Virus record (IMG/VR): IMGVR_UViG_3300045988_142974 | Location: 64,001 to 128,000 of that record | Length of the DNA: 64,000 nt | DNA from: a virus | Reading direction: 5' to 3' (one strand) | Part shown: piece by piece, positions 1 through 64,000 of the stretch | Numbering within the stretch: the first letter of the stretch is position 1 | How the letters are laid out: the number at the start of each line of letters is the position of its first letter | Made by a program: the position numbers and the translations under genes | The notes under the pieces: model-generated | What the model saw: only the letters and a program-made list of their open reading frames with translations | Told to the model about the DNA's origin: nothing | Database searches by the model: none

Positions 1-384
1 TGTTGTATAGTATATATGCCGTATCCCTAAATCCTTAATTGCAGCCATACAACTTGGACAAGGACGAGCCATACCAAAAGTACAACATTTTCGATTTCTA
101 AAAATATACAATTTAACCTTGTGAAAATTAACATCTAAATGTCTTATGGAATTCAAACAATTAATTTCAGCATGTAGACTTGGATTAATTTCATTGTCAT
201 CCCAAGAATTACGAAAACGATTGTAGTATTTTTGAATCGGATGAGTCTTTTTGGTATTGCAACCAACTCCTATAATGCTATTTTGGTATACTGCAACACA
301 TCCTATATGAACTTTATAAAAATCTGAAACATGTGCTATTTTCTTTGCCTTCTCAAAATGTTTATAATCTGATTTACTCAACAT
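1..384 (-). CDS. Cytidine/deoxycytidylate deaminase family protein (partial; C-terminus lies beyond window start)
   Basis: Own translation of the minus strand from ATG at 384: MLSKSDYKHFEKAKKIAHVSDFYKVHIGCVAV...PSLHAEINCLNS...GMARPCPSCMAAIKDLG. It has the HAE and PCxxC zinc-ligand motifs of the CDA fold. It is absent from the ORF track because it runs off the edge. Its start overlaps the stop of 374..697. Confidence 0.75.
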   Translation of the reverse strand, partial: MLSKSDYKHFEKAKKIAHVSDFYKVHIGCVAVYQNSIIGVGCNTKKTHPIQKYYNRFRNSWDDNEINPSLHAEINCLNSIRHLDVNFHKVKLYIFRNRKCCTFGMARPCPSCMAAIKDLGIRHIYYTT

Positions 385-697
385 TTAATCTTTCTCTTTC
401 ATATAAGGCATTTCCTCGCTCAAAACATTCAAGCTCATATTTTGTGCGATTAATGTAATAAGTAAAATCAGTATTTTCAATATACTTAAGAATTTCCATA
501 CATAATTCTTTTTTGTTATCTGTTTCAACTCTAAGTGTTAAATCTATAAGATCGTATCTATCAATTTCATTCTTCTTAATAAATAGAGTGGTGTTATACA
601 ATCTTTTTTCTTTGTCCCATCTGCTCATAGCGAGAATAGAGTATCCATTATGTAAATCCACAACTATACTAGTATCTGCAATTATTTCATATCTCAT
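374..697 (-). CDS. hypothetical protein (107 aa)
   Basis: ORF track. GGAGGAAAG SD lies just upstream on the minus strand. Translationally coupled to the downstream deaminase gene. Confidence 0.6.
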   Translation of the reverse strand: MRYEIIADTSIVVDLHNGYSILAMSRWDKEKRLYNTTLFIKKNEIDRYDLIDLTLRVETDNKKELCMEILKYIENTDFTYYINRTKYELECFERGNALYERERLNVE

Positions 698-699
698 TA

Positions 700-909
700 T
701 TATCTTTCCTCCATTTTTCTAGCATCTCTAACATCACATTCTTTTTTTCTATCTTGGTCAAATTTCCAATCATGGATCAATCGGTCTGACAAACTTAAAT
801 TTGTTCCACCAAAATCAGCTTCACATAGTTTTGGATAACATACTAAATTAGCCTTTCTTTTAAGCTCTATTGTTCTTGTCAATACATGATTCTGTGTTTC
901 CTTTGTCAT
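700..909 (-). CDS. hypothetical protein (69 aa)
   Basis: ORF track. AAGGAG SD upstream on the minus strand. 2-nt gap to the next gene. Confidence 0.55.
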   Translation of the reverse strand: MTKETQNHVLTRTIELKRKANLVCYPKLCEADFGGTNLSLSDRLIHDWKFDQDRKKECDVRDARKMEER

Positions 910-1050
910 AAATTATTGTTCTCCTTGTTAAATAAAATTTTGTGTTCATATCATCGCTCCTTAGTGTGTGATACGTGTTTAATTGTTACATTTATATATT
1001 CCCTTATTATGAAAAGGTTTTATTAAAAAATTTAAATGTGAGGGTTTGTT

Positions 1051-1073
1051 CTAATTCACCGATATGGTATAAT
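1051..1073 (+). promoter_or_regulatory. Candidate extended -10 promoter (TGgTATAAT) preceded by a CTAATTCACC half-site
   Basis: TGGTATAAT at 1065-1073. CTAATTCACC at 1051-1060 repeats the arm of the palindrome at 1449-1468. Points toward small plus-strand ORFs. Confidence 0.35.
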
Positions 1074-1152
1074 CATTAAGATGTGTATATACACTTGTAA
1101 CTCATTAACTAAAGTCACGACTGATTCTTATATCAGGTACGGAGGTGTGATT

Positions 1153-1236
1153 ATGCACATTAAAAATAGTGAAATCTATAATCTTTCCTATTGTGATAGT
1201 GTTTTATTGCGAAAGGAGGATTGTAGATATTGCTAA
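1153..1236 (+). CDS. small ORF (27 aa), MHIKNSEIYNLSYCDSVLLRKEDCRYC
   Basis: Own translation. GGAGGTGTGATT SD directly upstream of the ATG. Below the ORF-track size cut-off. Confidence 0.25.
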   Translation: MHIKNSEIYNLSYCDSVLLRKEDCRYC

Positions 1237-1391
1237 CTATTATTCTTACACCAGCTGTTATAATCGCAGTTTTGAATCTTGTTAAATATTGTGTGAAGTG
1301 TTTTACACAATACAAAGAATTGAAGCTACTTGTAACTTCAGGAAAAGAACGTGTCGCCATCACGAAAAATGGCATATCATATAAGAAATAG
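1230..1391 (+). CDS. small membrane peptide (53 aa, TTG start), MLTIILTPAVIIAVLNLVKYCVKCF...
   Basis: Own translation. AAAGGAGG SD about 10 nt upstream of the TTG. Has a hydrophobic N-terminal helix then a basic tail. Preferred over the antisense track ORF 1160..1426. Confidence 0.35.
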   Translation: MLTIILTPAVIIAVLNLVKYCVKCFTQYKELKLLVTSGKERVAITKNGISYKK

Positions 1392-1448
1392 AATATAGTA
1401 GGTACGTGAATTACTATTGTATTCATTTCTTATAGCAACTTATTAATT

Positions 1449-1468
1449 CTAATTCACCAGTGAATTAG
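1449..1468. promoter_or_regulatory. 20-bp near-perfect palindrome CTAATTCAC-CA-GTGAATTAG (operator-like)
   Basis: Read directly. 9-bp arms. One arm recurs at 1051-1060. Confidence 0.4.
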
Positions 1469-1524
1469 AAGCCTCACTGCAAATTGGAGTGTTTAGCGTA
1501 ACACTCATTGCGCAAATTTATGGT

Positions 1525-1558
1525 AAAGAGATATTGTCGTAGGGGATAGTATCTCTTT
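1525..1558. terminator. Hairpin between convergent transcription units (AAAGAGATA ... TATCTCTTT)
   Basis: 9-bp perfect stem read directly. Located at the 3' end of minus gene 1557..2342 and downstream of the plus small ORFs. Confidence 0.5.
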
Positions 1559-2342
1559 ATGCTCTTAATTTATTATTCTCCAAAATTTCTATCTGTTTTT
1601 TGATTTCCTCACATGGATCATATTTATTATCAATCCTTTGTCCATGTTCATCATTAATAAAATGTCTGTAATCAGCAAATACCTTTGGAGTAGTGGCGTA
1701 TTTTTCTTTGCCATTCTTAATATATTTTTCTCTCTTCATGTGCTGGCATTTTACAATTTTAAGTTCTTCCAAAATATCAACTATGCGACTGACATATCTT
1801 TCAGAAAGTCCAATATCTTCTGAAATAGTCTTAAAATATCTATAACAACATAGTGGTTTGCCATCCATTCGATTCAAATTAACACGAATATAAGAGAGTA
1901 CAAGTAGAATATAAGCTGATGATATTCTTGCAGTATCAATCTCTTTATCCTTCAATTCTTCTTTGAAATTTAATATTGTATCCAACTCATCAAAATAAAT
2001 AATTCCAAACTTATCAGGCACATCGAATTTGTCTATGTTCAATTTTACTTGCTGATATTTAACCGAATTGGTCTTTTCTTTTAGACATTTCCCAAAATCT
2101 GGACATGATTCAAAGTATCCATAATGAGAGAGAAGTGATAAAACTTCATAATATTTCTGATTTATCTTTCCATCTCTGTAGTTAGGTTTCAATTTAGACC
2201 AGCGGCAAAGTTCTGTTGTAGAAAATGCCACTGTGTCATCAAGTGAACGCCTTGCACAAAGATATGAGAAGATTATTACACGTTTAGACGAGAGATCTTT
2301 ATCATAGATGATTTCTCGTGGGATTTTTACATAGTTTGGCAA
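1557..2342 (-). CDS. hypothetical protein with C-terminal wHTH-like segment; possible replication/DNA-binding protein (261 aa, TTG start)
   Basis: ORF track. GGTGAGGTGAT SD. The segment ISEDIGLSERYVSRIVDILEELKIVK looks like a winged-helix recognition region. Sits in an operon with the ParB-like gene. The functional call is weak. Confidence 0.6.
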   Translation of the reverse strand: MPNYVKIPREIIYDKDLSSKRVIIFSYLCARRSLDDTVAFSTTELCRWSKLKPNYRDGKINQKYYEVLSLLSHYGYFESCPDFGKCLKEKTNSVKYQQVKLNIDKFDVPDKFGIIYFDELDTILNFKEELKDKEIDTARISSAYILLVLSYIRVNLNRMDGKPLCCYRYFKTISEDIGLSERYVSRIVDILEELKIVKCQHMKREKYIKNGKEKYATTPKVFADYRHFINDEHGQRIDNKYDPCEEIKKQIEILENNKLRA

Positions 2343-2358
2343 GACGTATCACCTCACC

Positions 2359-3240
2359 TTAATCTACATAAAGCTGACAAGCAATCTTTAACAAAACATT
2401 TCCTTGTTGCATATCATTAACTATAAAGTCAACCTTTGGATAATTCCAATCAGGATGTTCAAGATTATTTTCTTTGAATTTTTTATCTGCCTTTTCCCAA
2501 TCTTTATAAAAATTAGGAAATGTCTTTGAAAATTCTTTATACATTGGAGTCCATTTAGCAGAACTATTCATACCACAAATTCGCTTTACCTCTTCTTTAT
2601 AATCTTCTACTCTTTTTACAGAAACATTTTTTCGAGCAATCTTATATTCTTTTTCTTTTTTTTCATATCTGATAATAGACTCCCTTATCTCATCTTGATT
2701 ACTCTCAAAATATGTAATAATATCTTTACTAAATGTGATTTTTTTCTTTTTTTTCTTTAGAATATGAATATAATTAAGCAATTCTTTATCTACAGATTCA
2801 TCAAAAATTGACTTAATAAAATACGAGTTTCTAAATTCGTTAATTTTCATATCGAAAATTCCATGCTCATATAAATAATATTTAAGATTAGTAGGAGCAA
2901 ACCCTGGAATATTTAACTCTCTACATAAAGTACGAATATCAAAAATATCATTGACTTCTGATGGTTTGAGTTCTGAATTATTTAAGTTATTGACAGTAAT
3001 TTCATCTTTTTTCTGTTCTTCTAAGATAGAAATTCTCTCAAGCAAATTCTTAATAGCTTTATTGATTTCGTTATTTTCTTCTTTATGTTTTAAATTGTAA
3101 TTATTAAGATCCAAATGAAGTTTGTTTACTTCTGCTTGAATTTCTTTATTTACAAATTGATTGATTATTCCTGTCTCATTGGTTGTAGACTCATCTACAA
3201 TTCTTTTGACATCCTGTTCATTTACAATAAGTTTACCCAT
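2359..3240 (-). CDS. hypothetical coiled-coil protein (293 aa)
   Basis: ORF track. GGAGGAA SD. Its ATG overlaps the stop of the upstream ParB-like gene (TAATG). Confidence 0.6.
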   Translation of the reverse strand: MGKLIVNEQDVKRIVDESTTNETGIINQFVNKEIQAEVNKLHLDLNNYNLKHKEENNEINKAIKNLLERISILEEQKKDEITVNNLNNSELKPSEVNDIFDIRTLCRELNIPGFAPTNLKYYLYEHGIFDMKINEFRNSYFIKSIFDESVDKELLNYIHILKKKKKKITFSKDIITYFESNQDEIRESIIRYEKKEKEYKIARKNVSVKRVEDYKEEVKRICGMNSSAKWTPMYKEFSKTFPNFYKDWEKADKKFKENNLEHPDWNYPKVDFIVNDMQQGNVLLKIACQLYVD

Positions 3241-4400
3241 TAGTTCAATTCCTCCATATCAATTATATTTTTATTTGTAGTAACACCGATTGTTTCAGCC
3301 ATTGTTTCGCACCAATCATTCACCATATATATAATATTCTCTAAATTTTTTCTTAAAGCTGTATTATCTTTTATAACAGGTAGAATTTTGGAATATCTTA
3401 ATGGCGATAGAGTAGTAGATAATAATTTTTCTATTTCATTTACAAGAGTTGTAATGTCTTTTGAAATCTCAATAACGTTATAATCTCCACTTGGATCTAA
3501 ATTCAAAGTTGCTATATCATTTTTCAATTTTATGTATTCTTCGGATTCTTTTTTATATGATTGCAAAAGACTTTCACTAGATTCATTAGAAGATTTTAAT
3601 GTACTATTCATAATTTCCAAGTTATTGATTTTCGTCTTTAAGTTAGAAATTTGGGACATAGCTTCTTTATATTTATTCTCTAAATCATAATCAGTTTTAT
3701 CAATTATTTTTTCTTTGGCAGATTGTGATTTTAGCTGATTTATCTCGTTGATATATTTTTGAACTTCATTTTTAGTGATTTTCTTAGTTGTGTCCATAGA
3801 AGATATAAGTTCAATTTGTTCATCTTCAGATAGAGAAGCAATTAAATCAGAAGCAACAGTTTTTGAAATTATTCCATCATCAAGAAGTTGTTTCATTGGT
3901 TCTGTAAGATTTCGTTCAATGGATAAAGCTCTTGTGAGATTTGTCTTTGAAGTTCCTAATTGTTTAGCAATTTCATCAAGAGATAATTTAGAATTCCCAA
4001 CTTGGGAATTCTTCTCACGACCATTTCCAATTTCACCATGTTTATATCCACACAGTTTTACATACTCAACTGCAACTTTTCTCTGCTTTTTATCATCATT
4101 TTTACTTCTTCCAAAATTAGCAGCAAGCAAAACCTTTAGTTTTTTATCTTCATCAATTAAATCTTCTCTGATTCTAATTGGTACTATTTTTATTCCAAGT
4201 TCTTTTGCAGCTTTATAACGCTGATGTCCTGAAATAATAGTCATATCAGGTGAAACAATAATTTCCGAAATAATACCTTCTTCTTTTATAGAATTTTTAA
4301 ATTCTTCATACTCAGAACCAGAAATATCATCAAAAAATTCGGTATTACGTGGATGCACCTTTAAAATATCAATAGACACATTCGTTATTTCTTTACCCAT
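3240..4400 (-). CDS. ParB/Srx N-terminal domain protein (ParB-like partition or nuclease protein, 386 aa)
   Basis: N-terminus IDILKVHPRNTEFFDDISGSEYEEFKNSIKEEGIISEIIVSPDMTIISGHQRYKAAKELG matches ParB box motifs (GHQR/GxxR). An HTH-like LDEIAKQLGTSKTNLTRAL follows, then a long coiled coil. Confidence 0.85.
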   Translation of the reverse strand: MGKEITNVSIDILKVHPRNTEFFDDISGSEYEEFKNSIKEEGIISEIIVSPDMTIISGHQRYKAAKELGIKIVPIRIREDLIDEDKKLKVLLAANFGRSKNDDKKQRKVAVEYVKLCGYKHGEIGNGREKNSQVGNSKLSLDEIAKQLGTSKTNLTRALSIERNLTEPMKQLLDDGIISKTVASDLIASLSEDEQIELISSMDTTKKITKNEVQKYINEINQLKSQSAKEKIIDKTDYDLENKYKEAMSQISNLKTKINNLEIMNSTLKSSNESSESLLQSYKKESEEYIKLKNDIATLNLDPSGDYNVIEISKDITTLVNEIEKLLSTTLSPLRYSKILPVIKDNTALRKNLENIIYMVNDWCETMAETIGVTTNKNIIDMEELN

Positions 4401-4541
4401 TTTCTTTCCTTTCTTCTAAAACATAATTTACAGTTACAATTTGTGAGATGAGATAATAAGTGATTCAATAATATATTCTCCATTTGAATTCACAAAAACA
4501 TTAAAAGTTGCACTTGCATGAAATTGTTATAAATTCATTTA

Positions 4542-4776
4542 GGTACATACAGCATGTACCCAAAAGTGAAAATTTACTTCATTTGGGTACATCCTAGCTA
4601 TCAATTTTGTGCAGTCTATATCTATATAGACTCATATTATCAAGAGAAGAATATTACGCTTGTATTTCGCTTACGCTTCATACAAGCTCTTTAATTTTTT
4701 GTTTGATTGTTATTGGTTGATTTAGATATATGGTGTTTTGGATTGATGGTTTCATTTGGGTACATATATGACGTAC
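4542..4776. repeat. Three copies of the 11-mer TTTGGGTACAT (one inverted) plus GGTAC-centred inverted repeats; candidate parS/operator cluster
   Basis: TTTGGGTACAT at 4582-4592 and 4755-4765. Reverse complement ATGTACCCAAA at 4554-4564. IR GGTACAT-ACAGC-ATGTACC at 4542-4560. IR AGTCTATA-TC-TATAGACT near 4613-4632. Immediately upstream of the ParB-like gene. Confidence 0.45.
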
Positions 4777-4996
4777 CTATAGTTTTATTCTCTGTTACAG
4801 ATATTTTTCTTGCCATTCATATCCACATGTATAACAGTGATATTCATAATAATAATGTAATGAGAAAAATGTTTCTTTTGATACAAAATTCAAATCTAAC
4901 CCTTTTGTTTTACCTTTTTGGTAACTCGTTTATAATATTTTTCTCCACATATAGGACAAGTTTTTTACGAATGGTATTTTTAATGATTCAAAATTT

Positions 4997-5395
4997 TTAC
5001 CTTTGCTCATTTATTTTATTCCTTTCTGTTTGCTCCAAATCAACATATCTCTCTTTAAAAATATCCTCTACAAAAAATACTGGCAATTTATCATGATATT
5101 TTTCATATAATTCCTCGTCAGGAATATGAGAGTAACATTTACCTATTGGTGAATTAACTTCTCTAACATAATCTTTTATAATAGATTTGTTTTTCTTGAA
5201 TCGCTCATTTATTTTTCCACAAATAGTACAGTAGGTATATAAACCTGTATTAAGATGAGTTTTTTCTATAAATGTGGATCTGTATTGAATCAAGCATTCT
5301 TCATATTGATGTTTGTGTTTGGATTTTCGGTTACTCTTTGAGATATTGCTTTCTTTTTGTTTAAGATATTTTTGGTATGTCTTGGTTTTTGACAT
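4997..5395 (-). CDS. hypothetical protein (132 aa, basic N-terminus, Cys pairs)
   Basis: ORF track. Follows 5399..5632 with a 3-nt gap. The antisense track ORF 4707..5096 was rejected. Confidence 0.55.
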   Translation of the reverse strand: MSKTKTYQKYLKQKESNISKSNRKSKHKHQYEECLIQYRSTFIEKTHLNTGLYTYCTICGKINERFKKNKSIIKDYVREVNSPIGKCYSHIPDEELYEKYHDKLPVFFVEDIFKERYVDLEQTERNKINEQR

Positions 5396-5398
5396 TTG

Positions 5399-5632
5399 TT
5401 AATTTCCACGTAGGAACTCCTTTCGTTTCTTAAATATTTCCTTATGTTCATTTCTCTTTTTGAATAGATCTTCGCATACGCATATAATTATGTAATCTAC
5501 ATCATTAATATTTCCGTATTCTTGACAATCATGTTGAGCTGGTATCCACCAATCGTTATATAACTCATCAGTAGAAGCACAAGATAAGTTATTGTAAAAT
5601 CTTTGATATAATTCTATTTCTTGTAGCTGCAT
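5399..5632 (-). CDS. hypothetical protein (77 aa)
   Basis: ORF track. Weak purine-rich SD. Confidence 0.45.
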   Translation of the reverse strand: MQLQEIELYQRFYNNLSCASTDELYNDWWIPAQHDCQEYGNINDVDYIIICVCEDLFKKRNEHKEIFKKRKEFLRGN

Positions 5633-6250
5633 AATAATTCTTTCTTATCTTATTTTGATATTTTCTATATAGTTATATTCTCTGATTTTTCAGATTAGAG
5701 CATGTATAGATGTGTATAGTTTTTTCATACCCCTGTTTGTGGACAAAAAATGAGTTTTTGAGGGTGAATTTCAATTTTTATGTCTTAGGTGATAACTTAT
5801 AAGGGTATGAGATGAAAGTGACTAATTTTTCTCTTCGCGTTGATTTACTTCCTAAATAGATTAATACAATTCTGTCAGCTAATTCATCAAATATATTTCT
5901 GAAGAGTTACATGATAAGTTATTAAATGTTTCTGTTGTAATTAATGTTAAGTTACTCATATAGAGTCCTCCTTTTAAATTTATTATTTTTTGTTTGGCGA
6001 GAGTAGTGTGACGATTATTTACAATAGATTATTCTCTTATATAAATTTGATTTATGAATTTTTGGCATTGTATGGATATGTTAATTAACAAAGAGAGTTA
6101 ATATAAAATTCTTTACATGGGATATAAGGGGTAAAATTAATGATTCGGAGTCTATTTTGGATTTTTATATATCAGGTGGCTAGTTGTTAGGGTAGAAGGG
6201 TAAAATTGAAATTTGAGCCGTGAAAGTGGATTTTAATATAAGGATAATAA

Positions 6251-6286
6251 GGATATAAAAATAACAGACATCACTGCCTGTTATTT
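6251..6286 (-). terminator. Rho-independent terminator of the RSH gene
   Basis: Stem AATAACAG (6260-6267) / CTGTTATT (6278-6285), followed on the minus strand by a T-run. About 20 nt after the stop at 6305. Confidence 0.65.
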
Positions 6287-6304
6287 AGAATAATTAATAT
6301 TAAC

Positions 6305-7423
6305 TTATATTATAGAAGCGTTGTATTTTTCTACAATCGTTCTAAGTTTTGTAACAAAATGAGAGATGTCAACAAAATAATTTGGATATGCTAATCTTAA
6401 TGTTTCAAATGATGAGGCAGATACAAGTACAACATTTTTGTCAGAATTTTGTTCAATCTGATCGTAAGCTTTTGTAGCATATTCAAGATTTTTAAATGGT
6501 CTAACTTGTACGGTCTTTTTGTTATAATCAAGCAACAATATATAATATAAATTCTTATTTTTCTGATTGAATTTTTTACTTGCATAATCAATAGATACAT
6601 TTAATCCGCTTAATGTAGATATTATGTTATTTTTATTATCAAGATAATTAATTTCTTTGATTAATTCATCCATCCAATCAGAAGTATTAGGGCATACTGG
6701 CATTTTTTCTTCAATAGCAAATATAGATGATACCAATTCAAAAAATCTAAGGATATCATAATCACCTTGACTAGATTTAAGATTACTGTTTGTATATATA
6801 CCCATCATTTCTACAGCAGTTGCCCACATATGTTGCAATTTTGTGCGGAATTGGACTTCTATAAACATATTTTTATTATAAGTATCTTTTTTGTCACTAT
6901 AGAATTGATATACCATATGATAAGATCTATATCCTGATTGTTTTGGGTTAGCAATATAATCATATTCACGTTTAAGTATATGCCTTATTCGAGAGTTTTT
7001 ATACTTGTCAACCGCTTCATATACTTGCTCTATAGTATCTACGATTACACGACAACCACCTAAATCTTGCATTTTATATAATTGCATTTCGGGAAATCTT
7101 TGAATCTTGCCGGTTATAGATTCTAAACGTTTTAATCTTTGAACAACTATAGCATTAGGATTCTTCTTTCTAAGGTTGCTACATATAATTTGTAAAGGAT
7201 ATGCGTGTGCAGCTCTCCAATTGTTTAATATGACTAGTGCTTTTTTACGTTCTTCAGACGTTGAAAATGGATCAGCTATTATTTTTCCTGCTTTATTAAT
7301 CTGATTGCCTGAATATTTAGGTACTTCCCATTTTTCTTTATTGTTACTTAACATAAATTCCTCCTCAATACTTTTGATAATGGTATCTAAGTCAAGTATA
7401 TCACTTTTTACAATAGTTTTCAT
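6305..7423 (-). CDS. RelA/SpoT-homologue (RSH) nucleotide pyrophosphokinase domain protein, single-domain synthetase with about 120-aa C-terminal extension (372 aa)
   Basis: Synthetase motifs read in the translation: WRAAHAYPL, RLKRLESITGKI, MQDLGGCRVIV, PKQSGYRSYHMV, IEVQFRTKLQHMWATAVE. AAAGGAA SD. Monocistronic, with its own terminator. Confidence 0.85.
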   Translation of the reverse strand: MKTIVKSDILDLDTIIKSIEEEFMLSNNKEKWEVPKYSGNQINKAGKIIADPFSTSEERKKALVILNNWRAAHAYPLQIICSNLRKKNPNAIVVQRLKRLESITGKIQRFPEMQLYKMQDLGGCRVIVDTIEQVYEAVDKYKNSRIRHILKREYDYIANPKQSGYRSYHMVYQFYSDKKDTYNKNMFIEVQFRTKLQHMWATAVEMMGIYTNSNLKSSQGDYDILRFFELVSSIFAIEEKMPVCPNTSDWMDELIKEINYLDNKNNIISTLSGLNVSIDYASKKFNQKNKNLYYILLLDYNKKTVQVRPFKNLEYATKAYDQIEQNSDKNVVLVSASSFETLRLAYPNYFVDISHFVTKLRTIVEKYNASII

Positions 7424-8025
7424 GATAAAATCATTCCTTTCTTTATTTTAATTATTATGACATTTATAATTATTTATTCTCGTTATTGTTTATGAGTTTT
7501 ATTTAATATTGTGCATTGCTGTCTTTTTGTATAAAGGTTAAGTAATTAATATTATTTTTCACCTGTTTTTATGGTAATTATGGGGAGTTTATTGAAATTT
7601 ATGTGTAGTTTTATCGTAGCCCTCTGTATTGTCTTAAATGTAAAATTTTTAATTGGAAAAGTGATATCGGTAAAATTACTTATTTATATAGAAGAAACGA
7701 GATTTTGGTATTGGATTTTGTGATGCAGGATTTTTAATTTTGGGGTTCAAAGATGGTTGAAAGTGGCTTGGTTAGTGGGTTTGAGCGATATGGGGTACGA
7801 TAAAGGGTTTGAGGGTAAAATTTGGGATTTTTGCTTGATTTTTAGTGGAAAATTAGAAATTATTTTGAAGTAAAATTTTGAAGTTGGTATGTAGATGAAT
7901 CAGCTATAGGCTCTGTTGCATTTCCAGTCCTATTAGTTAGTTTTTACTACCCCCAGTTAGCTATATTTCACGGTATTTGTACATTTTACCGTAGGATTTT
8001 AGAAGCTTCCTAGAGCGGTATTTAT

Positions 8026-8108
8026 ATAGTTTTGAAAACTATGTAATGTGGTTTTGATATTATTATTACATATAGTTTCAAGCTATGACATATCGTTTAT
8101 CATAGTTT
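8026..8108. repeat. ATAGTTT iteron-like repeats, including the 17-bp palindrome ATAGTTTTGAAAACTAT
   Basis: Palindrome at 8026-8042. ATAGTTT again at 8072-8078 and 8102-8108. AT-rich ORF-free DNA. Origin/operator candidate. Confidence 0.35.
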
Positions 8109-8247
8109 TATTCTATATACAATAATTCAAATAAAAACTTTGAAAAGTTATTGACAAATTCGATTTAATATAGTAAACTACAATTAATCAATAACAAGTT
8201 GATTTAATTGAATCAACAAAGAAGTTCTAAAAAACTTCAATAAGTTG

Positions 8248-8276
8248 TTGACAACTACACAAAAGTGTAGTACAAT
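8248..8276 (+). promoter_or_regulatory. Consensus sigma-70-type promoter TTGACA-17 nt-TACAAT
   Basis: TTGACA at 8248-8253, a 17-nt spacer containing IR CTACAC-AAAA-GTGTAG, then TACAAT at 8271-8276. Read directly. Confidence 0.6.
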
Positions 8277-8282
8277 ATAATT

Positions 8283-9090
8283 GTTCCAAAGGGGAACGAA
8301 AACACGGTACATAGTACCAACGATACTTTCCCTAAAGAGCAAAAAAGCGGTGAGGCGCTTCCAACACCAACACCGCAAAGGGGAATACTTAGATTCTCAA
8401 TCAGTCTAAGTATAACAAGCCAGTTCTGACTTGTCAATCCCCAACAAAATACCTTTTCCCATCCGTGGGAACTGGTACAACCGCAAAAGTCCATCCGTGG
8501 ACTTGAGCAAAAATTTGTACATTGACAAACAAATATTGAAAGCAAGTATCTGATAGATATTTGAAAGTTTACTCATACTGGTTTAAATCCGTATGTTACA
8601 AGTATGCTGATTTAAGAATGGGAAAAGTTCGGGCTTATAGCTTAGATTTTCGGGTTGAAAGTAGCTTAAATTTTAACTGGTGTGAGTGAATGAGTAGGAA
8701 AAGGGTAGGCGAAAACAAGTAAATATTTTATAAAATCCGTAAATCCGTTTCATTAGCGGATATTTCAGGCGGTAACAATTGAATTAGGCTAACTAATTAG
8801 CCTTAAAGCGGTTAGAGAGTACAGACAACGGGGACACTGTACAAATTATCATAGTCGGTGGGCTTGCATTCTGCGAGTCTGTTTAACAAATAAGTTTAGG
8901 CTATGAGTTTATCTCATTTGATAAACAACAAAACTATTGTAGTGGTTTTTGGTTTGAGAAAAACTTTTTACCACTTATCAACTAAAAAGGTGTAACACGG
9001 CTACAACTGGGCATTACATATAAATAAGTCCTAATGTTGTAAAGGTCTAAAGCCCTTGTAAACAGTGGATAGCACTATAACTATATTTGA
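8283..9090 (+). ncRNA. Candidate large structured noncoding RNA or long structured 5' leader (family not recognised)
   Basis: No credible ORF on either strand. Visibly higher G+C than the flanks. Dense hairpins: 8283-8297, 8306-8318, 8347-8376 nested in 8328-8385, 8388-8410, twin UCCG-loop hairpins 8457-8470 and 8489-8502, 8744-8761, 8786-8803, 8819-8842, 8941-8975. Starts just after the promoter at 8248-8276. Boundaries are approximate. Confidence 0.35.
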
Positions 9091-9109
9091 AATTTAAGGA
9101 GGTACTACT

Positions 9110-9733
9110 ATGAGTACAACAAAAAATAACAAAAAAGCAACTATTAATACGGCATCTGTAAAGGTGCAGTTTATGACTTCATCAAAGGACTTTACTGAAA
9201 CTATGGCTAAATTCTGGATTGCAATTAATCAGATGGCAGATAAAAAGCTTATTCTTCAAAACAACTTACGGATTAGCAAGGAATGGGCAGAACTCAAAAA
9301 GGATGATGCTGAGGCTCAGGCTATGTATTTAGCAGATGTTGAAAAGTATCAGGCAGAATTTGACGCATTTAAAGAAGAATACAATAAGCGTATTGACTCT
9401 TGCTATGAACTTTTAACAGATGAATTATACTCTGCTTACACTACATCAGAGGAAGAGTTTAAGAAGGCTATAAAAGAGTGGTTCTCTGCTCAGAAAATTG
9501 AAGCTACACCTACACTTATTAGCTTTATGACTGTAGCAGTAGGCTATAAAAACAGTAGCAATAAGCAGTTATTCAAGACTGGGAATGCTTTGTCTTATAA
9601 GGCTAAGACTACATTCAAAAATAGCTTTATGAGAGCACTTGCACAGCTTATGAAGGATAAGAATGCACTCAAAACAGATGCTTACAAATATACATACGTT
9701 GAACCAGAAAAGAAAAACAATAAGACAAACTAA
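9110..9733 (+). CDS. hypothetical protein (207 aa)
   Basis: ORF track. AAGGAGG SD. First gene of the long plus-strand array. Confidence 0.7.
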   Translation: MSTTKNNKKATINTASVKVQFMTSSKDFTETMAKFWIAINQMADKKLILQNNLRISKEWAELKKDDAEAQAMYLADVEKYQAEFDAFKEEYNKRIDSCYELLTDELYSAYTTSEEEFKKAIKEWFSAQKIEATPTLISFMTVAVGYKNSSNKQLFKTGNALSYKAKTTFKNSFMRALAQLMKDKNALKTDAYKYTYVEPEKKNNKTN

Positions 9734-9786
9734 CTTGTAAACACGCAACAAATCCGCTATACTATAAATAGGAAGGCGGTGAAAGG

Positions 9787-9978
9787 ATGGAAGAAATGAA
9801 TAACCAGGAAACAATTAAAATTTGTGTAGAAGAATTTTCACGCTTGCAGGAATGGATGGGAATGACAGAAAAGGAAACGCCTTTATATAAGTCAATGCAG
9901 GTGCGCTATAGAGATTTAAAAGTCATTCTATCTGCTTTAGGCGTGAATGTAACGGAACTTGATGTAATAAAAGAATAA
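9787..9978 (+). CDS. hypothetical protein (63 aa; start may be ATG 9796)
   Basis: ORF track. GAAAGGA SD is better spaced for 9796. Confidence 0.55.
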   Translation: MEEMNNQETIKICVEEFSRLQEWMGMTEKETPLYKSMQVRYRDLKVILSALGVNVTELDVIKE

Positions 9979-9987
9979 TTGCAGAGT

Positions 9988-10015
9988 GGAGGCAGGCTTT
10001 GAGCCTGCCTTTAAT
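9988..10015 (+). terminator. Hairpin GGCAGGC-TTTGA-GCCTGCC followed by T-rich tail
   Basis: Read directly after the stop at 9978. Confidence 0.55.
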
Positions 10016-10100
10016 GCACTATTTCAGTGTATGAAATAGCGGTCACAAGTCCGCAATTTAATTGTCGGTGGAGATAGTATCAAGAGCCGTGGAGGAAACT

Positions 10101-10520
10101 ATGACATCATTAATATTAAAGGGAATTGGAACAGCTATAAGATTTTCAAACGGAGTGTGCATATTAAACGCAACTCCACATCCACTCACGATGCAAGATA
10201 CAAACGGAGATCTTGTGACAGTTCCAACAAGTGTCCTCATTAATGCAAAGGCAGAAGAAAAAGCAGTAAATGACTTATTCGTAACAACTGTTTTTGTCGG
10301 TACGCCTGAGGGAAAAGAAATCATAAGGGACATAGAAGGAACCTATAGGGAAACCGGATGCGCTGATAGGCTTGTAATTGTCGGCAGTATTATTGCGTCT
10401 CAGGCATATCCAGGTAAAGTAGTTGGATTGTGTCCAGTTCCAGGGTTTGAACGTGTCACACCAAGCGAAAAGAGAATGCGCTGTGACAAGTTTACAGTAT
10501 TCACAGAAAATGAGGTATAA
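10101..10520 (+). CDS. hypothetical protein (139 aa from ATG 10101)
   Basis: Track ORF 10062..10520. The internal ATG 10101 has the GTGGAGGAAACT SD. The antisense track ORF 10058..10333 was rejected. Confidence 0.6.
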   Translation: MTSLILKGIGTAIRFSNGVCILNATPHPLTMQDTNGDLVTVPTSVLINAKAEEKAVNDLFVTTVFVGTPEGKEIIRDIEGTYRETGCADRLVIVGSIIASQAYPGKVVGLCPVPGFERVTPSEKRMRCDKFTVFTENEV

Positions 10521-10630
10521 AAATTATTATGATTATGGATATAAGGCAGACTAACAATCTGCCTTCCGTCTTACGGTGAAAGTCCGTAACCGATGAGCAG
10601 AAGCGAAACGGAAAATAATATATGATTAGA

Positions 10631-10664
10631 AGGGCAGACAACGCAAAGAGTCTGCTCTTTTATA
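10631..10664 (+). terminator. Rho-independent terminator (AGGGCAGAC ... GTCTGCTCT + TTTTAT)
   Basis: 9-bp stem with one G-U, then a T-run. Two further hairpins lie upstream (10543-10565, 10571-10589). Confidence 0.6.
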
Positions 10665-10687
10665 GTGTGCATTAACATAAAAATAGC

Positions 10688-10716
10688 TTGATAATTATAG
10701 TAAGCTATGATATATT
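10688..10716 (+). promoter_or_regulatory. Candidate promoter TTGATA-17 nt-TATATT overlapped by IR ATAGCTT...AAGCTAT
   Basis: Read directly. Lies upstream of the XRE-family gene, so a likely autoregulatory operator. Confidence 0.45.
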
Positions 10717-10739
10717 GGAGGTGATTGGAGGGAAACAAG

Positions 10740-11021
10740 ATGATAGTATATTATAAATTGGATTCGTTATTAGTTTCTAAGGGTATAAAAAAAATAGACT
10801 TGCAACGCAAATTAGGAATTAGTCCGTCAACAATGGCTAATTTTAGTAAGAATAAATATGTTGCTATGTCTATAATAGATAAGATATGTAAAGAGTTACA
10901 ATGTCAACCAGGAGATATTATGGCTTATGTTGACGAGAATGAAGCTGAAATTGCCTCAATCGAAGCTCAAATAGCAGAACTTGAAGCAAAGAAAAAACAG
11001 CTACAAGGCAAGGAGGAATAA
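10740..11021 (+). CDS. XRE/Cro-C1-type helix-turn-helix transcriptional regulator with C-terminal coiled coil
   Basis: MIVYYKLDSLLVSKGIKKIDLQRKLGISPSTMANFSKNKYVAMSIIDKICKELQCQPGDIMAYV is a typical HTH_26/YozG-like pattern. SD GGAGG. Track ORF begins at 10725. Confidence 0.8.
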   Translation: MIVYYKLDSLLVSKGIKKIDLQRKLGISPSTMANFSKNKYVAMSIIDKICKELQCQPGDIMAYVDENEAEIASIEAQIAELEAKKKQLQGKEE

Positions 11022-11023
11022 AC

Positions 11024-11260
11024 ATGAAAAATACAATAATAGGCTATTTAGTCGGCAAAGAAACTTTTTCTCCAGGAGAAGGCGACAATCCGAACTTCTT
11101 TAATTTTCCACGGAAATTTTTCCCCGATAGAAAAGAGGCGCTTGATGCCTTTAAAAAAGAAAAACAGAATAACTACCATTATGATTCCACAGGTAGTTAT
11201 GAAAGAGCCTATATTTGCTCGGTTATGAGTGATGGCTCAATCAGTGAATTTGAATATTAA
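11024..11260 (+). CDS. hypothetical protein (78 aa)
   Basis: ORF track. AAGGAGGA SD. Confidence 0.6.
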   Translation: MKNTIIGYLVGKETFSPGEGDNPNFFNFPRKFFPDRKEALDAFKKEKQNNYHYDSTGSYERAYICSVMSDGSISEFEY

Positions 11261-11277
11261 TATTAAGGAGGAAAGTC

Positions 11278-11598
11278 ATGAAAAAAGAAAACTTAGATAG
11301 AATTAAAAGAGTAAGATTCTGCAACTATTCAGAATACGACTCAGAAAGATGCAACGATGGCGGTTGCTACGGTTTTTGGACAGACTACGACCGCCTTGAA
11401 AACGGAAAGTGGGAAGTCAGTTACGGCACAACGGCTGGTTTTGATTACTGCCCGGTGTGTGGCTCGTTCAACGATCACTACGACTATGACGAGGAAGAGT
11501 ATAGTTGCGGAGATTTTGAAACCGTAACGGAAACAGAACTGTTGGAAATCATCAATAACTTCACGGAAAATGAGGATGAGTATATAGAATACAAATAA
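11278..11598 (+). CDS. hypothetical acidic Cys-rich protein (106 aa)
   Basis: ORF track. AAGGAGGAAAG SD. CPVCG motif. Confidence 0.6.
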   Translation: MKKENLDRIKRVRFCNYSEYDSERCNDGGCYGFWTDYDRLENGKWEVSYGTTAGFDYCPVCGSFNDHYDYDEEEYSCGDFETVTETELLEIINNFTENEDEYIEYK

Positions 11599-11686
11599 TA
11601 TATACTCGTTAAAACAAAAAATAAATTAAGTACTCTAAAAGGGTACTATTTTATATGCAAAAAAATAAAAAGGAGATTTAAAAACT

Positions 11687-12079
11687 ATGGGAAATTTAGA
11701 ATTAGAAAAAAAGAAAAATGAAATTATAAACGCAGCAATGGAATTGCTTTGTAACATTACTTATGAGTATGACGTAGCAATGGATTGTTACAACGAGTTC
11801 CCAATTGGAGTGGGATTTATTCCTAAAAATGTAGATGTGGATATTCCGTTGGATGTCTTTAAACGATATTCCACAGAAAAAGATATTGAAGGAATTCAAA
11901 TGGTGAAGCTTGAAAAAGACTTTGCTATTGATAAACGTGAAGAGTATTACGATATGCTTGGGGAGATTCAAGTCATTACATCGTGGGTACAAGAACTCAC
12001 GAAAATAGAGACGGAAAAAGAAATTGAAAACGTAGCAAAAGAATTATGTAAAATATGCTACGAAATCAAAAACGCGTAG
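11687..12079 (+). CDS. hypothetical protein (130 aa)
   Basis: ORF track. AAAGGAG SD. The antisense ORF 11702..11992 was rejected. Confidence 0.6.
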   Translation: MGNLELEKKKNEIINAAMELLCNITYEYDVAMDCYNEFPIGVGFIPKNVDVDIPLDVFKRYSTEKDIEGIQMVKLEKDFAIDKREEYYDMLGEIQVITSWVQELTKIETEKEIENVAKELCKICYEIKNA

Positions 12080-12095
12080 AAAGGAGGTATGAATA

Positions 12096-12914
12096 ATGAA
12101 ATTTAATTTTGATACAATTTTAGTCCACGGAGGGACGTTTCATGCAGACGATGTAATGAGCGTTGCCCTGTGTGAGATTCTTAACCCTTGTATTAAGGTA
12201 AAAAGGGAGTTCTGTGTATCAGATAAACTCCCGGAAACTACCTTAATTGCGGACATAGGAGGTGGAAAATACGATCATCACCAGGTAGACGCAAAAATAA
12301 GAGAAGACGGACTCAAAAGAGCTGCCTGTGGGTTGATATTTGAAGACTACGGACACCTTCTTTTTTCAAAGAACGGATATGAAATCTTTGAGAAGAATTA
12401 TATAATTCCAATCGAAGATATAGATAATGGAGTAGGTGAAGGAAATCCACTGTCTTCTTTTATATCAAGTTTAAATCCGTTCTGGGATTCTGCTGACCCA
12501 GAAACGGAAACAAAAGAAGGTTTTAGGAAAGCAGTAGATTTTTGTAAAGAAATTATTTCCCGAAATATAGCTAGAGACTTAGCTATGGGCAAGGCAAAAA
12601 CAGAAGTTGAAGAAGCCTTAAAAGGAGTGACCGATAATGGTCTTATAATCCTTAAAAAATACATTCCACCCATTATGTTTGTGGGCACAGAAGCAAAACT
12701 TTTGGTAATGCCATCAAACAGGGGCGGTTGGAATATCCTTACTATAAAAGTAGATAAGGATAGTTCCAAAGACATCATATGTTTGCCTGAAGAATGGTTA
12801 GAAAATAAACCAGAAGGTTGTACTTTTGTACATACTGCACGGTTTATTGCGGCTTTTAACACAAAAGGAGCTGCAATCACAGCAGCAAAAACTGTTTTAA
12901 ACCAAACACAGTAG
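12096..12914 (+). CDS. MYG1/UPF0160-family metal-dependent hydrolase (DHH-superfamily, exonuclease-like)
   Basis: N-terminus ILVHGGTFHADDVMSVAL ... LIADIGGGKYDHHQVD matches the MYG1 signature (GxFHxDE ... DVGGxYD...DHHQ). GAAAGGAGG SD. Confidence 0.75.
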   Translation: MKFNFDTILVHGGTFHADDVMSVALCEILNPCIKVKREFCVSDKLPETTLIADIGGGKYDHHQVDAKIREDGLKRAACGLIFEDYGHLLFSKNGYEIFEKNYIIPIEDIDNGVGEGNPLSSFISSLNPFWDSADPETETKEGFRKAVDFCKEIISRNIARDLAMGKAKTEVEEALKGVTDNGLIILKKYIPPIMFVGTEAKLLVMPSNRGGWNILTIKVDKDSSKDIICLPEEWLENKPEGCTFVHTARFIAAFNTKGAAITAAKTVLNQTQ

Positions 12915-12978
12915 CACCCAATGCAAAGGGTGCTATTTTTATACCCAAAAACAATATTAAAAGAAAGGAAATACAACT

Positions 12979-13170
12979 ATGAAAAAGAAAATGGCATATA
13001 CAGCCATCGCAGTCGTAGCAATCGCTACGGCTTTTTTAATAGGTAAAAATATACCTAATAAATACGATTATCTGAACTTGAATCAGGTAACAGAAACGGA
13101 AATCAACAGTGATACTGTAACAATCTACACGTCAACAGGTGATTGCTATGATTTCACAATAACAAAATAA
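12979..13170 (+). CDS. small membrane-anchored protein (63 aa)
   Basis: ORF track. N-terminal hydrophobic helix AYTAIAVVAIATAFLIG. SD AAGAAAGGAAA. Confidence 0.55.
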   Translation: MKKKMAYTAIAVVAIATAFLIGKNIPNKYDYLNLNQVTETEINSDTVTIYTSTGDCYDFTITK

Positions 13171-13189
13171 AGAAGGGAGAATAAAAATT

Positions 13190-13363
13190 ATGTCAGAGAA
13201 ACACAAACAAATTCATACTGCCTATTGTAATTATCAGATTGCAAAGGCAAGCAAACCTTCACGGATTTACTCTGTAAAAGCAGAAATAAAAAGTAACAAA
13301 GGAATTAAGACAACAGGATTGTCAAAGGCAAGGCTGGCAAAGCAGTTGTCAATGCTGATTTAG
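13190..13363 (+). CDS. small basic protein (57 aa)
   Basis: Own translation MSEKHKQIHTAYCNYQIAKASKPSRIYSVKAEIKSNKGIKTTGLSKARLAKQLSMLI. SD AGAAGGGAG. Its upstream 24 nt are duplicated before the next gene. Confidence 0.45.
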   Translation: MSEKHKQIHTAYCNYQIAKASKPSRIYSVKAEIKSNKGIKTTGLSKARLAKQLSMLI

Positions 13364-13380
13364 AAGGGAGAATAAAGATT

Positions 13381-13536
13381 ATGTCAAGAGAAATGTACAA
13401 CTATAAACGAAAAGCAATACGAATCGCAAAAGATTTTCGTTATACAATGGAAATTATAGAAGCAATAGCCAATGCAAAAACGGAAAGCGAAATTACACGG
13501 ATTTTAAAAACAGCAAGATTGACACAGGAGGTATAA
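13381..13536 (+). CDS. small protein (51 aa)
   Basis: Own translation MSREMYNYKRKAIRIAKDFRYTMEIIEAIANAKTESEITRILKTARLTQEV. Identical AGAAGGGAGAATAAAnATTATGTCA initiation region to 13190. Confidence 0.45.
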   Translation: MSREMYNYKRKAIRIAKDFRYTMEIIEAIANAKTESEITRILKTARLTQEV

Positions 13537-13542
13537 AGGGAA

Positions 13543-13764
13543 ATGGAGCAGTTTAATTTTAGAATTATAAAAGCAGGGAACGGAGCTGAAATAATAGATA
13601 ATACTCTATCAACTCCATACAACTCATTAACATCACTACAGATGATGGATTATATCAATGTAGAAAACAGCCTGTATTTTGCAGAAAGGCAAAAGAGATG
13701 GCAGAAGGCAACCGAGCCAACAATCGTTGATAGGGTAAAGAATTTTGTAAGGAGGATAATATAA
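13543..13764 (+). CDS. hypothetical protein (73 aa)
   Basis: ORF track. CAGGAGG SD. Confidence 0.55.
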   Translation: MEQFNFRIIKAGNGAEIIDNTLSTPYNSLTSLQMMDYINVENSLYFAERQKRWQKATEPTIVDRVKNFVRRII

Positions 13765-13767
13765 TAT

Positions 13768-13887
13768 ATGAGGGGATATTATAACGGATTTGCCTATATG
13801 GGTTTCGTGCCAAGTATAGGTAAATATCAGCAGTTTGAAAGCGAAACTGCTTATAAAAATTATCTGATAGAAAGAGGTGAGATATAA
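13768..13887 (+). CDS. small ORF (39 aa)
   Basis: Own translation MRGYYNGFAYMGFVPSIGKYQQFESETAYKNYLIERGEI. TAAGGAGG SD. Confidence 0.4.
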   Translation: MRGYYNGFAYMGFVPSIGKYQQFESETAYKNYLIERGEI

Positions 13888-14045
13888 TGAAGTATATAAC
13901 ATATGAAGAACCGCTAAAAGGTAAAACATTCACAGAAAAACAGATGCATGAAGTCTATAGAGATATGACAGACAAAAAAGAATATCCAAACTTTGACTGT
14001 TGGAAAACGGACATGCTTAAATCTGGTGTATTTGAAGAAGCTTAG
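13887..14045 (+). CDS. small ORF (52 aa)
   Basis: Own translation MKYITYEEPLKGKTFTEKQMHEVYRDMTDKKEYPNFDCWKTDMLKSGVFEEA. TAATG overlap with the previous ORF. Confidence 0.45.
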   Translation: MKYITYEEPLKGKTFTEKQMHEVYRDMTDKKEYPNFDCWKTDMLKSGVFEEA

Positions 14046-14051
14046 TAACGG

Positions 14052-14081
14052 AACGGCAAGCGAAAGCAAGCCGTTATTTTT
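14052..14081 (+). terminator. Rho-independent terminator (AACGGC ... GCCGTT + T-run)
   Basis: Read directly. Confidence 0.55.
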
Positions 14082-14111
14082 ATGCAAAAAATATTATAAG
14101 GAGGACACATT

Positions 14112-15038
14112 ATGTGTAAAAGAGTTTATTTAAAGGCAAAGGAAGCAGAAATGGAAATGCAGGAAGCACGGAATGCGGAAGGATTCACAGGAAAGAATGA
14201 GAAGCTTTTGATTGCAAATATGGTAAAGGCAGCTAAGAATAATTCACGGATTGGTGATAAGTTGCTTATGGTAGTTGATCCAAAACAGATTCATATACCG
14301 GAGTGGCAGAGAAGAATCAAGCTTGCAAGAGCTTATTCAATAGGTAATAACTATAACTCGTACAAGTGGGATGAACCGAAGGTATTACTTTGTAATGGAT
14401 TACTTCTTTGCATTGACGGACAGCATAGGATATATGGAGCATTTAAGGCAAAAAAGGAAGATGTAGTTGTCGAAGTAATGGAGTGTAGTTTGAAAGAAGC
14501 GATTGACTTATTCCTCAGTCAGTCAACAGATCGTGCGAAGATGCAGCCAATGGATATATACCATGCGGCACTTGCGGCAGGTAAGCCAGAATATACTGCT
14601 TTGCGTGATATTTGTCATAAGCATAATGTAGCAGTAAAAGGAGATGATGAGACAGAGAATACAGTTGGTATATTAACTTCAATTTCTGATGGAACTGGAT
14701 TTACAAAGACAAATCCTGAGCTTCTTGATGCAATGCTTACTTTGCTTGGTAAACTTGGTTGGAACGGATATGCAGATTCATATAACGGAAAAGCATATAC
14801 TGCAAAGATTATTCGTGCTTTAAAGGCATTATATGCTTACTGTGAAGGCAGAACAGATGAAATGGAGACGGCGCTGATTAAAAACTGCAAGGGAACTGAA
14901 TTCTTTGTAGAGAACATTATGGATAAGACACAGGCACAGATTTTTGATTATCTGTCTAAGATTGTCCGTTACGAAATGGAAAGTCCATTCAGAAATAACA
15001 AGACAACAAAGAAAACTGTGAAAGCGAAAGTGATGTAA
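14112..15038 (+). CDS. ParB/Srx-fold protein with DGQHR motif (DndB/ParB-like nuclease family, 308 aa)
   Basis: IHIPEWQRR ... LLLCIDGQHRIYGAFKA matches the ParB-like/DGQHR core. AAGGAGGA SD. Confidence 0.65.
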   Translation: MCKRVYLKAKEAEMEMQEARNAEGFTGKNEKLLIANMVKAAKNNSRIGDKLLMVVDPKQIHIPEWQRRIKLARAYSIGNNYNSYKWDEPKVLLCNGLLLCIDGQHRIYGAFKAKKEDVVVEVMECSLKEAIDLFLSQSTDRAKMQPMDIYHAALAAGKPEYTALRDICHKHNVAVKGDDETENTVGILTSISDGTGFTKTNPELLDAMLTLLGKLGWNGYADSYNGKAYTAKIIRALKALYAYCEGRTDEMETALIKNCKGTEFFVENIMDKTQAQIFDYLSKIVRYEMESPFRNNKTTKKTVKAKVM

Positions 15039-15128
15039 CAGAGAATAATATATTGCAATCTAATACATATGCAAAGCTGAGATAACGGCTATACGGTCAC
15101 ATTATAATAAGGAAAGGATGGATAAATT

Positions 15129-15326
15129 ATGGCATACAGAAAAACAAAACAATTAAGAGAATTTGAGCCGATTTTATTACGGAATGGATTCTATTTTGCA
15201 CGGTGCAAGGGAAGTCATTTTATTTATATGAATCGAACTTCCCATAAAATTATCACTGTAAATAAGGACTTAAATAAGATGGTTCGAGAACGATTAATAA
15301 AAGAGAATAATTTGACGGAGGTATAA
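15129..15326 (+). CDS. hicA: HicA-family mRNA interferase toxin
   Basis: KQLREFEPILLRNGFYFARCKGSHFIYMN...ITVNKDLNKMVRERLIKENNL shows the YcfA/HicA pattern (GF..R.KGSH ... L). 65 aa. Confidence 0.75.
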   Translation: MAYRKTKQLREFEPILLRNGFYFARCKGSHFIYMNRTSHKIITVNKDLNKMVRERLIKENNLTEV

Positions 15327-15330
15327 GGTT

Positions 15331-15783
15331 ATGAAATGGACAGAGTTATTACGGAGTGGAGACTATGCTTTACTACAAAGTGAAAGCGATACACAGTATG
15401 CGGTTGTTAGTGGTTATGATCCAACGCAGCTAGAAGGTCAGCGGTGGTCACATGGAACGTATTTTACTTATTTCCAGAATAATCTTAAGAAGATGCAATA
15501 TCTTCAGTCTGCTTATGATTGTTTCATGGGAAAGGTAAATGCAGATTATATTCCACGTTGCAGATTAGAAGAACTGGCAACACTTTTTAAAGATGGCTTA
15601 ATCTCTGATGATAGAGATCAAGCTCTTGAATACTTTGATGAGTGTTGTGAGATGTCAGAGGAAGAGAAATCTTTCTTTGGCATTGAAGAAGATAGTCCGA
15701 TAGCAAATACTAAATTTGAGAATCCAATGTATAACAAGGGCTATGACGATGGGTTTTCTGATGGTGCGAACAGCATTGAATAA
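15331..15783 (+). CDS. hypothetical acidic protein in the HicB position (150 aa); no HicB/RHH/HTH motifs recognised
   Basis: ORF track. 4-nt gap after hicA. ACGGAGG SD. Confidence 0.6.
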   Translation: MKWTELLRSGDYALLQSESDTQYAVVSGYDPTQLEGQRWSHGTYFTYFQNNLKKMQYLQSAYDCFMGKVNADYIPRCRLEELATLFKDGLISDDRDQALEYFDECCEMSEEEKSFFGIEEDSPIANTKFENPMYNKGYDDGFSDGANSIE

Positions 15784-15827
15784 GATTAATAAATGGATAT
15801 TTCTTTTGGAAAGGTAAGGTAGCGAAT

Positions 15828-16163
15828 ATGGAAATTAAAACATTAACAGCATTAGAAGAATTAGAAAGTTTAGGTTCAGCTCTTACAATGGAGGGACTTG
15901 CAGAAGATTCAATATCTGAATTTATTGATTGGGTAAAACAGTATACACCAATGAAAAGTGAAAAGGCATATATTATCAAAGGAAAAACAATGAATGATGT
16001 ATATATGTTGACTGGAAATAATAAATATCCAGATGATTGTACGATTGTTTCTATTAAGCTTGAAGATATGGAAAATAGTATGGCTGTAGTTATACCACGA
16101 TTCAATATTGGTGCAAGATGGTTTGATGACATTGTTATGAATAATGCAGCAAGAGAGAAGTAG
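15828..16163 (+). CDS. hypothetical protein (111 aa)
   Basis: ORF track. Antisense ORFs 15710..16132 and 15909..16196 were rejected. Confidence 0.55.
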   Translation: MEIKTLTALEELESLGSALTMEGLAEDSISEFIDWVKQYTPMKSEKAYIIKGKTMNDVYMLTGNNKYPDDCTIVSIKLEDMENSMAVVIPRFNIGARWFDDIVMNNAAREK

Positions 16164-16165
16164 AA

Positions 16166-16441
16166 ATGCGTGTTTCATTAGAAGAAAGGAAGACAAATAT
16201 GGAAAGATATGATATAGAAGAATTGGTGTTGGGACTTGCTGATATTGTGAGGGAAAATAGATATTTAAGGCAGGAGAATACCAGATTGAGGGAAGTTGAA
16301 AAAGAGTATCATCAATCTATTATAGACAGATGTAGAGAAAGTGAACAGGCAAGTTTAAATATGTTTAAAGCTGCATGTGTCGGAATCGCACAAGGTAAAA
16401 ATGATATGGAACTTGCAAGAGATTTGGTTAAACATTTATAG
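16166..16441 (+). CDS. hypothetical coiled-coil protein (91 aa; alternative start 16199)
   Basis: ORF track. 2-nt gap to the previous stop. Confidence 0.5.
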   Translation: MRVSLEERKTNMERYDIEELVLGLADIVRENRYLRQENTRLREVEKEYHQSIIDRCRESEQASLNMFKAACVGIAQGKNDMELARDLVKHL

Positions 16442-16484
16442 CAGACTAAATTCGCATTTCGTTAGAAAATCGGAGGTAAAAGAA

Positions 16485-16703
16485 ATGAAAAGCAATTATG
16501 AAAAATATGCTGAAGTAAAACAGCAGGAATTATTGCATAAAGAAAGAAATTTGCAACAGGCAATTAGTTGTCTAAGAGATAAACAGAAGTTCGCATCATT
16601 ACAATCTATTGATGATGCAATAGATTTTGTTGCCGACTTATATGATTTATCCATTGATGAAGTGAAACGAGCAATGGATGGAGAAGAATATTGGTGTGTA
16701 TGA
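16485..16703 (+). CDS. hypothetical protein (72 aa)
   Basis: Internal ATG of track ORF 16377..16703, with a CGGAGG SD. Avoids overlap with 16166..16441. Confidence 0.5.
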   Translation: MKSNYEKYAEVKQQELLHKERNLQQAISCLRDKQKFASLQSIDDAIDFVADLYDLSIDEVKRAMDGEEYWCV

Positions 16704-16733
16704 GATTCACATTTACTTGGGGAAGGAATAATT

Positions 16734-16913
16734 ATGAAACATAAAAAGAAAAATGAAATAAAGTTAGGCAAAAACGAGGAATTTACAGAAGATGTATATC
16801 CAAACAACGGAAAATGCCCTGAGTGTGGTGGTATTTTGGTTACAAATTTTGGAGCAGGCATCAGTTGTACATTTTGTGTAGATTGTGACTATAACGACTA
16901 TGATTATGACTGA
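16734..16913 (+). CDS. small zinc-ribbon protein (59 aa)
   Basis: Own translation MKHKKKNEIKLGKNEEFTEDVYPNNGKCPECGGILVTNFGAGISCTFCVDCDYNDYDYD. CxxC...CxxC. GGGGAAGGA SD. Confidence 0.5.
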   Translation: MKHKKKNEIKLGKNEEFTEDVYPNNGKCPECGGILVTNFGAGISCTFCVDCDYNDYDYD

Positions 16914-16948
16914 TGAAACTAAGATTTCTTAGGAAAGTAGTGAGGAAA

Positions 16949-17185
16949 ATGATAACGGAAAATACACGGAAACAGTTAGCAGATTACAGAAAGCATGGTA
17001 AGAAGCTCAAATATCTTATCAATTATCTCATGGGGTTAATTGAGGACGAAGATGATTTCGAGGAGATAATTATAAGAGAAATGAAAGCTCTTGCATTCAA
17101 CGAGGATGAAATTATTGAATGTCTGGAATATGATTTCGGATTGGATATGAGTTGGCATCCAATGAGTGTAAATTATGGAAAGTAA
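16949..17185 (+). CDS. hypothetical protein (78 aa)
   Basis: Internal ATG of track ORF 16913..17185, with a GTGAGGA SD. Confidence 0.5.
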   Translation: MITENTRKQLADYRKHGKKLKYLINYLMGLIEDEDDFEEIIIREMKALAFNEDEIIECLEYDFGLDMSWHPMSVNYGK

Positions 17186-17202
17186 ATAACAAGTAAACGC
17201 AA

Positions 17203-17240
17203 AGGCAGTTAGGAGAATAATCTACTAGCTGCCTATTTTA
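17203..17240 (+). terminator. Hairpin AGGCAG ... CTGCCT + T-rich tail; loop carries GGAGAATAA
   Basis: Read directly. Confidence 0.5.
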
Positions 17241-17265
17241 TTACAAGAAAGAGAGGAAATGAATT

Positions 17266-17952
17266 ATGGAATTACGGAATAATTGGTATAAAGCAGATAA
17301 GGGAAAACATTTTGTACTTACAGAAAAAGGCAAAGAAGAGTGTACAAGTTACAAGCATAAAACAGTTGGTAAACCTGTAGACGAATATGATTATGAAGCA
17401 GTTGAATGGTCAGTTGATAAAGGATATGTGATCGAAACTGATATTCCAGGATGGACAAAAGGACTTAAGGGATATGAAGTTGTGTATTACAACGGAGAAT
17501 ATAGATTATCAGCAGGTAATCCGCAAATCTTCCCAACACGCAAAGCAGCAGAAATTTATAAAAAGCATTATGAAGCATATGCATGGTTCAATAAAGATTT
17601 AGTGATTGAAGAAGTTGAATATGATGGTGTTCCATTAAACAAACCGAAAATGTACAAGGGAAAAGAAATTGTAGATAAAGAACATTACTTTGGACTTGAT
17701 GCACATGAAGTTGGTGAGTATTTCACAGAGGATATGATTGATTCCTTTATGGATTTATTACCACCAGCTTGTATGAGAAGTGATTGTTCACAGATTGGTG
17801 AACCATGTTCAAGTAGAATTGATGAAAATGGAAAGGGCAGAACAACATATTCTACATTCAAAAAGGTAGATGATGGAATTTGGGAATATTGTGGAGATTG
17901 TTTTAGAGGTGAAAATTATATGCATGGAAAAGATATTCCGTATGTGAGATAA
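17266..17952 (+). CDS. hypothetical protein (228 aa, C-terminal Cys cluster)
   Basis: ORF track. AGAGAGGAAA SD. Confidence 0.65.
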   Translation: MELRNNWYKADKGKHFVLTEKGKEECTSYKHKTVGKPVDEYDYEAVEWSVDKGYVIETDIPGWTKGLKGYEVVYYNGEYRLSAGNPQIFPTRKAAEIYKKHYEAYAWFNKDLVIEEVEYDGVPLNKPKMYKGKEIVDKEHYFGLDAHEVGEYFTEDMIDSFMDLLPPACMRSDCSQIGEPCSSRIDENGKGRTTYSTFKKVDDGIWEYCGDCFRGENYMHGKDIPYVR

Positions 17953-17965
17953 GGAGATGATACTA

Positions 17966-18235
17966 ATGTTAAATATCAAATGGGATAACGGAGTTACAGG
18001 ATATTTAAGCAAAAGCGAAAAAGAACTGTGTGAAAAGATTGATAGAGAAATCAGTGCTATCAATGCAGTAAGTAAAACGGAAATATCTGTAATAATCAGT
18101 ATTGAAGGTGGCAATCAATTCCACATAAAGAAAGATACTGGTTCACTGATTGGATATATGAACGCAGAACAGTGTTGGTATGCATTGAAGGGAATTATGA
18201 CAAGTTTGTTATACATGGAAAGGCAGGTTGATTAA
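17966..18235 (+). CDS. hypothetical protein (89 aa)
   Basis: Track ORF 17957..18235. ATG 17966 is better spaced from the AAGGAG SD. Confidence 0.55.
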   Translation: MLNIKWDNGVTGYLSKSEKELCEKIDREISAINAVSKTEISVIISIEGGNQFHIKKDTGSLIGYMNAEQCWYALKGIMTSLLYMERQVD

Positions 18236-18236
18236 T

Positions 18237-18821
18237 ATGATGCAGTACGAAATAAAAGAACCAAATGGGTTTGGAAGTACATGGATAAAAGTAATAGGTA
18301 AAAATGCAAAACAGGAAACAATGACAATAGAGATTGTACATTGTGAAAATCCAGGAGGTAAAAATTCATTACCTTATGCATGGTATAAAAATGGTTGGAC
18401 TGATAAAGTAATGGAAACCTATATTGGTTGCCATACTTATGTACATGATTCTGAAGGAGCTTGTTTTGGTATTTATAATCCAACAACAAAATTAAGTGAT
18501 GATGGAAAGCGAAGTGTAATCAACTTTGATTGGCTACTCGAAGATACAGAAGAAAATAGAACGAAAATCATTGAAGCTTGTATTGAATTGTTTGAAGCTG
18601 CTACAGGCAAGAGTGCAACTGAAAAGAAAATTGAACATGTAATGGAATTTGCAAAAGAAAAAGGCTTGGAAGTTGTATCTGAAATACCTAAAGGTTGGAG
18701 AAAAAATCCATTTATGACAGATCCTTGGGGAGCTGTAACCATTGATAATGAAAAACCATTTTTTGCTAATCATAAAAGAAATCCAGAATATAAAAGAATG
18801 TTATTGATGGAAGGAGTGTGA
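18237..18821 (+). CDS. hypothetical protein (194 aa)
   Basis: Track ORF 18228..18821. First ATG at 18237. Three antisense track ORFs were rejected. Confidence 0.65.
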   Translation: MMQYEIKEPNGFGSTWIKVIGKNAKQETMTIEIVHCENPGGKNSLPYAWYKNGWTDKVMETYIGCHTYVHDSEGACFGIYNPTTKLSDDGKRSVINFDWLLEDTEENRTKIIEACIELFEAATGKSATEKKIEHVMEFAKEKGLEVVSEIPKGWRKNPFMTDPWGAVTIDNEKPFFANHKRNPEYKRMLLMEGV

Positions 18822-18826
18822 TTGAT

Positions 18827-19234
18827 ATGAAATATGTTCCGAGAAATGAATATTTTGAATTGATTGGAAAACTTGGAGTAAAGAAAGTAGAGAGCGAATA
18901 TGAAATTGCAGATTTAGATTTATCTGCATATTCACTAAATGAAGATACAAAACGGATTGCAAATGTAAACTTCATGGAAGAGACAGAAGATAGAAATGGT
19001 AATTACATGTTAGGTGGACATTGGATGTCCGATTTAAGTTACCAGTTCGCAAAGAAATGCAAATTCGATTTAGTTCAGATAGACGGATATAGTTCTTATG
19101 CTTATTCAGATGAACAGATGGCAGTGTTTACATATACAGAGGGTGATATTTATCTTACATTGTTTACTGATAAAGTTAAATATGAAGCTGAAAAGGAAAG
19201 AACAATTAAATTTTATGATGAGGTAATGCTATGA
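18827..19234 (+). CDS. hypothetical protein (135 aa)
   Basis: GGAAGGAGTGTGATTGAT-ATG initiation region. Confidence 0.6.
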   Translation: MKYVPRNEYFELIGKLGVKKVESEYEIADLDLSAYSLNEDTKRIANVNFMEETEDRNGNYMLGGHWMSDLSYQFAKKCKFDLVQIDGYSSYAYSDEQMAVFTYTEGDIYLTLFTDKVKYEAEKERTIKFYDEVML

Positions 19235-19497
19235 GTCAACGCAAATTATACACAGCTCATTTAGCAGGTATTTCATATGACGGAAATAATAAATATGAGA
19301 TGGTGATTATCACAAAATGGAAAGATAAAACAGAGGATTCATCAGAAGAAGGACACAAGGCATATTATTTTACACCTGATAACAAGTATCTTGAATGTAT
19401 TAGGGATGAAAATTGGTGCAGACGGATTTATGAGGCATTTCCAGAAAATACGAAATTTAGGATTGAAAGGAAGGTTGAGTGCTATGTTGAAAATTGA
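19231..19497 (+). CDS. hypothetical protein (88 aa)
   Basis: ORF track. ATGA overlap with the upstream gene. Confidence 0.55.
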   Translation: MSQRKLYTAHLAGISYDGNNKYEMVIITKWKDKTEDSSEEGHKAYYFTPDNKYLECIRDENWCRRIYEAFPENTKFRIERKVECYVEN

Positions 19498-19675
19498 AAT
19501 TAAAACAGGTGGTGCAGCATTTTGCGATCCGTTTACAGGTAAGCCAAGCGAATTTGATGAGGCTATTGAATGCAAAAGACTTCTTGAAGATATTTGCAGA
19601 AAACTTGAAGATGGTGCAATAGGTGGAAACATTATTGACATAAACGGAAATAAAGTTGGACAATGGAGCAGATAG
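19484..19675 (+). CDS. hypothetical protein (63 aa)
   Basis: Internal ATG of track ORF 19391..19675, with an AAGGAAGG SD. Confidence 0.5.
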   Translation: MLKIEIKTGGAAFCDPFTGKPSEFDEAIECKRLLEDICRKLEDGAIGGNIIDINGNKVGQWSR

Positions 19676-19687
19676 GAGTGTGATTAT

Positions 19688-19963
19688 ATGGCAAAACAAA
19701 TATATTATTTACACAGTTGTGATGTATGGAAATCTTATTCAAGTATGCAACTTTTATTTATTGGAACTTCTCAACGGAAATTAAAAATGAAAATCTCAAA
19801 AGAGATTGAAGAAGGCAATATGGAATATTGTGATAGTGAATTACCACAAAAAGAGCAGGCAAAAAGATTTAGAAAAGATTGGGAAACTGAGACAAGAGAT
19901 GTGATTAATTCAAGATTGGCATATGGAATTTTTGATTATACATATGACAATGAAGAAATGTAA
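19688..19963 (+). CDS. hypothetical protein (91 aa)
   Basis: ORF track. TAGGAGTGTGATT SD. Confidence 0.55.
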   Translation: MAKQIYYLHSCDVWKSYSSMQLLFIGTSQRKLKMKISKEIEEGNMEYCDSELPQKEQAKRFRKDWETETRDVINSRLAYGIFDYTYDNEEM

Positions 19964-20001
19964 CCACAGGAAATTGTAATTTCCAAAGGAGTGTGATTGA
20001 T

Positions 20002-20295
20002 GTGAAAATAATAAAATGCTATGAAGATTATGCAAAGTTACGAAAAAAGTTAAAGTCAAAACAATATGATTTAATGAATGATAGTATCGGTCAATACAAT
20101 ACAGATGGATACAGCGTAGATGTTACATTAAGAGATTATGATGGAAACTGGTGTATTGATTATGATGTGTACAAGCCAAATGGAAATCCAAACTATCTTG
20201 ACGGTGGCAAGGTATGTAATGTATCTAAAATGCCATTGACCGACAAAGGATTTTGGAAACTGATAAAAAAGAAATTTGAAAAGCATATAAAATAA
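20002..20295 (+). CDS. hypothetical protein (97 aa, GTG start)
   Basis: Track ORF 19993..20295. GTG 20002 occupies the same position as the ATG in the conserved GGAGTGTGATTGAT-NTG context. Confidence 0.55.
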   Translation: MKIIKCYEDYAKLRKKLKSKQYDLMNDSIGQYNTDGYSVDVTLRDYDGNWCIDYDVYKPNGNPNYLDGGKVCNVSKMPLTDKGFWKLIKKKFEKHIK

Positions 20296-20314
20296 GAAAG
20301 GTTAGGTAAATATT

Positions 20315-20803
20315 ATGAAAGTAAACGAAATTAGAAAAACAGAAACAATCGAGAAACTTGTAAGAACAGAGTACATTGCAGAGGATGGAACTATATTTAG
20401 AAGCGAAGAAGAGTGTAAGAAATATGAGGAATCAGCACTATTTGTAATTAGTAAAGAGTTGAAGAAGCTTAATAATGAGAAAAATGGAGCTTCTGAATAT
20501 GATATTTATAATGAATGTTCTGATGAATGTCTGGTAGAGATTTTCAATGCAGAAACAGAAAGAGATATTGAGAATATCAGAAGATATGTATATCTCAAAG
20601 CACTTTCAAATAGTTCATATGCAAATAAAGCAGACGTTGACTTACCTAATATCACACCAGGGCATGAAGTAATTATTCATTGGAACTATGACGAGGATAG
20701 TTGTTGGACTATTGGAAATGGAAGTATTGATGCTTTCTGTGACTATATTAGAGATAATCTAAGGAGTTTAATTACCCCAAAGGAGGAAAATGCAGATGCT
20801 TAA
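20315..20803 (+). CDS. hypothetical acidic protein (162 aa)
   Basis: ORF track. Confidence 0.6.
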   Translation: MKVNEIRKTETIEKLVRTEYIAEDGTIFRSEEECKKYEESALFVISKELKKLNNEKNGASEYDIYNECSDECLVEIFNAETERDIENIRRYVYLKALSNSSYANKADVDLPNITPGHEVIIHWNYDEDSCWTIGNGSIDAFCDYIRDNLRSLITPKEENADA

Positions 20804-20951
20804 TATAACATTTAAGTACAGAGATGCAATGAGTAATTGGGAATGGAGAACACAAAGCTGTACAGTATCATCTATTGAAGAATGTAAGCGAATTTACGGA
20901 CTTGACAATGGCGATGTTGAATACGAGATTTTAGAAGTCAAAGAGGCATAA
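20796..20951 (+). CDS. small ORF (51 aa)
   Basis: Own translation MLNITFKYRDAMSNWEWRTQSCTVSSIEECKRIYGLDNGDVEYEILEVKEA. AAAGGAGGAAAA SD. Confidence 0.45.
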   Translation: MLNITFKYRDAMSNWEWRTQSCTVSSIEECKRIYGLDNGDVEYEILEVKEA

Positions 20952-20964
20952 TACAGAGAATAAT

Positions 20965-21000
20965 AAGGCAGACGCAAACATATGTGTCTGTCTTATTTTA
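20965..21000 (+). terminator. Rho-independent terminator (AAGGCAGAC ... GTCTGTCTT + ATTTTA)
   Basis: Read directly. Preceded by the AGAGAATA box at 20955-20962. Confidence 0.6.
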
Positions 21001-21018
21001 TTGGAAGGAGAATGTAAA

Positions 21019-21354
21019 ATGATTATATTGCAAAGAGATTCACGGTATGAGATGGGTGATCCTGATTGTGTGTTTAAAGTAAAATCAGGTGACTTAATTA
21101 CACCAATAAAGCGAATTGGATATAAAACTACATTTGATGATTGGGAAGATTACGGAGAAATCACGGATGAAGATATAAAAGATTTATATATTTTTTGTTG
21201 TCCTAACGATGAAATTCAAACAGAAGTTTATATTTCAATTTGTTCAAATTGGGATTTAATTTTTGTTGGCAGATATAAAGGTATTTTCTTTGATAATACA
21301 GAGGCTATTACAGCAAAAATTAATGCATGGATTAACAACAATATGGAGGTGTGA
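21019..21354 (+). CDS. hypothetical protein (111 aa)
   Basis: Track ORF 21001..21354. ATG 21019 follows the GGAAGGAG SD. Confidence 0.55.
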   Translation: MIILQRDSRYEMGDPDCVFKVKSGDLITPIKRIGYKTTFDDWEDYGEITDEDIKDLYIFCCPNDEIQTEVYISICSNWDLIFVGRYKGIFFDNTEAITAKINAWINNNMEV

Positions 21355-21356
21355 CT

Positions 21357-21578
21357 ATGAATACATTAGAAGATATTTTAGTAGCATTAGGAAGTAAAAA
21401 ACCATTCTTAGACAAGATAATAATTGATGAAGATGGTGGAAGGCAGCCGTTCACCAAAGGCGGTGCTAAAGCATATGAAAAATTGACAGAAATCTTATAT
21501 GCGGTTGGAGAACTTACTAATACAGATATGAATAGTATTGTTGAAGAATTAGATAGTATAGCGAATCAGGATATGTAG
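21357..21578 (+). CDS. hypothetical protein (73 aa)
   Basis: Track ORF 21351..21578. ATG 21357 follows the GGAGGTG SD. Confidence 0.55.
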   Translation: MNTLEDILVALGSKKPFLDKIIIDEDGGRQPFTKGGAKAYEKLTEILYAVGELTNTDMNSIVEELDSIANQDM

Positions 21579-21590
21579 GAGGTAAGCGAA

Positions 21591-21794
21591 ATGGTACAAT
21601 TACGGCAATACAAAATGGTTGAAGGAATTGGAAGTCATTGGAATAAACGATGGGAAATCCAAGAGAAATATAAATATTTTGAAAATGGAGAATGGGTTTA
21701 TTCCTGGCATTTAGTATTTTGGAGCAGTGATAAAGCGAGATGCGAAGAAGTGTTTGAGAAATATAAAAAATTAGGAGGTAAGCGAAATGATTGA
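21591..21794 (+). CDS. hypothetical protein (67 aa)
   Basis: ORF track. TAGGAGGTAAGCGAA-ATG, identical to the next gene's initiation region. Confidence 0.55.
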   Translation: MVQLRQYKMVEGIGSHWNKRWEIQEKYKYFENGEWVYSWHLVFWSSDKARCEEVFEKYKKLGGKRND

Positions 21795-22098
21795 GTTAAA
21801 AGATTTATTGGAAGAAAATGAAACACTTGTAACATTTCATCTTTGCAATGAATATTGGTCACGGAATGCAATCACAGTAAAAGGAAATGATGATATTTCT
21901 GGTGCATTAGAAATGACATTACATAGAATACTTGAAGCTGGTGGAACAGAAGATGATGTAAAGCGAATTATGGGTGCTGAAATTCCAACAGAAGATGAAC
22001 TAAAAGAACTTGAAGAGTTTGATGAATTTAGTTGGATAGATTTAGGTTATGTATTACCTGGTTTAATTGATTTATGGGAAGAAAGCGAGGTTGATTGA
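21787..22098 (+). CDS. hypothetical acidic protein (103 aa)
   Basis: ORF track. Confidence 0.55.
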   Translation: MIELKDLLEENETLVTFHLCNEYWSRNAITVKGNDDISGALEMTLHRILEAGGTEDDVKRIMGAEIPTEDELKELEEFDEFSWIDLGYVLPGLIDLWEESEVD

Positions 22099-22099
22099 T

Positions 22100-23074
22100 A
22101 TGACAATAGAAATATTAAAAACCAGAATAGATGAAATATTAAAGAAAATGTGGGGTGTAAATGAAGATGGTGGCATCGAAATTTATACTGACTACAGAGA
22201 AAGAGAACTTTCTGATAGTTTCTTAAAAGAGATATTTGAGCATGATAATCCAAGAGAGGCATTTAATGATGAATTAGCTGATTGGGCTATGGATTATGCA
22301 ATGGAGTATGGAGAAGATGAGTTTGAAAAGGATATTCGTGAAGAAATGACGGATGAAGAGGAAGAGTATTTTACAGATAATTTTAATGAGATATGGGAGT
22401 ATGTAAGAGAAAATACATATTTTTATTACAACGCCGAGGATTTTAATAATGAAGTCAAAGTAAATATTATGGTGGATTGTGGTAATTGGAATTACGATTG
22501 CGTTTGCGATAATGTTCTGAATTGGTATGGAAATTCAGGAGATGGAAGTATTGACAAAGAATCATCTATGCTATGGTTAGCAAAAACACAAGGTAAAGCA
22601 ACTGCATTAAGAAAGGCATGTAAACAAGTACATAGGGATGATGGATATTATGTAGATAGAGATAAAAACAAAGACAAATTTATAGAAAGCTGCATACAGG
22701 AATTTGAAAATCTTCCATCACATATGGCAACTGTAACATTTCTTGTAAAAATGCCGTTATTTGATTTGTTTGATTTAATCGAATTACAGAATAAAGAATA
22801 TGACGAAAAAGGAAAATATGATCCACGAAAGAATGAAAAATCAAAATCTTATATAGTTCTTGGAAAAGAAACAATGTGTGGGTTGTATGATTCTTGGTCT
22901 GGTGGTGGTTCTGTATTAGAAGTAGAACTGGATAAGGATGTTAAACTTCCTATTAAATATGCAATCTTTTGTGTAGAGGGATGTAAGATGCATGGATATG
23001 ATATTGATGAAGTTTATGGACTGATTGATAGTTGTTGGAAAGAAACAGTAAAGGAAATAAAAGAGGTTGCATAA
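22100..23074 (+). CDS. hypothetical acidic protein (324 aa)
   Basis: Track ORF 22067..23074. ATG 22100 lies in the GGTTGATTGAT-ATG context. Confidence 0.65.
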   Translation: MTIEILKTRIDEILKKMWGVNEDGGIEIYTDYRERELSDSFLKEIFEHDNPREAFNDELADWAMDYAMEYGEDEFEKDIREEMTDEEEEYFTDNFNEIWEYVRENTYFYYNAEDFNNEVKVNIMVDCGNWNYDCVCDNVLNWYGNSGDGSIDKESSMLWLAKTQGKATALRKACKQVHRDDGYYVDRDKNKDKFIESCIQEFENLPSHMATVTFLVKMPLFDLFDLIELQNKEYDEKGKYDPRKNEKSKSYIVLGKETMCGLYDSWSGGGSVLEVELDKDVKLPIKYAIFCVEGCKMHGYDIDEVYGLIDSCWKETVKEIKEVA

Positions 23075-23120
23075 AACCAAAGGAAAGAACTGTTTCTTGA
23101 AAAGAAAGTGAGGAAAAATT

Positions 23121-23516
23121 ATGAGTATTTTAGCTGATGGTATTTTTATGAATCCAAGATATGATCAATATGAAGATTATGGTGAAACACAAAGCTATTA
23201 TGATTTAAGAACGGGTATTATCTATGTGGTAATGGAAGAATATGGAATGAGTGGTAACAATATTATTCAGGAAATCACACCAGATTCCGCTGAATATAAG
23301 GCAAATTATGCAAGATACAAGAAAGCGAAAGGCATTAAGGAAAAATATAGAGTAACTTATACTGCGCAAGTCGATCAAACGATTGAAGCAACTTCTTTAG
23401 AAGAGGCAAAGAAAATGGCGAAGAATGGAACTGGTGAATATGAAAATCAAGCTTTTGAAAGTATTTATTTATCAGAAGTCGCTTTTATAACAGATAAAGA
23501 CGGAAACGAAGTATAA
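23121..23516 (+). CDS. hypothetical protein (131 aa)
   Basis: ORF track. GTGAGGAAAA SD. Confidence 0.6.
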   Translation: MSILADGIFMNPRYDQYEDYGETQSYYDLRTGIIYVVMEEYGMSGNNIIQEITPDSAEYKANYARYKKAKGIKEKYRVTYTAQVDQTIEATSLEEAKKMAKNGTGEYENQAFESIYLSEVAFITDKDGNEV

Positions 23517-23531
23517 AGGAGAGTGATTGAT

Positions 23532-23705
23532 GTGATAACAAGAGAAAGATTTGCAGAGACAGGTTGGAAAATGACATGTGAACAGTATCAGAAATGTGAT
23601 TGTACAGAATGTGATAAGGAAGATTGTATTCACAGAAACGCTTATAGAAGAGTACCTGAAATTGATGGTGGTCTTGGTTTGTGTCCTAATCTGAAGGGAG
23701 AGTGA
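23532..23705 (+). CDS. small Cys-rich protein (57 aa, GTG start)
   Basis: Track ORF 23523..23705. Conserved GGAGAGTGATTGAT-GTG context. Confidence 0.5.
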   Translation: MITRERFAETGWKMTCEQYQKCDCTECDKEDCIHRNAYRRVPEIDGGLGLCPNLKGE

Positions 23706-23710
23706 TTAAA

Positions 23711-23899
23711 ATGTATAAGCTGCGAATATATAAGTTGTCTGGTGTAGATAAAGGAAACTTAGATCATGAGGAATTGTTCGATACTAAAAATCAGATGGAC
23801 AAAAGATATGATGAATTGTTTCAAAGAGATTTGTATGGCTTAAATCCGACTGCATGGGAACAGATTGACAATGAATGGAAACGATTGGAGGGATATTAA
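23711..23899 (+). CDS. hypothetical protein (62 aa)
   Basis: Track ORF 23702..23899. First ATG after the upstream stop. Confidence 0.5.
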   Translation: MYKLRIYKLSGVDKGNLDHEELFDTKNQMDKRYDELFQRDLYGLNPTAWEQIDNEWKRLEGY

Positions 23900-23900
23900 A

Positions 23901-24122
23901 ATGAGAGTAAAAACATATCAAAATAAACGAAACAAGCGGAAATATATCGAAGTTCATAATGACGGACATTATCATAATTCTGTTCGTCAGTATATAGAAC
24001 ATGACCAGAAAGTTGCTGGTCGTAAGGTTGGAGTTGTTAGAAATTACACTGGCGATGGAAAACTTCATCGGTGGAGAAAAGGCAACTTGAATGAGTTATT
24101 GGAAGATTACAAAGAGGTATAG
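23901..24122 (+). CDS. small basic protein (73 aa)
   Basis: Internal ATG of track ORF 23865..24122, with a TTGGAGGGA SD. Confidence 0.5.
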   Translation: MRVKTYQNKRNKRKYIEVHNDGHYHNSVRQYIEHDQKVAGRKVGVVRNYTGDGKLHRWRKGNLNELLEDYKEV

Positions 24123-24153
24123 AATTTTAGGAATTGCAGAAGAGATTGGAGTG

Positions 24154-24447
24154 ATGGAAATGAAAATAAAGTGTCCTAATTGCGGAAAAGAATTTGATTT
24201 GTATAGATTAAAACATGATGAAAATAACCTCGAAGGATTTTATACATATCATTCTAAATGTCGAGCTAGTTTTGACATTGATTTTGATATGAACAAGACA
24301 TTTATAACAGATATTCCTAAAATGGCAGATTTTAAAATCCTTACAAAAGAAGCATTTTTGGAAAGTTACAGTTATTTAACAGAGGACGAATATAATGCAA
24401 CCGCATTATATATGAACTGGTTAAACGCAGATGACGAAGAACCTTAG
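24154..24447 (+). CDS. hypothetical protein with N-terminal CPNCG zinc knuckle (97 aa)
   Basis: Internal ATG of track ORF 24091..24447, with a TTGGAGTGATGG context. Confidence 0.5.
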   Translation: MEMKIKCPNCGKEFDLYRLKHDENNLEGFYTYHSKCRASFDIDFDMNKTFITDIPKMADFKILTKEAFLESYSYLTEDEYNATALYMNWLNADDEEP

Positions 24448-24491
24448 AACATAAGAAATAGCAATTTCATTTTAAGATTGGAGTGATTTAT

Positions 24492-24839
24492 ATGGTATTA
24501 GATAAAAAAATACAGGATATTTTAGAGAAGAATGAATTCAATTTTGATGAAGAAATTAGTGAGCAAGATAATGGAAAATACATAGAAATCAATCAGAGTA
24601 CACCAGAAGGTGAAGATTGGTGGGAGACAATCTGGTTTGATGGTACATATGAAGGGTTTGTAAATGCAGTTGAAAAAAGAGTGTTGAATTTTGATGTCGA
24701 TGAAGAAGTCGAGATATGGATTCCTAACAGAGGTAAAGGTGGTTGCCCTGATAGTATTATGGATTTAGTTCATGATGCCGAATGGAAACAGAAAACATTA
24801 GAAAACTTATTGGATGATTTACAGGAAAACAAAAAATAA
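24492..24839 (+). CDS. hypothetical acidic protein (115 aa); in-frame continuation after its TAA stop (see findings)
   Basis: Track ORF 24483..24839. ATG 24492 follows the TTGGAGTGATT SD. Confidence 0.55.
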   Translation: MVLDKKIQDILEKNEFNFDEEISEQDNGKYIEINQSTPEGEDWWETIWFDGTYEGFVNAVEKRVLNFDVDEEVEIWIPNRGKGGCPDSIMDLVHDAEWKQKTLENLLDDLQENKK

Positions 24840-25030
24840 GAAAAGGAAATCACAAAAGAATCTGTTGAGAATGAATTATATGATTTTTTTAATGACAAAA
24901 TGGAAACTGGTGATGCACCTGAAATTGAAAGAGTTGGTCGTTATCCTGATATGTATGTCACAGGAGACAACGGAATTGTTATTGATTGTATAGGTGGTAG
25001 GCAGATCAGATTGATTATCCAGGTAGACTA
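24840..25030 (+). pseudogene. 63 sense codons in the same frame directly after the TAA at 24837-24839; only internal ATG (24900) lacks an SD. Possible nonsense-split or readthrough C-terminal part of 24492..24839
   Basis: Own translation EKEITKESVENELYDFFNDKMETGDAPEIERVGRYPDMYVTGDNGIVIDCIGGRQIRLIIQVD. The frame was checked codon by codon. Confidence 0.35.
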
Positions 25031-25044
25031 AGGAGTGGTGATTT

Positions 25045-25380
25045 ATGAATTATACTTATTTTGGAAACAGAATCGAAAGAAGTTCATTGGGGAATCTGGG
25101 ATTACAGTTATTAAAATCTCAAGAGAAATTAGTTTCTCAGGAATATGAAATTGAGAATCTTAGAATTAAAGCAGCCATGTATAAAGCATATTTCTTTCGT
25201 AATTCTTCATTAGCAGAAAAATTACAAAAACAAAGTGAAGAAAACAGAGATGCACTTATTGGAGAGTTTGATGGTTCTTCATATGCAAGTTGGAGAGCAA
25301 ACGCTGTATATAGAACGCTTGAAAATATGTGCGATGAAGGACTATTAACTGAAAGAGAATACAAAGAATGCAAAGTATGA
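25045..25380 (+). CDS. hypothetical protein (111 aa)
   Basis: ORF track. TAAGGAGTGGTGATT SD. Confidence 0.55.
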   Translation: MNYTYFGNRIERSSLGNLGLQLLKSQEKLVSQEYEIENLRIKAAMYKAYFFRNSSLAEKLQKQSEENRDALIGEFDGSSYASWRANAVYRTLENMCDEGLLTEREYKECKV

Positions 25381-25417
25381 AACAAGAGTTTCTTTAGAAG
25401 AATAGAGGTAGATTTAT

Positions 25418-25693
25418 ATGAAGATAACAAGAGAAATGGTAATAGAGTTAAATAACGAATTAGCCGTAAAAGGTTGCCCATTCAGATATGAATATGAAGG
25501 AGCAACAGAATATTCACACATTCCACAAATGCAAGTTGCATTGCCAAATATGAATTGCGTTGATAGCTGCATTATTAATGTAACAAGGGATTTTCTCGAA
25601 TGGCTAGAATTGTGGTTCAAAACAAAATATGGAATTGAATTAACCTGTAACAATGATGGGAGTGTTTTGCGGGCTAAAAACTATAAGGAATAA
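25418..25693 (+). CDS. hypothetical protein (91 aa)
   Basis: ORF track. Confidence 0.55.
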   Translation: MKITREMVIELNNELAVKGCPFRYEYEGATEYSHIPQMQVALPNMNCVDSCIINVTRDFLEWLELWFKTKYGIELTCNNDGSVLRAKNYKE

Positions 25694-25742
25694 AAAACCA
25701 AAGAAACGACGATTTACTGGGATTATGAAAGGAGGAACAGCT

Positions 25743-26024
25743 ATGGATTCAAAGTTCTTTGAGAGAAAATGCTTTACAACAACATCTGATTGTTTATTGG
25801 AATTTATGAAGGAACAAAAAGATGATTCAAGCCTTATATTTAATATGGAAGAAGATACAAAAGAAGTATTCTTATATAGTCCAGCGTTTGATGTTGAATA
25901 TAATGAGGATGATATTATGGATTGTGTTGGCAGAGAATTGGGTGTTGAAATAAATAATCTGTTCGTAGATGGCGACAAATATTGTGCAGCAATTTATTTT
26001 ACTGTAAGAAAATTAGAACAATGA
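25743..26024 (+). CDS. hypothetical protein (93 aa)
   Basis: Internal ATG of track ORF 25653..26024, with a GAAAGGAGGAACAGCT SD. Confidence 0.55.
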   Translation: MDSKFFERKCFTTTSDCLLEFMKEQKDDSSLIFNMEEDTKEVFLYSPAFDVEYNEDDIMDCVGRELGVEINNLFVDGDKYCAAIYFTVRKLEQ

Positions 26025-26048
26025 ATCGGAAGATTGGAGGTTGATTAC

Positions 26049-26231
26049 ATGAACGAAACACAAGAAAAGATATATGGCTTATTGGAAAGTTATTTAGAAT
26101 ACTGTAAGACAAACGGATATACAGAGTTTGAGGTATGGTGTGAAGATAATATTGATACCGTTGATGAAGATTCATTGGTACAAGATATTTATCAGGAAGT
26201 GAATCATATAGCTGACAAATTGTTTGAATAG
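26049..26231 (+). CDS. hypothetical acidic protein (60 aa)
   Basis: Track ORF 26034..26231. ATG follows the TTGGAGGTTGATTAC SD. Confidence 0.5.
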   Translation: MNETQEKIYGLLESYLEYCKTNGYTEFEVWCEDNIDTVDEDSLVQDIYQEVNHIADKLFE

Positions 26232-26247
26232 GAAGTGAGGGAATAAT

Positions 26248-26616
26248 ATGGTAAGAAAAATTAACAATAGATTGTATAAAGTTAATACATATGCTTCTGC
26301 ACACATTATTGAAGTAGATGATAATTATGATGAAGAAGTGCAGAAACTAAGAAAAGAAATCCAACTTGACAGTATTGGATACAAATTGAACTTACTTGTA
26401 TATCTCGCCACATTAACGGTACAAGGATATGCAATTTTAAGCGTAACAGAATTTAATATTGATGGAAGAAAGCCTAGAGTTGCTTATGCAAGTAATAAAG
26501 ATTTAAGAAAATTGTTAAGTATTATTTTGGAAAGAAAGCATAGGAAACGGAAATTTACTTGGAGAATATGTAAGAGGTTGGAATATTCAATTTCTTATTT
26601 TTATGGAAAGGAATGA
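26248..26616 (+). CDS. hypothetical protein (122 aa)
   Basis: ORF track. GTGAGGGAATA SD. Confidence 0.55.
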   Translation: MVRKINNRLYKVNTYASAHIIEVDDNYDEEVQKLRKEIQLDSIGYKLNLLVYLATLTVQGYAILSVTEFNIDGRKPRVAYASNKDLRKLLSIILERKHRKRKFTWRICKRLEYSISYFYGKE

Positions 26617-26849
26617 TAATTACTATGTTTGATTACAAAGAATTTAAAAAGGAAATGTCTAAGAGAGGACATGAAGTACATAAGAATGGAAAGTATCTTA
26701 CAATTATCCCTAATAATAATTACGAGGGATACGGTAAAGGATTTTTGTTTGCAACGGATATCGTTGAAGGTTTTGAGGATGCATTAAAGTTGCTAAATAT
26801 GAATCATTTTAATACTTGGATATATAGTGCAAAATTTAAGATTGTATGA
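26613..26849 (+). CDS. hypothetical protein (78 aa; alternative start 26625)
   Basis: ORF track. ATGA overlap with the upstream stop. Confidence 0.5.
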   Translation: MIITMFDYKEFKKEMSKRGHEVHKNGKYLTIIPNNNYEGYGKGFLFATDIVEGFEDALKLLNMNHFNTWIYSAKFKIV

Positions 26850-26904
26850 TAGAATTAGAATAGTAACAATGAGACGTGAATAGTTAAATAGGAGGATTTA
26901 ATTT

Positions 26905-27051
26905 ATGGGTACAGTTATAAGTATAATATTTTTAGTATTAATGTTTGCATTTTGGAGAAGTGGTAAGGAAGAAGAGGCAAGAAAAAGAAGAGATATGTAT
27001 AACAATCTCAATAAAAAGTCTGTAGATGAAATGGAAAAATGGAGAAGATAG
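26905..27051 (+). CDS. small membrane peptide (48 aa)
   Basis: Own translation MGTVISIIFLVLMFAFWRSGKEEEARKRRDMYNNLNKKSVDEMEKWRR. TAGGAGGATTT SD. Confidence 0.45.
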   Translation: MGTVISIIFLVLMFAFWRSGKEEEARKRRDMYNNLNKKSVDEMEKWRR

Positions 27052-27068
27052 AAAGGCGGTCGATTAAT

Positions 27069-27689
27069 ATGTTTGGAGGATTGTTAGCATTCTTAGGAAT
27101 TTATGCAGGAAGTGCTGCAAAGGCAGCTAAAGATAACTATGATATGAAGAAAATTACTCGTACAGTTGATGAAAAAGGAAATGTTCATTATGCAGATAGA
27201 TTGTGTAACGAATATATCAATGGTGAGCGAGTAAAGAGAGTTGAAACTACTGACAGAAACGGAGTTAAGTTATATTCAACTGTTGGTATGAATAGCAGTA
27301 AAGTGTATGACACTTCTTATGGAAGGGGTACACAACAGTTATTAGAGTATAGTGAACGTGACAAACAAGATAACATTAAGCGTGGATATAATGTATACGA
27401 ACAATACAATCCTTATTTCGGAACATTTGTTACAACTGAGATTAGTTCAGGAAGAACAATTACTTGTCTGTTTAGTGGGAAAAATAGTAAGACTGGTAAA
27501 GAGTTCTATAGAGTGTGGTATTTCCGTCCAGAATGTCAAGGAAAACTTGATTACAATACGACTGTTGAGGGTGATATGGGAATTGAAATTACAAAGGAAG
27601 AATTTAATAAATTAAAATTCGGATGTCTAAAATGTAGTTCAATGCCAAGCGATAATAATGTAACTAAAAAGTTGTGGGGCGATGACTAA
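27069..27689 (+). CDS. membrane-anchored hypothetical protein (206 aa)
   Basis: Track ORF 27039..27689. ATG 27069 gives the N-terminal helix MFGGLLAFLGIYAGSAA. Confidence 0.6.
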   Translation: MFGGLLAFLGIYAGSAAKAAKDNYDMKKITRTVDEKGNVHYADRLCNEYINGERVKRVETTDRNGVKLYSTVGMNSSKVYDTSYGRGTQQLLEYSERDKQDNIKRGYNVYEQYNPYFGTFVTTEISSGRTITCLFSGKNSKTGKEFYRVWYFRPECQGKLDYNTTVEGDMGIEITKEEFNKLKFGCLKCSSMPSDNNVTKKLWGDD

Positions 27690-27716
27690 TGAACGATGTA
27701 AAAGGAGTGATTAAGA

Positions 27717-28007
27717 ATGAAGGCAAAAATAATTACGGACACAATATATATTTATACTTATTTGAGAGATGGGTATAACTTAAAAGATAAATTAAAAGAG
27801 TTCAATCAAAAACATGATGAAAATATGATAGGGAAAATTTGTGTAGGCGGAAATGGTTTCGCGCGTTTTTCATTAGAACTTAATGGTATAGAATTGTTAA
27901 AACAATTTTGTACCGACAACAATGTAGAACTTATTGAAGCGCCGATATTGAGCGTTGACATTATTAGACCAGCGCAATATCGTAATCTTTTATCTTATTA
28001 TAAATAA
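27717..28007 (+). CDS. hypothetical protein (96 aa)
   Basis: ORF track. AAAGGAGTGATTAAGA SD. Confidence 0.55.
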   Translation: MKAKIITDTIYIYTYLRDGYNLKDKLKEFNQKHDENMIGKICVGGNGFARFSLELNGIELLKQFCTDNNVELIEAPILSVDIIRPAQYRNLLSYYK

Positions 28008-28046
28008 ATGGATGAGTTGTGTATAATAACTATTATGTCAAATAAA

Positions 28047-28078
28047 AATAAGCTGTCTGTAACAACAGACAGCTTATT
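28047..28078. terminator. 14-bp perfect hairpin AATAAGCTGTCTGT-AACA-ACAGACAGCTTATT
   Basis: Read directly. The A-run on the plus side and T-run on the minus side suggest a bidirectional terminator or module boundary. Confidence 0.6.
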
Positions 28079-28267
28079 GGGACTTACCCACTAAGTCCGC
28101 AGACATAACGCTTCAACTTGAAACTATATAGTTTCCCTGAAACTCAAATAAATAATAATAAATTATTAGGCAAAAGTCAAGAAAAAATTAAAATGATTGT
28201 AGAATTCAAAAAAATACTAGAGGGATTTGGTAGTTTAATATAATCGAAAGAAAGTGAAGTGAGTATA

Positions 28268-28867
28268 ATGATAAAAGAAAAAATTGTAGTGGAATACTAC
28301 AAAAATAAGAAAACTAAGGAAATCACCTTGGATTACGATGATTATACTGAGGAATATTATATTTTTAAACAAGAATATAATGTATTTAAAAATAATGGAA
28401 AAGTATCAAAGACAGATATGAGCGAATACGATTGTGTCAATAAAGAAGCTGAGAAGCTTTTAGCTGAACGTCTTCGTCTAAAGTCTGAAACAAAAGAAGA
28501 TGAAAAAAGAGCAATTGAACTAGCAAAGATAGTTAGAAGGGCTTATGAAGATATGAAAAATAAAGACCCTGAATCAGTCTGCTCAATTGATTGGAACTAT
28601 ATTCAAAAAGAGCAAGAATTTGATGATTCATTAACACCCGGATGGGTAACAGTAAAAATAAAAAGTTCATGCTCAAAATGGTATCAGAGTTATGCGGGTT
28701 TTGGTCACTCTCCATCATTTTATCATTATCAAGTTCCAATTTGCGTTGAAAAGGAGGCAAAGGAATTACAAAAAATAAGGGAAAAACACCAAGATGATGA
28801 TACATTTAATTTTGAAATATGTGACTATCCTAAAAGAGTTATCAGAGAAGCCGACCATGATTGTTAA
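28268..28867 (+). CDS. hypothetical protein (199 aa)
   Basis: Track ORF 28259..28867. First ATG at 28268. Lies in an AT-rich island lacking the GGAGTGATT-type SD of its neighbours. Confidence 0.6.
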   Translation: MIKEKIVVEYYKNKKTKEITLDYDDYTEEYYIFKQEYNVFKNNGKVSKTDMSEYDCVNKEAEKLLAERLRLKSETKEDEKRAIELAKIVRRAYEDMKNKDPESVCSIDWNYIQKEQEFDDSLTPGWVTVKIKSSCSKWYQSYAGFGHSPSFYHYQVPICVEKEAKELQKIREKHQDDDTFNFEICDYPKRVIREADHDC

Positions 28868-28882
28868 GGGGAATATATATTT

Positions 28883-29668
28883 ATGAAGACAAAATTTGCA
28901 ATAAAAATATTAAATATAAAGGATGATTATAGAAATAGAAAGGATGATGAAAAATATTATTACGAAATCTACCAAGAAAATAAACAAAAATATGTTTCGT
29001 TATTTAATATTAAAAAAGCAAAAAAGTTTCAAAATGCAAAAAATGCAAAAATACACTTAAAAAAACTTGTAGATGAATGCGCAAACATCAACAAGGCTTC
29101 TGGATTTAAAATAGTAGAAGTTGATGAACAATACAATATTATTTCAGAAGAGAACATTAGTGTACAGAAATTATCCGAGGAACTTGTTGCAAAAAATCCA
29201 CAATATAAGGGAATTGAATATTACATCAACAAGCTATCAAAAGTAATGACTAGACTCAAAGTGGATAATTATGAGTATAATTGGGATAAAGATTCCGCTT
29301 ATATAAAATTTACTTATAAAGGAGAGTTTTACAAATTTGACCACAAAGCAACGGAAGAAAATAAATTAACATATGGTACAGATTGTTTAGCTCAACTTGT
29401 ATTAACCTTAGAAGATTTGGCACGAATGTCAGAACGAAATATATATGATTTTTCAGTATGGATATCAGGGATGAAATATTTACCTGAGAAAAAATTGCTG
29501 CCACAATGTTTTCAAAATCTTGGTTTTAAATATGATTATCCATCAAAAGAAGAATTAGATAGGGCATATAAAGAGTTATTAAAAATAGTTCATCCTGACA
29601 ATGGTGGAAGTAGTGAAAGCTTCATTAGTTTGAAAAAATCATATGAAGAATGCTTGAAACAGATATAG
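28883..29668 (+). CDS. protein with C-terminal DnaJ-type J domain (HPD motif), 261 aa
   Basis: C-terminus PSKEELDRAYKELLKIVHPDNGGSSESFISLKKSYEECLKQI shows J-domain helix II, the HPD loop and helix III. The N-terminal 200 aa are unrecognised. Confidence 0.7.
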   Translation: MKTKFAIKILNIKDDYRNRKDDEKYYYEIYQENKQKYVSLFNIKKAKKFQNAKNAKIHLKKLVDECANINKASGFKIVEVDEQYNIISEENISVQKLSEELVAKNPQYKGIEYYINKLSKVMTRLKVDNYEYNWDKDSAYIKFTYKGEFYKFDHKATEENKLTYGTDCLAQLVLTLEDLARMSERNIYDFSVWISGMKYLPEKKLLPQCFQNLGFKYDYPSKEELDRAYKELLKIVHPDNGGSSESFISLKKSYEECLKQI

Positions 29669-29762
29669 TGATAAGTAAATAATAGTTTCATTGGAAAATT
29701 CAATCAATATATTGTGATTGGATAATGTATAAAACGCAATATATAGTATGCAGACAAACGCA

Positions 29763-29798
29763 AACCGCTAGTAGTAAAATACTGGCGGTTGTTTTTTG
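29763..29798 (+). terminator. Rho-independent terminator (AACCGC ... GCGGTT + GTTTTTT)
   Basis: Read directly. Confidence 0.55.
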
Positions 29799-29818
29799 TT
29801 GAAAAACACAATTCATAT

Positions 29819-29850
29819 ATTGACTTTAACAACATTATATGTTAAGATAA
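29819..29850 (+). promoter_or_regulatory. Candidate promoter TTGACT-17 nt-TAAGAT
   Basis: Read directly upstream of the small RHH-like gene. Confidence 0.35.
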
Positions 29851-29873
29851 CAATATCAAAGGAGGTATCAAAT

Positions 29874-30041
29874 ATGAAGAAGGCATTTAATACTTCCATT
29901 GATGAAGAAATACTTGAACAGTTTAGAGAAAAATGTAAAGAGCAAAAAATCCCAATCAATGTTGTATTGGAAAGATTTATGCAAGGCTATATTGACGAAG
30001 ACTTTAAACTGGAGATGAAGTATTTTCATAATGGAAAATAA
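29874..30041 (+). CDS. small ribbon-helix-helix-like protein (55 aa)
   Basis: Internal ATG of track ORF 29796..30041, with an AAGGAGG SD. MKKAFNTSIDEEILEQFREKCKEQKIPINVVLERFMQGYI fits the beta-strand/helix/helix CopG-Arc pattern. Confidence 0.55.
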   Translation: MKKAFNTSIDEEILEQFREKCKEQKIPINVVLERFMQGYIDEDFKLEMKYFHNGK

Positions 30042-30314
30042 AAAGAGCAGGTTCTCCACCGTCCAAAGCGAAAACCTACTCTTAACACAACTTGAACCTA
30101 AGTCCTAGTCATTACATATTATATCGTATTTTCTGGACTTATTCAAGTCACATTTTCCAAACAAGAATTGCGTACATTGAAAATTAAATAGCAGATTGGC
30201 TATCTGTAAAAGCTGTCGTGATGGAGTTGGAATACTCTCGATAGTCTGCGGGCAAATAGAGAATAAAACTATAGAAGACTATCAACAAATTTATATAAGA
30301 AAGGAAGATACGAC

Positions 30315-31070
30315 ATGAATAAGATTCAGGAATTTTTTAGTGAGCAGTTTGGAACTGTTCGTACAGTAAATGTAAATGGACAGGTTTATTTTGTCGGAAT
30401 TGATATTGCAAAAGCATTGGGATATTCGAATGCAGCTAAAGCGGTATCAACACATTGTAAGAGGGCTTTTAAAACAGAAATTGATGTGAGTTCCCAAAAT
30501 GGGAAGGCACATAAAGCGAGAAATTCACAGGAGATGTTGGTGATTTCAAAGTCAGATATTTACAGATTGATTGTAAAGTCAAAACTTGAATCAGCAGATC
30601 AGTTTGAATCGTGGATATTTGATGAAATCTTACCGAGAATCGAATCAACTGGTGCTTACATTGAAGAAGGTAGAGAAGAGGAAATGGTTCAGAAATATTT
30701 TCCATCATTCTCAAAAGAAGCTCAGACAATAATGGTCAATGATTTGATTAAGCAGAATAGAGAACTTAAAGCGTTCTATGATGACCTGATGAACACCGAA
30801 GGACTTATGAGTATTAATACAATGGCAAAGGAGCTTGGTATTGGAGAATACAAGCTGTTTGCTTTTCTTAGAAATAAGAAAGTATTCTTCTATGACAAAG
30901 ATATGGTGAATGTACCTTATGAGAGATTCAGAAAAGAAGGCAAATTTGCTGTAAAAGAAACACCTTGTCATGATGGAAATATCAGATCTGTTACATATGC
31001 AACTAAGAAGGGATTGGATTATGTAAGAAAACTTCTTAGGAAGAACGGTTATTATTCTGTGACTGAATAA
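30315..31070 (+). CDS. Phage antirepressor (Bro-N domain + KilAC/ANT C-terminal domain)
   Basis: N-terminus FGTVRTVNVNGQVYFVGIDIAKALGYSNAAKAVSTHCK is a Bro-N signature. The C-terminus INTMAKELGIGEYKLFAFLRNKKVFFYD...VPYERFRKEGKFAVKE is ANT/KilAC-like. Confidence 0.85.
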   Translation: MNKIQEFFSEQFGTVRTVNVNGQVYFVGIDIAKALGYSNAAKAVSTHCKRAFKTEIDVSSQNGKAHKARNSQEMLVISKSDIYRLIVKSKLESADQFESWIFDEILPRIESTGAYIEEGREEEMVQKYFPSFSKEAQTIMVNDLIKQNRELKAFYDDLMNTEGLMSINTMAKELGIGEYKLFAFLRNKKVFFYDKDMVNVPYERFRKEGKFAVKETPCHDGNIRSVTYATKKGLDYVRKLLRKNGYYSVTE

Positions 31071-31167
31071 ATAATAATCTGAGTGCTGATATGAAGCATT
31101 CGACTTGTTCTATACTTCTCAAGTCAAAAGAAGTAGTGTATAATAATAAAGAAAGCGAGTGATGAAT

Positions 31168-31581
31168 ATGAAATATGGAGACATTGTTGTATATAAAAAT
31201 CAGATTGGAACAGTAGTAAAAAGCGAAAATGATTTTAAGTTCCATCCGTGTAATTATGGAAGGTGTTATTTTAGCGAGTTAAATACAATTACTGACAGTG
31301 ATGTAAGAGAAGCAACACACGATGAAAAATTGGAACTGATAGAAAAAGAATTTACATGGGGTAATGTGATTAAGATTCATTGCATTGGAGAATATCAGAT
31401 TGTAGAGTATATTGATAAAAGAGATAAGAAAACATTTTATCACGGATACATTAACTACAACGACATAAATCGTTCATATTTTTCTCTTGATTCTGCATTA
31501 ATTGGATGTATTGGATACAAACATGAGGGTGGAAATGGTAGAGCAGCAATGTATTTTGAGAAAATGATTGGTTTGGAATAG
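31168..31581 (+). CDS. hypothetical protein (137 aa)
   Basis: Track ORF 31159..31581. ATG in the GAGTGATGAAT-ATG context. Confidence 0.55.
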   Translation: MKYGDIVVYKNQIGTVVKSENDFKFHPCNYGRCYFSELNTITDSDVREATHDEKLELIEKEFTWGNVIKIHCIGEYQIVEYIDKRDKKTFYHGYINYNDINRSYFSLDSALIGCIGYKHEGGNGRAAMYFEKMIGLE

Positions 31582-31623
31582 GCACAGGAAACCAAGTTTT
31601 CTTGTGGAGTGGAGAATACATCT

Positions 31624-31845
31624 ATGAAAAATGAAATATATTCGGTTGCTTATAACGATAAAAATGACAATGGATTTTCTAAGATAGAACCGTGGATTAT
31701 AAGTGACTTCGGAAATGATTTAAAGAAATGTAAAATCAAGGCAAATGAATTGATTAAACAATGGTGCAAAAATGTTACAATTTTTAAATGTAATGAACTT
31801 CCAGAAATTGTGACTTGGGATTATGTAAAAGCCCATAAAATCTAA
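31624..31845 (+). CDS. hypothetical protein (73 aa)
   Basis: Track ORF 31609..31845. First ATG after the GTGGAGAATA SD. Confidence 0.5.
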   Translation: MKNEIYSVAYNDKNDNGFSKIEPWIISDFGNDLKKCKIKANELIKQWCKNVTIFKCNELPEIVTWDYVKAHKI

Positions 31846-31879
31846 GTTTACCTATGTGCAGAAAGGAGAATAAATTTGT

Positions 31880-32098
31880 ATGGAGATACCTAAATATATA
31901 CAGAATAAAATTAAGCAACAAAATGAAGCTTGTAAAAAAGCAAGTAAACTAGAAGCAGAAATTGAAAATTGGTGTCAATTATCTGGATTTGATCCATATT
32001 CGAAAGAATATAAAGAAATTAAAGGTAGATTAGTAGATGCAGTTGCACCATTAAATGCAGATAAAATAAAAGAGATTGCCAATAGAATTGAGTATTAA
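31880..32098 (+). CDS. hypothetical protein (72 aa)
   Basis: ORF track. Its 3' end and downstream spacer are duplicated after the next gene. Confidence 0.55.
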   Translation: MEIPKYIQNKIKQQNEACKKASKLEAEIENWCQLSGFDPYSKEYKEIKGRLVDAVAPLNADKIKEIANRIEY

Positions 32099-32132
32099 AT
32101 GTTACTAAGAATTTTAAGTTTACTATGGAAGA

Positions 32133-32384
32133 TTGGAGGTGATTATTATTTTTGAAAGTGAATTACAAGAAAATATAAATGATACAATATTGAAAAAATA
32201 TAAGAATTTAATAAAAAAGTTATCAATTGATAATAGAGTTTTATGTATCTGTAAAGATAATGAGAATGGAGAATATTATCTTGAAGAATGTTGCGATAAC
32301 TATTTTAAATACACATTGACAAAAGAAGATTGTTTGCAATTAGCAAAATTATTCAATGAGATTGCAAATACAATTGAATATTGA
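32133..32384 (+). CDS. hypothetical protein (about 80 aa; start codon uncertain, no in-frame ATG near the 5' end)
   Basis: ORF track (TTG 32133, GTG 32139). The GGAGGTGATT SD overlaps these codons, so an ATT start a few codons in is possible. Confidence 0.45.
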   Translation: MEVIIIFESELQENINDTILKKYKNLIKKLSIDNRVLCICKDNENGEYYLEECCDNYFKYTLTKEDCLQLAKLFNEIANTIEY

Positions 32385-32420
32385 ATGTTACTAAGAAGTT
32401 TAAGTTCCGAGAGGTGATAT

Positions 32421-32735
32421 ATGACGTTAGAAGAGTGTAACGGAAATTGGAATTTTATGTATGAATTTAGAATTGGAGAAAATTGGTATCCATGTAATGT
32501 AATCAAAGTAGATAATGATCAGGTGTGTATCTTTACAAGAAATGGATCTGTAACGTCAGAACAACGTAAAGACGTAAGAAAAATGGACATAGATTTATAC
32601 TTACAAACAAGATTAAGAATAATTAGAGATATTGGAAAATATGCTTATAATCATGGATACCATAATGATATAGAAGATGACTTGATGTTATTTCGTAATT
32701 CAAAAGAATTAAACGTTTTAGAGAAGGGAGAATGA
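32421..32735 (+). CDS. hypothetical protein (104 aa)
   Basis: ORF track. GAGAGGTGATAT SD. Confidence 0.55.
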   Translation: MTLEECNGNWNFMYEFRIGENWYPCNVIKVDNDQVCIFTRNGSVTSEQRKDVRKMDIDLYLQTRLRIIRDIGKYAYNHGYHNDIEDDLMLFRNSKELNVLEKGE

Positions 32736-32740
32736 TCATT

Positions 32741-32971
32741 ATGCATGTGAATAAATTTGAAACAAAATCGGATGAAGAATTATCTGTATTATACGGACAA
32801 TTTCTTGAAGCAGAAAAAATATCTGGTTTTTCAGATGATAACGAATTGGGGAAAATTAAAAAAGAATATGAAAAAGATTTCGGAGCAAATACTGTATTAA
32901 TGCTTCAAATTGAATTGACTCATACAATAGCAAACAGATGGTTTATAGAACATAGAGGCAAAGAAATTTAA
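32741..32971 (+). CDS. hypothetical protein (76 aa)
   Basis: Track ORF 32732..32971. Confidence 0.5.
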   Translation: MHVNKFETKSDEELSVLYGQFLEAEKISGFSDDNELGKIKKEYEKDFGANTVLMLQIELTHTIANRWFIEHRGKEI

Positions 32972-32987
32972 CTTTCCTTGTCATTAT

Positions 32988-33097
32988 GTGGGTAGCTAAT
33001 ATAGGGGCTGCTTTGACGAAAGCAAACGAGTTCAAGTCTCATAAATCAGTAATCAGGCTGACAGAAGTAAGAATAGGTTCAAGTCCTATCGCCCACA
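32988..33097 (+). ncRNA. Atypical tRNA-like element (about 110 nt) with an acceptor-like stem and two canonical T-arm-like hairpins
   Basis: 5' GTGGGTA pairs with 3' CGCCCAC (6 bp plus an A-C mismatch). T-arm ATAGG-TTCAAGT-CCTAT lies at 33073-33089, directly abutting the 3' strand. A second T-arm-like GAG-TTCAAGT-CTC lies at 33028-33040. Further hairpins are TGCTTT-GACG-AAAGCA (33009-33024) and TCAG...CTGA (33046-33061). I could not fold a standard cloverleaf or assign an anticodon. Confidence 0.4.
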
Positions 33098-33137
33098 ATA
33101 TGATGAATGATGATTTCTTTAATTTGGAGGTAATGAT

Positions 33138-33428
33138 ATGACAAAAAGTCAAATAGAAAAATTTGCAGTAGGTTATTCTTCTTATCCTACAGACTGTGTG
33201 GAAGAAGTATTAAAAGTTACTAATTTCGATGAAGATTTAGCGAGGAAAATTTTAGATGACAAAGAGAAAACATTAGCAATTTGGCAGAATGGAACAATAA
33301 TGATTGATGGAGTAACACTTTGTTGTGGATATGATTTCGCAGAAGATGCTTTTAGCAAAAAGATAAATATTGGTTATTGTCCGATTTGTGGAAGAAAAAT
33401 TGTAATTAAGAAGCCAATGAATGAATGA
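33138..33428 (+). CDS. hypothetical protein with C-terminal CPICG zinc knuckle (96 aa)
   Basis: ORF track. TTGGAGGTAATGAT SD. Confidence 0.55.
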   Translation: MTKSQIEKFAVGYSSYPTDCVEEVLKVTNFDEDLARKILDDKEKTLAIWQNGTIMIDGVTLCCGYDFAEDAFSKKINIGYCPICGRKIVIKKPMNE

Positions 33429-33459
33429 TTTATTGGGAAGATTGGAAGAGGTGATATGA

Positions 33460-33636
33460 ATGGAGCAATGGGATATTATGTGCTGTAAATGTGGGAAATT
33501 CATTCTAACAGAACAAAAAGAGAAAATGACGGGAAATATAAAATGTATTAAAGGCAACTATAAAGATGGTTTTTACAATGGAGCTGAAGATAAGTTTTAT
33601 TGTAAAAAATGCGCTAATAAATTAGGATTTAGGTGA
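33460..33636 (+). CDS. small zinc-ribbon protein (58 aa)
   Basis: Own translation MEQWDIMCCKCGKFILTEQKEKMTGNIKCIKGNYKDGFYNGAEDKFYCKKCANKLGFR. GGAAGAGGTGATATGA SD. Confidence 0.45.
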   Translation: MEQWDIMCCKCGKFILTEQKEKMTGNIKCIKGNYKDGFYNGAEDKFYCKKCANKLGFR

Positions 33637-33641
33637 TACAA

Positions 33642-33809
33642 ATGACAAGAATAATGGATAAGCCAAACAAAATAAAGGCAAAACTTATTGTTGAAGTTGA
33701 AGCTGAATTTTATGACAATGAATCATCAGAAGAAACATTAAGATATTGTGTTGAACAGGACTTAGAAGATACAGGATTAAATGTTATTGATGTTTCAGTA
33801 ATTGAATGA
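33642..33809 (+). CDS. small acidic protein (55 aa)
   Basis: Own translation MTRIMDKPNKIKAKLIVEVEAEFYDNESSEETLRYCVEQDLEDTGLNVIDVSVIE. Confidence 0.45.
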   Translation: MTRIMDKPNKIKAKLIVEVEAEFYDNESSEETLRYCVEQDLEDTGLNVIDVSVIE

Positions 33810-33819
33810 GGTGGTATAG

Positions 33820-34050
33820 ATGGAATTTAAGAAAGGCGATAGAGTATTTCATAAGGGCTTAGAGCTTATAGGAACTTTTATGGAATATGCATGGAATAGT
33901 GATGAAGAAGCTATTGTGAAATTTGATAATGCTGACAATCCTGATGACTGTAGACATATATCTGTAAATCAATTACAGAATTGTCCAAGTAACGAAGAGA
34001 TTGGAAAGAGAATTGCGAGGTATAACAGGGGAATTAAAGAGGTGATATAA
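33820..34050 (+). CDS. hypothetical protein (76 aa)
   Basis: ORF track. Confidence 0.55.
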   Translation: MEFKKGDRVFHKGLELIGTFMEYAWNSDEEAIVKFDNADNPDDCRHISVNQLQNCPSNEEIGKRIARYNRGIKEVI

Positions 34051-34314
34051 ATGAGTCGAATTAATAAAACGCAAAATAACTTAGATACTGTGTGGAATAA
34101 TTTAGATTTAGCTTATGAATATATGGAAAGAGCTATTGAAGATTTATCACAAATGACTGGATTATCTGATGAATTAAAGAGAATGGTTGAGCAGTACGAT
34201 TTGTCGGAAATCAGTATAATGAAGCAGGAAATTGAAGAATTGATGTTTAATGCTGATGGCACACAAAGAACCGCTAAAATAGATGACTATAGAAGTGGTA
34301 AAATTTCACTGTAA
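34051..34314 (+). CDS. hypothetical protein (87 aa)
   Basis: ORF track. Abuts the previous stop. Confidence 0.55.
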   Translation: MSRINKTQNNLDTVWNNLDLAYEYMERAIEDLSQMTGLSDELKRMVEQYDLSEISIMKQEIEELMFNADGTQRTAKIDDYRSGKISL

Positions 34315-34329
34315 ATGATGGGGATGCAA

Positions 34330-34482
34330 ATGGAATCAATTATAAATGAATTGGCAAAAAAAGATAACTTTACAAATGACAAGCAGTATAATTCAGGTTT
34401 AAGGCTAATAAGAGAAATGGGTTATCGCTATGTCAGTGGAGAACCTGAAGTTAAGTATTATTGTATATGTAATGGGTACTAA
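34330..34482 (+). CDS. small ORF (50 aa)
   Basis: Own translation MESIINELAKKDNFTNDKQYNSGLRLIREMGYRYVSGEPEVKYYCICNGY. Confidence 0.4.
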   Translation: MESIINELAKKDNFTNDKQYNSGLRLIREMGYRYVSGEPEVKYYCICNGY

Positions 34483-34515
34483 GAATTTGTTGGAAAGTTG
34501 GAAGAGGTGATATAG

Positions 34516-34797
34516 ATGGAAGAAATAAATGCGGCATTGATCTCCATACAACAATTTAAAATCGCATATAGTAATGAAAATGGAGTTATAACTGTTGGTG
34601 ATATTAAAGATTTAATGGCTAATATAGATACTATAGAAGAATGTGTAAGAAAGCAAAAGAGAATCCCAACAACTAACGAAAGAGAATTTGGTTTATTTGG
34701 AAAATCAAAAATTGTACATCGGTGTAGTATTTGTGGTAGTAATGTATATTCTACAAATGTATATTGTCCTCAATGTGGGCAGAAATTTTGTATGTGA
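34516..34797 (+). CDS. hypothetical protein with C-terminal zinc ribbon (93 aa)
   Basis: ORF track. CSICGS...CPQCG. Confidence 0.55.
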   Translation: MEEINAALISIQQFKIAYSNENGVITVGDIKDLMANIDTIEECVRKQKRIPTTNEREFGLFGKSKIVHRCSICGSNVYSTNVYCPQCGQKFCM

Positions 34798-34841
34798 AGT
34801 ATTAGATTTAATTGAAGAATTGATGAAATGAGGTAATGTAG

Positions 34842-35105
34842 ATGGAAAATAAAAAAACATTAAAATATTTAAATGATATGAAGAATAGTAAAATGCCACC
34901 ATTTGATAGTCAATATGAATTTTTCTTTGCTACACTGGAAGATTATTATATTGCAAAATCAAATGGTGCAAAGATAATAAAAGAGGAGCTTATGGAATGG
35001 GATTCTGAAGCACAAAAAGAAATTGTTAATATATTGGCTGATATTATAGAATCTGATGAATTGATTGGTTTTGATAGAAATGATATTTTATCGTTAGCTG
35101 ATTAA
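34842..35105 (+). CDS. hypothetical protein (87 aa)
   Basis: ORF track. Confidence 0.55.
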   Translation: MENKKTLKYLNDMKNSKMPPFDSQYEFFFATLEDYYIAKSNGAKIIKEELMEWDSEAQKEIVNILADIIESDELIGFDRNDILSLAD

Positions 35106-35144
35106 ATGACGATTTCATTCACTTAGTATGGAGAAATTATAAGT

Positions 35145-35444
35145 ATGAAAAAAGAAGAGAAAATAAGAGTTATAAAATGGTACATTAGCCACCACATGAA
35201 TACAAAAGCCGATTATAGTGAAGTTGACGATTTGAAAGAGCTTGAAGAAATAGTAAGAACAGCAACAAATTGTTTTGGCGAAAGCGATAGATGCAATCAA
35301 TGCACTTCAGACGGAAAATCTTATTGTAAAAGATGTGCTAATTGTATTGAATGGCATTGGGATAAAGATATTATAGAAACAGCAGATAATTATCGTTTTC
35401 GATATACATATTGGAAAACATTTTTTGATATGGAAACCAAATGA
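35145..35444 (+). CDS. hypothetical Cys-rich protein (99 aa)
   Basis: ORF track. Confidence 0.55.
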   Translation: MKKEEKIRVIKWYISHHMNTKADYSEVDDLKELEEIVRTATNCFGESDRCNQCTSDGKSYCKRCANCIEWHWDKDIIETADNYRFRYTYWKTFFDMETK

Positions 35445-35477
35445 AAAATTGCTTTCAAGTAGAATGGAGGATGTAAT

Positions 35478-35687
35478 ATGAAATATAATGTACAAATGTT
35501 AGTAACAGGTACGGTAACGAAAACCGTAGAGGCTGATTCTCCTTATAAGGCAAAGGAAATTGCAAGTGAAAAGTATGGAGATCAAAGTATTACATTATGT
35601 TCAAGATGTGCCCATATTGTTGAAGGATTGTCAATATCCGAAGATCCAGATTCTTATGAAGCTGAATTGATAGAAGAAATAGATTAA
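35478..35687 (+). CDS. hypothetical protein (69 aa)
   Basis: ORF track. ATGGAGGATG SD. Confidence 0.55.
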   Translation: MKYNVQMLVTGTVTKTVEADSPYKAKEIASEKYGDQSITLCSRCAHIVEGLSISEDPDSYEAELIEEID

Positions 35688-35718
35688 ATAATTGTTTTCA
35701 AATGGAAGAGGAGGAAAA

Positions 35719-36012
35719 ATGAAAGTAGTAGATTTGATTAATAAATTAAATGAAATTGGATATGACGAAAACACAGAGCTGACTTTTAGCTGCGTAGATG
35801 GAAATTCAGGCGAATGTTATGAAGTTCCATTTGATGAAATTAGTTTTGGAGAAAATTTAACTGGTGAACCTTATCGTAATGATGTAATTGATATAGGTTT
35901 AGATGTTGATTCGGTAAAAGATTATATACAGGCTAAGTCTGACGGATATGTGAACGATATGATCGACGAAATAAGAGAAGTTTTGAGTAAACATGATCCT
36001 TGGAAAAATTAA
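35719..36012 (+). CDS. hypothetical acidic protein (97 aa)
   Basis: Track ORF 35692..36012. The ATG follows the GGAAGAGGAGGAAAA SD. Confidence 0.55.
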   Translation: MKVVDLINKLNEIGYDENTELTFSCVDGNSGECYEVPFDEISFGENLTGEPYRNDVIDIGLDVDSVKDYIQAKSDGYVNDMIDEIREVLSKHDPWKN

Positions 36013-36029
36013 AAATAAATTTAATTGTT

Positions 36030-36059
36030 GAAGAAGTGGAAATAAACCACTTCTTTTTT
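36030..36059 (+). terminator. Rho-independent terminator GAAGAAGTGG-AAATAAA-CCACTTCTTT + T-run
   Basis: Read directly. Confidence 0.7.
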
Positions 36060-36073
36060 GTTGCGGAAATGAG

Positions 36074-36352
36074 GTGAATTATGAATTGAGCAGATATAAA
36101 AATGGAAATCCCAAATATGCAAGTAGATTTATATGTATGAGGTGTATGAGTGAAAATATGTTAGCTAGAGGCATTCAAAGGCAGCGACAAAGAGAACGAA
36201 AACACGTTAAAGACCTATATTGTTTGAGATGTGGTGAAATCACAAAATGCATTGAGGTTAGATTTTGTGACTCTTATGACGAGATTTTTGAAGTCGCAAA
36301 GATTAAAAGAGAGAATTATTACATAGATGATTATGAAAGAGAGGTTGATTAA
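36074..36352 (+). CDS. small basic Cys4 zinc-binding protein upstream of integrase (about 88-92 aa; start GTG 36074 or TTG 36086)
   Basis: ORF track. CMRC...CLRCG. The GAGGTGA SD is best spaced for TTG 36086. Its position suggests a possible recombination-directionality or regulatory role (inference only). Confidence 0.5.
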   Translation: MNYELSRYKNGNPKYASRFICMRCMSENMLARGIQRQRQRERKHVKDLYCLRCGEITKCIEVRFCDSYDEIFEVAKIKRENYYIDDYEREVD

Positions 36353-36353
36353 T

Positions 36354-37334
36354 ATGGCACAGACAAAAGATTATGCGACTAAGAAAAAGGGCAAAACAGA
36401 GGTGCAGCCATTTTGGAACATGTCAGACATTAAGAATGTTATTGAGTGGTTTGAGAAGAACGAGGAATGGGATGGATATTTGATTACACTACTTGAATTA
36501 TTACTTGGTAGACGAATCGGTGATACAGTGATGACGAAGTGGTCAGATCTGTATTACGAAAACGGAAATCGTAAAAATGAAATTGATACTATTGAAGAAC
36601 AGAAAACAGGTAAGATTACTAATCTTCCTATAAGTAATATGGTGTGGGAGGCTGTTGATAATTATTTGTCACACGTCAAAATCAATCCAATGGAGCATTA
36701 TGATGAATATATCTTTCAGTATCAGCCTAAGACAGATTGGATTAATAGATGTACGTTAGATATATATTCTGAAAATAGTATAAATACTTGGTGCAAGGCG
36801 TTAAATAAAGACTTTTCTGATAAGCGAAAGGAAAAGATATTTAATGATTTTCATAAGCAGAAAAAATATTCATCATTGGGAGATTACCTTTATTATGAAG
36901 TTGAATATAATGATGTGGTTAAATGGCAGACAGATGATTATAGAAAGAAATTAAAGAAAGCAGTTAAAGATGTTGGAATAACTTCACCTGTGTCGAGTCA
37001 CAGCCTCCGTAAGTCTTTCGGCTATTGGATACATAAGACACATCCATTTGATCCTGACTGTCTACTATCATTGCAGAAATTGTTCAATCATACTGATCTT
37101 CAGACAACAATGAATTATATTGGCTTAACAGAAGAGAAAAATCGACAGTTAATCAACGATCATGGAGAGTTTATCCATAACGTACTTGCAGGTAAAGGAG
37201 ATGAGATAGTTAAGAATATGCCAGTTATTTCTCTGAAATCTGATGATTTTGGAAAGATAATAAGAATGCTTACGGATGATGTAGATAAGTATCAAGCTGC
37301 AATTGATATGGCAAATGAATTAAGAGTAATGTAG
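36354..37334 (+). CDS. int: Tyrosine recombinase / phage integrase family protein (326 aa)
   Basis: Track ORF 36327..37334. ATG 36354 follows GGTTGATTAAT. Catalytic-domain motifs LLGRRIGD (Arg I), SHSLRKSFGYWI (His-x-x-Arg) and LFNHTDLQTTMNYIG (His ... Tyr). Confidence 0.85.
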   Translation: MAQTKDYATKKKGKTEVQPFWNMSDIKNVIEWFEKNEEWDGYLITLLELLLGRRIGDTVMTKWSDLYYENGNRKNEIDTIEEQKTGKITNLPISNMVWEAVDNYLSHVKINPMEHYDEYIFQYQPKTDWINRCTLDIYSENSINTWCKALNKDFSDKRKEKIFNDFHKQKKYSSLGDYLYYEVEYNDVVKWQTDDYRKKLKKAVKDVGITSPVSSHSLRKSFGYWIHKTHPFDPDCLLSLQKLFNHTDLQTTMNYIGLTEEKNRQLINDHGEFIHNVLAGKGDEIVKNMPVISLKSDDFGKIIRMLTDDVDKYQAAIDMANELRVM

Positions 37335-37340
37335 GTATGT

Positions 37341-37374
37341 AAAGGGATAATACGTTATTTTGTATTATCCTTTT
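37341..37374. terminator. 13-bp hairpin AAAGGGATAATAC ... GTATTATCCTTTT between convergent int and XRE genes
   Basis: Read directly. One G-U pair. Overlaps the 3' end of the minus-strand gene. Confidence 0.55.
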
Positions 37375-37579
37375 TAATAAATTCAACATCCATATCTAAA
37401 TCAAGAGCGTCACATATCTCTATTAATGAATCAATAGTTATGTTTTTATGATTTAATCTGGAATATAATGCAGATGATGAAATATTTAATTTATCTGCGA
37501 CCTCTTGTTTTTGAAGTTCTTTTTCAGTTATGATTGTTTTAATTTTTAACAGAAGTTGTTTGCTATTTCTTACTATCAT
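37355..37579 (-). CDS. XRE-family HTH transcriptional regulator (74 aa)
   Basis: EKELQKQEVADKLNISSSALYSRLNHKNITIDSLIEICDALDL is a typical HTH_3 pattern. It is the only minus-strand gene within the plus array. Confidence 0.75.
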   Translation of the reverse strand: MIVRNSKQLLLKIKTIITEKELQKQEVADKLNISSSALYSRLNHKNITIDSLIEICDALDLDMDVEFIKKDNTK

Positions 37580-37589
37580 ATTTCACTCC

Positions 37590-37735
37590 TTTTCAAGATA
37601 TATCTGTATTATATAAGATATGTACAAAATTAACAAGACATAATTTAAATTTTTGTTTATTATTTTATCTTAAAAATACAAGATATATCTTGAATTATAT
37701 TGAAATATGTTGTATTATATGAAATATCAAAGGTA
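37590..37735. promoter_or_regulatory. Divergent control region with repeated operator-like CAAGATATATCT(T)G palindromes and GTATTATAT repeats
   Basis: Perfect 14-bp palindrome CAAGATATATCTTG at about 37679-37692. Near copy CAAGATATATCTG at about 37594-37606. GTATTATATAAGATATG and GTATTATATGAAATATC repeats. Lies between the XRE gene and mazF. Confidence 0.5.
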
Positions 37736-37771
37736 ATCCATACATAAAATAATCAGAGAGGAGGCTTACAT

Positions 37772-38155
37772 ATGGATTTACAGAGATATGATATTGTTAG
37801 AGCAAAAATAAAATATGAAGGCATGGGATCTGTTCAAACAAAGGAGCGTCCATATGTAGTTGTTAGTAATCCGATAGGAACTAAAAATGCAACGATAATT
37901 ACGGTGATGCCTTTGACTTCAAAAATAAAAAAGATAAATATGCCAGTTCATGAGTGTATTTGTGCTGATAATAAAAATGGACTCACTGAATACTCAATGG
38001 TCTTAGGTGAGCAGCCTATAACTATTTCTAAGAATGAAATAAAAGCAAAGATAGGAACAGTAACCAATCAGAATGATAAGAACCTTATTAATAAGGTGTG
38101 TTTTAACACATTCTTCTTTGGCGAAGATATTAATTGGGAGGAGGTACTTGCATAA
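37772..38155 (+). CDS. mazF: MazF/PemK-family endoribonuclease toxin
   Basis: RYDIVRAKIKYEGMGSVQTKERPYVVVSNPIGTKNATIITVMPLTSKIKKINMPVHECI ... SMVLGEQPITISKNEIKAKIGTV matches the PemK fold signature. AGAGAGGAGG SD. Confidence 0.8.
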   Translation: MDLQRYDIVRAKIKYEGMGSVQTKERPYVVVSNPIGTKNATIITVMPLTSKIKKINMPVHECICADNKNGLTEYSMVLGEQPITISKNEIKAKIGTVTNQNDKNLINKVCFNTFFFGEDINWEEVLA

Positions 38156-38406
38156 TGTATGTAAGCAAAGAAGAAGCTAAGAGAATGATAGATGAAGCCC
38201 CTGGTAAAATATGGATTGATTCATTTAACAGAATTGCATTTATTCATACAAAACCAAAGCAGATTTCTATTGACGAAGGAAAAAGAATAATAAATAAGGC
38301 AAGAACAATTGATTATCTGGATAATGATTTTTTTGGTCATTTATGTTTGGATATGCAGACGGAGTTTGTTCATAACATAAATTTTCTTCAAAGGGAAAGG
38401 GAATAA
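38155..38406 (+). CDS. hypothetical protein translationally coupled to mazF (83 aa)
   Basis: Track ORF 38134..38406. The ATG overlaps the mazF stop (TAATG). GGGAGGAGG SD inside the mazF 3' end. Confidence 0.55.
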   Translation: MYVSKEEAKRMIDEAPGKIWIDSFNRIAFIHTKPKQISIDEGKRIINKARTIDYLDNDFFGHLCLDMQTEFVHNINFLQRERE

Positions 38407-38417
38407 CAGAAATTGCT

Positions 38418-38470
38418 CCGAACATTTATTCGATTTTGTATTGACAAGAATATATGTTCGGGTTTATAGT
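38418..38470 (+). promoter_or_regulatory. Candidate promoter TTGACA-18 nt-TATAGT bracketed by IR CCGAACAT ... ATGTTCGG
   Basis: TTGACA at 38441-38446, TATAGT at 38465-38470. IR arms at 38418-38425 and 38454-38461. Read directly. Confidence 0.5.
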
Positions 38471-38478
38471 ATAAAAAA

Positions 38479-38533
38479 GAACAGAGCAAGCGATTCAAAC
38501 GGTGCTACCAACACCTTTCTACTTACTCTGTTC
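38479..38533 (+). ncRNA. G+C-richer stem-loop (GAACAGAG ... CTCTGTTC, 39-nt interior) at the start of a 250-nt leader; possible small RNA or regulatory leader
   Basis: Read directly. Begins about 9 nt after the -10 element. Followed by long IR ATATGAATCGCAATT / AATTGCGTTTCATAT (about 38563-38627) and direct repeats CCCTCAAA(A)TTA. Confidence 0.3.
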
Positions 38534-38723
38534 AAAGAACACAATTACATATTAACTGAATAATATGAATCGCAATTAAATTATATTACTAATTTATAAT
38601 TAAGTCAATTGCGTTTCATATTATTTCCCTCAAAATTAACAATTAAATATGCATTTCATATGCTTTAGTCAATATTCTAAGGCTTATTAAAGTGCACCCT
38701 CAAATTAGAAAGGAGTGGTCATT

Positions 38724-39317
38724 TTGGACTATGTTATTAAAAATAATAACAAAGTTTACATTCGTGTAAGAAATGGAAGGACAGAAACTTGTTCGGAGAA
38801 TTTAAAAGGAGTTTTTAGTGAACACAAAGCAAAGAATATATTAAATTCGTTACCCAAAACATTAAGAAGATATCATTTTTATGTAGAGGCTATACCTGAT
38901 ATTGCGCCAAAAGTAAAAGAAAATAAAGTTTATGAAATTCCAGAAGAGGTGAGTCGATGGATTAATAAATTTGGTACATGTGGTGAAATTTTAGCAGAAG
39001 CAAAGGCAAGAAGTGATATTTTAGTAGCGCAAATAAATAGCTCAGACGAAGAATTGATAGACATTGTACATGAGGCAGAATTAGAACCGGATTTAAATAT
39101 GTATAAAGGTTATTTAATATACGCAAAAATTCGGAACAATCGCAGGGAGAGACGTAAATTAAAAGACGAATTGTTAATTATATCAGATATTTTGGATGAC
39201 ATTAGTCCTTCGAAGTTACATAAAAGTAGAATTCAAAAAGCTGTTGATGGTTTGTTACATAGAAAATATACGTACAGGATTACAGAGACGGAGGCGGATG
39301 AAGATAATGGTATGTAA
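38724..39317 (+). CDS. hypothetical protein (about 197 aa; TTG 38724 or GTG 38715 start)
   Basis: ORF track. AAAGGAG SD 9 nt before the TTG. Confidence 0.6.
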   Translation: MDYVIKNNNKVYIRVRNGRTETCSENLKGVFSEHKAKNILNSLPKTLRRYHFYVEAIPDIAPKVKENKVYEIPEEVSRWINKFGTCGEILAEAKARSDILVAQINSSDEELIDIVHEAELEPDLNMYKGYLIYAKIRNNRRERRKLKDELLIISDILDDISPSKLHKSRIQKAVDGLLHRKYTYRITETEADEDNGM

Positions 39318-39495
39318 AAAATGCTTGATTCCTATGGTAGAGACTATGAGTTTTCAACCAGGAGAAAGAAATCGACATGATAGATATTGTAAGTGTCCAA
39401 AATGTAAAAGAGAAACTAAACATATTAAAATTATGAATTCTGAACTGACTTTTGGAGAATACATAAATAAGGAGTTGCGAAAGGTAAGTAGATGA
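39298..39495 (+). CDS. small Cys4 zinc-ribbon protein (about 62-65 aa)
   Basis: Internal ATG of track ORF 39196..39495, after a GGAGG SD. MVCKKCLIPM...RYCKCPKCKRETKH. Confidence 0.55.
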   Translation: MKIMVCKKCLIPMVETMSFQPGERNRHDRYCKCPKCKRETKHIKIMNSELTFGEYINKELRKVSR

Positions 39496-39496
39496 A

Positions 39497-40138
39497 ATGA
39501 TTAATAAAGAGATGATGAGGATTATTAATAGTAATCCTGAGATGATGGCTGTTGTTAATTCGTATATGGAAAATGATATGAGAAAACTCAAAAAAATATG
39601 TCATAAAGTTTGGTACGGGAAGTTTGATAGAAGTGATTATGATGAACTATATGATGTGGCGGTTGATTGTCTTATAGAAACATTAATTACATACAATAAT
39701 GAAAAAGCTCGTTTAGAAACATTTCTTGTAGGAAATATCATGAGGAAGACAAGCACATGGATGCGAGATAATAAATATAGATTAAAACGCCAGAATCTTT
39801 TAAAAGACGAAAATGGGAAATTAATTCTTGATGAAAAGGGTAATCCTCAAATTGTTATGAATGTCTCATTAGATATGAATACAGACGAGGTAAAAAATAT
39901 TAAAGATAATTTACCTTCAAGAGAGAATGTAGAGAAAGAGATATTTACAGAAGAATATACTGACAAAGTTGAATTATATTTGCAACAATTGCCACGAAAA
40001 CAGGAAAAGGTAGCGAGATTGTTATCTCAGCAGTATACGAAAGATGAGATATTAGAAATATTACATATAACTGCAAGCGAATACAATGATTGTTTAGCAG
40101 GATTAAGAAAGTATGAATACATATCAATTTTATTTTAA
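39497..40138 (+). CDS. Sigma-70 family (ECF-like, regions 2 and 4) RNA polymerase sigma factor
   Basis: The C-terminus LPRKQEKVARLLSQQYTKDEILEILHITASEYNDCLAGLRK is a region-4 HTH. The N-terminal DYDELYDVAVDCLIETLITY...FLVGNIMRKTSTWMRDN resembles region 2. 213 aa. Confidence 0.7.
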   Translation: MINKEMMRIINSNPEMMAVVNSYMENDMRKLKKICHKVWYGKFDRSDYDELYDVAVDCLIETLITYNNEKARLETFLVGNIMRKTSTWMRDNKYRLKRQNLLKDENGKLILDEKGNPQIVMNVSLDMNTDEVKNIKDNLPSRENVEKEIFTEEYTDKVELYLQQLPRKQEKVARLLSQQYTKDEILEILHITASEYNDCLAGLRKYEYISILF

Positions 40139-40155
40139 TTAGGAGGAAGCAAGTT

Positions 40156-41712
40156 ATGACAATGGTAGGAAGAGACAAAGTAAAAAAAGATCAGATGATG
40201 TTAGGAACATTACTTAACCAGTTTAAAAGAGGTCAGATTAATAAGAATCATCCTTTGCAGAGAAAGCCTGATCAATGGACAGATGAGGCAAAGTCAGGGC
40301 TTGCTGCCACTATAATTAAAGGTGAAGATATTGATTCTATTAAGATATGCGAACAGATTGTAAGCTCAACAGAGTTTATTCTTTGGCTTATTGATGGATT
40401 GCAGAGATTAACTGTTCTTGAATCATTTAAGAATAATGCTTTTGAAATTAAGAAGAGTCTTGAAATGCCAATTATGTACTATCAGGGAGTTGATGAGAAT
40501 GGAAAAGTTGGAGTTATCAAATATGATCTTAGAGGTAAAAAGTACAAAGATTTACCAGATGAATTAAAGGAAAAATTCGATAGTTATGCTGTTGATATAG
40601 TTAAACATCTTGATTGTACGGATGAGGAGATTGCTTACCATATTGCAAGATATAACAGACAGACAAGCATGAATGTAAATCAGAAAAATATTTTAGCTGC
40701 TTGGAAGATAGCACCTGAAATTAAGAATCTTACAAATAATCGTTTTTTTAAAGATTGCGGAAATTACAATCCGAAAGAAGACACAAAGGAAGTTTTCAAT
40801 AGAGTTGTATGTGAGTCTATTATGACAATGTTTCATCTTGATAATTGGAAAAAAGCAAAACAGATGAGTATATATCTTAATGACAATGCTACTAAAGAAG
40901 AATTTGATACATTTGAGAGCGAACTTAATAGGTTATATAAAATAATTGACCAGGATACAGTAGGGCAGTTATTTAATGCGAAAAATTCATTCATATGGTT
41001 TGCAGCTTTTCACAAATTCACTGAGTTTGGAATTGAAGACATAAGATTTACTGATTTTCTTGAAGAATTTCAGAGAACATTACATAGTAAGACTTTTGCA
41101 GAATATGAAAACGAAAGTTTTGATACTTATGATGGTAATAAGGGAACTAAGGATAAGAAGGTTGTTAATGCTAAGTTAGATATGATTGAACAGCTTATGA
41201 AGGAATATTTACATATAACAGATGCAACAGAAGATAAGAACGAAACTATATGCAATAAGGAAGAATCTCATTCTGAAACGGACGAAGAATCTTCTGAGGT
41301 AGAAAATAAAAATGAAAATGTTTTAATTAAAACAGAGAATAATAAAGTGGCAAATGAAGATATGTTGGAACAGAATACAGGTAGTCCTGATGTATTAGAT
41401 TTTGTTAAAACAACTGTCGGTGATGATATAGAGATAGAAGATATCGAAGAGTATCAAGAGTTTGTTGATGCTTATGTTCGAATTGATTCTACTTTATATC
41501 AGAATTGTACAGCAGCACTTATTGCATTAACCGCATACGCTTATCGCTTAGACAAAGATGAAGAATTTGCGGAATGGTTGGAGAGATATCAAAGAAACAA
41601 AAGGGAATTTGCCCCTTCGCAAATTGTTAATTACAAATATATGAAGAGAGATTTGGATAATTTCTTAAAATTTACAGAAAACAAGAAGAATGAGAACGTA
41701 AATAATGCTTGA
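40156..41712 (+). CDS. DUF262 (ParB/Srx-fold, GmrSD N-terminal-like) domain protein with acidic C-terminal region; no DUF1524/HNH nuclease motif seen
   Basis: NHPLQRKPDQWTDEAKSGLAATIIKGEDI ... ILWLIDGLQRLTVL is the DUF262 (Q/H)R ... DGxQR signature. TTAGGAGGAAG SD. Confidence 0.75.
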   Translation: MTMVGRDKVKKDQMMLGTLLNQFKRGQINKNHPLQRKPDQWTDEAKSGLAATIIKGEDIDSIKICEQIVSSTEFILWLIDGLQRLTVLESFKNNAFEIKKSLEMPIMYYQGVDENGKVGVIKYDLRGKKYKDLPDELKEKFDSYAVDIVKHLDCTDEEIAYHIARYNRQTSMNVNQKNILAAWKIAPEIKNLTNNRFFKDCGNYNPKEDTKEVFNRVVCESIMTMFHLDNWKKAKQMSIYLNDNATKEEFDTFESELNRLYKIIDQDTVGQLFNAKNSFIWFAAFHKFTEFGIEDIRFTDFLEEFQRTLHSKTFAEYENESFDTYDGNKGTKDKKVVNAKLDMIEQLMKEYLHITDATEDKNETICNKEESHSETDEESSEVENKNENVLIKTENNKVANEDMLEQNTGSPDVLDFVKTTVGDDIEIEDIEEYQEFVDAYVRIDSTLYQNCTAALIALTAYAYRLDKDEEFAEWLERYQRNKREFAPSQIVNYKYMKRDLDNFLKFTENKKNENVNNA

Positions 41713-42081
41713 TATTACAATGTGCACAAGTAAAAGTTGTAATAAGAGAGAATGTTGTTACAGGGCTATGAAAAAAACAATAAAGCACAAATATTAGTGA
41801 AATTGAGAAAGGAGATTGAGAAAAATAAAAATGTGTAATGGAGATACAGAATTTTAAAGGAGAATAAATAAAATGAATGAAAATTTACAAATTCAGGAAT
41901 TAAGAGAACAACTACATGAATATTCAAAAGAACATTGGTTGAGCTTTGTATTAAATTAATGAGAGAACAAGAAAAATATAATACGAAAATATAGATAACT
42001 TGAAAGTTAGTAAGAAAAGAAGATTATGGATTTTAGTAGGAGAGTAAATTCTCTTTCTTTGGAAAATTAGGAGTTTTACAG

Positions 42082-42417
42082 ATGGAAATGTTAAAAAAAT
42101 ATTCAGAAAAATATGGATTAAAAGAAGTAGTAAATGATTATGGAGAGCATCGTCAGACACGAGAAAGAAGCATTGTATTTCCGAATGGATGGGTTGCTTC
42201 TATTGTAGAAAATAATGGTGTTGATACATATAAGCCAAACGGAGAACACATAAAAGAATTTAAGTCGAATAAGAACTATTCTGTTGCAATGTGTGATTAT
42301 CATGGATACTTCGATTGGGATATTCTTAATCAATTTGGAGCAATTGATGGATGTATTTATTGTGATGATGAACTTGAAATATTGGTCGCTTGTGAAACGA
42401 TTAGGAGATTACAGTAA
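42082..42417 (+). CDS. hypothetical protein (111 aa)
   Basis: ORF track. TTAGGAG SD. Confidence 0.55.
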   Translation: MEMLKKYSEKYGLKEVVNDYGEHRQTRERSIVFPNGWVASIVENNGVDTYKPNGEHIKEFKSNKNYSVAMCDYHGYFDWDILNQFGAIDGCIYCDDELEILVACETIRRLQ

Positions 42418-42456
42418 CAAGAAAGTTCGATTTCTTTGGAAGAGAGGTGAAAATAA

Positions 42457-42615
42457 ATGGCATGTGATTATTGTGCGTACCGTTATTCTTATGATTGTGA
42501 TGATGGTTGGAATCGCCATAAAAATTGTAAAAGTTTTAAGTTAGATTGGGATAGTTTATCTGAGAAAGATAAGAAAACCATTCAGAAGATTTTGGATAGA
42601 AGAGAGGTAAAGTAA
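42457..42615 (+). CDS. small Cys-rich protein (52 aa)
   Basis: Own translation MACDYCAYRYSYDCDDGWNRHKNCKSFKLDWDSLSEKDKKTIQKILDRREVK. AGAGAGGTGAAAA SD. Confidence 0.45.
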   Translation: MACDYCAYRYSYDCDDGWNRHKNCKSFKLDWDSLSEKDKKTIQKILDRREVK

Positions 42616-42944
42616 TGGAAAATATAAGAAGATGGTTTGAGAATGACAAAATAAACAATGGTCAGGATTACGAGATTTATGAATACGAAGGTCACTTAGA
42701 AGCAAGAACAGATACAGTTATTTTTATGATAGTAGAGCCTCATAGCGGAACAAAAAATAGATGGATGCTTAGAGTTTCAACGGAAAGTGCTTTTGATAGA
42801 TGGGCTAATTCCACAGCCATTGAAGAGTTTTTCGATAGTGACATTGAATTATGTAATTATTTATACGAACATCAATTAGATATTTATAAGGATTTAGTTG
42901 AATATTTATCAAGAGAATATGATGATGTAGCAGAAGTTTACTAA
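42615..42944 (+). CDS. hypothetical protein (109 aa)
   Basis: ORF track. TAATG overlap with the previous ORF. Confidence 0.55.
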   Translation: MENIRRWFENDKINNGQDYEIYEYEGHLEARTDTVIFMIVEPHSGTKNRWMLRVSTESAFDRWANSTAIEEFFDSDIELCNYLYEHQLDIYKDLVEYLSREYDDVAEVY

Positions 42945-42961
42945 GAAAACTTCGTTTCATT

Positions 42962-43020
42962 GTAAAAAATTTCTGAGCGATTCAGCTCAATAAAATTCCC
43001 AAATTAAAAAGAGAATATAG
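42962..43020 (+). repeat. About 60-nt intergenic element (copy A) ending in the AGAGAATA box; related copies at 56108-56170 and, more weakly, at 60466-60521 and 55757-55790
   Basis: Shared blocks AAAAATTTCT, GCGATTCAGC(C/T), CCAAAT(T)AAAAG, aligned by eye. Confidence 0.5.
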
Positions 43021-43076
43021 ATATGTAACCAATTAACATTCACATATAAAAATTATAGAAAAGGAGAGTAAAACAG

Positions 43077-45677
43077 ATGAATGGATTGAGTAGTAAAGAA
43101 GTTCTCAAAAGTAGAGAGCTTCATGGAAGTAATAAGCTTCCTGAACCAAAGTTGGACAAGTGGTATGACTTCGCAAAGGAGGCATTAAGTGAGAAAATCA
43201 CAATGATTCTTATTGCAATTGCAGTATTGCAGTTATTCCTTGGAATCATGGGAGTAATGGATTTATCAGATCCAATTATGATTCTTGTTGTATTAGCAAT
43301 TGTAACATGTATTGCTGTTAAGACTGGACTTGGTGTTCAAAAATCAGCAGCAGAGTTGAGAGCCAAAACATCAGTCAGGTATTGTGACGTAATTCGTGAT
43401 GGCAAAGTTCAAACAATTAATAAGGATGAATTGGTAGTTGGTGATATTGTTTGTGTAGGAATGGGACAAGAGATTTTTGCAGATGGATATCTCATTGAAG
43501 GTAAGATTTCTGTAAACAATGCAGCCATTAATGGAGAAACAAAAGAGTGCAAGAAAACACCAATTGAAGGATATGTTCATAAGAAAACTACTTCAACAGC
43601 TGCTTATACGAATCAGAATTGCTTATTTGCTGGCACAACAGTAATGTCAGGCGAAGGAAAAATGATTGTTACTGATGTAGGTGTGAATACAGTAAATGGT
43701 GATACACTTGTTAAAATGCAAACACTTGAAGCACCAAAGACAGCACTTGATATTGCACTTGATAATCTGAGCGACTTCATTTCTAAGTGGGGAACAATCG
43801 CAGCCGTTATTACATTTGCGGTGCTTACAATTTCAGGAGTTGTACAGGTTGGATTTGGAGAATATTTTAGCGGTGGCGTTCTGAATATTATTCAGAAAAT
43901 CGCACAGAACTTCTCAGTAGCATTAACAATTATTGTAGCTGCTGTTCCCGAAGGATTGCCTCTTATTGTAAAACTTGTAACAAAACAGAATGTAAAGACA
44001 ATGGAGAAATTCAATATTCTTGCTAAGAATCCTGGTAAAATTCCAGAGTTAGCATATGTTGATATTATCTGTACTGATAAGACAGGTACTCTTACGACAG
44101 GTATTATGACTCCAAAGAAGATTATTGATGGCTTTGGTAATGATGTAAATAAGGATTCAGTTCTTTGGAATAATATCAAGGCAAACATTTCTTTAAATAA
44201 TAGTGCAACATTTGATTCAGAAAACAATATTACAGGTGGTAATTCAATTGATAGAGCAGTTCTTAGCCTTGTAAATCCTGAAACATATGCTGACATTCAG
44301 AAAAAATATCCAGTTAAGTTAAAGCAGGTATTTAATAGTAGCAATAAGTATTCAGCTTTTACGACAAAGGATGGAGTTACATACTATAAGGGCGCACCTG
44401 AGAAACTGATTGAGCATTGTACAAAAGTAATGGACTCAAGTGGTGAAATTGTAGAGAATAACGACAATGACACATTAAGTAATGCAATTACAGCAATGAC
44501 AAGCAATGCGATGAGATGCATTGCAGTTACAATGGCAGATGGTGATTTAGTAGAGAATGAAATACCAAATGACATGACATTCCTTGGAATTATTGGTGTT
44601 GTAGATCCTGTAAGAGATGAAGTACCGAGTGCAGTAAAAACAGCACATAAGGCTGGTATTCAAGTTATTGAAATTACAGGCGATTGTATTGAGACAGCAG
44701 TTGCAGTTGCTACAGAGTGTGGAATTTACAAAGATGGAGATTTAGCACTTACAAATGATGAATTTGAAGCGATGTCAGCTGATGAAGTAAAGAGTATAAT
44801 TCCTCGATTGAGAGTTATTTCAAGATGCTCACCAAACACAAAACTCAGACTTGTCACATTAGCACAAGAAATTGGAAAGTCAGTTGCAATGACAGGTGAT
44901 GGTGTAAATGATAGTCCTGCTTTAAAGAGAGCTGATGTTGGTTTTGGTATGCAAGGTGGATCAGATGTTGCAAAAGAAGCTTCAGACATTGTATTGACAG
45001 ATGATAATTTTGCAAGCGTAGTAAAGGCAGTAGAACTTGGAAGAACATTTATGCACAATATTATGATGTTCCTTGAATTCCAGTTACCTATCAATATTTC
45101 ACTTCTAATTCTCAGCGTTATCTATCCAATGATTGCAACGGGCGCATTACTCGCATCGGTTCAGATTCTGATTGTAAATATCATTATGGATTCCCTTAAT
45201 TCACTATCATTCGGTGGCGAACCTCCAAAGGATGAATACATGACAGAGAAACCTATTAAAAAGGGTTCTGGTTTATTCATCAGAGGAGCAAAGAAACGTA
45301 TTGCAATAAGTACAGTAGCTTTTATTGCACTTTATGGAATTATTACATTCAGTCCTATTGCAAATATGTTTGCATCTGAAACAGAAGCTATGACAGCGAG
45401 ATTCGCATTGTTATGCTTTATGGCAGTATTTAATGGATTTAATATTCGTACAGAACACATTAATTTATTCAATGGTATTGGGAAGAACAAACTGTTCTCA
45501 GCCATTGCAATCGGAATTTTTGTAATGACTTTTGCTCTTTGCAACTTTGCAGAAAATCTTATTAAGGTTACAGCTTTAGATTTCAAACATTGGGTAGTAG
45601 TTGTAATTCTAGCGTTTATGGTTATTCCAATTGATCTTATTAGAAAGATTATTGAGAAGAAAAGAGAGAATAAGTAA
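43077..45677 (+). CDS. P-type (P2-like) cation-transporting ATPase, probable Ca2+ pump (866 aa)
   Basis: ICTDKTGTLT (phosphorylation motif DKTGT), AAVPEGLPLIV (the PEGLP TM4 motif typical of Ca2+/P2 pumps), TGD, MTGDGVNDSPALKRADVG (GDGxND hinge), and multiple TM segments. Confidence 0.9.
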   Translation: MNGLSSKEVLKSRELHGSNKLPEPKLDKWYDFAKEALSEKITMILIAIAVLQLFLGIMGVMDLSDPIMILVVLAIVTCIAVKTGLGVQKSAAELRAKTSVRYCDVIRDGKVQTINKDELVVGDIVCVGMGQEIFADGYLIEGKISVNNAAINGETKECKKTPIEGYVHKKTTSTAAYTNQNCLFAGTTVMSGEGKMIVTDVGVNTVNGDTLVKMQTLEAPKTALDIALDNLSDFISKWGTIAAVITFAVLTISGVVQVGFGEYFSGGVLNIIQKIAQNFSVALTIIVAAVPEGLPLIVKLVTKQNVKTMEKFNILAKNPGKIPELAYVDIICTDKTGTLTTGIMTPKKIIDGFGNDVNKDSVLWNNIKANISLNNSATFDSENNITGGNSIDRAVLSLVNPETYADIQKKYPVKLKQVFNSSNKYSAFTTKDGVTYYKGAPEKLIEHCTKVMDSSGEIVENNDNDTLSNAITAMTSNAMRCIAVTMADGDLVENEIPNDMTFLGIIGVVDPVRDEVPSAVKTAHKAGIQVIEITGDCIETAVAVATECGIYKDGDLALTNDEFEAMSADEVKSIIPRLRVISRCSPNTKLRLVTLAQEIGKSVAMTGDGVNDSPALKRADVGFGMQGGSDVAKEASDIVLTDDNFASVVKAVELGRTFMHNIMMFLEFQLPINISLLILSVIYPMIATGALLASVQILIVNIIMDSLNSLSFGGEPPKDEYMTEKPIKKGSGLFIRGAKKRIAISTVAFIALYGIITFSPIANMFASETEAMTARFALLCFMAVFNGFNIRTEHINLFNGIGKNKLFSAIAIGIFVMTFALCNFAENLIKVTALDFKHWVVVVILAFMVIPIDLIRKIIEKKRENK

Positions 45678-45693
45678 TTGAGGAGATGAGAAC

Positions 45694-45903
45694 ATGGTAA
45701 TGAGAGATAAAAGTTATAAAACAGTAGAGATTATTACTCTTATATGTTTTTCAATTAGTGTTATTACAGTATGTATTACACGCTTTATTCCATTTATTTT
45801 TCTGACATTACTCACATTCCCAATTTCTTTTAAATTATTAAAAGGGAAGGTTGACAGCCTTCCCAAGAATAAGGAGGACAAAAAAATATGTCAATTAGTT
45901 TAG
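45694..45903 (+). CDS. small two-TM membrane protein (69 aa)
   Basis: ORF track. GAGGAG SD. Overlaps the first terD start by 16 nt. Confidence 0.55.
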   Translation: MVMRDKSYKTVEIITLICFSISVITVCITRFIPFIFLTLLTFPISFKLLKGKVDSLPKNKEDKKICQLV

Positions 45904-46466
45904 TTAAAGGTCAGAAGATTGACCTTACAAAATGCAATGCAGGTTTAAACAAAGTCGTATTTGGTCTTGGATGGGACACAAATAGATACGATGGTAATGC
46001 AGATTTCGATTTGGATGTATCAGCATTTTTTACTGATGATTCAGGAAAGGTAACAGGCGAACAGGATTTTGTATTTTATGGTCAGCCACAGCATCCAAGC
46101 GGAGCATTGATTTATTCTGGCGATAATAGAACAGGTGTAGGTGATGGCGATGACGAGACAATGATTGTTGAGTTAAATAAGATTCCATCTAATATTACAA
46201 AGATTAGCTTCTCAGCGACAATTTATGATGCAGAAAATCGTTTACAGAATTTTGGAATGGTTGATAATTCGTACATTAGAGCATACAACGCTGATACAAA
46301 TGAGGAACTTTTCAAATATGAACTTAATGAGGATTTCTCATTAGAGACAGGTGTTATTGCAGGTGAGTTGTATCGTAAGAACGGTGAATGGAAGTTTAAT
46401 GCAGTTGGTTCAGGTTACAATGGTGGTTTAGCTGCTATTGGTAGAAATTTTGGTCTTGATTTATAA
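45888..46466 (+). CDS. terD: TerD-family stress protein (paralogue 1)
   Basis: SLVKGQKIDLTK ... GLGWD ... DFDLDVSAF ... GDNRTGVGDGDDETMIVELNKIP ... ATIYDA ... NGEWKFNAVGSGY are canonical TerD motifs, including the acidic Ca2+-site loop. Confidence 0.9.
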   Translation: MSISLVKGQKIDLTKCNAGLNKVVFGLGWDTNRYDGNADFDLDVSAFFTDDSGKVTGEQDFVFYGQPQHPSGALIYSGDNRTGVGDGDDETMIVELNKIPSNITKISFSATIYDAENRLQNFGMVDNSYIRAYNADTNEELFKYELNEDFSLETGVIAGELYRKNGEWKFNAVGSGYNGGLAAIGRNFGLDL

Positions 46467-46484
46467 AATGGAAGGAGAATATAT

Positions 46485-47060
46485 ATGTCAGTAAATTTAG
46501 TAAAAGGACAGAAAATTAATTTATCTAAGGAAGTAGCAGGTGGTCTTACAAAGATTATGGTAGGACTTGGATGGGATGCTGTTAAGAAAGGATTCTTTGG
46601 TTCTAAGCCAAACATTGATTGCGATGCTTCGGCAATTATTTTAGGAAAAGATGATAAGTATCGTACATGTGTTTATTATGGTGACAGATCAGCAGAAGAC
46701 AGATGTGTGTATCATCATGGCGACAACCTCACAGGAGATGGAGACGGTGATGATGAGCAGATTACAGTTGACCTTGCGAATATTACAAATAAGGTTGAGA
46801 AGATTGTATTTGTAGTAAATATCTATGATTGTATTTCAAGAAAGCAGGATTTTGGACTTATCAAGAATGCGTACATTAGACTTGTTGATGAGTCAACTGG
46901 TAAGGAAATTTGTAAATATAATCTTTCAGATGATTATGCTGGCAAGACAGCAATGGTATTTGCAGAGGTTTATAAGAAAGACGGAGAGTGGAAATTTAAC
47001 GCCATCGGTCAGGGAACAAATGATTCAAGTGTTAGCGAATTAACAAGAAGATACAAGTAG
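46485..47060 (+). CDS. terD: TerD-family stress protein (paralogue 2)
   Basis: NLVKGQKINLSK ... GLGWDA ... IDCDASAI ... GDNLTGDGDGDDEQITVDL ... DGEWKFNAIGQG. Confidence 0.9.
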   Translation: MSVNLVKGQKINLSKEVAGGLTKIMVGLGWDAVKKGFFGSKPNIDCDASAIILGKDDKYRTCVYYGDRSAEDRCVYHHGDNLTGDGDGDDEQITVDLANITNKVEKIVFVVNIYDCISRKQDFGLIKNAYIRLVDESTGKEICKYNLSDDYAGKTAMVFAEVYKKDGEWKFNAIGQGTNDSSVSELTRRYK

Positions 47061-47072
47061 GAGGATTTAATT

Positions 47073-47654
47073 ATGTCAGTTTCGTTAAGTAAAGGACAGA
47101 GAGTAGATTTAACAAAGGGTAGACCGTCATTAAAAAACATTCTTGTTGGACTTGGATGGGATATTAATCATTATGACGGAGAAGCAGATTTTGATCTCGA
47201 TGCCTCTGTGTTTATGACAAAAGAGAATGGTAAGGTTGGCAATGACGAGGATTTCATTTTCTATGGTAATCTTGAACATAGTTCAAAGAGTGTAAAGCAT
47301 ATGGGAGATAACCGTACAGGTGAGGGAGATGGAGATGATGAGGTTATTAAGATTAAACTTGATAAAATCCCATCAGACTATGAGACTCTTGCTGTGACGG
47401 TCACAATTTATGATGCTGAGAGTAGACTTCAGAACTTCGGTATGGTTGGAAATGCATATGTGCGTGTAGTAGACGAAGAGACAGGCGAGGAACTTATTCG
47501 TTTTGATTTAAGTGAAGACTTCTCTACCGAGACTGCGTTAGTCGTAGCTGAAATATATAAACATAATGGCGAATGGAAGTTTAAGGCTGTAGGAAGTGGC
47601 TATAACGGTGGATTAAAGGCATTATGTAATCAGTATGGAATTGATGCAGAGTAG
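47073..47654 (+). CDS. terD: TerD-family stress protein (paralogue 3)
   Basis: SLSKGQRVDLTK ... GLGWD ... DFDLDASVF ... GDNRTGEGDGDDEVIKIKLDKIP ... NGEWKFKAVGSGY. Confidence 0.9.
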   Translation: MSVSLSKGQRVDLTKGRPSLKNILVGLGWDINHYDGEADFDLDASVFMTKENGKVGNDEDFIFYGNLEHSSKSVKHMGDNRTGEGDGDDEVIKIKLDKIPSDYETLAVTVTIYDAESRLQNFGMVGNAYVRVVDEETGEELIRFDLSEDFSTETALVVAEIYKHNGEWKFKAVGSGYNGGLKALCNQYGIDAE

Positions 47655-47663
47655 GAGGATTGT

Positions 47664-48413
47664 ATGACAAATTTTATGTTTATTATAATTGTGGTAATTG
47701 TATTAATTGCACTGATTCTTTTCTTTACTCCTTTTGGTAAACAGCTTAGAGTAAAGTTTAAAGGAAGAACAGATGAAGTAATGCGCCAGGATGCACAAAC
47801 ACCAGAAGGTGCTAGAGATTATTACAATGTAGCCATTAGAGAAAAGGAAGAATTTTATAACAAGGCTTCTGCTACATATGCAGAGATTTCAGGAAAGCGT
47901 GACACAGCAGAGAAAGATTTATACCAGGCGAACAAAGATATTATGCGTGTTACACAGCAGATTAACGCTTGTCTTGATGAGAACAAAGAAGATGAAGCAA
48001 TGCAGTATGCAATGAAGAAGTCTACTTTGGAGAATAAGATTAATGTGCTAAAAGATACAATCGAAGAGATGAAAGAAGCACAGGCTCATCAGAAAGACAT
48101 TCGTGATCAGGCAGCCGAAGAATTGCAGAAACTTAAAGAGGAAAAGGAACAGGTTCTTTTTCAGATGGAAGCTGATAGTCAGATTATCGAACTTCATCAG
48201 AGTATGGACAGTCTCAATACCAACAATGAGAGTGATAGAATGCTTGAAAGAGTTCGTGAAGGAGCAAGAAAGACAAGAGAACGTGCAGAAGGAAGTAGAA
48301 TTGCATATGATTCTAGCGCACAGGCTAATGAGAGAAGACTTGCTAATTCTGAAAGAGAGCGCAATGCTCGTCAGATTCTTGATGATATGAAGAGACAGAG
48401 AGGTAATAAGTAA
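47664..48413 (+). CDS. membrane-anchored coiled-coil protein, tentatively PspA/IM30-like (249 aa)
   Basis: N-terminal TM helix FMFIIIVVIVLIALILFF, then long heptad-like helices with a PspA-like pattern (NKEDEAMQYAMKKSTLENKINVLKDTIEEMK ...). The family call is tentative. Confidence 0.6.
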   Translation: MTNFMFIIIVVIVLIALILFFTPFGKQLRVKFKGRTDEVMRQDAQTPEGARDYYNVAIREKEEFYNKASATYAEISGKRDTAEKDLYQANKDIMRVTQQINACLDENKEDEAMQYAMKKSTLENKINVLKDTIEEMKEAQAHQKDIRDQAAEELQKLKEEKEQVLFQMEADSQIIELHQSMDSLNTNNESDRMLERVREGARKTRERAEGSRIAYDSSAQANERRLANSERERNARQILDDMKRQRGNK

Positions 48414-48505
48414 TGATTGTATTAAACATTGGAGTTTTCTTAATCTGTCTTGGTGTATGCTTTGGAGCAGGTTTTATCGTGGGAAAACGTAAGAAGAATA
48501 AATAA
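48413..48505 (+). CDS. small hydrophobic peptide (30 aa)
   Basis: Own translation MIVLNIGVFLICLGVCFGAGFIVGKRKKNK. TAATG overlap with the upstream gene. Confidence 0.4.
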   Translation: MIVLNIGVFLICLGVCFGAGFIVGKRKKNK

Positions 48506-48641
48506 TTTAAGGGTTGGTAGGTGTTACAGCCTACTAGCTCTATCAAAGGGTAATAAAATAGACCTTTTAATTTATAAAACGGAGAATATAACATTAGAAA
48601 CAATTAACAAAAATCAATATAAGAAAGAAGAGGTACAAAAT

Positions 48642-50705
48642 ATGGACGGATTTATGATGTTTAAAAAGGCTTTGCAGAAGCACTTCGATGAAATGCAGAA
48701 AGAGGCTACACATTTATTTGAGGTAAATGTAGATAAGGATGAATTATGGAATACATATCTTGATAGCTTTCCTGCCGGTACAAATGAGATTTTCAGAGAG
48801 CGTAGAGAACATGATTGCAGTTGTTGTAGACAGTTTATCAAGAATATTGGTTCTGCTGTCACCATTAAGGATAATCAGATTCACACAATCTGGGAACTGA
48901 ATCTTGGTGATACAACATATCAGCCAGTATGCGATGCACTTGACGCTTTTGTAAAGGCTCATATAGTTACAGATATTTATACAACTAAGTTCCCTAAGAT
49001 TGGTACAGATTTTAATTTTGAGGAAATCAATGGAAAGTCTCATAAGTGGGATCATTTCTTCTTAGAGCTTCCAAGTAAGTTTGTAAATAGAAGTAGCCGT
49101 TCCAACGAGGAAGTTAAAGGACAGTTCAGAGATACAAGAAATGTATTTAAGCGTTCTCTTGATGAGATTACTATGGATGCACTCGATACAATTCTTGAAC
49201 TTATCAACTCAAATACACTTTACAAGGGTGAAGAATGGAAGGGAGTACTCACAGAATTTAAGAAGTATAAGAAGGAATACGATAAGCTGGCTTCTGATAC
49301 TGAAAAGGATTTATATGCTTGGGAGAAGTCGGTAACGGCAGGTATGGCTATCGGTAGAATTAGAAATCATTCTATTGGAACACTTCTTATCAATGTAAGT
49401 GAGGATATGGATCTTGACACAGCAGTTAAGAAGTATGAGCAGATTGTCGCTCCAAGTAATTATAAAAGACCAAAGGCTATTTTTACAAAGAAAATGCTTG
49501 AGGATGCAAAGAAGACCATTACAGAACTCGGTTATATGGATTCATTACAGAGAAGATTTGCTAATCTGAATGATATTACTGTAAATAATGTACTGTTCTC
49601 AAATAAGAGTGCTGCAAGAAGAATGGTAGGTGCAGATGATATTTTTGGTCAGATGGAAAAGGATGTTGCTGTAAGTCCTAAGAAGTTTTCTAAGGTTGAA
49701 GAGATTTCAGCACAGGATTTCATTGATAAGGTACTTCCAACTGCAAAGGAGATTGAAGCTTTTGTAGAGAATAAACATGAGAAGAACTTTGTTTCTATGA
49801 TTGCACCTGTAAATCCAGATGCTAAGACAATGTTTAAATGGAACAATGGATTATCTTGGGCTTATTCAGGAAACATCACCGACTCTGATATGAAGCAGAA
49901 TGTAAAAGCTGCTGGCGGTAATGTTGACGGTGTTCTTAGATTTTCAATCATGTGGAATGAAGGACAGAATGATAACAGCGATCTTGATGCGCATTGTAAA
50001 GAACCTGATGGTAACGAGATTTATTTCAGTAATTGTAGAAAACCAGAAACTTCAAGATGTGGAGGTCAGTTAGATATTGATATTACACGCCCTATGACGC
50101 AGATGGCAGGAAAACCTTCTGTGGAAAATATTACATGGGCAGATATGTCACGTATGAAGCCAGGTGTTTATAAGTTTTTTGTTAATCAGTTTGCAGCGAG
50201 AGGAAGTAAAGGATTTAAGGCAGAAATTGAATTCAATGGTGAGATTTTTGCGTTTGAATACAATAGTCCTGTTTCTGGTAATGTTCAGGTGGCAGAAGTT
50301 ACACTTGACGAGAATGGCAACTTCTCAATTAAGGAAAAGCTGTCTGGAAGTTCATCTATTTCAAGTCGTGAAATTTGGGGTGTAAATACAAATCAGTTTG
50401 TTCCTGTATCAGTAATTAGTTACAGTCCAAACTATTTTGACGAGCAGGATGGAATTGGTCATAGACATTTATTTTTCTTCCTGAAGGATTGTGTAAATAG
50501 CGAAGAGCCTAATGGATTCTATCTTGAGTTCCTTGATAATGATTTAATGAAGCATAAGAGAGTGTTCGAGGCTTTAGGTGCTAAGTGTCATGTAGAAGAT
50601 ACTGATGATCAGCTTTCAGGAATTGGTTTTTCGATGACAAAGAGAGCAGATTTAGTTGTTAAGGTTAAGGGCGCAATAGAGCGTGTAATGAAGATTAAGT
50701 TTTAA
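48642..50705 (+). CDS. large conserved-looking hypothetical protein (687 aa) in the Ter operon
   Basis: Internal ATG of track ORF 48450..50705, after an AGAAGAGG SD. The C-terminal beta-rich region LRFSIMWNEGQNDNSDLDAHCKEPDGNEIYF...GGQLDIDITRP...ENITW...GVYKFFVNQF is reminiscent (from unverified recollection) of DUF2135/YfaP-type domains. Confidence 0.7.
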   Translation: MDGFMMFKKALQKHFDEMQKEATHLFEVNVDKDELWNTYLDSFPAGTNEIFRERREHDCSCCRQFIKNIGSAVTIKDNQIHTIWELNLGDTTYQPVCDALDAFVKAHIVTDIYTTKFPKIGTDFNFEEINGKSHKWDHFFLELPSKFVNRSSRSNEEVKGQFRDTRNVFKRSLDEITMDALDTILELINSNTLYKGEEWKGVLTEFKKYKKEYDKLASDTEKDLYAWEKSVTAGMAIGRIRNHSIGTLLINVSEDMDLDTAVKKYEQIVAPSNYKRPKAIFTKKMLEDAKKTITELGYMDSLQRRFANLNDITVNNVLFSNKSAARRMVGADDIFGQMEKDVAVSPKKFSKVEEISAQDFIDKVLPTAKEIEAFVENKHEKNFVSMIAPVNPDAKTMFKWNNGLSWAYSGNITDSDMKQNVKAAGGNVDGVLRFSIMWNEGQNDNSDLDAHCKEPDGNEIYFSNCRKPETSRCGGQLDIDITRPMTQMAGKPSVENITWADMSRMKPGVYKFFVNQFAARGSKGFKAEIEFNGEIFAFEYNSPVSGNVQVAEVTLDENGNFSIKEKLSGSSSISSREIWGVNTNQFVPVSVISYSPNYFDEQDGIGHRHLFFFLKDCVNSEEPNGFYLEFLDNDLMKHKRVFEALGAKCHVEDTDDQLSGIGFSMTKRADLVVKVKGAIERVMKIKF

Positions 50706-50726
50706 TTAGAAAAGGAGATTATTATT

Positions 50727-51116
50727 ATGACAAACAACGAATTATTTATCAATGCAACAAGAGCAAACTATCAGTTCCCATTCAGAGGAATGATTAACGT
50801 AATTGATTTGTGGGATTTATCTCTCACAAATCTGGACTCAGTGTTTAAGACACTCAATGCAGAAGTAAAGAAGTCTGAGGAAGAAAGTCTTCTAAATACC
50901 AAGTCAAAGGAAGATGAGGAGATTTCTAACAAGATTGAAATTGTTAAGTATATTGTTGACGTGAAGCTGGATGAGAAGAAGAAGAGAGAAGACGCTAAGA
51001 AAAATGCTGAGATGAGACAGAGATTGCTTGAAATCAAAGCTAAGAGACAGGATGCAGCACTTGAGAATATGTCTGATGAGGATCTGGATAAGGCACTTGC
51101 AGAATTAAGTGAGTAA
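50727..51116 (+). CDS. hypothetical charged coiled-coil protein (129 aa)
   Basis: ORF track. GAAAAGGAG SD. Confidence 0.6.
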   Translation: MTNNELFINATRANYQFPFRGMINVIDLWDLSLTNLDSVFKTLNAEVKKSEEESLLNTKSKEDEEISNKIEIVKYIVDVKLDEKKKREDAKKNAEMRQRLLEIKAKRQDAALENMSDEDLDKALAELSE

Positions 51117-51125
51117 TTGTTATAA

Positions 51126-51177
51126 ATATACCATATATAGTATTAAAAATAAACGATATATACTATATATGGTATAT
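51126..51177 (+). terminator. 18-bp perfect AT-rich inverted repeat (ATATACCATATATAGTAT ... ATACTATATATGGTATAT), terminator/operator after the Ter operon
   Basis: Read and paired base by base. 16-nt loop. T-rich tail. Confidence 0.6.
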
Positions 51178-51290
51178 ATTTTACATTAGAATGAATCGCA
51201 CATTTCTTTATGAAATAGATAATTTAATACATATATTAGAAAAATTCAAAAAAGAATGTCCTGAGCATATTGGAGAATGGAGATAACATT

Positions 51291-51839
51291 ATGACGAATA
51301 AAGAGCAAAATAATTTAAGCAAATACATAGCATTAATTCTTAGACACAGACCTGATGTTATTGGTATCGCATTAGATGAACATGGTTGGGCTAACGTGTC
51401 AGATCTATTAAAAGGAATCAATAAAACTCAGACGATTACAATGAAAATGCTTGAAAAAATTGTAGAAGAAGATTCTAAACAGAGATATTCATTTAATCGA
51501 GAGAAGACGCTTATAAGAGCAAATCAAGGTCATTCTATAAAAGTTGATGTAGAATTGAAAGAGTGTATGCCACCAGATATTTTATATCATGGAACGGGTG
51601 TCAAATATTGCTCTTCAATCAATAAACAAGGGTTAATATCCAAGAGTCGTTTATATGTCCATCTATCAAAAGATATTGAAACAGCAACAAATGTTGGCAG
51701 TAGACATGGAGAACCGTTTATTTATAAGGTTCGAGCAAAAGATATGTATAATGATGGATATAAATTCTTTTTATCTCAAAATGGGGTATGGCTTACAAAA
51801 GAAGTACCAATCTGTTATTTAGATGCGTTCTCGAAATAA
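51291..51839 (+). CDS. kptA: RNA 2'-phosphotransferase Tpt1/KptA family (NAD+-dependent)
   Basis: Track ORF 51270..51839. ATG 51291. [48 protein letters not shown] and RLYVHLS match the Tpt1 R-H-R-R catalytic-tetrad context. Confidence 0.85.
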
Positions 51840-51910
51840 GGACAACAAGGACATTCCAAACTTCAAGGAACGAGTTGAAACAGATATATAAAATTTTGGA
51901 GGTTAAGACA

Positions 51911-52939
51911 ATGACAATTGAACAGATTAAGGACAAATTAAAATCAAAAGAGTATGACTTCCTGAGAACAGATAAGAATTTGGGTAACAATATCATTATC
52001 TTAACTCTTGGTGGAAGTTATGCATATGGAACAAATAATGAGGGTAGCGATTTAGATATTCGTGGTTGTGCTTTGAATAGCAAGATGCAGATTCTTACAA
52101 ATGAGAATTTTGAGCAGTTTGTAAACAATGAGACAGACACAACCATTTATGCCTTTAATAAGTTAGTAGCTTTGTTAAGTAATACAAACCCTAACACAAT
52201 AGAAATGCTTGGAAATAAGCCAGAACACTATTTCTATGTATCTCCTATTGGTCAGGAACTTATTGACAATGCGCATTTATTTTTATCAAAGAGAGCTTGT
52301 CATTCGTTTGGCGGTTATGCTAATCAGCAATTATACAGATTAAATCAGAAAGCTGCACATCAGATGTCGCAGTCTGAATTAGAGAAACATATTCTAAAGA
52401 CTCTTGAATTTATGCAGACTGACTTCACAAAGAAATATACACCATATGAAGATGATTCTATGAAATTATATATTGATAAAGCTGTGCAGGAAGGCTACGA
52501 TACAGAAATCTTTATGGATATAAATCTTCATCATTACCCATTAAGAGATTATTGTTCTATGTGGAATGAGCTTCAGAATACAGTTCGTCAATATGGAAAA
52601 ATTGGTAAGAGAAATGAAAAAGCAATTGAACATGGTAAAATTGCTAAACATTCAATGCATCTTATTCGACTGTATATGATGTGCTTAGATATTCTTGAAA
52701 AAGAAAGAATAATTACATACAGAGAAGATGAGCATAATTTACTAATGGATATTCGCAATGGCAAGTATTTGGATAGCAACGATCAGCCAATCCCAGAATT
52801 CTTTGAAATGGTAAATGATTATGAAAAGAGATTAGATTATGCGAAGAAAAACACAAGTCTTCCTGATAATCCTAATTATAAGGCTATCAATGAATTTGTT
52901 GCTAGTGTAAATGAAAGGGTGGTAAAAGGTGAAATCTAA
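51911..52939 (+). CDS. Pol-beta-superfamily nucleotidyltransferase, RlaP/pfam10127-like (RNA-repair-associated) (342 aa)
   Basis: Internal ATG of track ORF 51788..52939, after a TTGGAGG SD. ILTLGGSYAYGTNNEGSDLDIRG is the GS...D.D NTase motif. The family assignment is from recollection of the RlaP signature. Confidence 0.6.
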   Translation: MTIEQIKDKLKSKEYDFLRTDKNLGNNIIILTLGGSYAYGTNNEGSDLDIRGCALNSKMQILTNENFEQFVNNETDTTIYAFNKLVALLSNTNPNTIEMLGNKPEHYFYVSPIGQELIDNAHLFLSKRACHSFGGYANQQLYRLNQKAAHQMSQSELEKHILKTLEFMQTDFTKKYTPYEDDSMKLYIDKAVQEGYDTEIFMDINLHHYPLRDYCSMWNELQNTVRQYGKIGKRNEKAIEHGKIAKHSMHLIRLYMMCLDILEKERIITYREDEHNLLMDIRNGKYLDSNDQPIPEFFEMVNDYEKRLDYAKKNTSLPDNPNYKAINEFVASVNERVVKGEI

Positions 52940-54296
52940 TTTGAAGATTGAAATTCCATCTGGTGCAAATGAAATTATCCATAGTCTACAAAATAATGGA
53001 TATGAAGCTTTCTTAGTCGGAGGATGTGTAAGAGATAGTATTCTTGGCAGACCAATTCACGATTATGACATTACAACTTCTGCCACGCCAGATGAGATGA
53101 TGGAAGTATTCAAGGACAAGAGAATTATTGAAACTGGATTACAGCATGGAACTATCACAATTTTAATTGACGGTGAAGGATATGAATGTACCACTTACAG
53201 AATTGACGGTAATTACTCAGATAGTCGTAGACCTGATAGCGTAACATTTACACGAAATCTTAAAGAAGATTTAAAGCGTAGAGATTTTACAATTAATGCA
53301 ATGGCTTACAATGATGAAGTTGGTCTTATAGATCCGTTTAATGGTATGGAAGATATTAAATACCACAAGATTAGATGTGTTGGCAGAGCAGAAGACAGAT
53401 TTTCAGAAGATGCATTAAGAATTTTACGTGCCATTCGGTTTGCCTCACAGTTGGGATTTGTCCTTGAACCTGATACAGATTGGCATATTTCTAAAATGTA
53501 TAAGAATTTGGAGAATATATCTATTGAAAGGATCAATAGTGAATTTTGTAAAATTGCTGCATCGAGTGATTTCTGTGTACAAATGGTCTTATATCACGAA
53601 GTATTCTCGTTGTTCATTCCTGAAATTAAAGATATGTTTGGTTTTCAACAGAATAATCCATATCACATGTATGATGTATGGAATCATACCGTACATGCAA
53701 TAGAATATTGTGAATCCGATGATTTAGTAACAAGATTGGCAGTATTCTTTCACGATTTTGGTAAGCCACACTGTTATCAAGATGGAGAAGATGGTATCAG
53801 ACACTTTAAAGGTCATGGAAGAGTAAGTGCTGATATGACCAATGAGATTATGAAACGTCTTAGATTTGACAATGATACAAGAGAAAAGGTCATTGAATTA
53901 GTCTATTATCATGATGCTACTTTTGAGGTGGGAAAGAAATATGTCAAGAGATGGCTTAATAAAATTGGAGAAGAACAGTTCAGAAGGTTATTAAATGTTC
54001 GTAGAGCTGATATTAAAGCACAAGCAGACATGGCTCAGGAAACAAGATTACAGAAAATTGATAACATCGAATATATTTTAGAAGAAGTCTTACAGGATGA
54101 TGAATGTTTTTCTCTAAAGGATTTAGCAGTTAATGGAAAAGATGTAATGGATACAATGCTCATTAAAAGTGGAAAAGAAGTTGGCTACTGGCTCAATGAA
54201 ATCTTAACTCGTGTAATAGATGGGAGATTAAAAAATGATAAAGAGGATCTTATTTATTGGATGACTGGTATTACAGATGGTTGGATAGAATATTAA
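52929..54296 (+). CDS. cca: CCA-adding enzyme / tRNA nucleotidyltransferase (class II) with HD domain
   Basis: FLVGGCVRDSILGRPIHDYDITT, RRDFTINAMAY, LRAIRFASQLGF, FFHDFGKPHC (HD). GTG start overlapping the upstream gene's end. Confidence 0.85.
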   Translation: MKSNLKIEIPSGANEIIHSLQNNGYEAFLVGGCVRDSILGRPIHDYDITTSATPDEMMEVFKDKRIIETGLQHGTITILIDGEGYECTTYRIDGNYSDSRRPDSVTFTRNLKEDLKRRDFTINAMAYNDEVGLIDPFNGMEDIKYHKIRCVGRAEDRFSEDALRILRAIRFASQLGFVLEPDTDWHISKMYKNLENISIERINSEFCKIAASSDFCVQMVLYHEVFSLFIPEIKDMFGFQQNNPYHMYDVWNHTVHAIEYCESDDLVTRLAVFFHDFGKPHCYQDGEDGIRHFKGHGRVSADMTNEIMKRLRFDNDTREKVIELVYYHDATFEVGKKYVKRWLNKIGEEQFRRLLNVRRADIKAQADMAQETRLQKIDNIEYILEEVLQDDECFSLKDLAVNGKDVMDTMLIKSGKEVGYWLNEILTRVIDGRLKNDKEDLIYWMTGITDGWIEY

Positions 54297-54306
54297 CGGA
54301 GGTAAT

Positions 54307-55047
54307 ATGTACGAAAAATTAAAAGAATATATAAAAGAATCAAATAATATTGTATTCTTTGGTGGAGCAGGTGTATCAACTGAAAGTGGTATTCCTGATT
54401 TTCGTTCCAAGGATGGATTATATAATCAGCATGACGTTCAGTTTGATAAATACGAACCAGAATATCTTTTGAGTAGAGAATGTTTATATAATAATCCAAA
54501 GATATTTTATGAGTTCTATCGTCAGAAGATGGATACAAGAAATGTTGAACCAAACGTTACTCATAAGGTGCTTGCTAAGATGGAAGAAATAGGTAAGTTG
54601 AAAGCTATTGTAACACAGAATATTGATGGACTTCATCAGAAAGCTGGAAGTAAGAATGTCTTTGAGATTCATGGAACTACTCAGAAGAATTATTGTAGTA
54701 AGTGTAAGATGAAATATCATTCTGATTTCTTGTTTAACACTAAAGATGCTATTCCAAAGTGTGAATGTGGTGGGCTGATTAGACCTGATGTGACTTTATA
54801 CGGAGAGAATCTTCCTAACGAAGCTGTAAATGGAGCAATCAGAGCTATTCGAGATGCTGAAATGTTGATTATTGGTGGCACTTCATTAAAAGTTTATCCA
54901 GCAGCTCATTATATTTCATATTTTAGTGGTAGACATTTGGTTGTTATCAATATGGAGAAAATTCAAGTGTTGTTGAATGAGGATACAGATCTGATGATTG
55001 TTGATTCGTTAGGTAATGTGTTCAGTGAAATTGATAAATGGATGTGA
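54307..55047 (+). CDS. Sir2-family NAD+-dependent protein deacylase/ADP-ribosyltransferase
   Basis: FFGGAGVSTESGIPDFRS, TQNIDGLH, EIHG, Zn module CSKC...CECGG, IGGTSLKVYPAA. Confidence 0.9.
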   Translation: MYEKLKEYIKESNNIVFFGGAGVSTESGIPDFRSKDGLYNQHDVQFDKYEPEYLLSRECLYNNPKIFYEFYRQKMDTRNVEPNVTHKVLAKMEEIGKLKAIVTQNIDGLHQKAGSKNVFEIHGTTQKNYCSKCKMKYHSDFLFNTKDAIPKCECGGLIRPDVTLYGENLPNEAVNGAIRAIRDAEMLIIGGTSLKVYPAAHYISYFSGRHLVVINMEKIQVLLNEDTDLMIVDSLGNVFSEIDKWM

Positions 55048-55060
55048 GGTGAGAGAATAA

Positions 55061-55267
55061 TTGGAATGGATTAAATGTGTCGAAGGACAAATGCCAGAAG
55101 ACGACAAAAGATATGACGGTAAGAAAGTAATTAATGTACTTGTTACTACAAATCGAGGTATGGTAACAAAAGTACAAAGGCAATACTATGATGGGACATG
55201 GTTTTGGGGAAGAATTACTGGCGGTATGAGAGCTTGGATGCCGTTGCCTGAACCATACAAAGAATAA
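55061..55267 (+). CDS. DUF551-like phage protein (68 aa, TTG start)
   Basis: MEWIKCVEGQMPEDD ... VLVTT ... WMPLPEPYKE is the typical DUF551 pattern. GAGGTGAG SD. Confidence 0.6.
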   Translation: MEWIKCVEGQMPEDDKRYDGKKVINVLVTTNRGMVTKVQRQYYDGTWFWGRITGGMRAWMPLPEPYKE

Positions 55268-55281
55268 GTGGGGGTTGAAGA

Positions 55282-55737
55282 GTGAAATTAAAGGATAAAA
55301 TACGAGATAAATTACGTCTTTGGCTGTTAGAAGACGATTTGTTTCAAGTGGAAACAGCTAAAAAATCATATAAGGATGCAATAGAAAAATGCAAAGATGC
55401 AGAGGATAAATATAGATACACCAATATTCAATTATCTGATGCAGCTATTACATATAAAAATTCTCATAAATTAGTTGATGATTGTCATAAAATGATGAAT
55501 TCTATGGTAGACGTTGGAACTGATGTTGGGTTTTATTCTGATGATCATTCTTGGGCAGTTGTGTGTATCAAGGGGCATCCTGAATATGTGAAGCTTATCC
55601 CATTATCACATAGAGATGCACATGAGGTACTTGAGTTTCTAAAACATTTCAAATATTCAGATAGAGTAATTGATTCCCCTTTTGCATTTAGAGATATGGT
55701 TAATAATTGTATCATGGATAAGCCATTTGAAAAGTAG
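55282..55737 (+). CDS. hypothetical protein (151 aa, GTG start)
   Basis: ORF track. Confidence 0.55.
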   Translation: MKLKDKIRDKLRLWLLEDDLFQVETAKKSYKDAIEKCKDAEDKYRYTNIQLSDAAITYKNSHKLVDDCHKMMNSMVDVGTDVGFYSDDHSWAVVCIKGHPEYVKLIPLSHRDAHEVLEFLKHFKYSDRVIDSPFAFRDMVNNCIMDKPFEK

Positions 55738-55802
55738 AGAATAATCTAATATAGAAGCAATTCTATTCACGGCTGATCAGCCAAATTAAGTGAGGTGATA
55801 AA

Positions 55803-56102
55803 GTGAAAAAATATTGGGAAACAGGTGAAAAGAATGATTTTGGTAAGGAATGTTATAAATTACATTTTAGTCAATTTTATGAAGAAGATGATGAAAATGT
55901 AGTAGCTGGTTTTGTACAAGATGAGATAGACGAAAACATATTTATATATGTATCAAAAGAACTAAATGTTGAATATGATACATTGTTTGCAGACAATATA
56001 GAAGATGCAAAGCATCAAATTGAAGACATGTTAATAGACCATTGGAATGATGAGATTGATTATTTAGAAAATCGAATTAAATCATTTCAAAACGAAGAAT
56101 AA
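55803..56102 (+). CDS. hypothetical acidic protein (99 aa, GTG start)
   Basis: ORF track. GTGAGGTGATAAA SD. Confidence 0.55.
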   Translation: MKKYWETGEKNDFGKECYKLHFSQFYEEDDENVVAGFVQDEIDENIFIYVSKELNVEYDTLFADNIEDAKHQIEDMLIDHWNDEIDYLENRIKSFQNEE

Positions 56103-56175
56103 TCATGTATAAAAATTTCTATCTTGGCGATTCAGCCAAATTTTCCAAATAAAAGTAACAAGAAATATTTTTTCC

Positions 56176-56215
56176 TATGGTTTTAGCAGACGTGCAAATT
56201 CCATAGGATTTTACA
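56176..56215 (+). terminator. Hairpin TCCTATGG ... CCATAGGA + TTTTA
   Basis: Read directly. Lies within the Dcm leader region. The antisense track ORF 56119..56328 was rejected. Confidence 0.45.
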
Positions 56216-56295
56216 ACAAAATAATTAAGAAGAAAGGAATTAAGCAGTAACTCCTGGGTAATTATGGTTACGTAACCTCTGTAAAATAGTGTATT

Positions 56296-57219
56296 TTGAC
56301 AGAGAATAATGAAAAAAATAATTCTCAAGGGCTACGAGTATTAAGTTTATGTGGTGGCGTTGAAACAGGATTGTATGCGTTACAGAAGCTCGGAATACCT
56401 ATAAGAGAATATCATACATATGAAATTTTGCCAGAAGCCATAGCAGTTTCTCAGTACCATTTTCCGTTTGTGGTACATCATGGCGATTTATATGAAGCGG
56501 ATTTTGAAGAGTTTAAAGGATTTGATTTACTGTTGGCAGGAACTTGTTGCCAGTCACTTTCAAGAGTGCGAATTGAAAGTAAAGAGGTCAATAATGGTCT
56601 TGATGGTAAGTCAGGAATTTTCTTTAAAGCAATTGAGTGTCTTAGGGCAATTCAGCCCAAATATTTCATGTTTGAAAATGTAATACCAAGTAGTGACGAA
56701 GATCTGAAGACAATGACAGAATGCATTGGTGTAGAACCTATTTTGATTAATTCAGGAAAATTTTCTGCGCAGAGTCGTGAAAGATATTATTGGACAAACA
56801 TACCATTAGGTAAATTACCTGATAAATCTCCATTAGTTTTAAAAGATATTATGGAGAATAGTGTAGATGAGAAATATTTCTATAAGAAAGATTTTGAAAT
56901 CTTGGATATGAGTAAACGTGTATGTGCAGAGTTAAAAGTTAATTCTATGGAAATGAATAGAAGAATTTATAATCCAGATTTTAAGTGCTGCACATTAACT
57001 TGTATAAATGGTGGATATCATGAAAAGAAAGTATTAGATAGTAGCAGACCACGAAAACTTACAGAAGTTGAATATGAAAGATTACAGGGATTACCTGATA
57101 ATTTTACAAAAGTTCAGCTTAATGGTCGTTGGTTATCATACTCAAAAAGATGTAGTTTGATGGGCAATGGATGGAATGAATCTACTGTTGAATGGATCTT
57201 GAGTGGGTTAAGAGAATAA
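56296..57219 (+). CDS. DNA (cytosine-5)-methyltransferase (orphan; TTG start, no SD)
   Basis: Motif I LSLCGGVETG, IV LLAGTCCQSLS, VI FMFENV, VIII QSRERYYW, X MGNGWNE. TTG 56296 is the only canonical start upstream of motif I. Confidence 0.85.
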   Translation: MTENNEKNNSQGLRVLSLCGGVETGLYALQKLGIPIREYHTYEILPEAIAVSQYHFPFVVHHGDLYEADFEEFKGFDLLLAGTCCQSLSRVRIESKEVNNGLDGKSGIFFKAIECLRAIQPKYFMFENVIPSSDEDLKTMTECIGVEPILINSGKFSAQSRERYYWTNIPLGKLPDKSPLVLKDIMENSVDEKYFYKKDFEILDMSKRVCAELKVNSMEMNRRIYNPDFKCCTLTCINGGYHEKKVLDSSRPRKLTEVEYERLQGLPDNFTKVQLNGRWLSYSKRCSLMGNGWNESTVEWILSGLRE

Positions 57220-57272
57220 CATAATATGAAGTTCGCAGGAAAGCGGAATTTCTTGTGATGAAAGGAGAAAAT

Positions 57273-57995
57273 ATGTATCCAGAATACGATGATTTTTATG
57301 AGCCAAGTGAGGGCGAAATGTTTTTTGATGAAATGAAAGAAAAGTTCAGAGAGATTTTACGTGAAGATGTAAATTCTGAAATCAGTAGATTAACAAAAGA
57401 AAATGCAGAATTAGGACAAAAGGTTAAAGAGTATAATGATAAAAATTTAAATCTTTCTTGTAGAGAAAGAGATTTGCAGTACAAGATTGACAATTACAAG
57501 CGAGAGGTAGAGAAAGACTTTTACAATAAAACAATGGAAGAAGTTTTTGAGAAACTTTTAGAAGACTCAGAAGTGTGGTATGCAGAACGTGTTCCTCATG
57601 AGAAACCAAAATGTAATTTATGTAATGAGGAAAGAAAACTTATTGCAGTATATCCAAATGGTGAAACTGTAACCAAGGAGTGTGAATGTTCTCGACCAGC
57701 ATATATTTATGAGCCAGTAATTTCATTGAATAAAGAGATTAAATTTCATAAGGCGTATAAGCCAAGATATAGTGATAAAAAGAAAGTCTATTTTACTAAA
57801 AATTACAAACCAAACAAGGATTATGCAGATGCATACGATTATTACAGTGAATTCAGAATAGAAAATATTTTTGATGATTTTAATGATGATGTAATTCTAT
57901 ATCACAATGGAAAAAGCTATGGAGAAAAAATTGCATTCAGAAGTAAAGATGCTTGTCAGAAATATTGTGATTGGCTTAATAAGGAGAATAAGTAA
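57273..57995 (+). CDS. hypothetical protein with coiled coil and Cys cluster (240 aa)
   Basis: Track ORF 57255..57995. ATG 57273 follows the AAAGGAGAAAAT SD. Confidence 0.6.
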   Translation: MYPEYDDFYEPSEGEMFFDEMKEKFREILREDVNSEISRLTKENAELGQKVKEYNDKNLNLSCRERDLQYKIDNYKREVEKDFYNKTMEEVFEKLLEDSEVWYAERVPHEKPKCNLCNEERKLIAVYPNGETVTKECECSRPAYIYEPVISLNKEIKFHKAYKPRYSDKKKVYFTKNYKPNKDYADAYDYYSEFRIENIFDDFNDDVILYHNGKSYGEKIAFRSKDACQKYCDWLNKENK

Positions 57996-58487
57996 ATGAT
58001 AGTTGGTGTAAAAATATGTGAAGCGAAAGATACAATTAAGAAATATGAAGACCTTGGGTATAAGTTTGTTAGTGAAGAAAATGTAGGTGAAGGATATTTA
58101 AAACTTATATTCAGAGGTTCAATTGTTCCAGAAGAGAATAATATAACAGATATTCAATTCCATGAGGGCGATTTTATAGAAAATAAGGATGGGAAAATTG
58201 GATATATTTCATCCATTTGTCATTGTGATGAGTGTAAAAAACGTGGATTTTTTGAACCAACTATTACATATCTTGATGGAACACCAGATTACATTAGCAA
58301 TTATTCTGTTAAAACTATTTCGTCTGATTATAAACAGATTGGGATTCAGAAGTTTTCAACAGAAGATATATTGAGAAATAAAATAGCTGCACTTGAGAAA
58401 GAGAATAAAGAATTAAAGGAAAAAGTAAATTATTTTATTAATAGAAACGAACTATTAAGGTTGTATATAGGAAGGAATGATAAGTAA
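57996..58487 (+). CDS. hypothetical protein (163 aa)
   Basis: ORF track. Abuts the neighbours without gaps. Confidence 0.6.
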   Translation: MIVGVKICEAKDTIKKYEDLGYKFVSEENVGEGYLKLIFRGSIVPEENNITDIQFHEGDFIENKDGKIGYISSICHCDECKKRGFFEPTITYLDGTPDYISNYSVKTISSDYKQIGIQKFSTEDILRNKIAALEKENKELKEKVNYFINRNELLRLYIGRNDK

Positions 58488-59270
58488 ATGGCATATATAA
58501 AACAATATTGGCAGAATAAAGAACAAAGAGCGACAATTGCTCGTGAACACACAAAAGAGATGCGGAATAAATATGGTCGTTGTATTCAAACTTCAATTTT
58601 GGGTACAAAAATTTATGATACAAATTCATTTAATAGGGATTTTGAAGAGAATATCGAAGATAAAGATACCAAGATTATTGTAGAGGATATTGATAGTGTA
58701 GGTGCTGTAATGAAATACGGCAATCCAAGTACAGCAGTTCTTAATTTTTCTTCATATAAAAATCCAGGTGGAATGTTTTTAAATGGTAGTAAGGCACAGG
58801 AAGAGTGCTTATGTCACGAATCATTCTTATACAATGTGTTGAGTCAGTTTGTATTAAAGTTTTATGATTGGAATAATCGACATAAGAATAAGGCTTTATA
58901 TTTGAATAGAGGATTATTTTCTCCCGGTGTTTGGTTCTTTAGAGAGAATAGCCATGTAGAGTGTAGTGTTATTACTTGTGCTGCTCCAAATAAGTCGGCT
59001 GCTCAGAAATATCAGAACGTGTCAGACGAAGAGAATACTAAAGCATTAAGAAGTCGAATTAAATTTGTTCTTAATATGGCGAAAGACAACAATGTGAGCA
59101 CTCTTATTTTAGGAGCTTATGGATGTGGAGTATTTGGGCAAGACGCAACAGAAGTAGCGAATATATTTAAAGAATATTTAACTACTACTCATAAATGCTT
59201 CGATACTGTTGTATTTGCTGTTCCAAATGGCAGAGATGGTAACTATGAGAAGTTTGTAAAAGTATTTTAA
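58488..59270 (+). CDS. Macro-domain protein of the TIGR02452/DUF2263 (microbial PARG-like) type
   Basis: AVLNFSSYKNPGGMFLNGSKAQEECLCHESFLY and LILGAYGCGVFGQDATEVA match the family signature (LNFAS..PGGG...AQEE ... GAxGCGxF). Confidence 0.8.
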   Translation: MAYIKQYWQNKEQRATIAREHTKEMRNKYGRCIQTSILGTKIYDTNSFNRDFEENIEDKDTKIIVEDIDSVGAVMKYGNPSTAVLNFSSYKNPGGMFLNGSKAQEECLCHESFLYNVLSQFVLKFYDWNNRHKNKALYLNRGLFSPGVWFFRENSHVECSVITCAAPNKSAAQKYQNVSDEENTKALRSRIKFVLNMAKDNNVSTLILGAYGCGVFGQDATEVANIFKEYLTTTHKCFDTVVFAVPNGRDGNYEKFVKVF

Positions 59271-59287
59271 TAAAGGAGGACGAATAA

Positions 59288-59533
59288 ATGAGTATATGGA
59301 TAAGTACAAAGGATCAAATGCCACCAATAAACGAGGAAGTTTTAATTTTATACAAAGATAAAAAAGATGAACTAAAAGAAGAAAATTTATTTTACAGTGT
59401 TGCAAGTTGGATTAAAGATTCCAATTTTGGGTTTGAGAGATGGTCATATTTTATTGAGTATTCGGGGTATTACGAGGTAGTATATTGGACACCACTTGTA
59501 GATATGCCAAGAATAAAGACACAGGAAACATAG
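59288..59533 (+). CDS. DUF551-like phage protein (81 aa)
   Basis: MSIWISTKDQMPPINEEVLILY ... VVYWTPLVDMP. Confidence 0.55.
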   Translation: MSIWISTKDQMPPINEEVLILYKDKKDELKEENLFYSVASWIKDSNFGFERWSYFIEYSGYYEVVYWTPLVDMPRIKTQET

Positions 59534-59560
59534 ATTTCTTGAGGAGTTTAGGAGGGTTTT

Positions 59561-59710
59561 ATGAGAATATATACTGAAATGGAATGCGATATTGGTTGTG
59601 AAGATGGATATTTTTGCGAATATTACAATGAAGAAACCAAAAGTTGTAATTATCCAAATGTTTGTAATGTTTATAAAGAAAATAAAAAGAAACATTGGTG
59701 GCAGAAATAA
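59561..59710 (+). CDS. small Cys-rich protein (49 aa)
   Basis: Own translation MRIYTEMECDIGCEDGYFCEYYNEETKSCNYPNVCNVYKENKKKHWWQK. TAGGAGGG SD. The antisense track ORF 59444..59842 was rejected. Confidence 0.45.
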   Translation: MRIYTEMECDIGCEDGYFCEYYNEETKSCNYPNVCNVYKENKKKHWWQK

Positions 59711-59741
59711 TAGAGAATAATATAACAAGAGGTGTAAATAA

Positions 59742-60155
59742 ATGCAGAATATTAGTATTAAAGGAGTTTGCGATTGTGTAGACTTAGACAGAAATATCAA
59801 ATTGACAAATGGTGCAGTCGTAGTGCAGAAAGAAAATAACAATGTAATAGGTGTTTATTTAGTGATTTCGTTCAGAGATAATAAAAACAAATATGGTAGT
59901 GATAGTACATCAACATATTGTAGTTTGGTAAATCTCGACAATGGGCAATTAGCTTTTGAAGAAAGATGTAGTCGTGCTACAACAGAGAGACGTGTTCTTA
60001 GACATCTAACAAGAGCAGGTTTTAGTTATCCTTATGATCCAAATTCTCATGAGCAGGATAGTAGGTTTTATAATATGAGAATTCAGGTTTATAACAATGG
60101 AAATTACAAAATAAATCTTGAACTTGGTGATGAATATATTATGTATGGTAGATAG
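59742..60155 (+). CDS. hypothetical protein (137 aa)
   Basis: ORF track. AGAGGTG SD. Confidence 0.6.
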   Translation: MQNISIKGVCDCVDLDRNIKLTNGAVVVQKENNNVIGVYLVISFRDNKNKYGSDSTSTYCSLVNLDNGQLAFEERCSRATTERRVLRHLTRAGFSYPYDPNSHEQDSRFYNMRIQVYNNGNYKINLELGDEYIMYGR

Positions 60156-60169
60156 GAGGAATAAACCAT

Positions 60170-60460
60170 ATGAAGAAGAAAATTTTAGCAGTTGCATTAG
60201 GATTAACATTGTGTTTTGGAATGACTGGATGCACTGCAAGCGATGATTTGGCAGCCTCTAATATTCCAAATGAACAACAGTCTAAATGTGAACATGAATA
60301 CAAAGAAATTGATTGGCATGTTCAGTCATATTCGGACGGTAGTAATGTTGGTTATGATATTTATTGCCCTAAATGTGAATATGAAATAAATGTTAGTTAT
60401 AAAGAGTGGAATAAAATTCAAGCAGATATGGAATATAAGAAGGAAAATAAAGCACAGTAA
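60170..60460 (+). CDS. putative lipoprotein (96 aa)
   Basis: Signal peptide MKKKILAVALGLTLCFGMTGC with a lipobox-like MTGC. TAGGAGGAATAA SD. Confidence 0.65.
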   Translation: MKKKILAVALGLTLCFGMTGCTASDDLAASNIPNEQQSKCEHEYKEIDWHVQSYSDGSNVGYDIYCPKCEYEINVSYKEWNKIQADMEYKKENKAQ

Positions 60461-60582
60461 ACCGAAGTTTCTTTTGAATTTTCAAGGGCAAGTCGCTCAA
60501 AAATCCAAGTAAAAGAGAATATTACAAAGAAAGGATAATTAGTAGCTGGCTTTAAAGGTTGCAACCGCTTTGGTACTAATTA

Positions 60583-61389
60583 TTGAAACTACAAAATGAT
60601 AAGTATTACACACCAATAGAATTGGCGAATTACTGTTGGGATAAGGTTTTTGAAGTTGTTGGCGAAGAAAATATATCAGAGATTATTGAGCCTAGTGTTG
60701 GGAATGGCAGTTTTCTTCATCATGCAGAGCAACTACCACATTTTGCGTATGATATTGAACCTGAGTGCGAATCTAATTTTACTCATATCTTTAAGCAGGA
60801 TTATTTAAGTGCTGATATAAAGTATCTTTGGGGAAGGCTGATAATAGGAAATCCACCATACGGAAGATGTTTAAATATGGCACAGAAATTTTTTAAGAAG
60901 TCAGTTGAAATTGCAGATACAATTGCATTTATTCTTCCTATAAGTCAATTGAATAACACAAGGTCAATGTATGAGTTTGATTTGGTATATAGTGAAGATT
61001 TAGGTATCCAGCATTATACAGATAGAGATTTACATTGTTGCTTTAATATTTATCGCAGACCTGATAGTGGAGAATTAAATAGTAAACCAGTCGCAAAATT
61101 AAAGGATGTCACTATATATCGGCAGGATAGCAAGGGATATAACGAGAAAGATTTTGATGTTCGTATGTGCTATTGGGGTGATGGATCTGCTGGAAAGATA
61201 TTAAAGGATGATGAACATTATTCGGCAGAATATAAAATCAAGATAAATAATGAAGAATTAAAAGAAGATATTATTGAAGTGCTTACTACATTTGATTGGA
61301 AGGAATATCTAAATTGTATTGCAATGAGAAAAATACAACAATTTCACATTGTCGATGTCTTAAAGAAGAATATCAAAGGAATTAAATAA
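60583..61389 (+). CDS. N6-adenine DNA methyltransferase (NPPY motif; orphan; TTG start, no SD)
   Basis: DKYYTPIELA (motif X-like), IEPSVGNGSF (motif I), IIGNPPYGR (motif IV). Confidence 0.8.
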   Translation: MKLQNDKYYTPIELANYCWDKVFEVVGEENISEIIEPSVGNGSFLHHAEQLPHFAYDIEPECESNFTHIFKQDYLSADIKYLWGRLIIGNPPYGRCLNMAQKFFKKSVEIADTIAFILPISQLNNTRSMYEFDLVYSEDLGIQHYTDRDLHCCFNIYRRPDSGELNSKPVAKLKDVTIYRQDSKGYNEKDFDVRMCYWGDGSAGKILKDDEHYSAEYKIKINNEELKEDIIEVLTTFDWKEYLNCIAMRKIQQFHIVDVLKKNIKGIK

Positions 61390-61458
61390 GAGAATAATAC
61401 ATTGAAAGGAGCAAGAGATTTGCTGCAGCGTTAAATCTGGATTTGCTCTGAGTAAGAA

Positions 61459-62334
61459 ATGTTAGAGATTAACAAAATATACAACGAAGATTGCTTTGAA
61501 GGTATGAAAAAGATTGATGATAAGTCAATAGATTTTATTTTTACGGATCTTCCTTATAATACGACTAATAATTCTTGGGAATGTGAAATGCCGTTAAATG
61601 ATTATGTCGAGTTATCAGGTCAATATTTTTATGAAACAGATTTATTCAAGTTAGCTCAAGTAACAAATAGCAGTCTCGAATATACAAGAGATTGGTTCTA
61701 CGAGAATAAGAAAGATGGCTTATGGAATCATTACAATCGAATCATCAAAGATAACGGTTGTATTGCACTATGGGCGCAGTCACCTTTTGATAAGAAACTC
61801 GCTTGTAGTAATGAAAAGCTATATCGCTATGAATGGATTATCGAAAAAACCAAAGCAACTGGTCATCTAAATGCAAAGAAAATGCCTATGAAGGCACACG
61901 AAAATGTCTTAATTTTCTATAAGAAACTCCCTACTTACAATCCACAAATGACAGAAGGACATACACCTGTTCATTCTTATACAAAACATACAACAGATGG
62001 TAGCTGTTATGGTGCTACAAAGACTGGTATTTCAGGTGGTGGTAGTACACAAAGATACCCAAGAGATGTTCAGCAGTTCAAGTGGGACACTCAGAAAAGT
62101 AGCTTACATCAATGTCAAAAGCCTGTTGAAGCGTGTGAGTATTTTATTAAAACCTATACTAATCCAGGAGATTTAGTTCTTGATTCGTGTGCAGGAAGTT
62201 GTACCACTGCAGTTGCAGCTTTGAATACAGGTAGAAATTACATATGTTTTGAGAAGGACAAGGATATTTTTGAGGTTGGAAGTAAGAGAGTAGCTGAATA
62301 TGCTAATCAGGATTTATTGATAAGTGCAACTTAA
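61459..62334 (+). CDS. N4/N6 DNA methyltransferase (pfam01555-like, beta class; orphan)
   Basis: IDFIFTDLPYNT (the D(P/L)PY motif IV first), then C-terminal GDLVLDSCAGSCTTAVAALNTGRNYICFEKD (motif I). Confidence 0.8.
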   Translation: MLEINKIYNEDCFEGMKKIDDKSIDFIFTDLPYNTTNNSWECEMPLNDYVELSGQYFYETDLFKLAQVTNSSLEYTRDWFYENKKDGLWNHYNRIIKDNGCIALWAQSPFDKKLACSNEKLYRYEWIIEKTKATGHLNAKKMPMKAHENVLIFYKKLPTYNPQMTEGHTPVHSYTKHTTDGSCYGATKTGISGGGSTQRYPRDVQQFKWDTQKSSLHQCQKPVEACEYFIKTYTNPGDLVLDSCAGSCTTAVAALNTGRNYICFEKDKDIFEVGSKRVAEYANQDLLISAT

Positions 62335-62407
62335 TTAAGAGAATAAGAACAATGAAAGGAGACGAGGTTCGTGTACACAAGAAGGAATTCCTTACTCCAA
62401 GTAATTT

Positions 62408-63142
62408 ATGAAATATATGGGTTCAAAATCTCGTATAGTTGATAATATTTTACCGATTATTCAAGAAAGATTGCGAGATTATAATATCAAAACATACATA
62501 GAGCCATTTTGCGGCGGCTGTAATGTAATCGACAAAGTTCAATGTGATATAAAAATCGCTTCTGACAATCATAAATATCTTATTGAAATGTTCAAGAATC
62601 TAAATCAGATTCAAAATCTCCCAGAATTTATTACAAAAGAACATTACTCAGATGTAAGAAAGTGTTTTAATAAAGGATTATCCCAATATCCAGATTGGTA
62701 TATTGGTGCAGTTGGCTTTCTTTCAAGCTATAACGGAAGATTCTTTGATGGAGGTTACTCAGGTATCGTATATACAAAAGCTGGAACTGAAAGAAATTAT
62801 TACGATGAAGCTAAGAGAAATTTGTTAGAGCAGATTCCAAGGTTAGAAGATATTCAATTCCAATGTGGAGATTATAAAGAGTTATATTCTGATAAAGTTG
62901 ACTGCTTATTTTATTGCGATATTCCATATAAGGGTACGAAACAGTATGGATCAAGTAAGAATTTTGATTATGACAGATTCTGGAATTGGGCTGAGAAGAT
63001 GAGCGAGAAAAATATTGTCTTAGTCAGTGAGCATGAAGCTCCTTCTGGATGGGAATGTATTTGGCAACAGGAAGTCAAGAGAACGATTGACAATACGAAG
63101 CAAGTTAAAGCAGTAGAAAAGTTATTTGAAATTAGAGAATAA
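62408..63142 (+). CDS. Dam-type (D12 class) N6-adenine DNA methyltransferase (orphan)
   Basis: MKYMGSKSRIVDNILPII, IEPFCGGCNV, FYCDIPY. Confidence 0.8.
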   Translation: MKYMGSKSRIVDNILPIIQERLRDYNIKTYIEPFCGGCNVIDKVQCDIKIASDNHKYLIEMFKNLNQIQNLPEFITKEHYSDVRKCFNKGLSQYPDWYIGAVGFLSSYNGRFFDGGYSGIVYTKAGTERNYYDEAKRNLLEQIPRLEDIQFQCGDYKELYSDKVDCLFYCDIPYKGTKQYGSSKNFDYDRFWNWAEKMSEKNIVLVSEHEAPSGWECIWQQEVKRTIDNTKQVKAVEKLFEIRE

Positions 63143-63161
63143 ATATCTGGGAGGTGACAAT

Positions 63162-63548
63162 TTGAATGAACCAAAGTTTTATGTACAGGAATTAATATCT
63201 ACGGAATATATGGACAAAAGAGTTTTAATCCTATATCCATATGAACTTAGCAATGAGCCGATATTAAAAGACAATATTCCCAAAATGACAAAAGTGATAA
63301 GAGAATATATAAAAGAGTCTGAAATGTATAGAAAGTGTGTAGATACAATTCCAAATCTTATATGGGATTCTCAAAAATTATCTATGCAGAATGAAGCTGA
63401 TGAACATCAAAGAAAAGCTGATGAACTTGCAGAAATAATGAATGAAGGTATCAGTCCTTATGCGTGGTATGTTAAAGGTAGGTTTGATGGAGAGATAGGT
63501 GGATTTCATTACAATGTAGATAATATAGTTTATTTGGATAGAAACTAG
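63162..63548 (+). CDS. hypothetical protein (128 aa, TTG start)
   Basis: Track ORF 63126..63548. The TTG follows GGGAGGTGACAA. Confidence 0.5.
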   Translation: MNEPKFYVQELISTEYMDKRVLILYPYELSNEPILKDNIPKMTKVIREYIKESEMYRKCVDTIPNLIWDSQKLSMQNEADEHQRKADELAEIMNEGISPYAWYVKGRFDGEIGGFHYNVDNIVYLDRN

Positions 63549-63691
63549 CAAGAAATTTTGGTTTCAAGGTTTGTCACGAAAACTATATAATATTCGGGAT
63601 AAAAAAGAGAATATATCAATGTAATTACAATTAAGGAAAGGAAAGACGTTCACATGTGAGTAAAGCTGCGCAGCTACTATGGTGAACAAAT

Positions 63692-64000
63692 TTGAAAAAT
63701 ACATATATTAAATCGCCTCTAAATTATGTCGGAGGCAAGTATAAGTTACTACCAATTATTGTACCAATGTTTCCAGATAAGATAAATACTTTTGTAGATT
63801 TATTTGGTGGAGGTTTTAATGTCGGTATTAATGTAAAAGCTGATCATATTATCTACAATGATATATGTGAGCAGGTAGTTGGTTTTCTAAGATATTTACA
63901 AGGTTCAAATATTGAAGAAGTATTATATAAGATTGATTCATATATTAGTAAGTATGGATTAACGAAAGAAAACAAAGAAGGATATTTACTGTTTAGAAAA
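63692..64000 (+). CDS. Dam-type (D12 class) N6-adenine DNA methyltransferase, partial (3' end beyond window; TTG start, no SD)
   Basis: Own translation MKNTYIKSPLNYVGGKYKLLPIIVPMFPDKINTFVDLFGGGFNVGINVKADHIIYNDI... shows Y.GGK..L and FxGGG motifs. In-frame TGA three codons upstream of the TTG. Confidence 0.7.
   Translation, partial: MKNTYIKSPLNYVGGKYKLLPIIVPMFPDKINTFVDLFGGGFNVGINVKADHIIYNDICEQVVGFLRYLQGSNIEEVLYKIDSYISKYGLTKENKEGYLLFRK

Follow-up and report, generated by a model that had tools for sequence, protein, structure and literature searches.

A tentative ligase-independent tRNA 3'-tail repair module in a hypervariable phage island of NAD+/ADP-ribose genes

Gene families of the locus analysed here recur in several described systems. 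The networks reported from large phages by Iyer, Burroughs, Anantharaman and Aravind (Viruses 2021, PMC7824862; 2022, PMC9503650) include the same families, KptA/Tpt1, RlaP, CCA, sirtuin, macro and NADAR, and were read as means of countering host attacks on tRNA and NAD+. In these networks RlaP "mirrors RNA ligases", while KptA and sirtuin are placed at a pre-ligation stage with 2H, cREC or HAD. Pseudomonas RtcB-RlaP-RtcA operons (Carruthers, Fatma and Huang, bioRxiv 2025, PMC12776372) likewise possess a PF10127 nucleotidyltransferase (NTase), for which addition of 1-2 NMP to an RNA 3'-OH was demonstrated. NAD+ reconstitution by phages is represented by NARP1, NARP2 and NARP3 (bioRxiv 10.1101/2024.02.11.579819; PMC13464706). 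Large temperate Clostridioides difficile phages of the phiCD211/phiCDIF1296T type carry the closest annotated matches to our Tpt1 (53%) and NTase (44%), and have RtcB and peptidyl-tRNA hydrolase genes as well. Multifunctional CCA-adding enzymes with an HD domain, of the E. coli Cca type, have an established role in tRNA 3'-end repair.

The present locus lies in a 64-kb stretch of viral DNA (the window). We tentatively interpret it, with a probability of about 45%, as a ligase-independent tRNA 3'-tail repair module with an NTase-CCA core, placed within a hypervariable NAD+/ADP-ribose counter-defence island. An earlier note on this DNA had proposed a single counter-defence kit, either for tRNA repair or for adding and removing ADP-ribose. 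The theme was supported and was also found in the islands of relatives (DHH, macro, NADAR, PncA, NAMPT-like, NadE), but the single kit was not. The region is a mosaic accessory island in which the repair genes are intact, and Sir2 and PARG are exchangeable inserts.

Gene identities and setting

All five ORFs were recovered at exactly the coordinates given in the earlier note, and every family assignment exceeded the threshold of its curated model (Pfam/NCBIfam-type profiles), confirming the five identities claimed there. Assignments rest on profiles and motifs, and for the NTase also on an AF2 model.

51291..51839, + strand: Tpt1/KptA, NAD+-dependent RNA 2'-phosphotransferase, 182 aa
51911..52939, + strand: RlaP-family (PF10127) Pol-beta-type NTase, 342 aa
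52929..54296, + strand: class-II CCA-adding tRNA nucleotidyltransferase with an HD phosphohydrolase domain, 455 aa
54307..55047, + strand: CobB-type sirtuin (NAD+-dependent protein deacylase type), 246 aa
58488..59270, + strand: TIGR02452/microbial-PARG-type macro-domain protein, 260 aa

Tpt1 scored 159 bits against PF01885 (cut-off 26) and 245 against NF002014 (cut-off 239), and its tetrad R18, H19, R76 and R120 was complete. The NTase scored 52.3 bits against PF10127 (RlaP, cut-off 23), a model that matched 81 of 82 diverse homologues, and kept the motifs G35-S36, D47-x-D49 and D76. Its AF2 model (pLDDT 95) yielded fold matches, and the protein is predicted to be a two-domain NTase. The CCA enzyme matched PolyA_pol (134 bits, cut-off 23), HD (31.2, cut-off 22), tRNA_NucTran2_2 (48.7, cut-off 27) and NF009814 (328, cut-off 290). 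Its head motifs (GGCVRD 31-36, D45-x-D47, RRD 117-119, EDALR 160-164) and HD-domain residues (H253, H275-D276, H328-D329) were present. Sir2 scored 190 bits against PF02146 (cut-off 24) and 309.5 against NF001752 (cut-off 221), with GAGVS 20-24, TQNID 103-107, the catalytic His122 and the zinc ligands C130/C133/C152/C154. The macro protein scored 190.7 bits against TIGR02452 (cut-off 50) and 94.4 against PF10021 (cut-off 23.5), and had the QEE motif (G94-G95-x8-Q104-E105-E106) and a GAYGCGVF loop (209-216). The catalytic residues that the note had singled out for checking, R-H-R-R of Tpt1 and the His of Sir2, were therefore intact, as were the macro motifs.

Tpt1 and the NTase gene are separated by 71 nt, and the CCA and Sir2 genes by 10 nt. 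The last 11 nt of the NTase gene are also the first 11 nt of the CCA gene, and the two overlapping genes are probably translationally coupled. Sir2 has its own GGAGG ribosome-binding site, and the PARG gene lies 3.4 kb and six genes from it. The whole + strand between about 8 and 64 kb is packed just as closely and in one direction, so within this 56-kb array a neighbouring position says little by itself. Promoter and terminator consensus scans of the window gave matches at chance level only, and no tRNA genes were found in it. The phage origin was borne out by IMG/VR relatives, PHROG matches and the integrase, ParB and antirepressor genes of the window. The region is best read as a hypervariable accessory island, present here in one of its alleles, in a phage of about 100-170 kb, temperate or a phage-plasmid, from gut Lachnospiraceae.

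Conserved core, cassettes and recombination

In the roughly 190 related loci, what is conserved is the NTase-CCA core and not the five-gene set. Of 74 close IMG/VR loci, 67 had a CCA gene no more than 1.2 kb downstream of the NTase, and in 59 the two abutted; this pairing spanned NTase identities from 99% to 65% on varied flanking backgrounds. In 80 distant loci from Clostridia genomes (NTase 57-79% identity), a class-II tRNA-NTase gene adjoined in about 22 of 79. These adjoining genes fell into three sequence clusters, upstream or downstream, and besides c119 they were the sole recurrent direct neighbour. The two families were also 1.6-2 kb apart in the Vequintavirinae (rV5-like) phages SSBI34 and Mydo. 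The linkage is not obligate, as 7 of the 74 close loci and about 70% of the distant ones had no adjacent CCA gene. A DHH phosphoesterase gene followed the CCA gene in 50 loci.

Sir2 and PARG are independent, swappable NAD+/ADP-ribose cassettes and not obligate partners. Sir2 was present in 6 of 63 and 4 of 25 loci (about 10%) and PARG in 4 of 63 and 0 of 25 (about 5%). By the note's own yardstick of co-conservation, these two genes do not support a single five-gene kit. The window remains homologous at the nucleotide level to four sister contigs bearing the Tpt1-RlaP-CCA trio only up to the CCA stop codon (window 54295), and most relatives had the DHH phosphoesterase and NAD+ salvage genes in place of Sir2 and PARG. 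The macro protein was sporadic among relatives and is rare in phages. CobB-type Sir2 was found in 136 phage records, most numerously from Vibrio, and the nearest phage homologues came from human-faecal "Bacteriophage sp." contigs and Staphylococcus, Listeria and Enterococcus phages. The earlier view that Sir2 is unusual in such an operon was thus overstated, sirtuins in phage RNA-repair neighbourhoods having been reported in 2022 (PMC9503650). Defence-type Sir2 models did not match the window Sir2, which, from its equivalog-level match, appears to be a CobB-type deacylase and not the macro-linked SirTM or a defence type.

The trio itself sits in a variable slot with the following neighbours and remnants.

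48642..51116, + strand: DUF8224 protein (PF26675/phrog_1735, about 687 aa) and phrog_2018 protein (129 aa), from profiles and relatives
51118..51185, no strand: inverted repeat with 26-nt arms and an 18-bp perfect core (51126-51143/51160-51177), from folding, shuffles and alignment
51209..51283, + strand: c21 pseudogene remnant, comprising the final 25 codons of a 79-aa gene (tblastn, 92% identity over 25 aa; deletion in the alignment)
51823..51882, + strand: c18 (phrog_8839) remnant, 5' end (tblastn, 75% over 20 aa; alignment)

The DUF8224 and phrog_2018 pair was the usual left neighbour of the slot in relatives. The inverted repeat, between the phrog_2018 gene and Tpt1, occurred once in the window; its match count was reached by 0 of 100 shuffles and its RNA fold was -23.7 kcal/mol (z = -4.96). 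In the alignment type A, type B and the window all share it as the conserved left edge of the slot, where it may act as a terminator, an attenuator or a protein-binding site.

This slot can be filled in IMG/VR relatives by the NTase or by Tpt1 plus two companion genes, but both occurred together in 0 of 88 loci; Tpt1 adjoined CCA in 24 of 29 Tpt1-type loci. In the ancestral Tpt1-type cassette c21 precedes Tpt1, and c18, a 183-aa gene, was always 3' of Tpt1 in type-A relatives. The window is a recombinant, with Tpt1 flanked by truncated remnants of both companions. The C-terminal residues of Tpt1 run on into the c18 remnant, the recombination joint to the NTase cassette; similar remnants lay upstream of the NTase in two relatives (L076 and L078). 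Judging from these sequences, the juxtaposition of Tpt1 and NTase is a recent joint, which, with the breakpoint at 54295, also speaks against one unit. The identical Tpt1 protein was found on 19 contigs, and the trio persists on at least 19 at 93-98% nucleotide identity. The alternation of Tpt1 and NTase could mean redundancy or function-free allelic replacement.

Proposed pathway and alternatives

In the counter-defence role that we infer, a host or competitor system would trim or block tRNA 3' ends. Such damage could come from tail-cleaving nucleases, for example Cas12a3, which trims tRNAs by 2-4 nt from the 3' end, as far as the discriminator base (PMC12851939), from metal-independent RNases leaving 2',3'-cyclic or 2'/3'-phosphate ends, or from toxSAS/CapRel-type 3'-pyrophosphorylation. 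Healing of phosphorylated ends would then fall to the HD domain of the CCA enzyme and, in the window lineage, perhaps also to Tpt1 with NAD+; PMC6573784 describes some Tpt1 enzymes that strip terminal 2'/3' phosphates. In most relatives the DHH phosphoesterase encoded after CCA may serve. The RlaP-type NTase would restore 1-2 nucleotides, e.g. N73, after trimming beyond CCA, and the CCA-adding enzyme would rebuild CCA, making the tRNA chargeable again. With the lesion at the tRNA 3' end, the NTase-CCA pair would need no ligase. That no tRNA genes lie in the window counts against this pathway, as do the loci where the NTase has no adjacent CCA gene.

An unlikely though still appreciable alternative is that the genes have no joint function and are independent morons gathered in a recombination hot spot, each with a single role such as tRNA maintenance by a spare CCA enzyme, deacylation or ADP-ribosyl hydrolysis, adjacency being due to cassette shuffling. 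The island is indeed highly mosaic, with dozens of alternative gene strings per slot, Band_7/flotillin or metallophosphoesterase genes replacing Tpt1, NTase and CCA in some relatives, and DNA methyltransferases and DUF551-type small genes scattered among the others. The pseudogene remnants at the joints, the sporadic Sir2 and PARG and the breakpoint exactly at the CCA stop codon point the same way. However, the NTase-CCA overlap and linkage were kept over wide divergence, with three CCA clusters, in both orders and in an unrelated phage subfamily, and the island content is enriched in NAD+/ADP-ribose and RNA-end enzymes and not random.

Canonical heal-and-seal repair of anticodon-loop breaks, with Tpt1, RlaP and phosphoesterases preparing ends for a ligase elsewhere in the genome and CCA incidental, seems improbable. 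RlaP was defined through its association with RNA ligases (PMC12776372; PMC7824862), KptA has been given such a role in phages (PMC9503650), phiCD211 encodes both RtcB and KptA, and the NTase of Bacillus phage KLEB27-3 lies amid RNA ligase and polynucleotide kinase genes. In three loci (L125, L178 and L185) about 5 kb at most separates an RtcB gene from the NTase-CCA pair, in L125 in the order RtcB-phosphoesterase-DUF8224 pair-NTase-CCA. Two family members, L283 and L294, have an RNA ligase cassette (PF09414) whose KxDG motif is intact. However, the slot of L283 has no Tpt1, NTase or CCA, and the right end of our window matches four relatives with no ligase in their next 10 kb. No family contig was among the best 80 RtcB-bearing IMG/VR contigs, and the recurrent NTase partner is CCA, not a ligase. 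In the 64-kb window, neither RNA ligase nor polynucleotide kinase was found among ORFs of at least 250 aa scanned with Pfam, then with PHROGs where Pfam was silent, and tblastn with the family RtcB, PF09414 ligase and PTH2 gave no match, in agreement with the note's statement that no ligase or kinase-phosphatase is in view. Less probable still is a writer/eraser system in which Tpt1 marks 5'-phosphorylated nucleic-acid ends, or Sir2 marks proteins, and the PARG-type macro protein erases the mark, the phage protecting its own nucleic acids or reversing host ART toxins. PMC12678800, PMC10415124 and PMC11833690 describe 5'-phosphate ADP-ribosylation by Tpt1/KptA and macro-type reversal; the active sites of Tpt1, Sir2 and the macro protein are intact, and macro and NADAR genes recur among relatives. 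Yet PARG accompanied Tpt1 in 0 of 25 IMG/VR Tpt1 loci and 1 of 5 trio contigs, and both its distance from Sir2 and the CobB-type assignment of the latter argue against this reading.

Comparison with described systems

Compared with the networks of Iyer et al., the window has no ligase, 2H or PNK, its Sir2 is CobB-type whereas theirs belongs to a proteobacterial-phage clade, and its NTase is partnered by CCA. The activity demonstrated for Pseudomonas RlaP is the one that 3'-tail repair would need, but the window NTase matched just the N-terminal half of the Pfam model (positions 11-144 of 249), had no sequence-level match in the PDB, and has CCA and not RtcB/RtcA as its genomic partner. NARP pathway-like genes were found 2-6 kb downstream of CCA in relatives, as PncA, Prs-like, NAMPT-like, macro, NADAR and NadE or as PncA, PncB, NadD-like and NadE. 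None of these NAD+ reconstitution genes was found in the window, where Tpt1 and Sir2, both NAD+-consuming, and a PARG-type hydrolase occur instead. In phiCD211-type phages the corresponding genes are scattered across a stretch exceeding 10 kb and, unlike those of the window, do not adjoin, and there was no nucleotide-level similarity. With E. coli Cca (NCBIfam "multifunctional CCA addition/repair protein") the window enzyme shares the class-II head and the HD domain (H...HD...HD). However, its best curated match was the Bacillus-type NF009814, and it is phage-encoded and apparently coupled to an RlaP-type NTase.

Gene content and predicted activities

The earlier note had read five genes, encoding Tpt1, an RlaP-like nucleotidyltransferase (NTase), a CCA-adding enzyme (CCA), Sir2 and a macro protein, as a single counter-defence kit. 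All five ORFs were found at the coordinates it named, and each scored above the curated threshold of its family. The catalytic residues it had queried, the Tpt1 tetrad and the Sir2 histidine, were present in alignments to solved structures.

Genes of the proposed kit, with family scores
51291-51839, + strand: Tpt1/KptA (PF01885, 159.3 bits, cut-off 26; NF002014, 245.2, cut-off 239)
51911-52939, + strand: RlaP-family NTase (PF10127, 52.3 bits, cut-off 23; phrog_388)
52929-54296, + strand: class-II CCA-adding enzyme with HD domain (NF009814, 327.8, cut-off 290; PolyA_pol, 134 bits)
54307-55047, + strand: CobB-type sirtuin (NF001752, 309.5, cut-off 221)
58488-59270, + strand: TIGR02452 / microbial-PARG macro protein (TIGR02452, 190.7, cut-off 50)

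The Tpt1 and NTase genes were separated by 71 nt, the NTase and CCA genes overlapped by 11 nt, and Sir2 followed CCA after 10 nt. The first product is a member of the Tpt1/KptA RNA 2′-phosphotransferase family with an intact tetrad; its predicted activity is NAD+-dependent removal of an RNA 2′-phosphate or terminal phosphate, or ADP-ribosylation of 5′-phosphates. Its residues R18, H19, R76 and R120 aligned to the LRH, RANQGHS and SRxxVHLS motifs of structures 7kw8 and 6e3a. The CCA enzyme possessed the head motifs GGxVRD (31-36), DxD (45-47), RRD (117-119) and EDxxR (160-164), and the H...HD...HD residues of its HD domain were intact. The equivalog match favours CCA addition as its predicted activity over CC-adding, A-adding or poly(A) activity.

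The NTase belongs to a large family (5,087 clusters at 50% identity). Its PF10127 match covered only model positions 11-144 of 249, and 81 of 82 diverse homologues matched the Pfam RlaP family. The Pol-beta motifs G35-S36, D47/D49 and D76 were invariant or nearly so across the 82. An AF2 model (pLDDT 95) had the form of a two-domain Pol-beta-type NTase. In fold searches its best PDB matches were kanamycin-NTase-type enzymes, which were weak (TM 0.3-0.4), and among viral models its nearest matches were phage proteins named “nucleotidyltransferase / RNA repair pathway protein” (TM 0.5-0.6). Fold comparison of this model with the PDB turned up no RlaP structure, and sequence and profile searches of the PDB with the NTase and with the protein clusters c119 and c18 from related loci returned nothing informative. 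RlaP enzymes extend RNA 3′-OH ends by one or two NMPs (PMC12776372).

Sir2 is a CobB-type deacylase by its equivalog-level match, with predicted activity. It carried the GAGVS and TQNID motifs, zinc cysteines C130/C133/C152/C154, and H122 aligned to H116 of Sir2Tm. Defence-type Sir2 proteins (Thoeris ThsA, DSR, SIR2-HerA) were rejected, as there was no PADLOC match at E <= 0.001; the comparison with Dsr1 gave only E = 0.0078 and 13.9 bits (cut-off 1400). The protein has 246 aa in a single domain, with no fused sensor domain. In the PARG-type protein, the sequence G94-G95-M-x7-Q104-E105-E106 has Met in place of the third Gly of the GGG-X6-8-QEE signature; the QEE signature and the GAYGCGVF loop align to the PARGs of D. 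radiodurans and T. curvata. Such proteins are rare in phages, with 20 records, mostly from Lak megaphages and Bacillus phage G. A SirTM-macro arrangement was also rejected, PARG lying 3.4 kb and six genes from Sir2 and not adjacent to it, and being present in only 2 of about 12 Sir2-bearing IMG/VR loci, plus L287.

The NTase-CCA pair and the alleles of the slot

The ORFs of 113 related loci were clustered for comparison of co-conservation. A CCA gene lay at most 1.2 kb downstream of the NTase in 67 of 74 loci, and abutted or overlapped it in 59 of the 74. The linkage spanned NTase identities from 99% to 65% and several unrelated flanking contexts, and the two genes form a robust conserved unit. 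The linkage is non-obligate, being absent in most distant loci. Among 80 further loci from GTDB genomes (NTase identity 57-79%), the neighbours were almost all singletons. Class-II tRNA-NTase genes stood beside the NTase, upstream or downstream, in about 22 of 79 of these loci and fell into three sequence clusters. In the Vequintavirinae phages SSBI34 and Mydo, 1.6-2 kb separate a PF10127 NTase from a tRNA nucleotidyltransferase encoded on the same strand. No CCA or NTase was found within 4 kb of Tpt1 in Erwinia jumbo phages, where the annotation was uninformative.

The sole recurrent direct neighbour of the NTase besides CCA was c119, a cluster of 320-aa proteins repeatedly inserted between the two genes (L110 11029-11991; also in loci L111-L116, L144, L149, L152, L181, L182 and L198). 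It was the NTase neighbour in 6 of the roughly 79 GTDB loci, and it had no Pfam, PHROG or PDB match.

To the left, the variable position holding these genes (the slot) is bordered by a conserved protein pair and a conserved hairpin.

Features at the left side of the slot
48642-51116, + strand: DUF8224 protein (PF26675 / phrog_1735, ~687 aa) and 129-aa phrog_2018 protein; also at L125 7873-9912 and L280 5001-7469
51118-51185: inverted repeat, unique, with 26-nt arms and an 18-bp perfect stem (RNA fold z = -5.0)
51209-51283: last 25 codons of c21
51823-51882: first ~20 codons of c18, joined to the NTase upstream region

Alleles of the slot in IMG/VR
Type A: c21 (79 aa), Tpt1, c18 (183 aa, phrog_8839), CCA
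Type B: NTase, CCA, sometimes with c119 (320 aa) between them

Every slot allele keeps the inverted repeat, which follows the phrog_2018 stop codon and may act as a terminator or as a recombination boundary of the slot. The DUF8224 pair was present in 555 phage records, with 59% and 49% identity to Bacillus Bastillevirinae. In a bacterial MAG (L125) it stands between RtcB-phosphoesterase and NTase-CCA, which hints at a link to RNA repair. An AlphaFold model of DUF8224, built from 13 near-identical sequences, reached a pLDDT of 34, and a sequence search of the PDB was empty.

Tpt1 and the NTase occurred together in none of 88 informative IMG/VR loci. Since remnants of c21 and c18 lie beside Tpt1 in the window, the Tpt1-NTase juxtaposition is a product of recombination or deletion and not an ancestral operon. 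The exact junction pattern had no match in IMG/VR. An exact-protein look-up in ENA/Logan recovered the Tpt1 of the window, including its junction-specific C-terminus, on 19 contigs, which rules out that the Tpt1-RlaP-CCA trio is unique to the window. The five of these contigs that were shown (L286-L290) all read DUF8224, 129-aa protein, Tpt1, RlaP, CCA. L286, L288, L289 and L290 were about 93% identical to the window in nucleotides from DUF8224 to the last CCA base (54295) and then diverged. Only L287, at 98-99.6% identity to the window, carried the Sir2...PARG string. In its place, L286 and L289 encoded PncA, Prs-like and NAMPT-like proteins, a 153-aa protein matching the macro cluster c39, NADAR and NadE. 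L288 encoded PncA and a Prs-like protein up to the point where its contig ends, and the part of L290 that was covered showed none of these genes.

Several relatives carried complete modules for NAD+ salvage or reconstitution a few kb downstream of CCA (L286 14959-19395, L289 11870-16306, L291-L293 and L294 1439-6451). One, NARP1-like, consisted of PncA, Prs-like, NAMPT-like, macro, NADAR and NadE genes, and the other of PncA, DUF5662, PncB, NadD-like and NadE. Neither was present in the window.

The element and its accessory genes

From about 8 kb on, the window consists of small genes arrayed in one direction, with about 32% G+C. It carries ParB, an integrase, a Bro/ANT antirepressor and many PHROG families. 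Searched at the nucleotide level, the region had no match among INPHARED phages. More than 100 relatives were found among IMG/VR contigs, most being 90-185 kb long and sampled chiefly from the human gut; ENA/Logan assemblies added many others. Genomes of Lachnospiraceae and other Clostridia encoded NTase homologues (57-79% identity), and the DUF8224 protein had a 90% match named Eubacterium ramulus. The closest annotated phages were the C. difficile phiCD211 group (130 kb; Tpt1 53%, NTase 44%). Given the phage genes, the gut relatives, the Lachnospiraceae homologues and the likeness to phiCD211, the element belongs among the large temperate phages or phage-plasmids of gut Lachnospiraceae. Scans for consensus promoters and terminators scored no better than chance and defined no transcription units, and no tRNA genes were found in the window.

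Other features of the window
6305-7423, - strand: 372-aa RelA/SpoT-domain protein, PADLOC candidate defence family PDC-S33 (E = 4e-120)
9980-10054, + strand: type-P5 twister ribozyme (RF02684, 49.3 bits, gathering score 37.6, E = 3e-7), the sole Rfam match in the window
12096-12914, + strand: MYG1/UPF0160-family protein (PF03690, E = 6e-26), unusual for a phage
43077-48413, + strand: Ter-like stress cassette with a P-type cation ATPase, three tandem TerD paralogues and a PspA/IM30-like protein
56296-57219: C5 DNA methyltransferase
60583-61389: phrog_5172/799 methyltransferase-like
61459-62334: N4/N6 DNA methyltransferase
62408-63142: Dam
63549-64000: second Dam-like gene, running off the window end

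The Ter-like cassette is variable: about 15 of 110 related loci have it, and the sister contigs L286-L290 lack it. Small DUF551-type genes are interspersed among the methyltransferases, and this pile-up, also variable between relatives, looks like an anti-restriction arsenal.

The RelA/SpoT-domain protein aligned over its full length with CapRel SJ46 (PDB 7ztb, E = 8e-40), a fused toxin-antitoxin encoded by a prophage, which pyrophosphorylates tRNAs. Pyrophosphorylation of tRNAs by CapRel/toxSAS toxins has been reported (PMC9712102). The protein being a CapRel homologue, a relative of toxins acting on the tRNA 3′ end shares the element with tRNA 3′-end repair genes. If it served to regenerate tRNA tails against immunity, as in the more specific proposal below, the repair module might also guard the phage from its own CapRel-type toxin or from such toxins of rival phages.

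Proposed tail repair and its alternatives

As the earlier note had it, neither an RNA ligase nor a polynucleotide kinase was found in the window (ORFs of at least 250 aa scanned; tblastn with the relatives' ligases). With an overlapping RlaP-CCA pair and no ligase, repair of the tRNA 3′ tail is the most economical reading. We tentatively prefer ligase-free repair of this tail by the pair, assisted by healing enzymes, at a probability of about 0.45. Ends would be healed by the HD domain, together with Tpt1 in the lineage of the window or, in 50 relatives, with a DHH phosphoesterase instead. RlaP would put back nucleotides lost beyond CCA, and the CCA enzyme would then remake the tail. CCA-adding enzymes remake CCA on tRNAs ending at the discriminator base, and in bacterial CCA enzymes the HD domain has phosphohydrolase activity. 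Removal of terminal 2′/3′ phosphates with NAD+ by a subset of Tpt1 enzymes has been reported (PMC6573784). Cas12a3 immunity shortens tRNAs at the 3′ end by 2-4 nt, as far as the discriminator (PMC12851939).

A more specific proposal, which we consider unlikely, is that an RlaP-type NTase and HD-CCA, with optional Tpt1 or DHH phosphoesterase, form a dedicated system for ligase-free regeneration of tRNA tails. It would counter immune systems that shorten or block tRNA acceptor ends, with Cas12a3-type tail nucleases and pyrophosphorylation by CapRel/toxSAS as the candidates. RlaP would restore the discriminator nucleotide, and Tpt1 would gain a natural bacterial substrate in 2′/3′-phosphorylated tRNA termini.

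Canonical heal-and-seal repair with a distant ligase is quite unlikely. Ligases do occur near the NTase elsewhere, as in Bacillus phage KLEB27-3, where it lies amid RNA ligase, PNK, phosphoesterase and Prs/NAPRTase genes. RtcB was within about 5 kb of the NTase only in L125 (in the order RtcB, phosphoesterase, DUF8224, NTase, CCA) and, transcribed divergently, in L178 and L185. Among the best 80 RtcB loci listed from an IMG/VR profile scan of at most 600 stretches, no contig name was shared with the phage family. Two relatives encode, 4-5 kb beyond the Dam and 140-aa genes, an RNA ligase (PF09414) whose KxDG motif is intact, in the following cassette.

Ligase cassette of two relatives (HNH, PF09414 ligase, PTH2 or metallophosphoesterase)
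L283 13624-16482
L294 14004-16183

The ligase-bearing L283 has flotillin in the slot and not Tpt1, NTase or CCA. The last 900 nt of the window match, from end to end, L291 (96.5%) and L292, L293 and L295 (about 93.5%), and in these four the 10 kb that follow encode no ligase. It is therefore possible that this phage has one elsewhere in its genome, with nothing seen here in favour of it. The set of T4 Pnkp and Rnl-type ligase was absent from the 64-kb window, as was the RNA ligase neighbourhood that defines RlaP, the neighbour of the NTase being CCA.

In IMG/VR, Sir2 was found within 10 kb in 6 of 63 NTase loci and 4 of 25 Tpt1 loci, and PARG in 4 of 63 and 0 of 25. These two genes are thus not co-conserved with the others, and the proposal of one five-gene kit fails for them; they fit the NAD+/ADP-ribose theme of the hypervariable island and are not obligate partners of the repair genes. 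An ADP-ribosylation writer/eraser pair is improbable. That all these genes are unrelated morons in a hot spot is somewhat unlikely; the turnover of the island and the recombinant junction speak for it, and the recurrent NTase-CCA pair speaks against it.

All five families are already known, and the general idea dates from publications of 2016-2022; in large phages, KptA, RlaP, CCA-adding enzymes, sirtuins and macro domains have been set against host attack on tRNA and NAD+ (PMC7824862, PMC9503650). In the literature beyond the 2016 RlaP-defining paper, where a prior mention is possible, we found no RlaP-CCA pair described as a recurrent ligase-less unit, no Tpt1-phrog_8839 cassette as an allelic alternative and no recombinant Tpt1-RlaP-CCA trio. 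Ligase-free tail repair, if true, would be the first proposed phage counter-measure to a newly recognised class of defences, those attacking the tRNA acceptor end, and would offer a tractable setting for the long-standing question of the role of Tpt1 in bacteria and phages. At the level of cassettes, enzymes that consume NAD+, rebuild it or act on RNA ends replace one another at one hot spot of this common family of large phages from the human gut, a picture useful for predicting anti-defence content.

Among known systems, NARP1 and NARP2 (Adps Prs-like and Namat NAMPT-like, or NadV and Nmnat) were rejected for the window, where tblastn with the relatives' genes was empty; NARP genes are present in the sister contigs L286, L288 and L289. 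Unlike in the window, Tpt1 and NTase are non-adjacent in phiCD211, which also encodes RtcB and peptidyl-tRNA hydrolase. If tail repair by the RlaP-CCA pair is true, the RlaP family would gain a second context, apart from RtcB/Rnl ligation.
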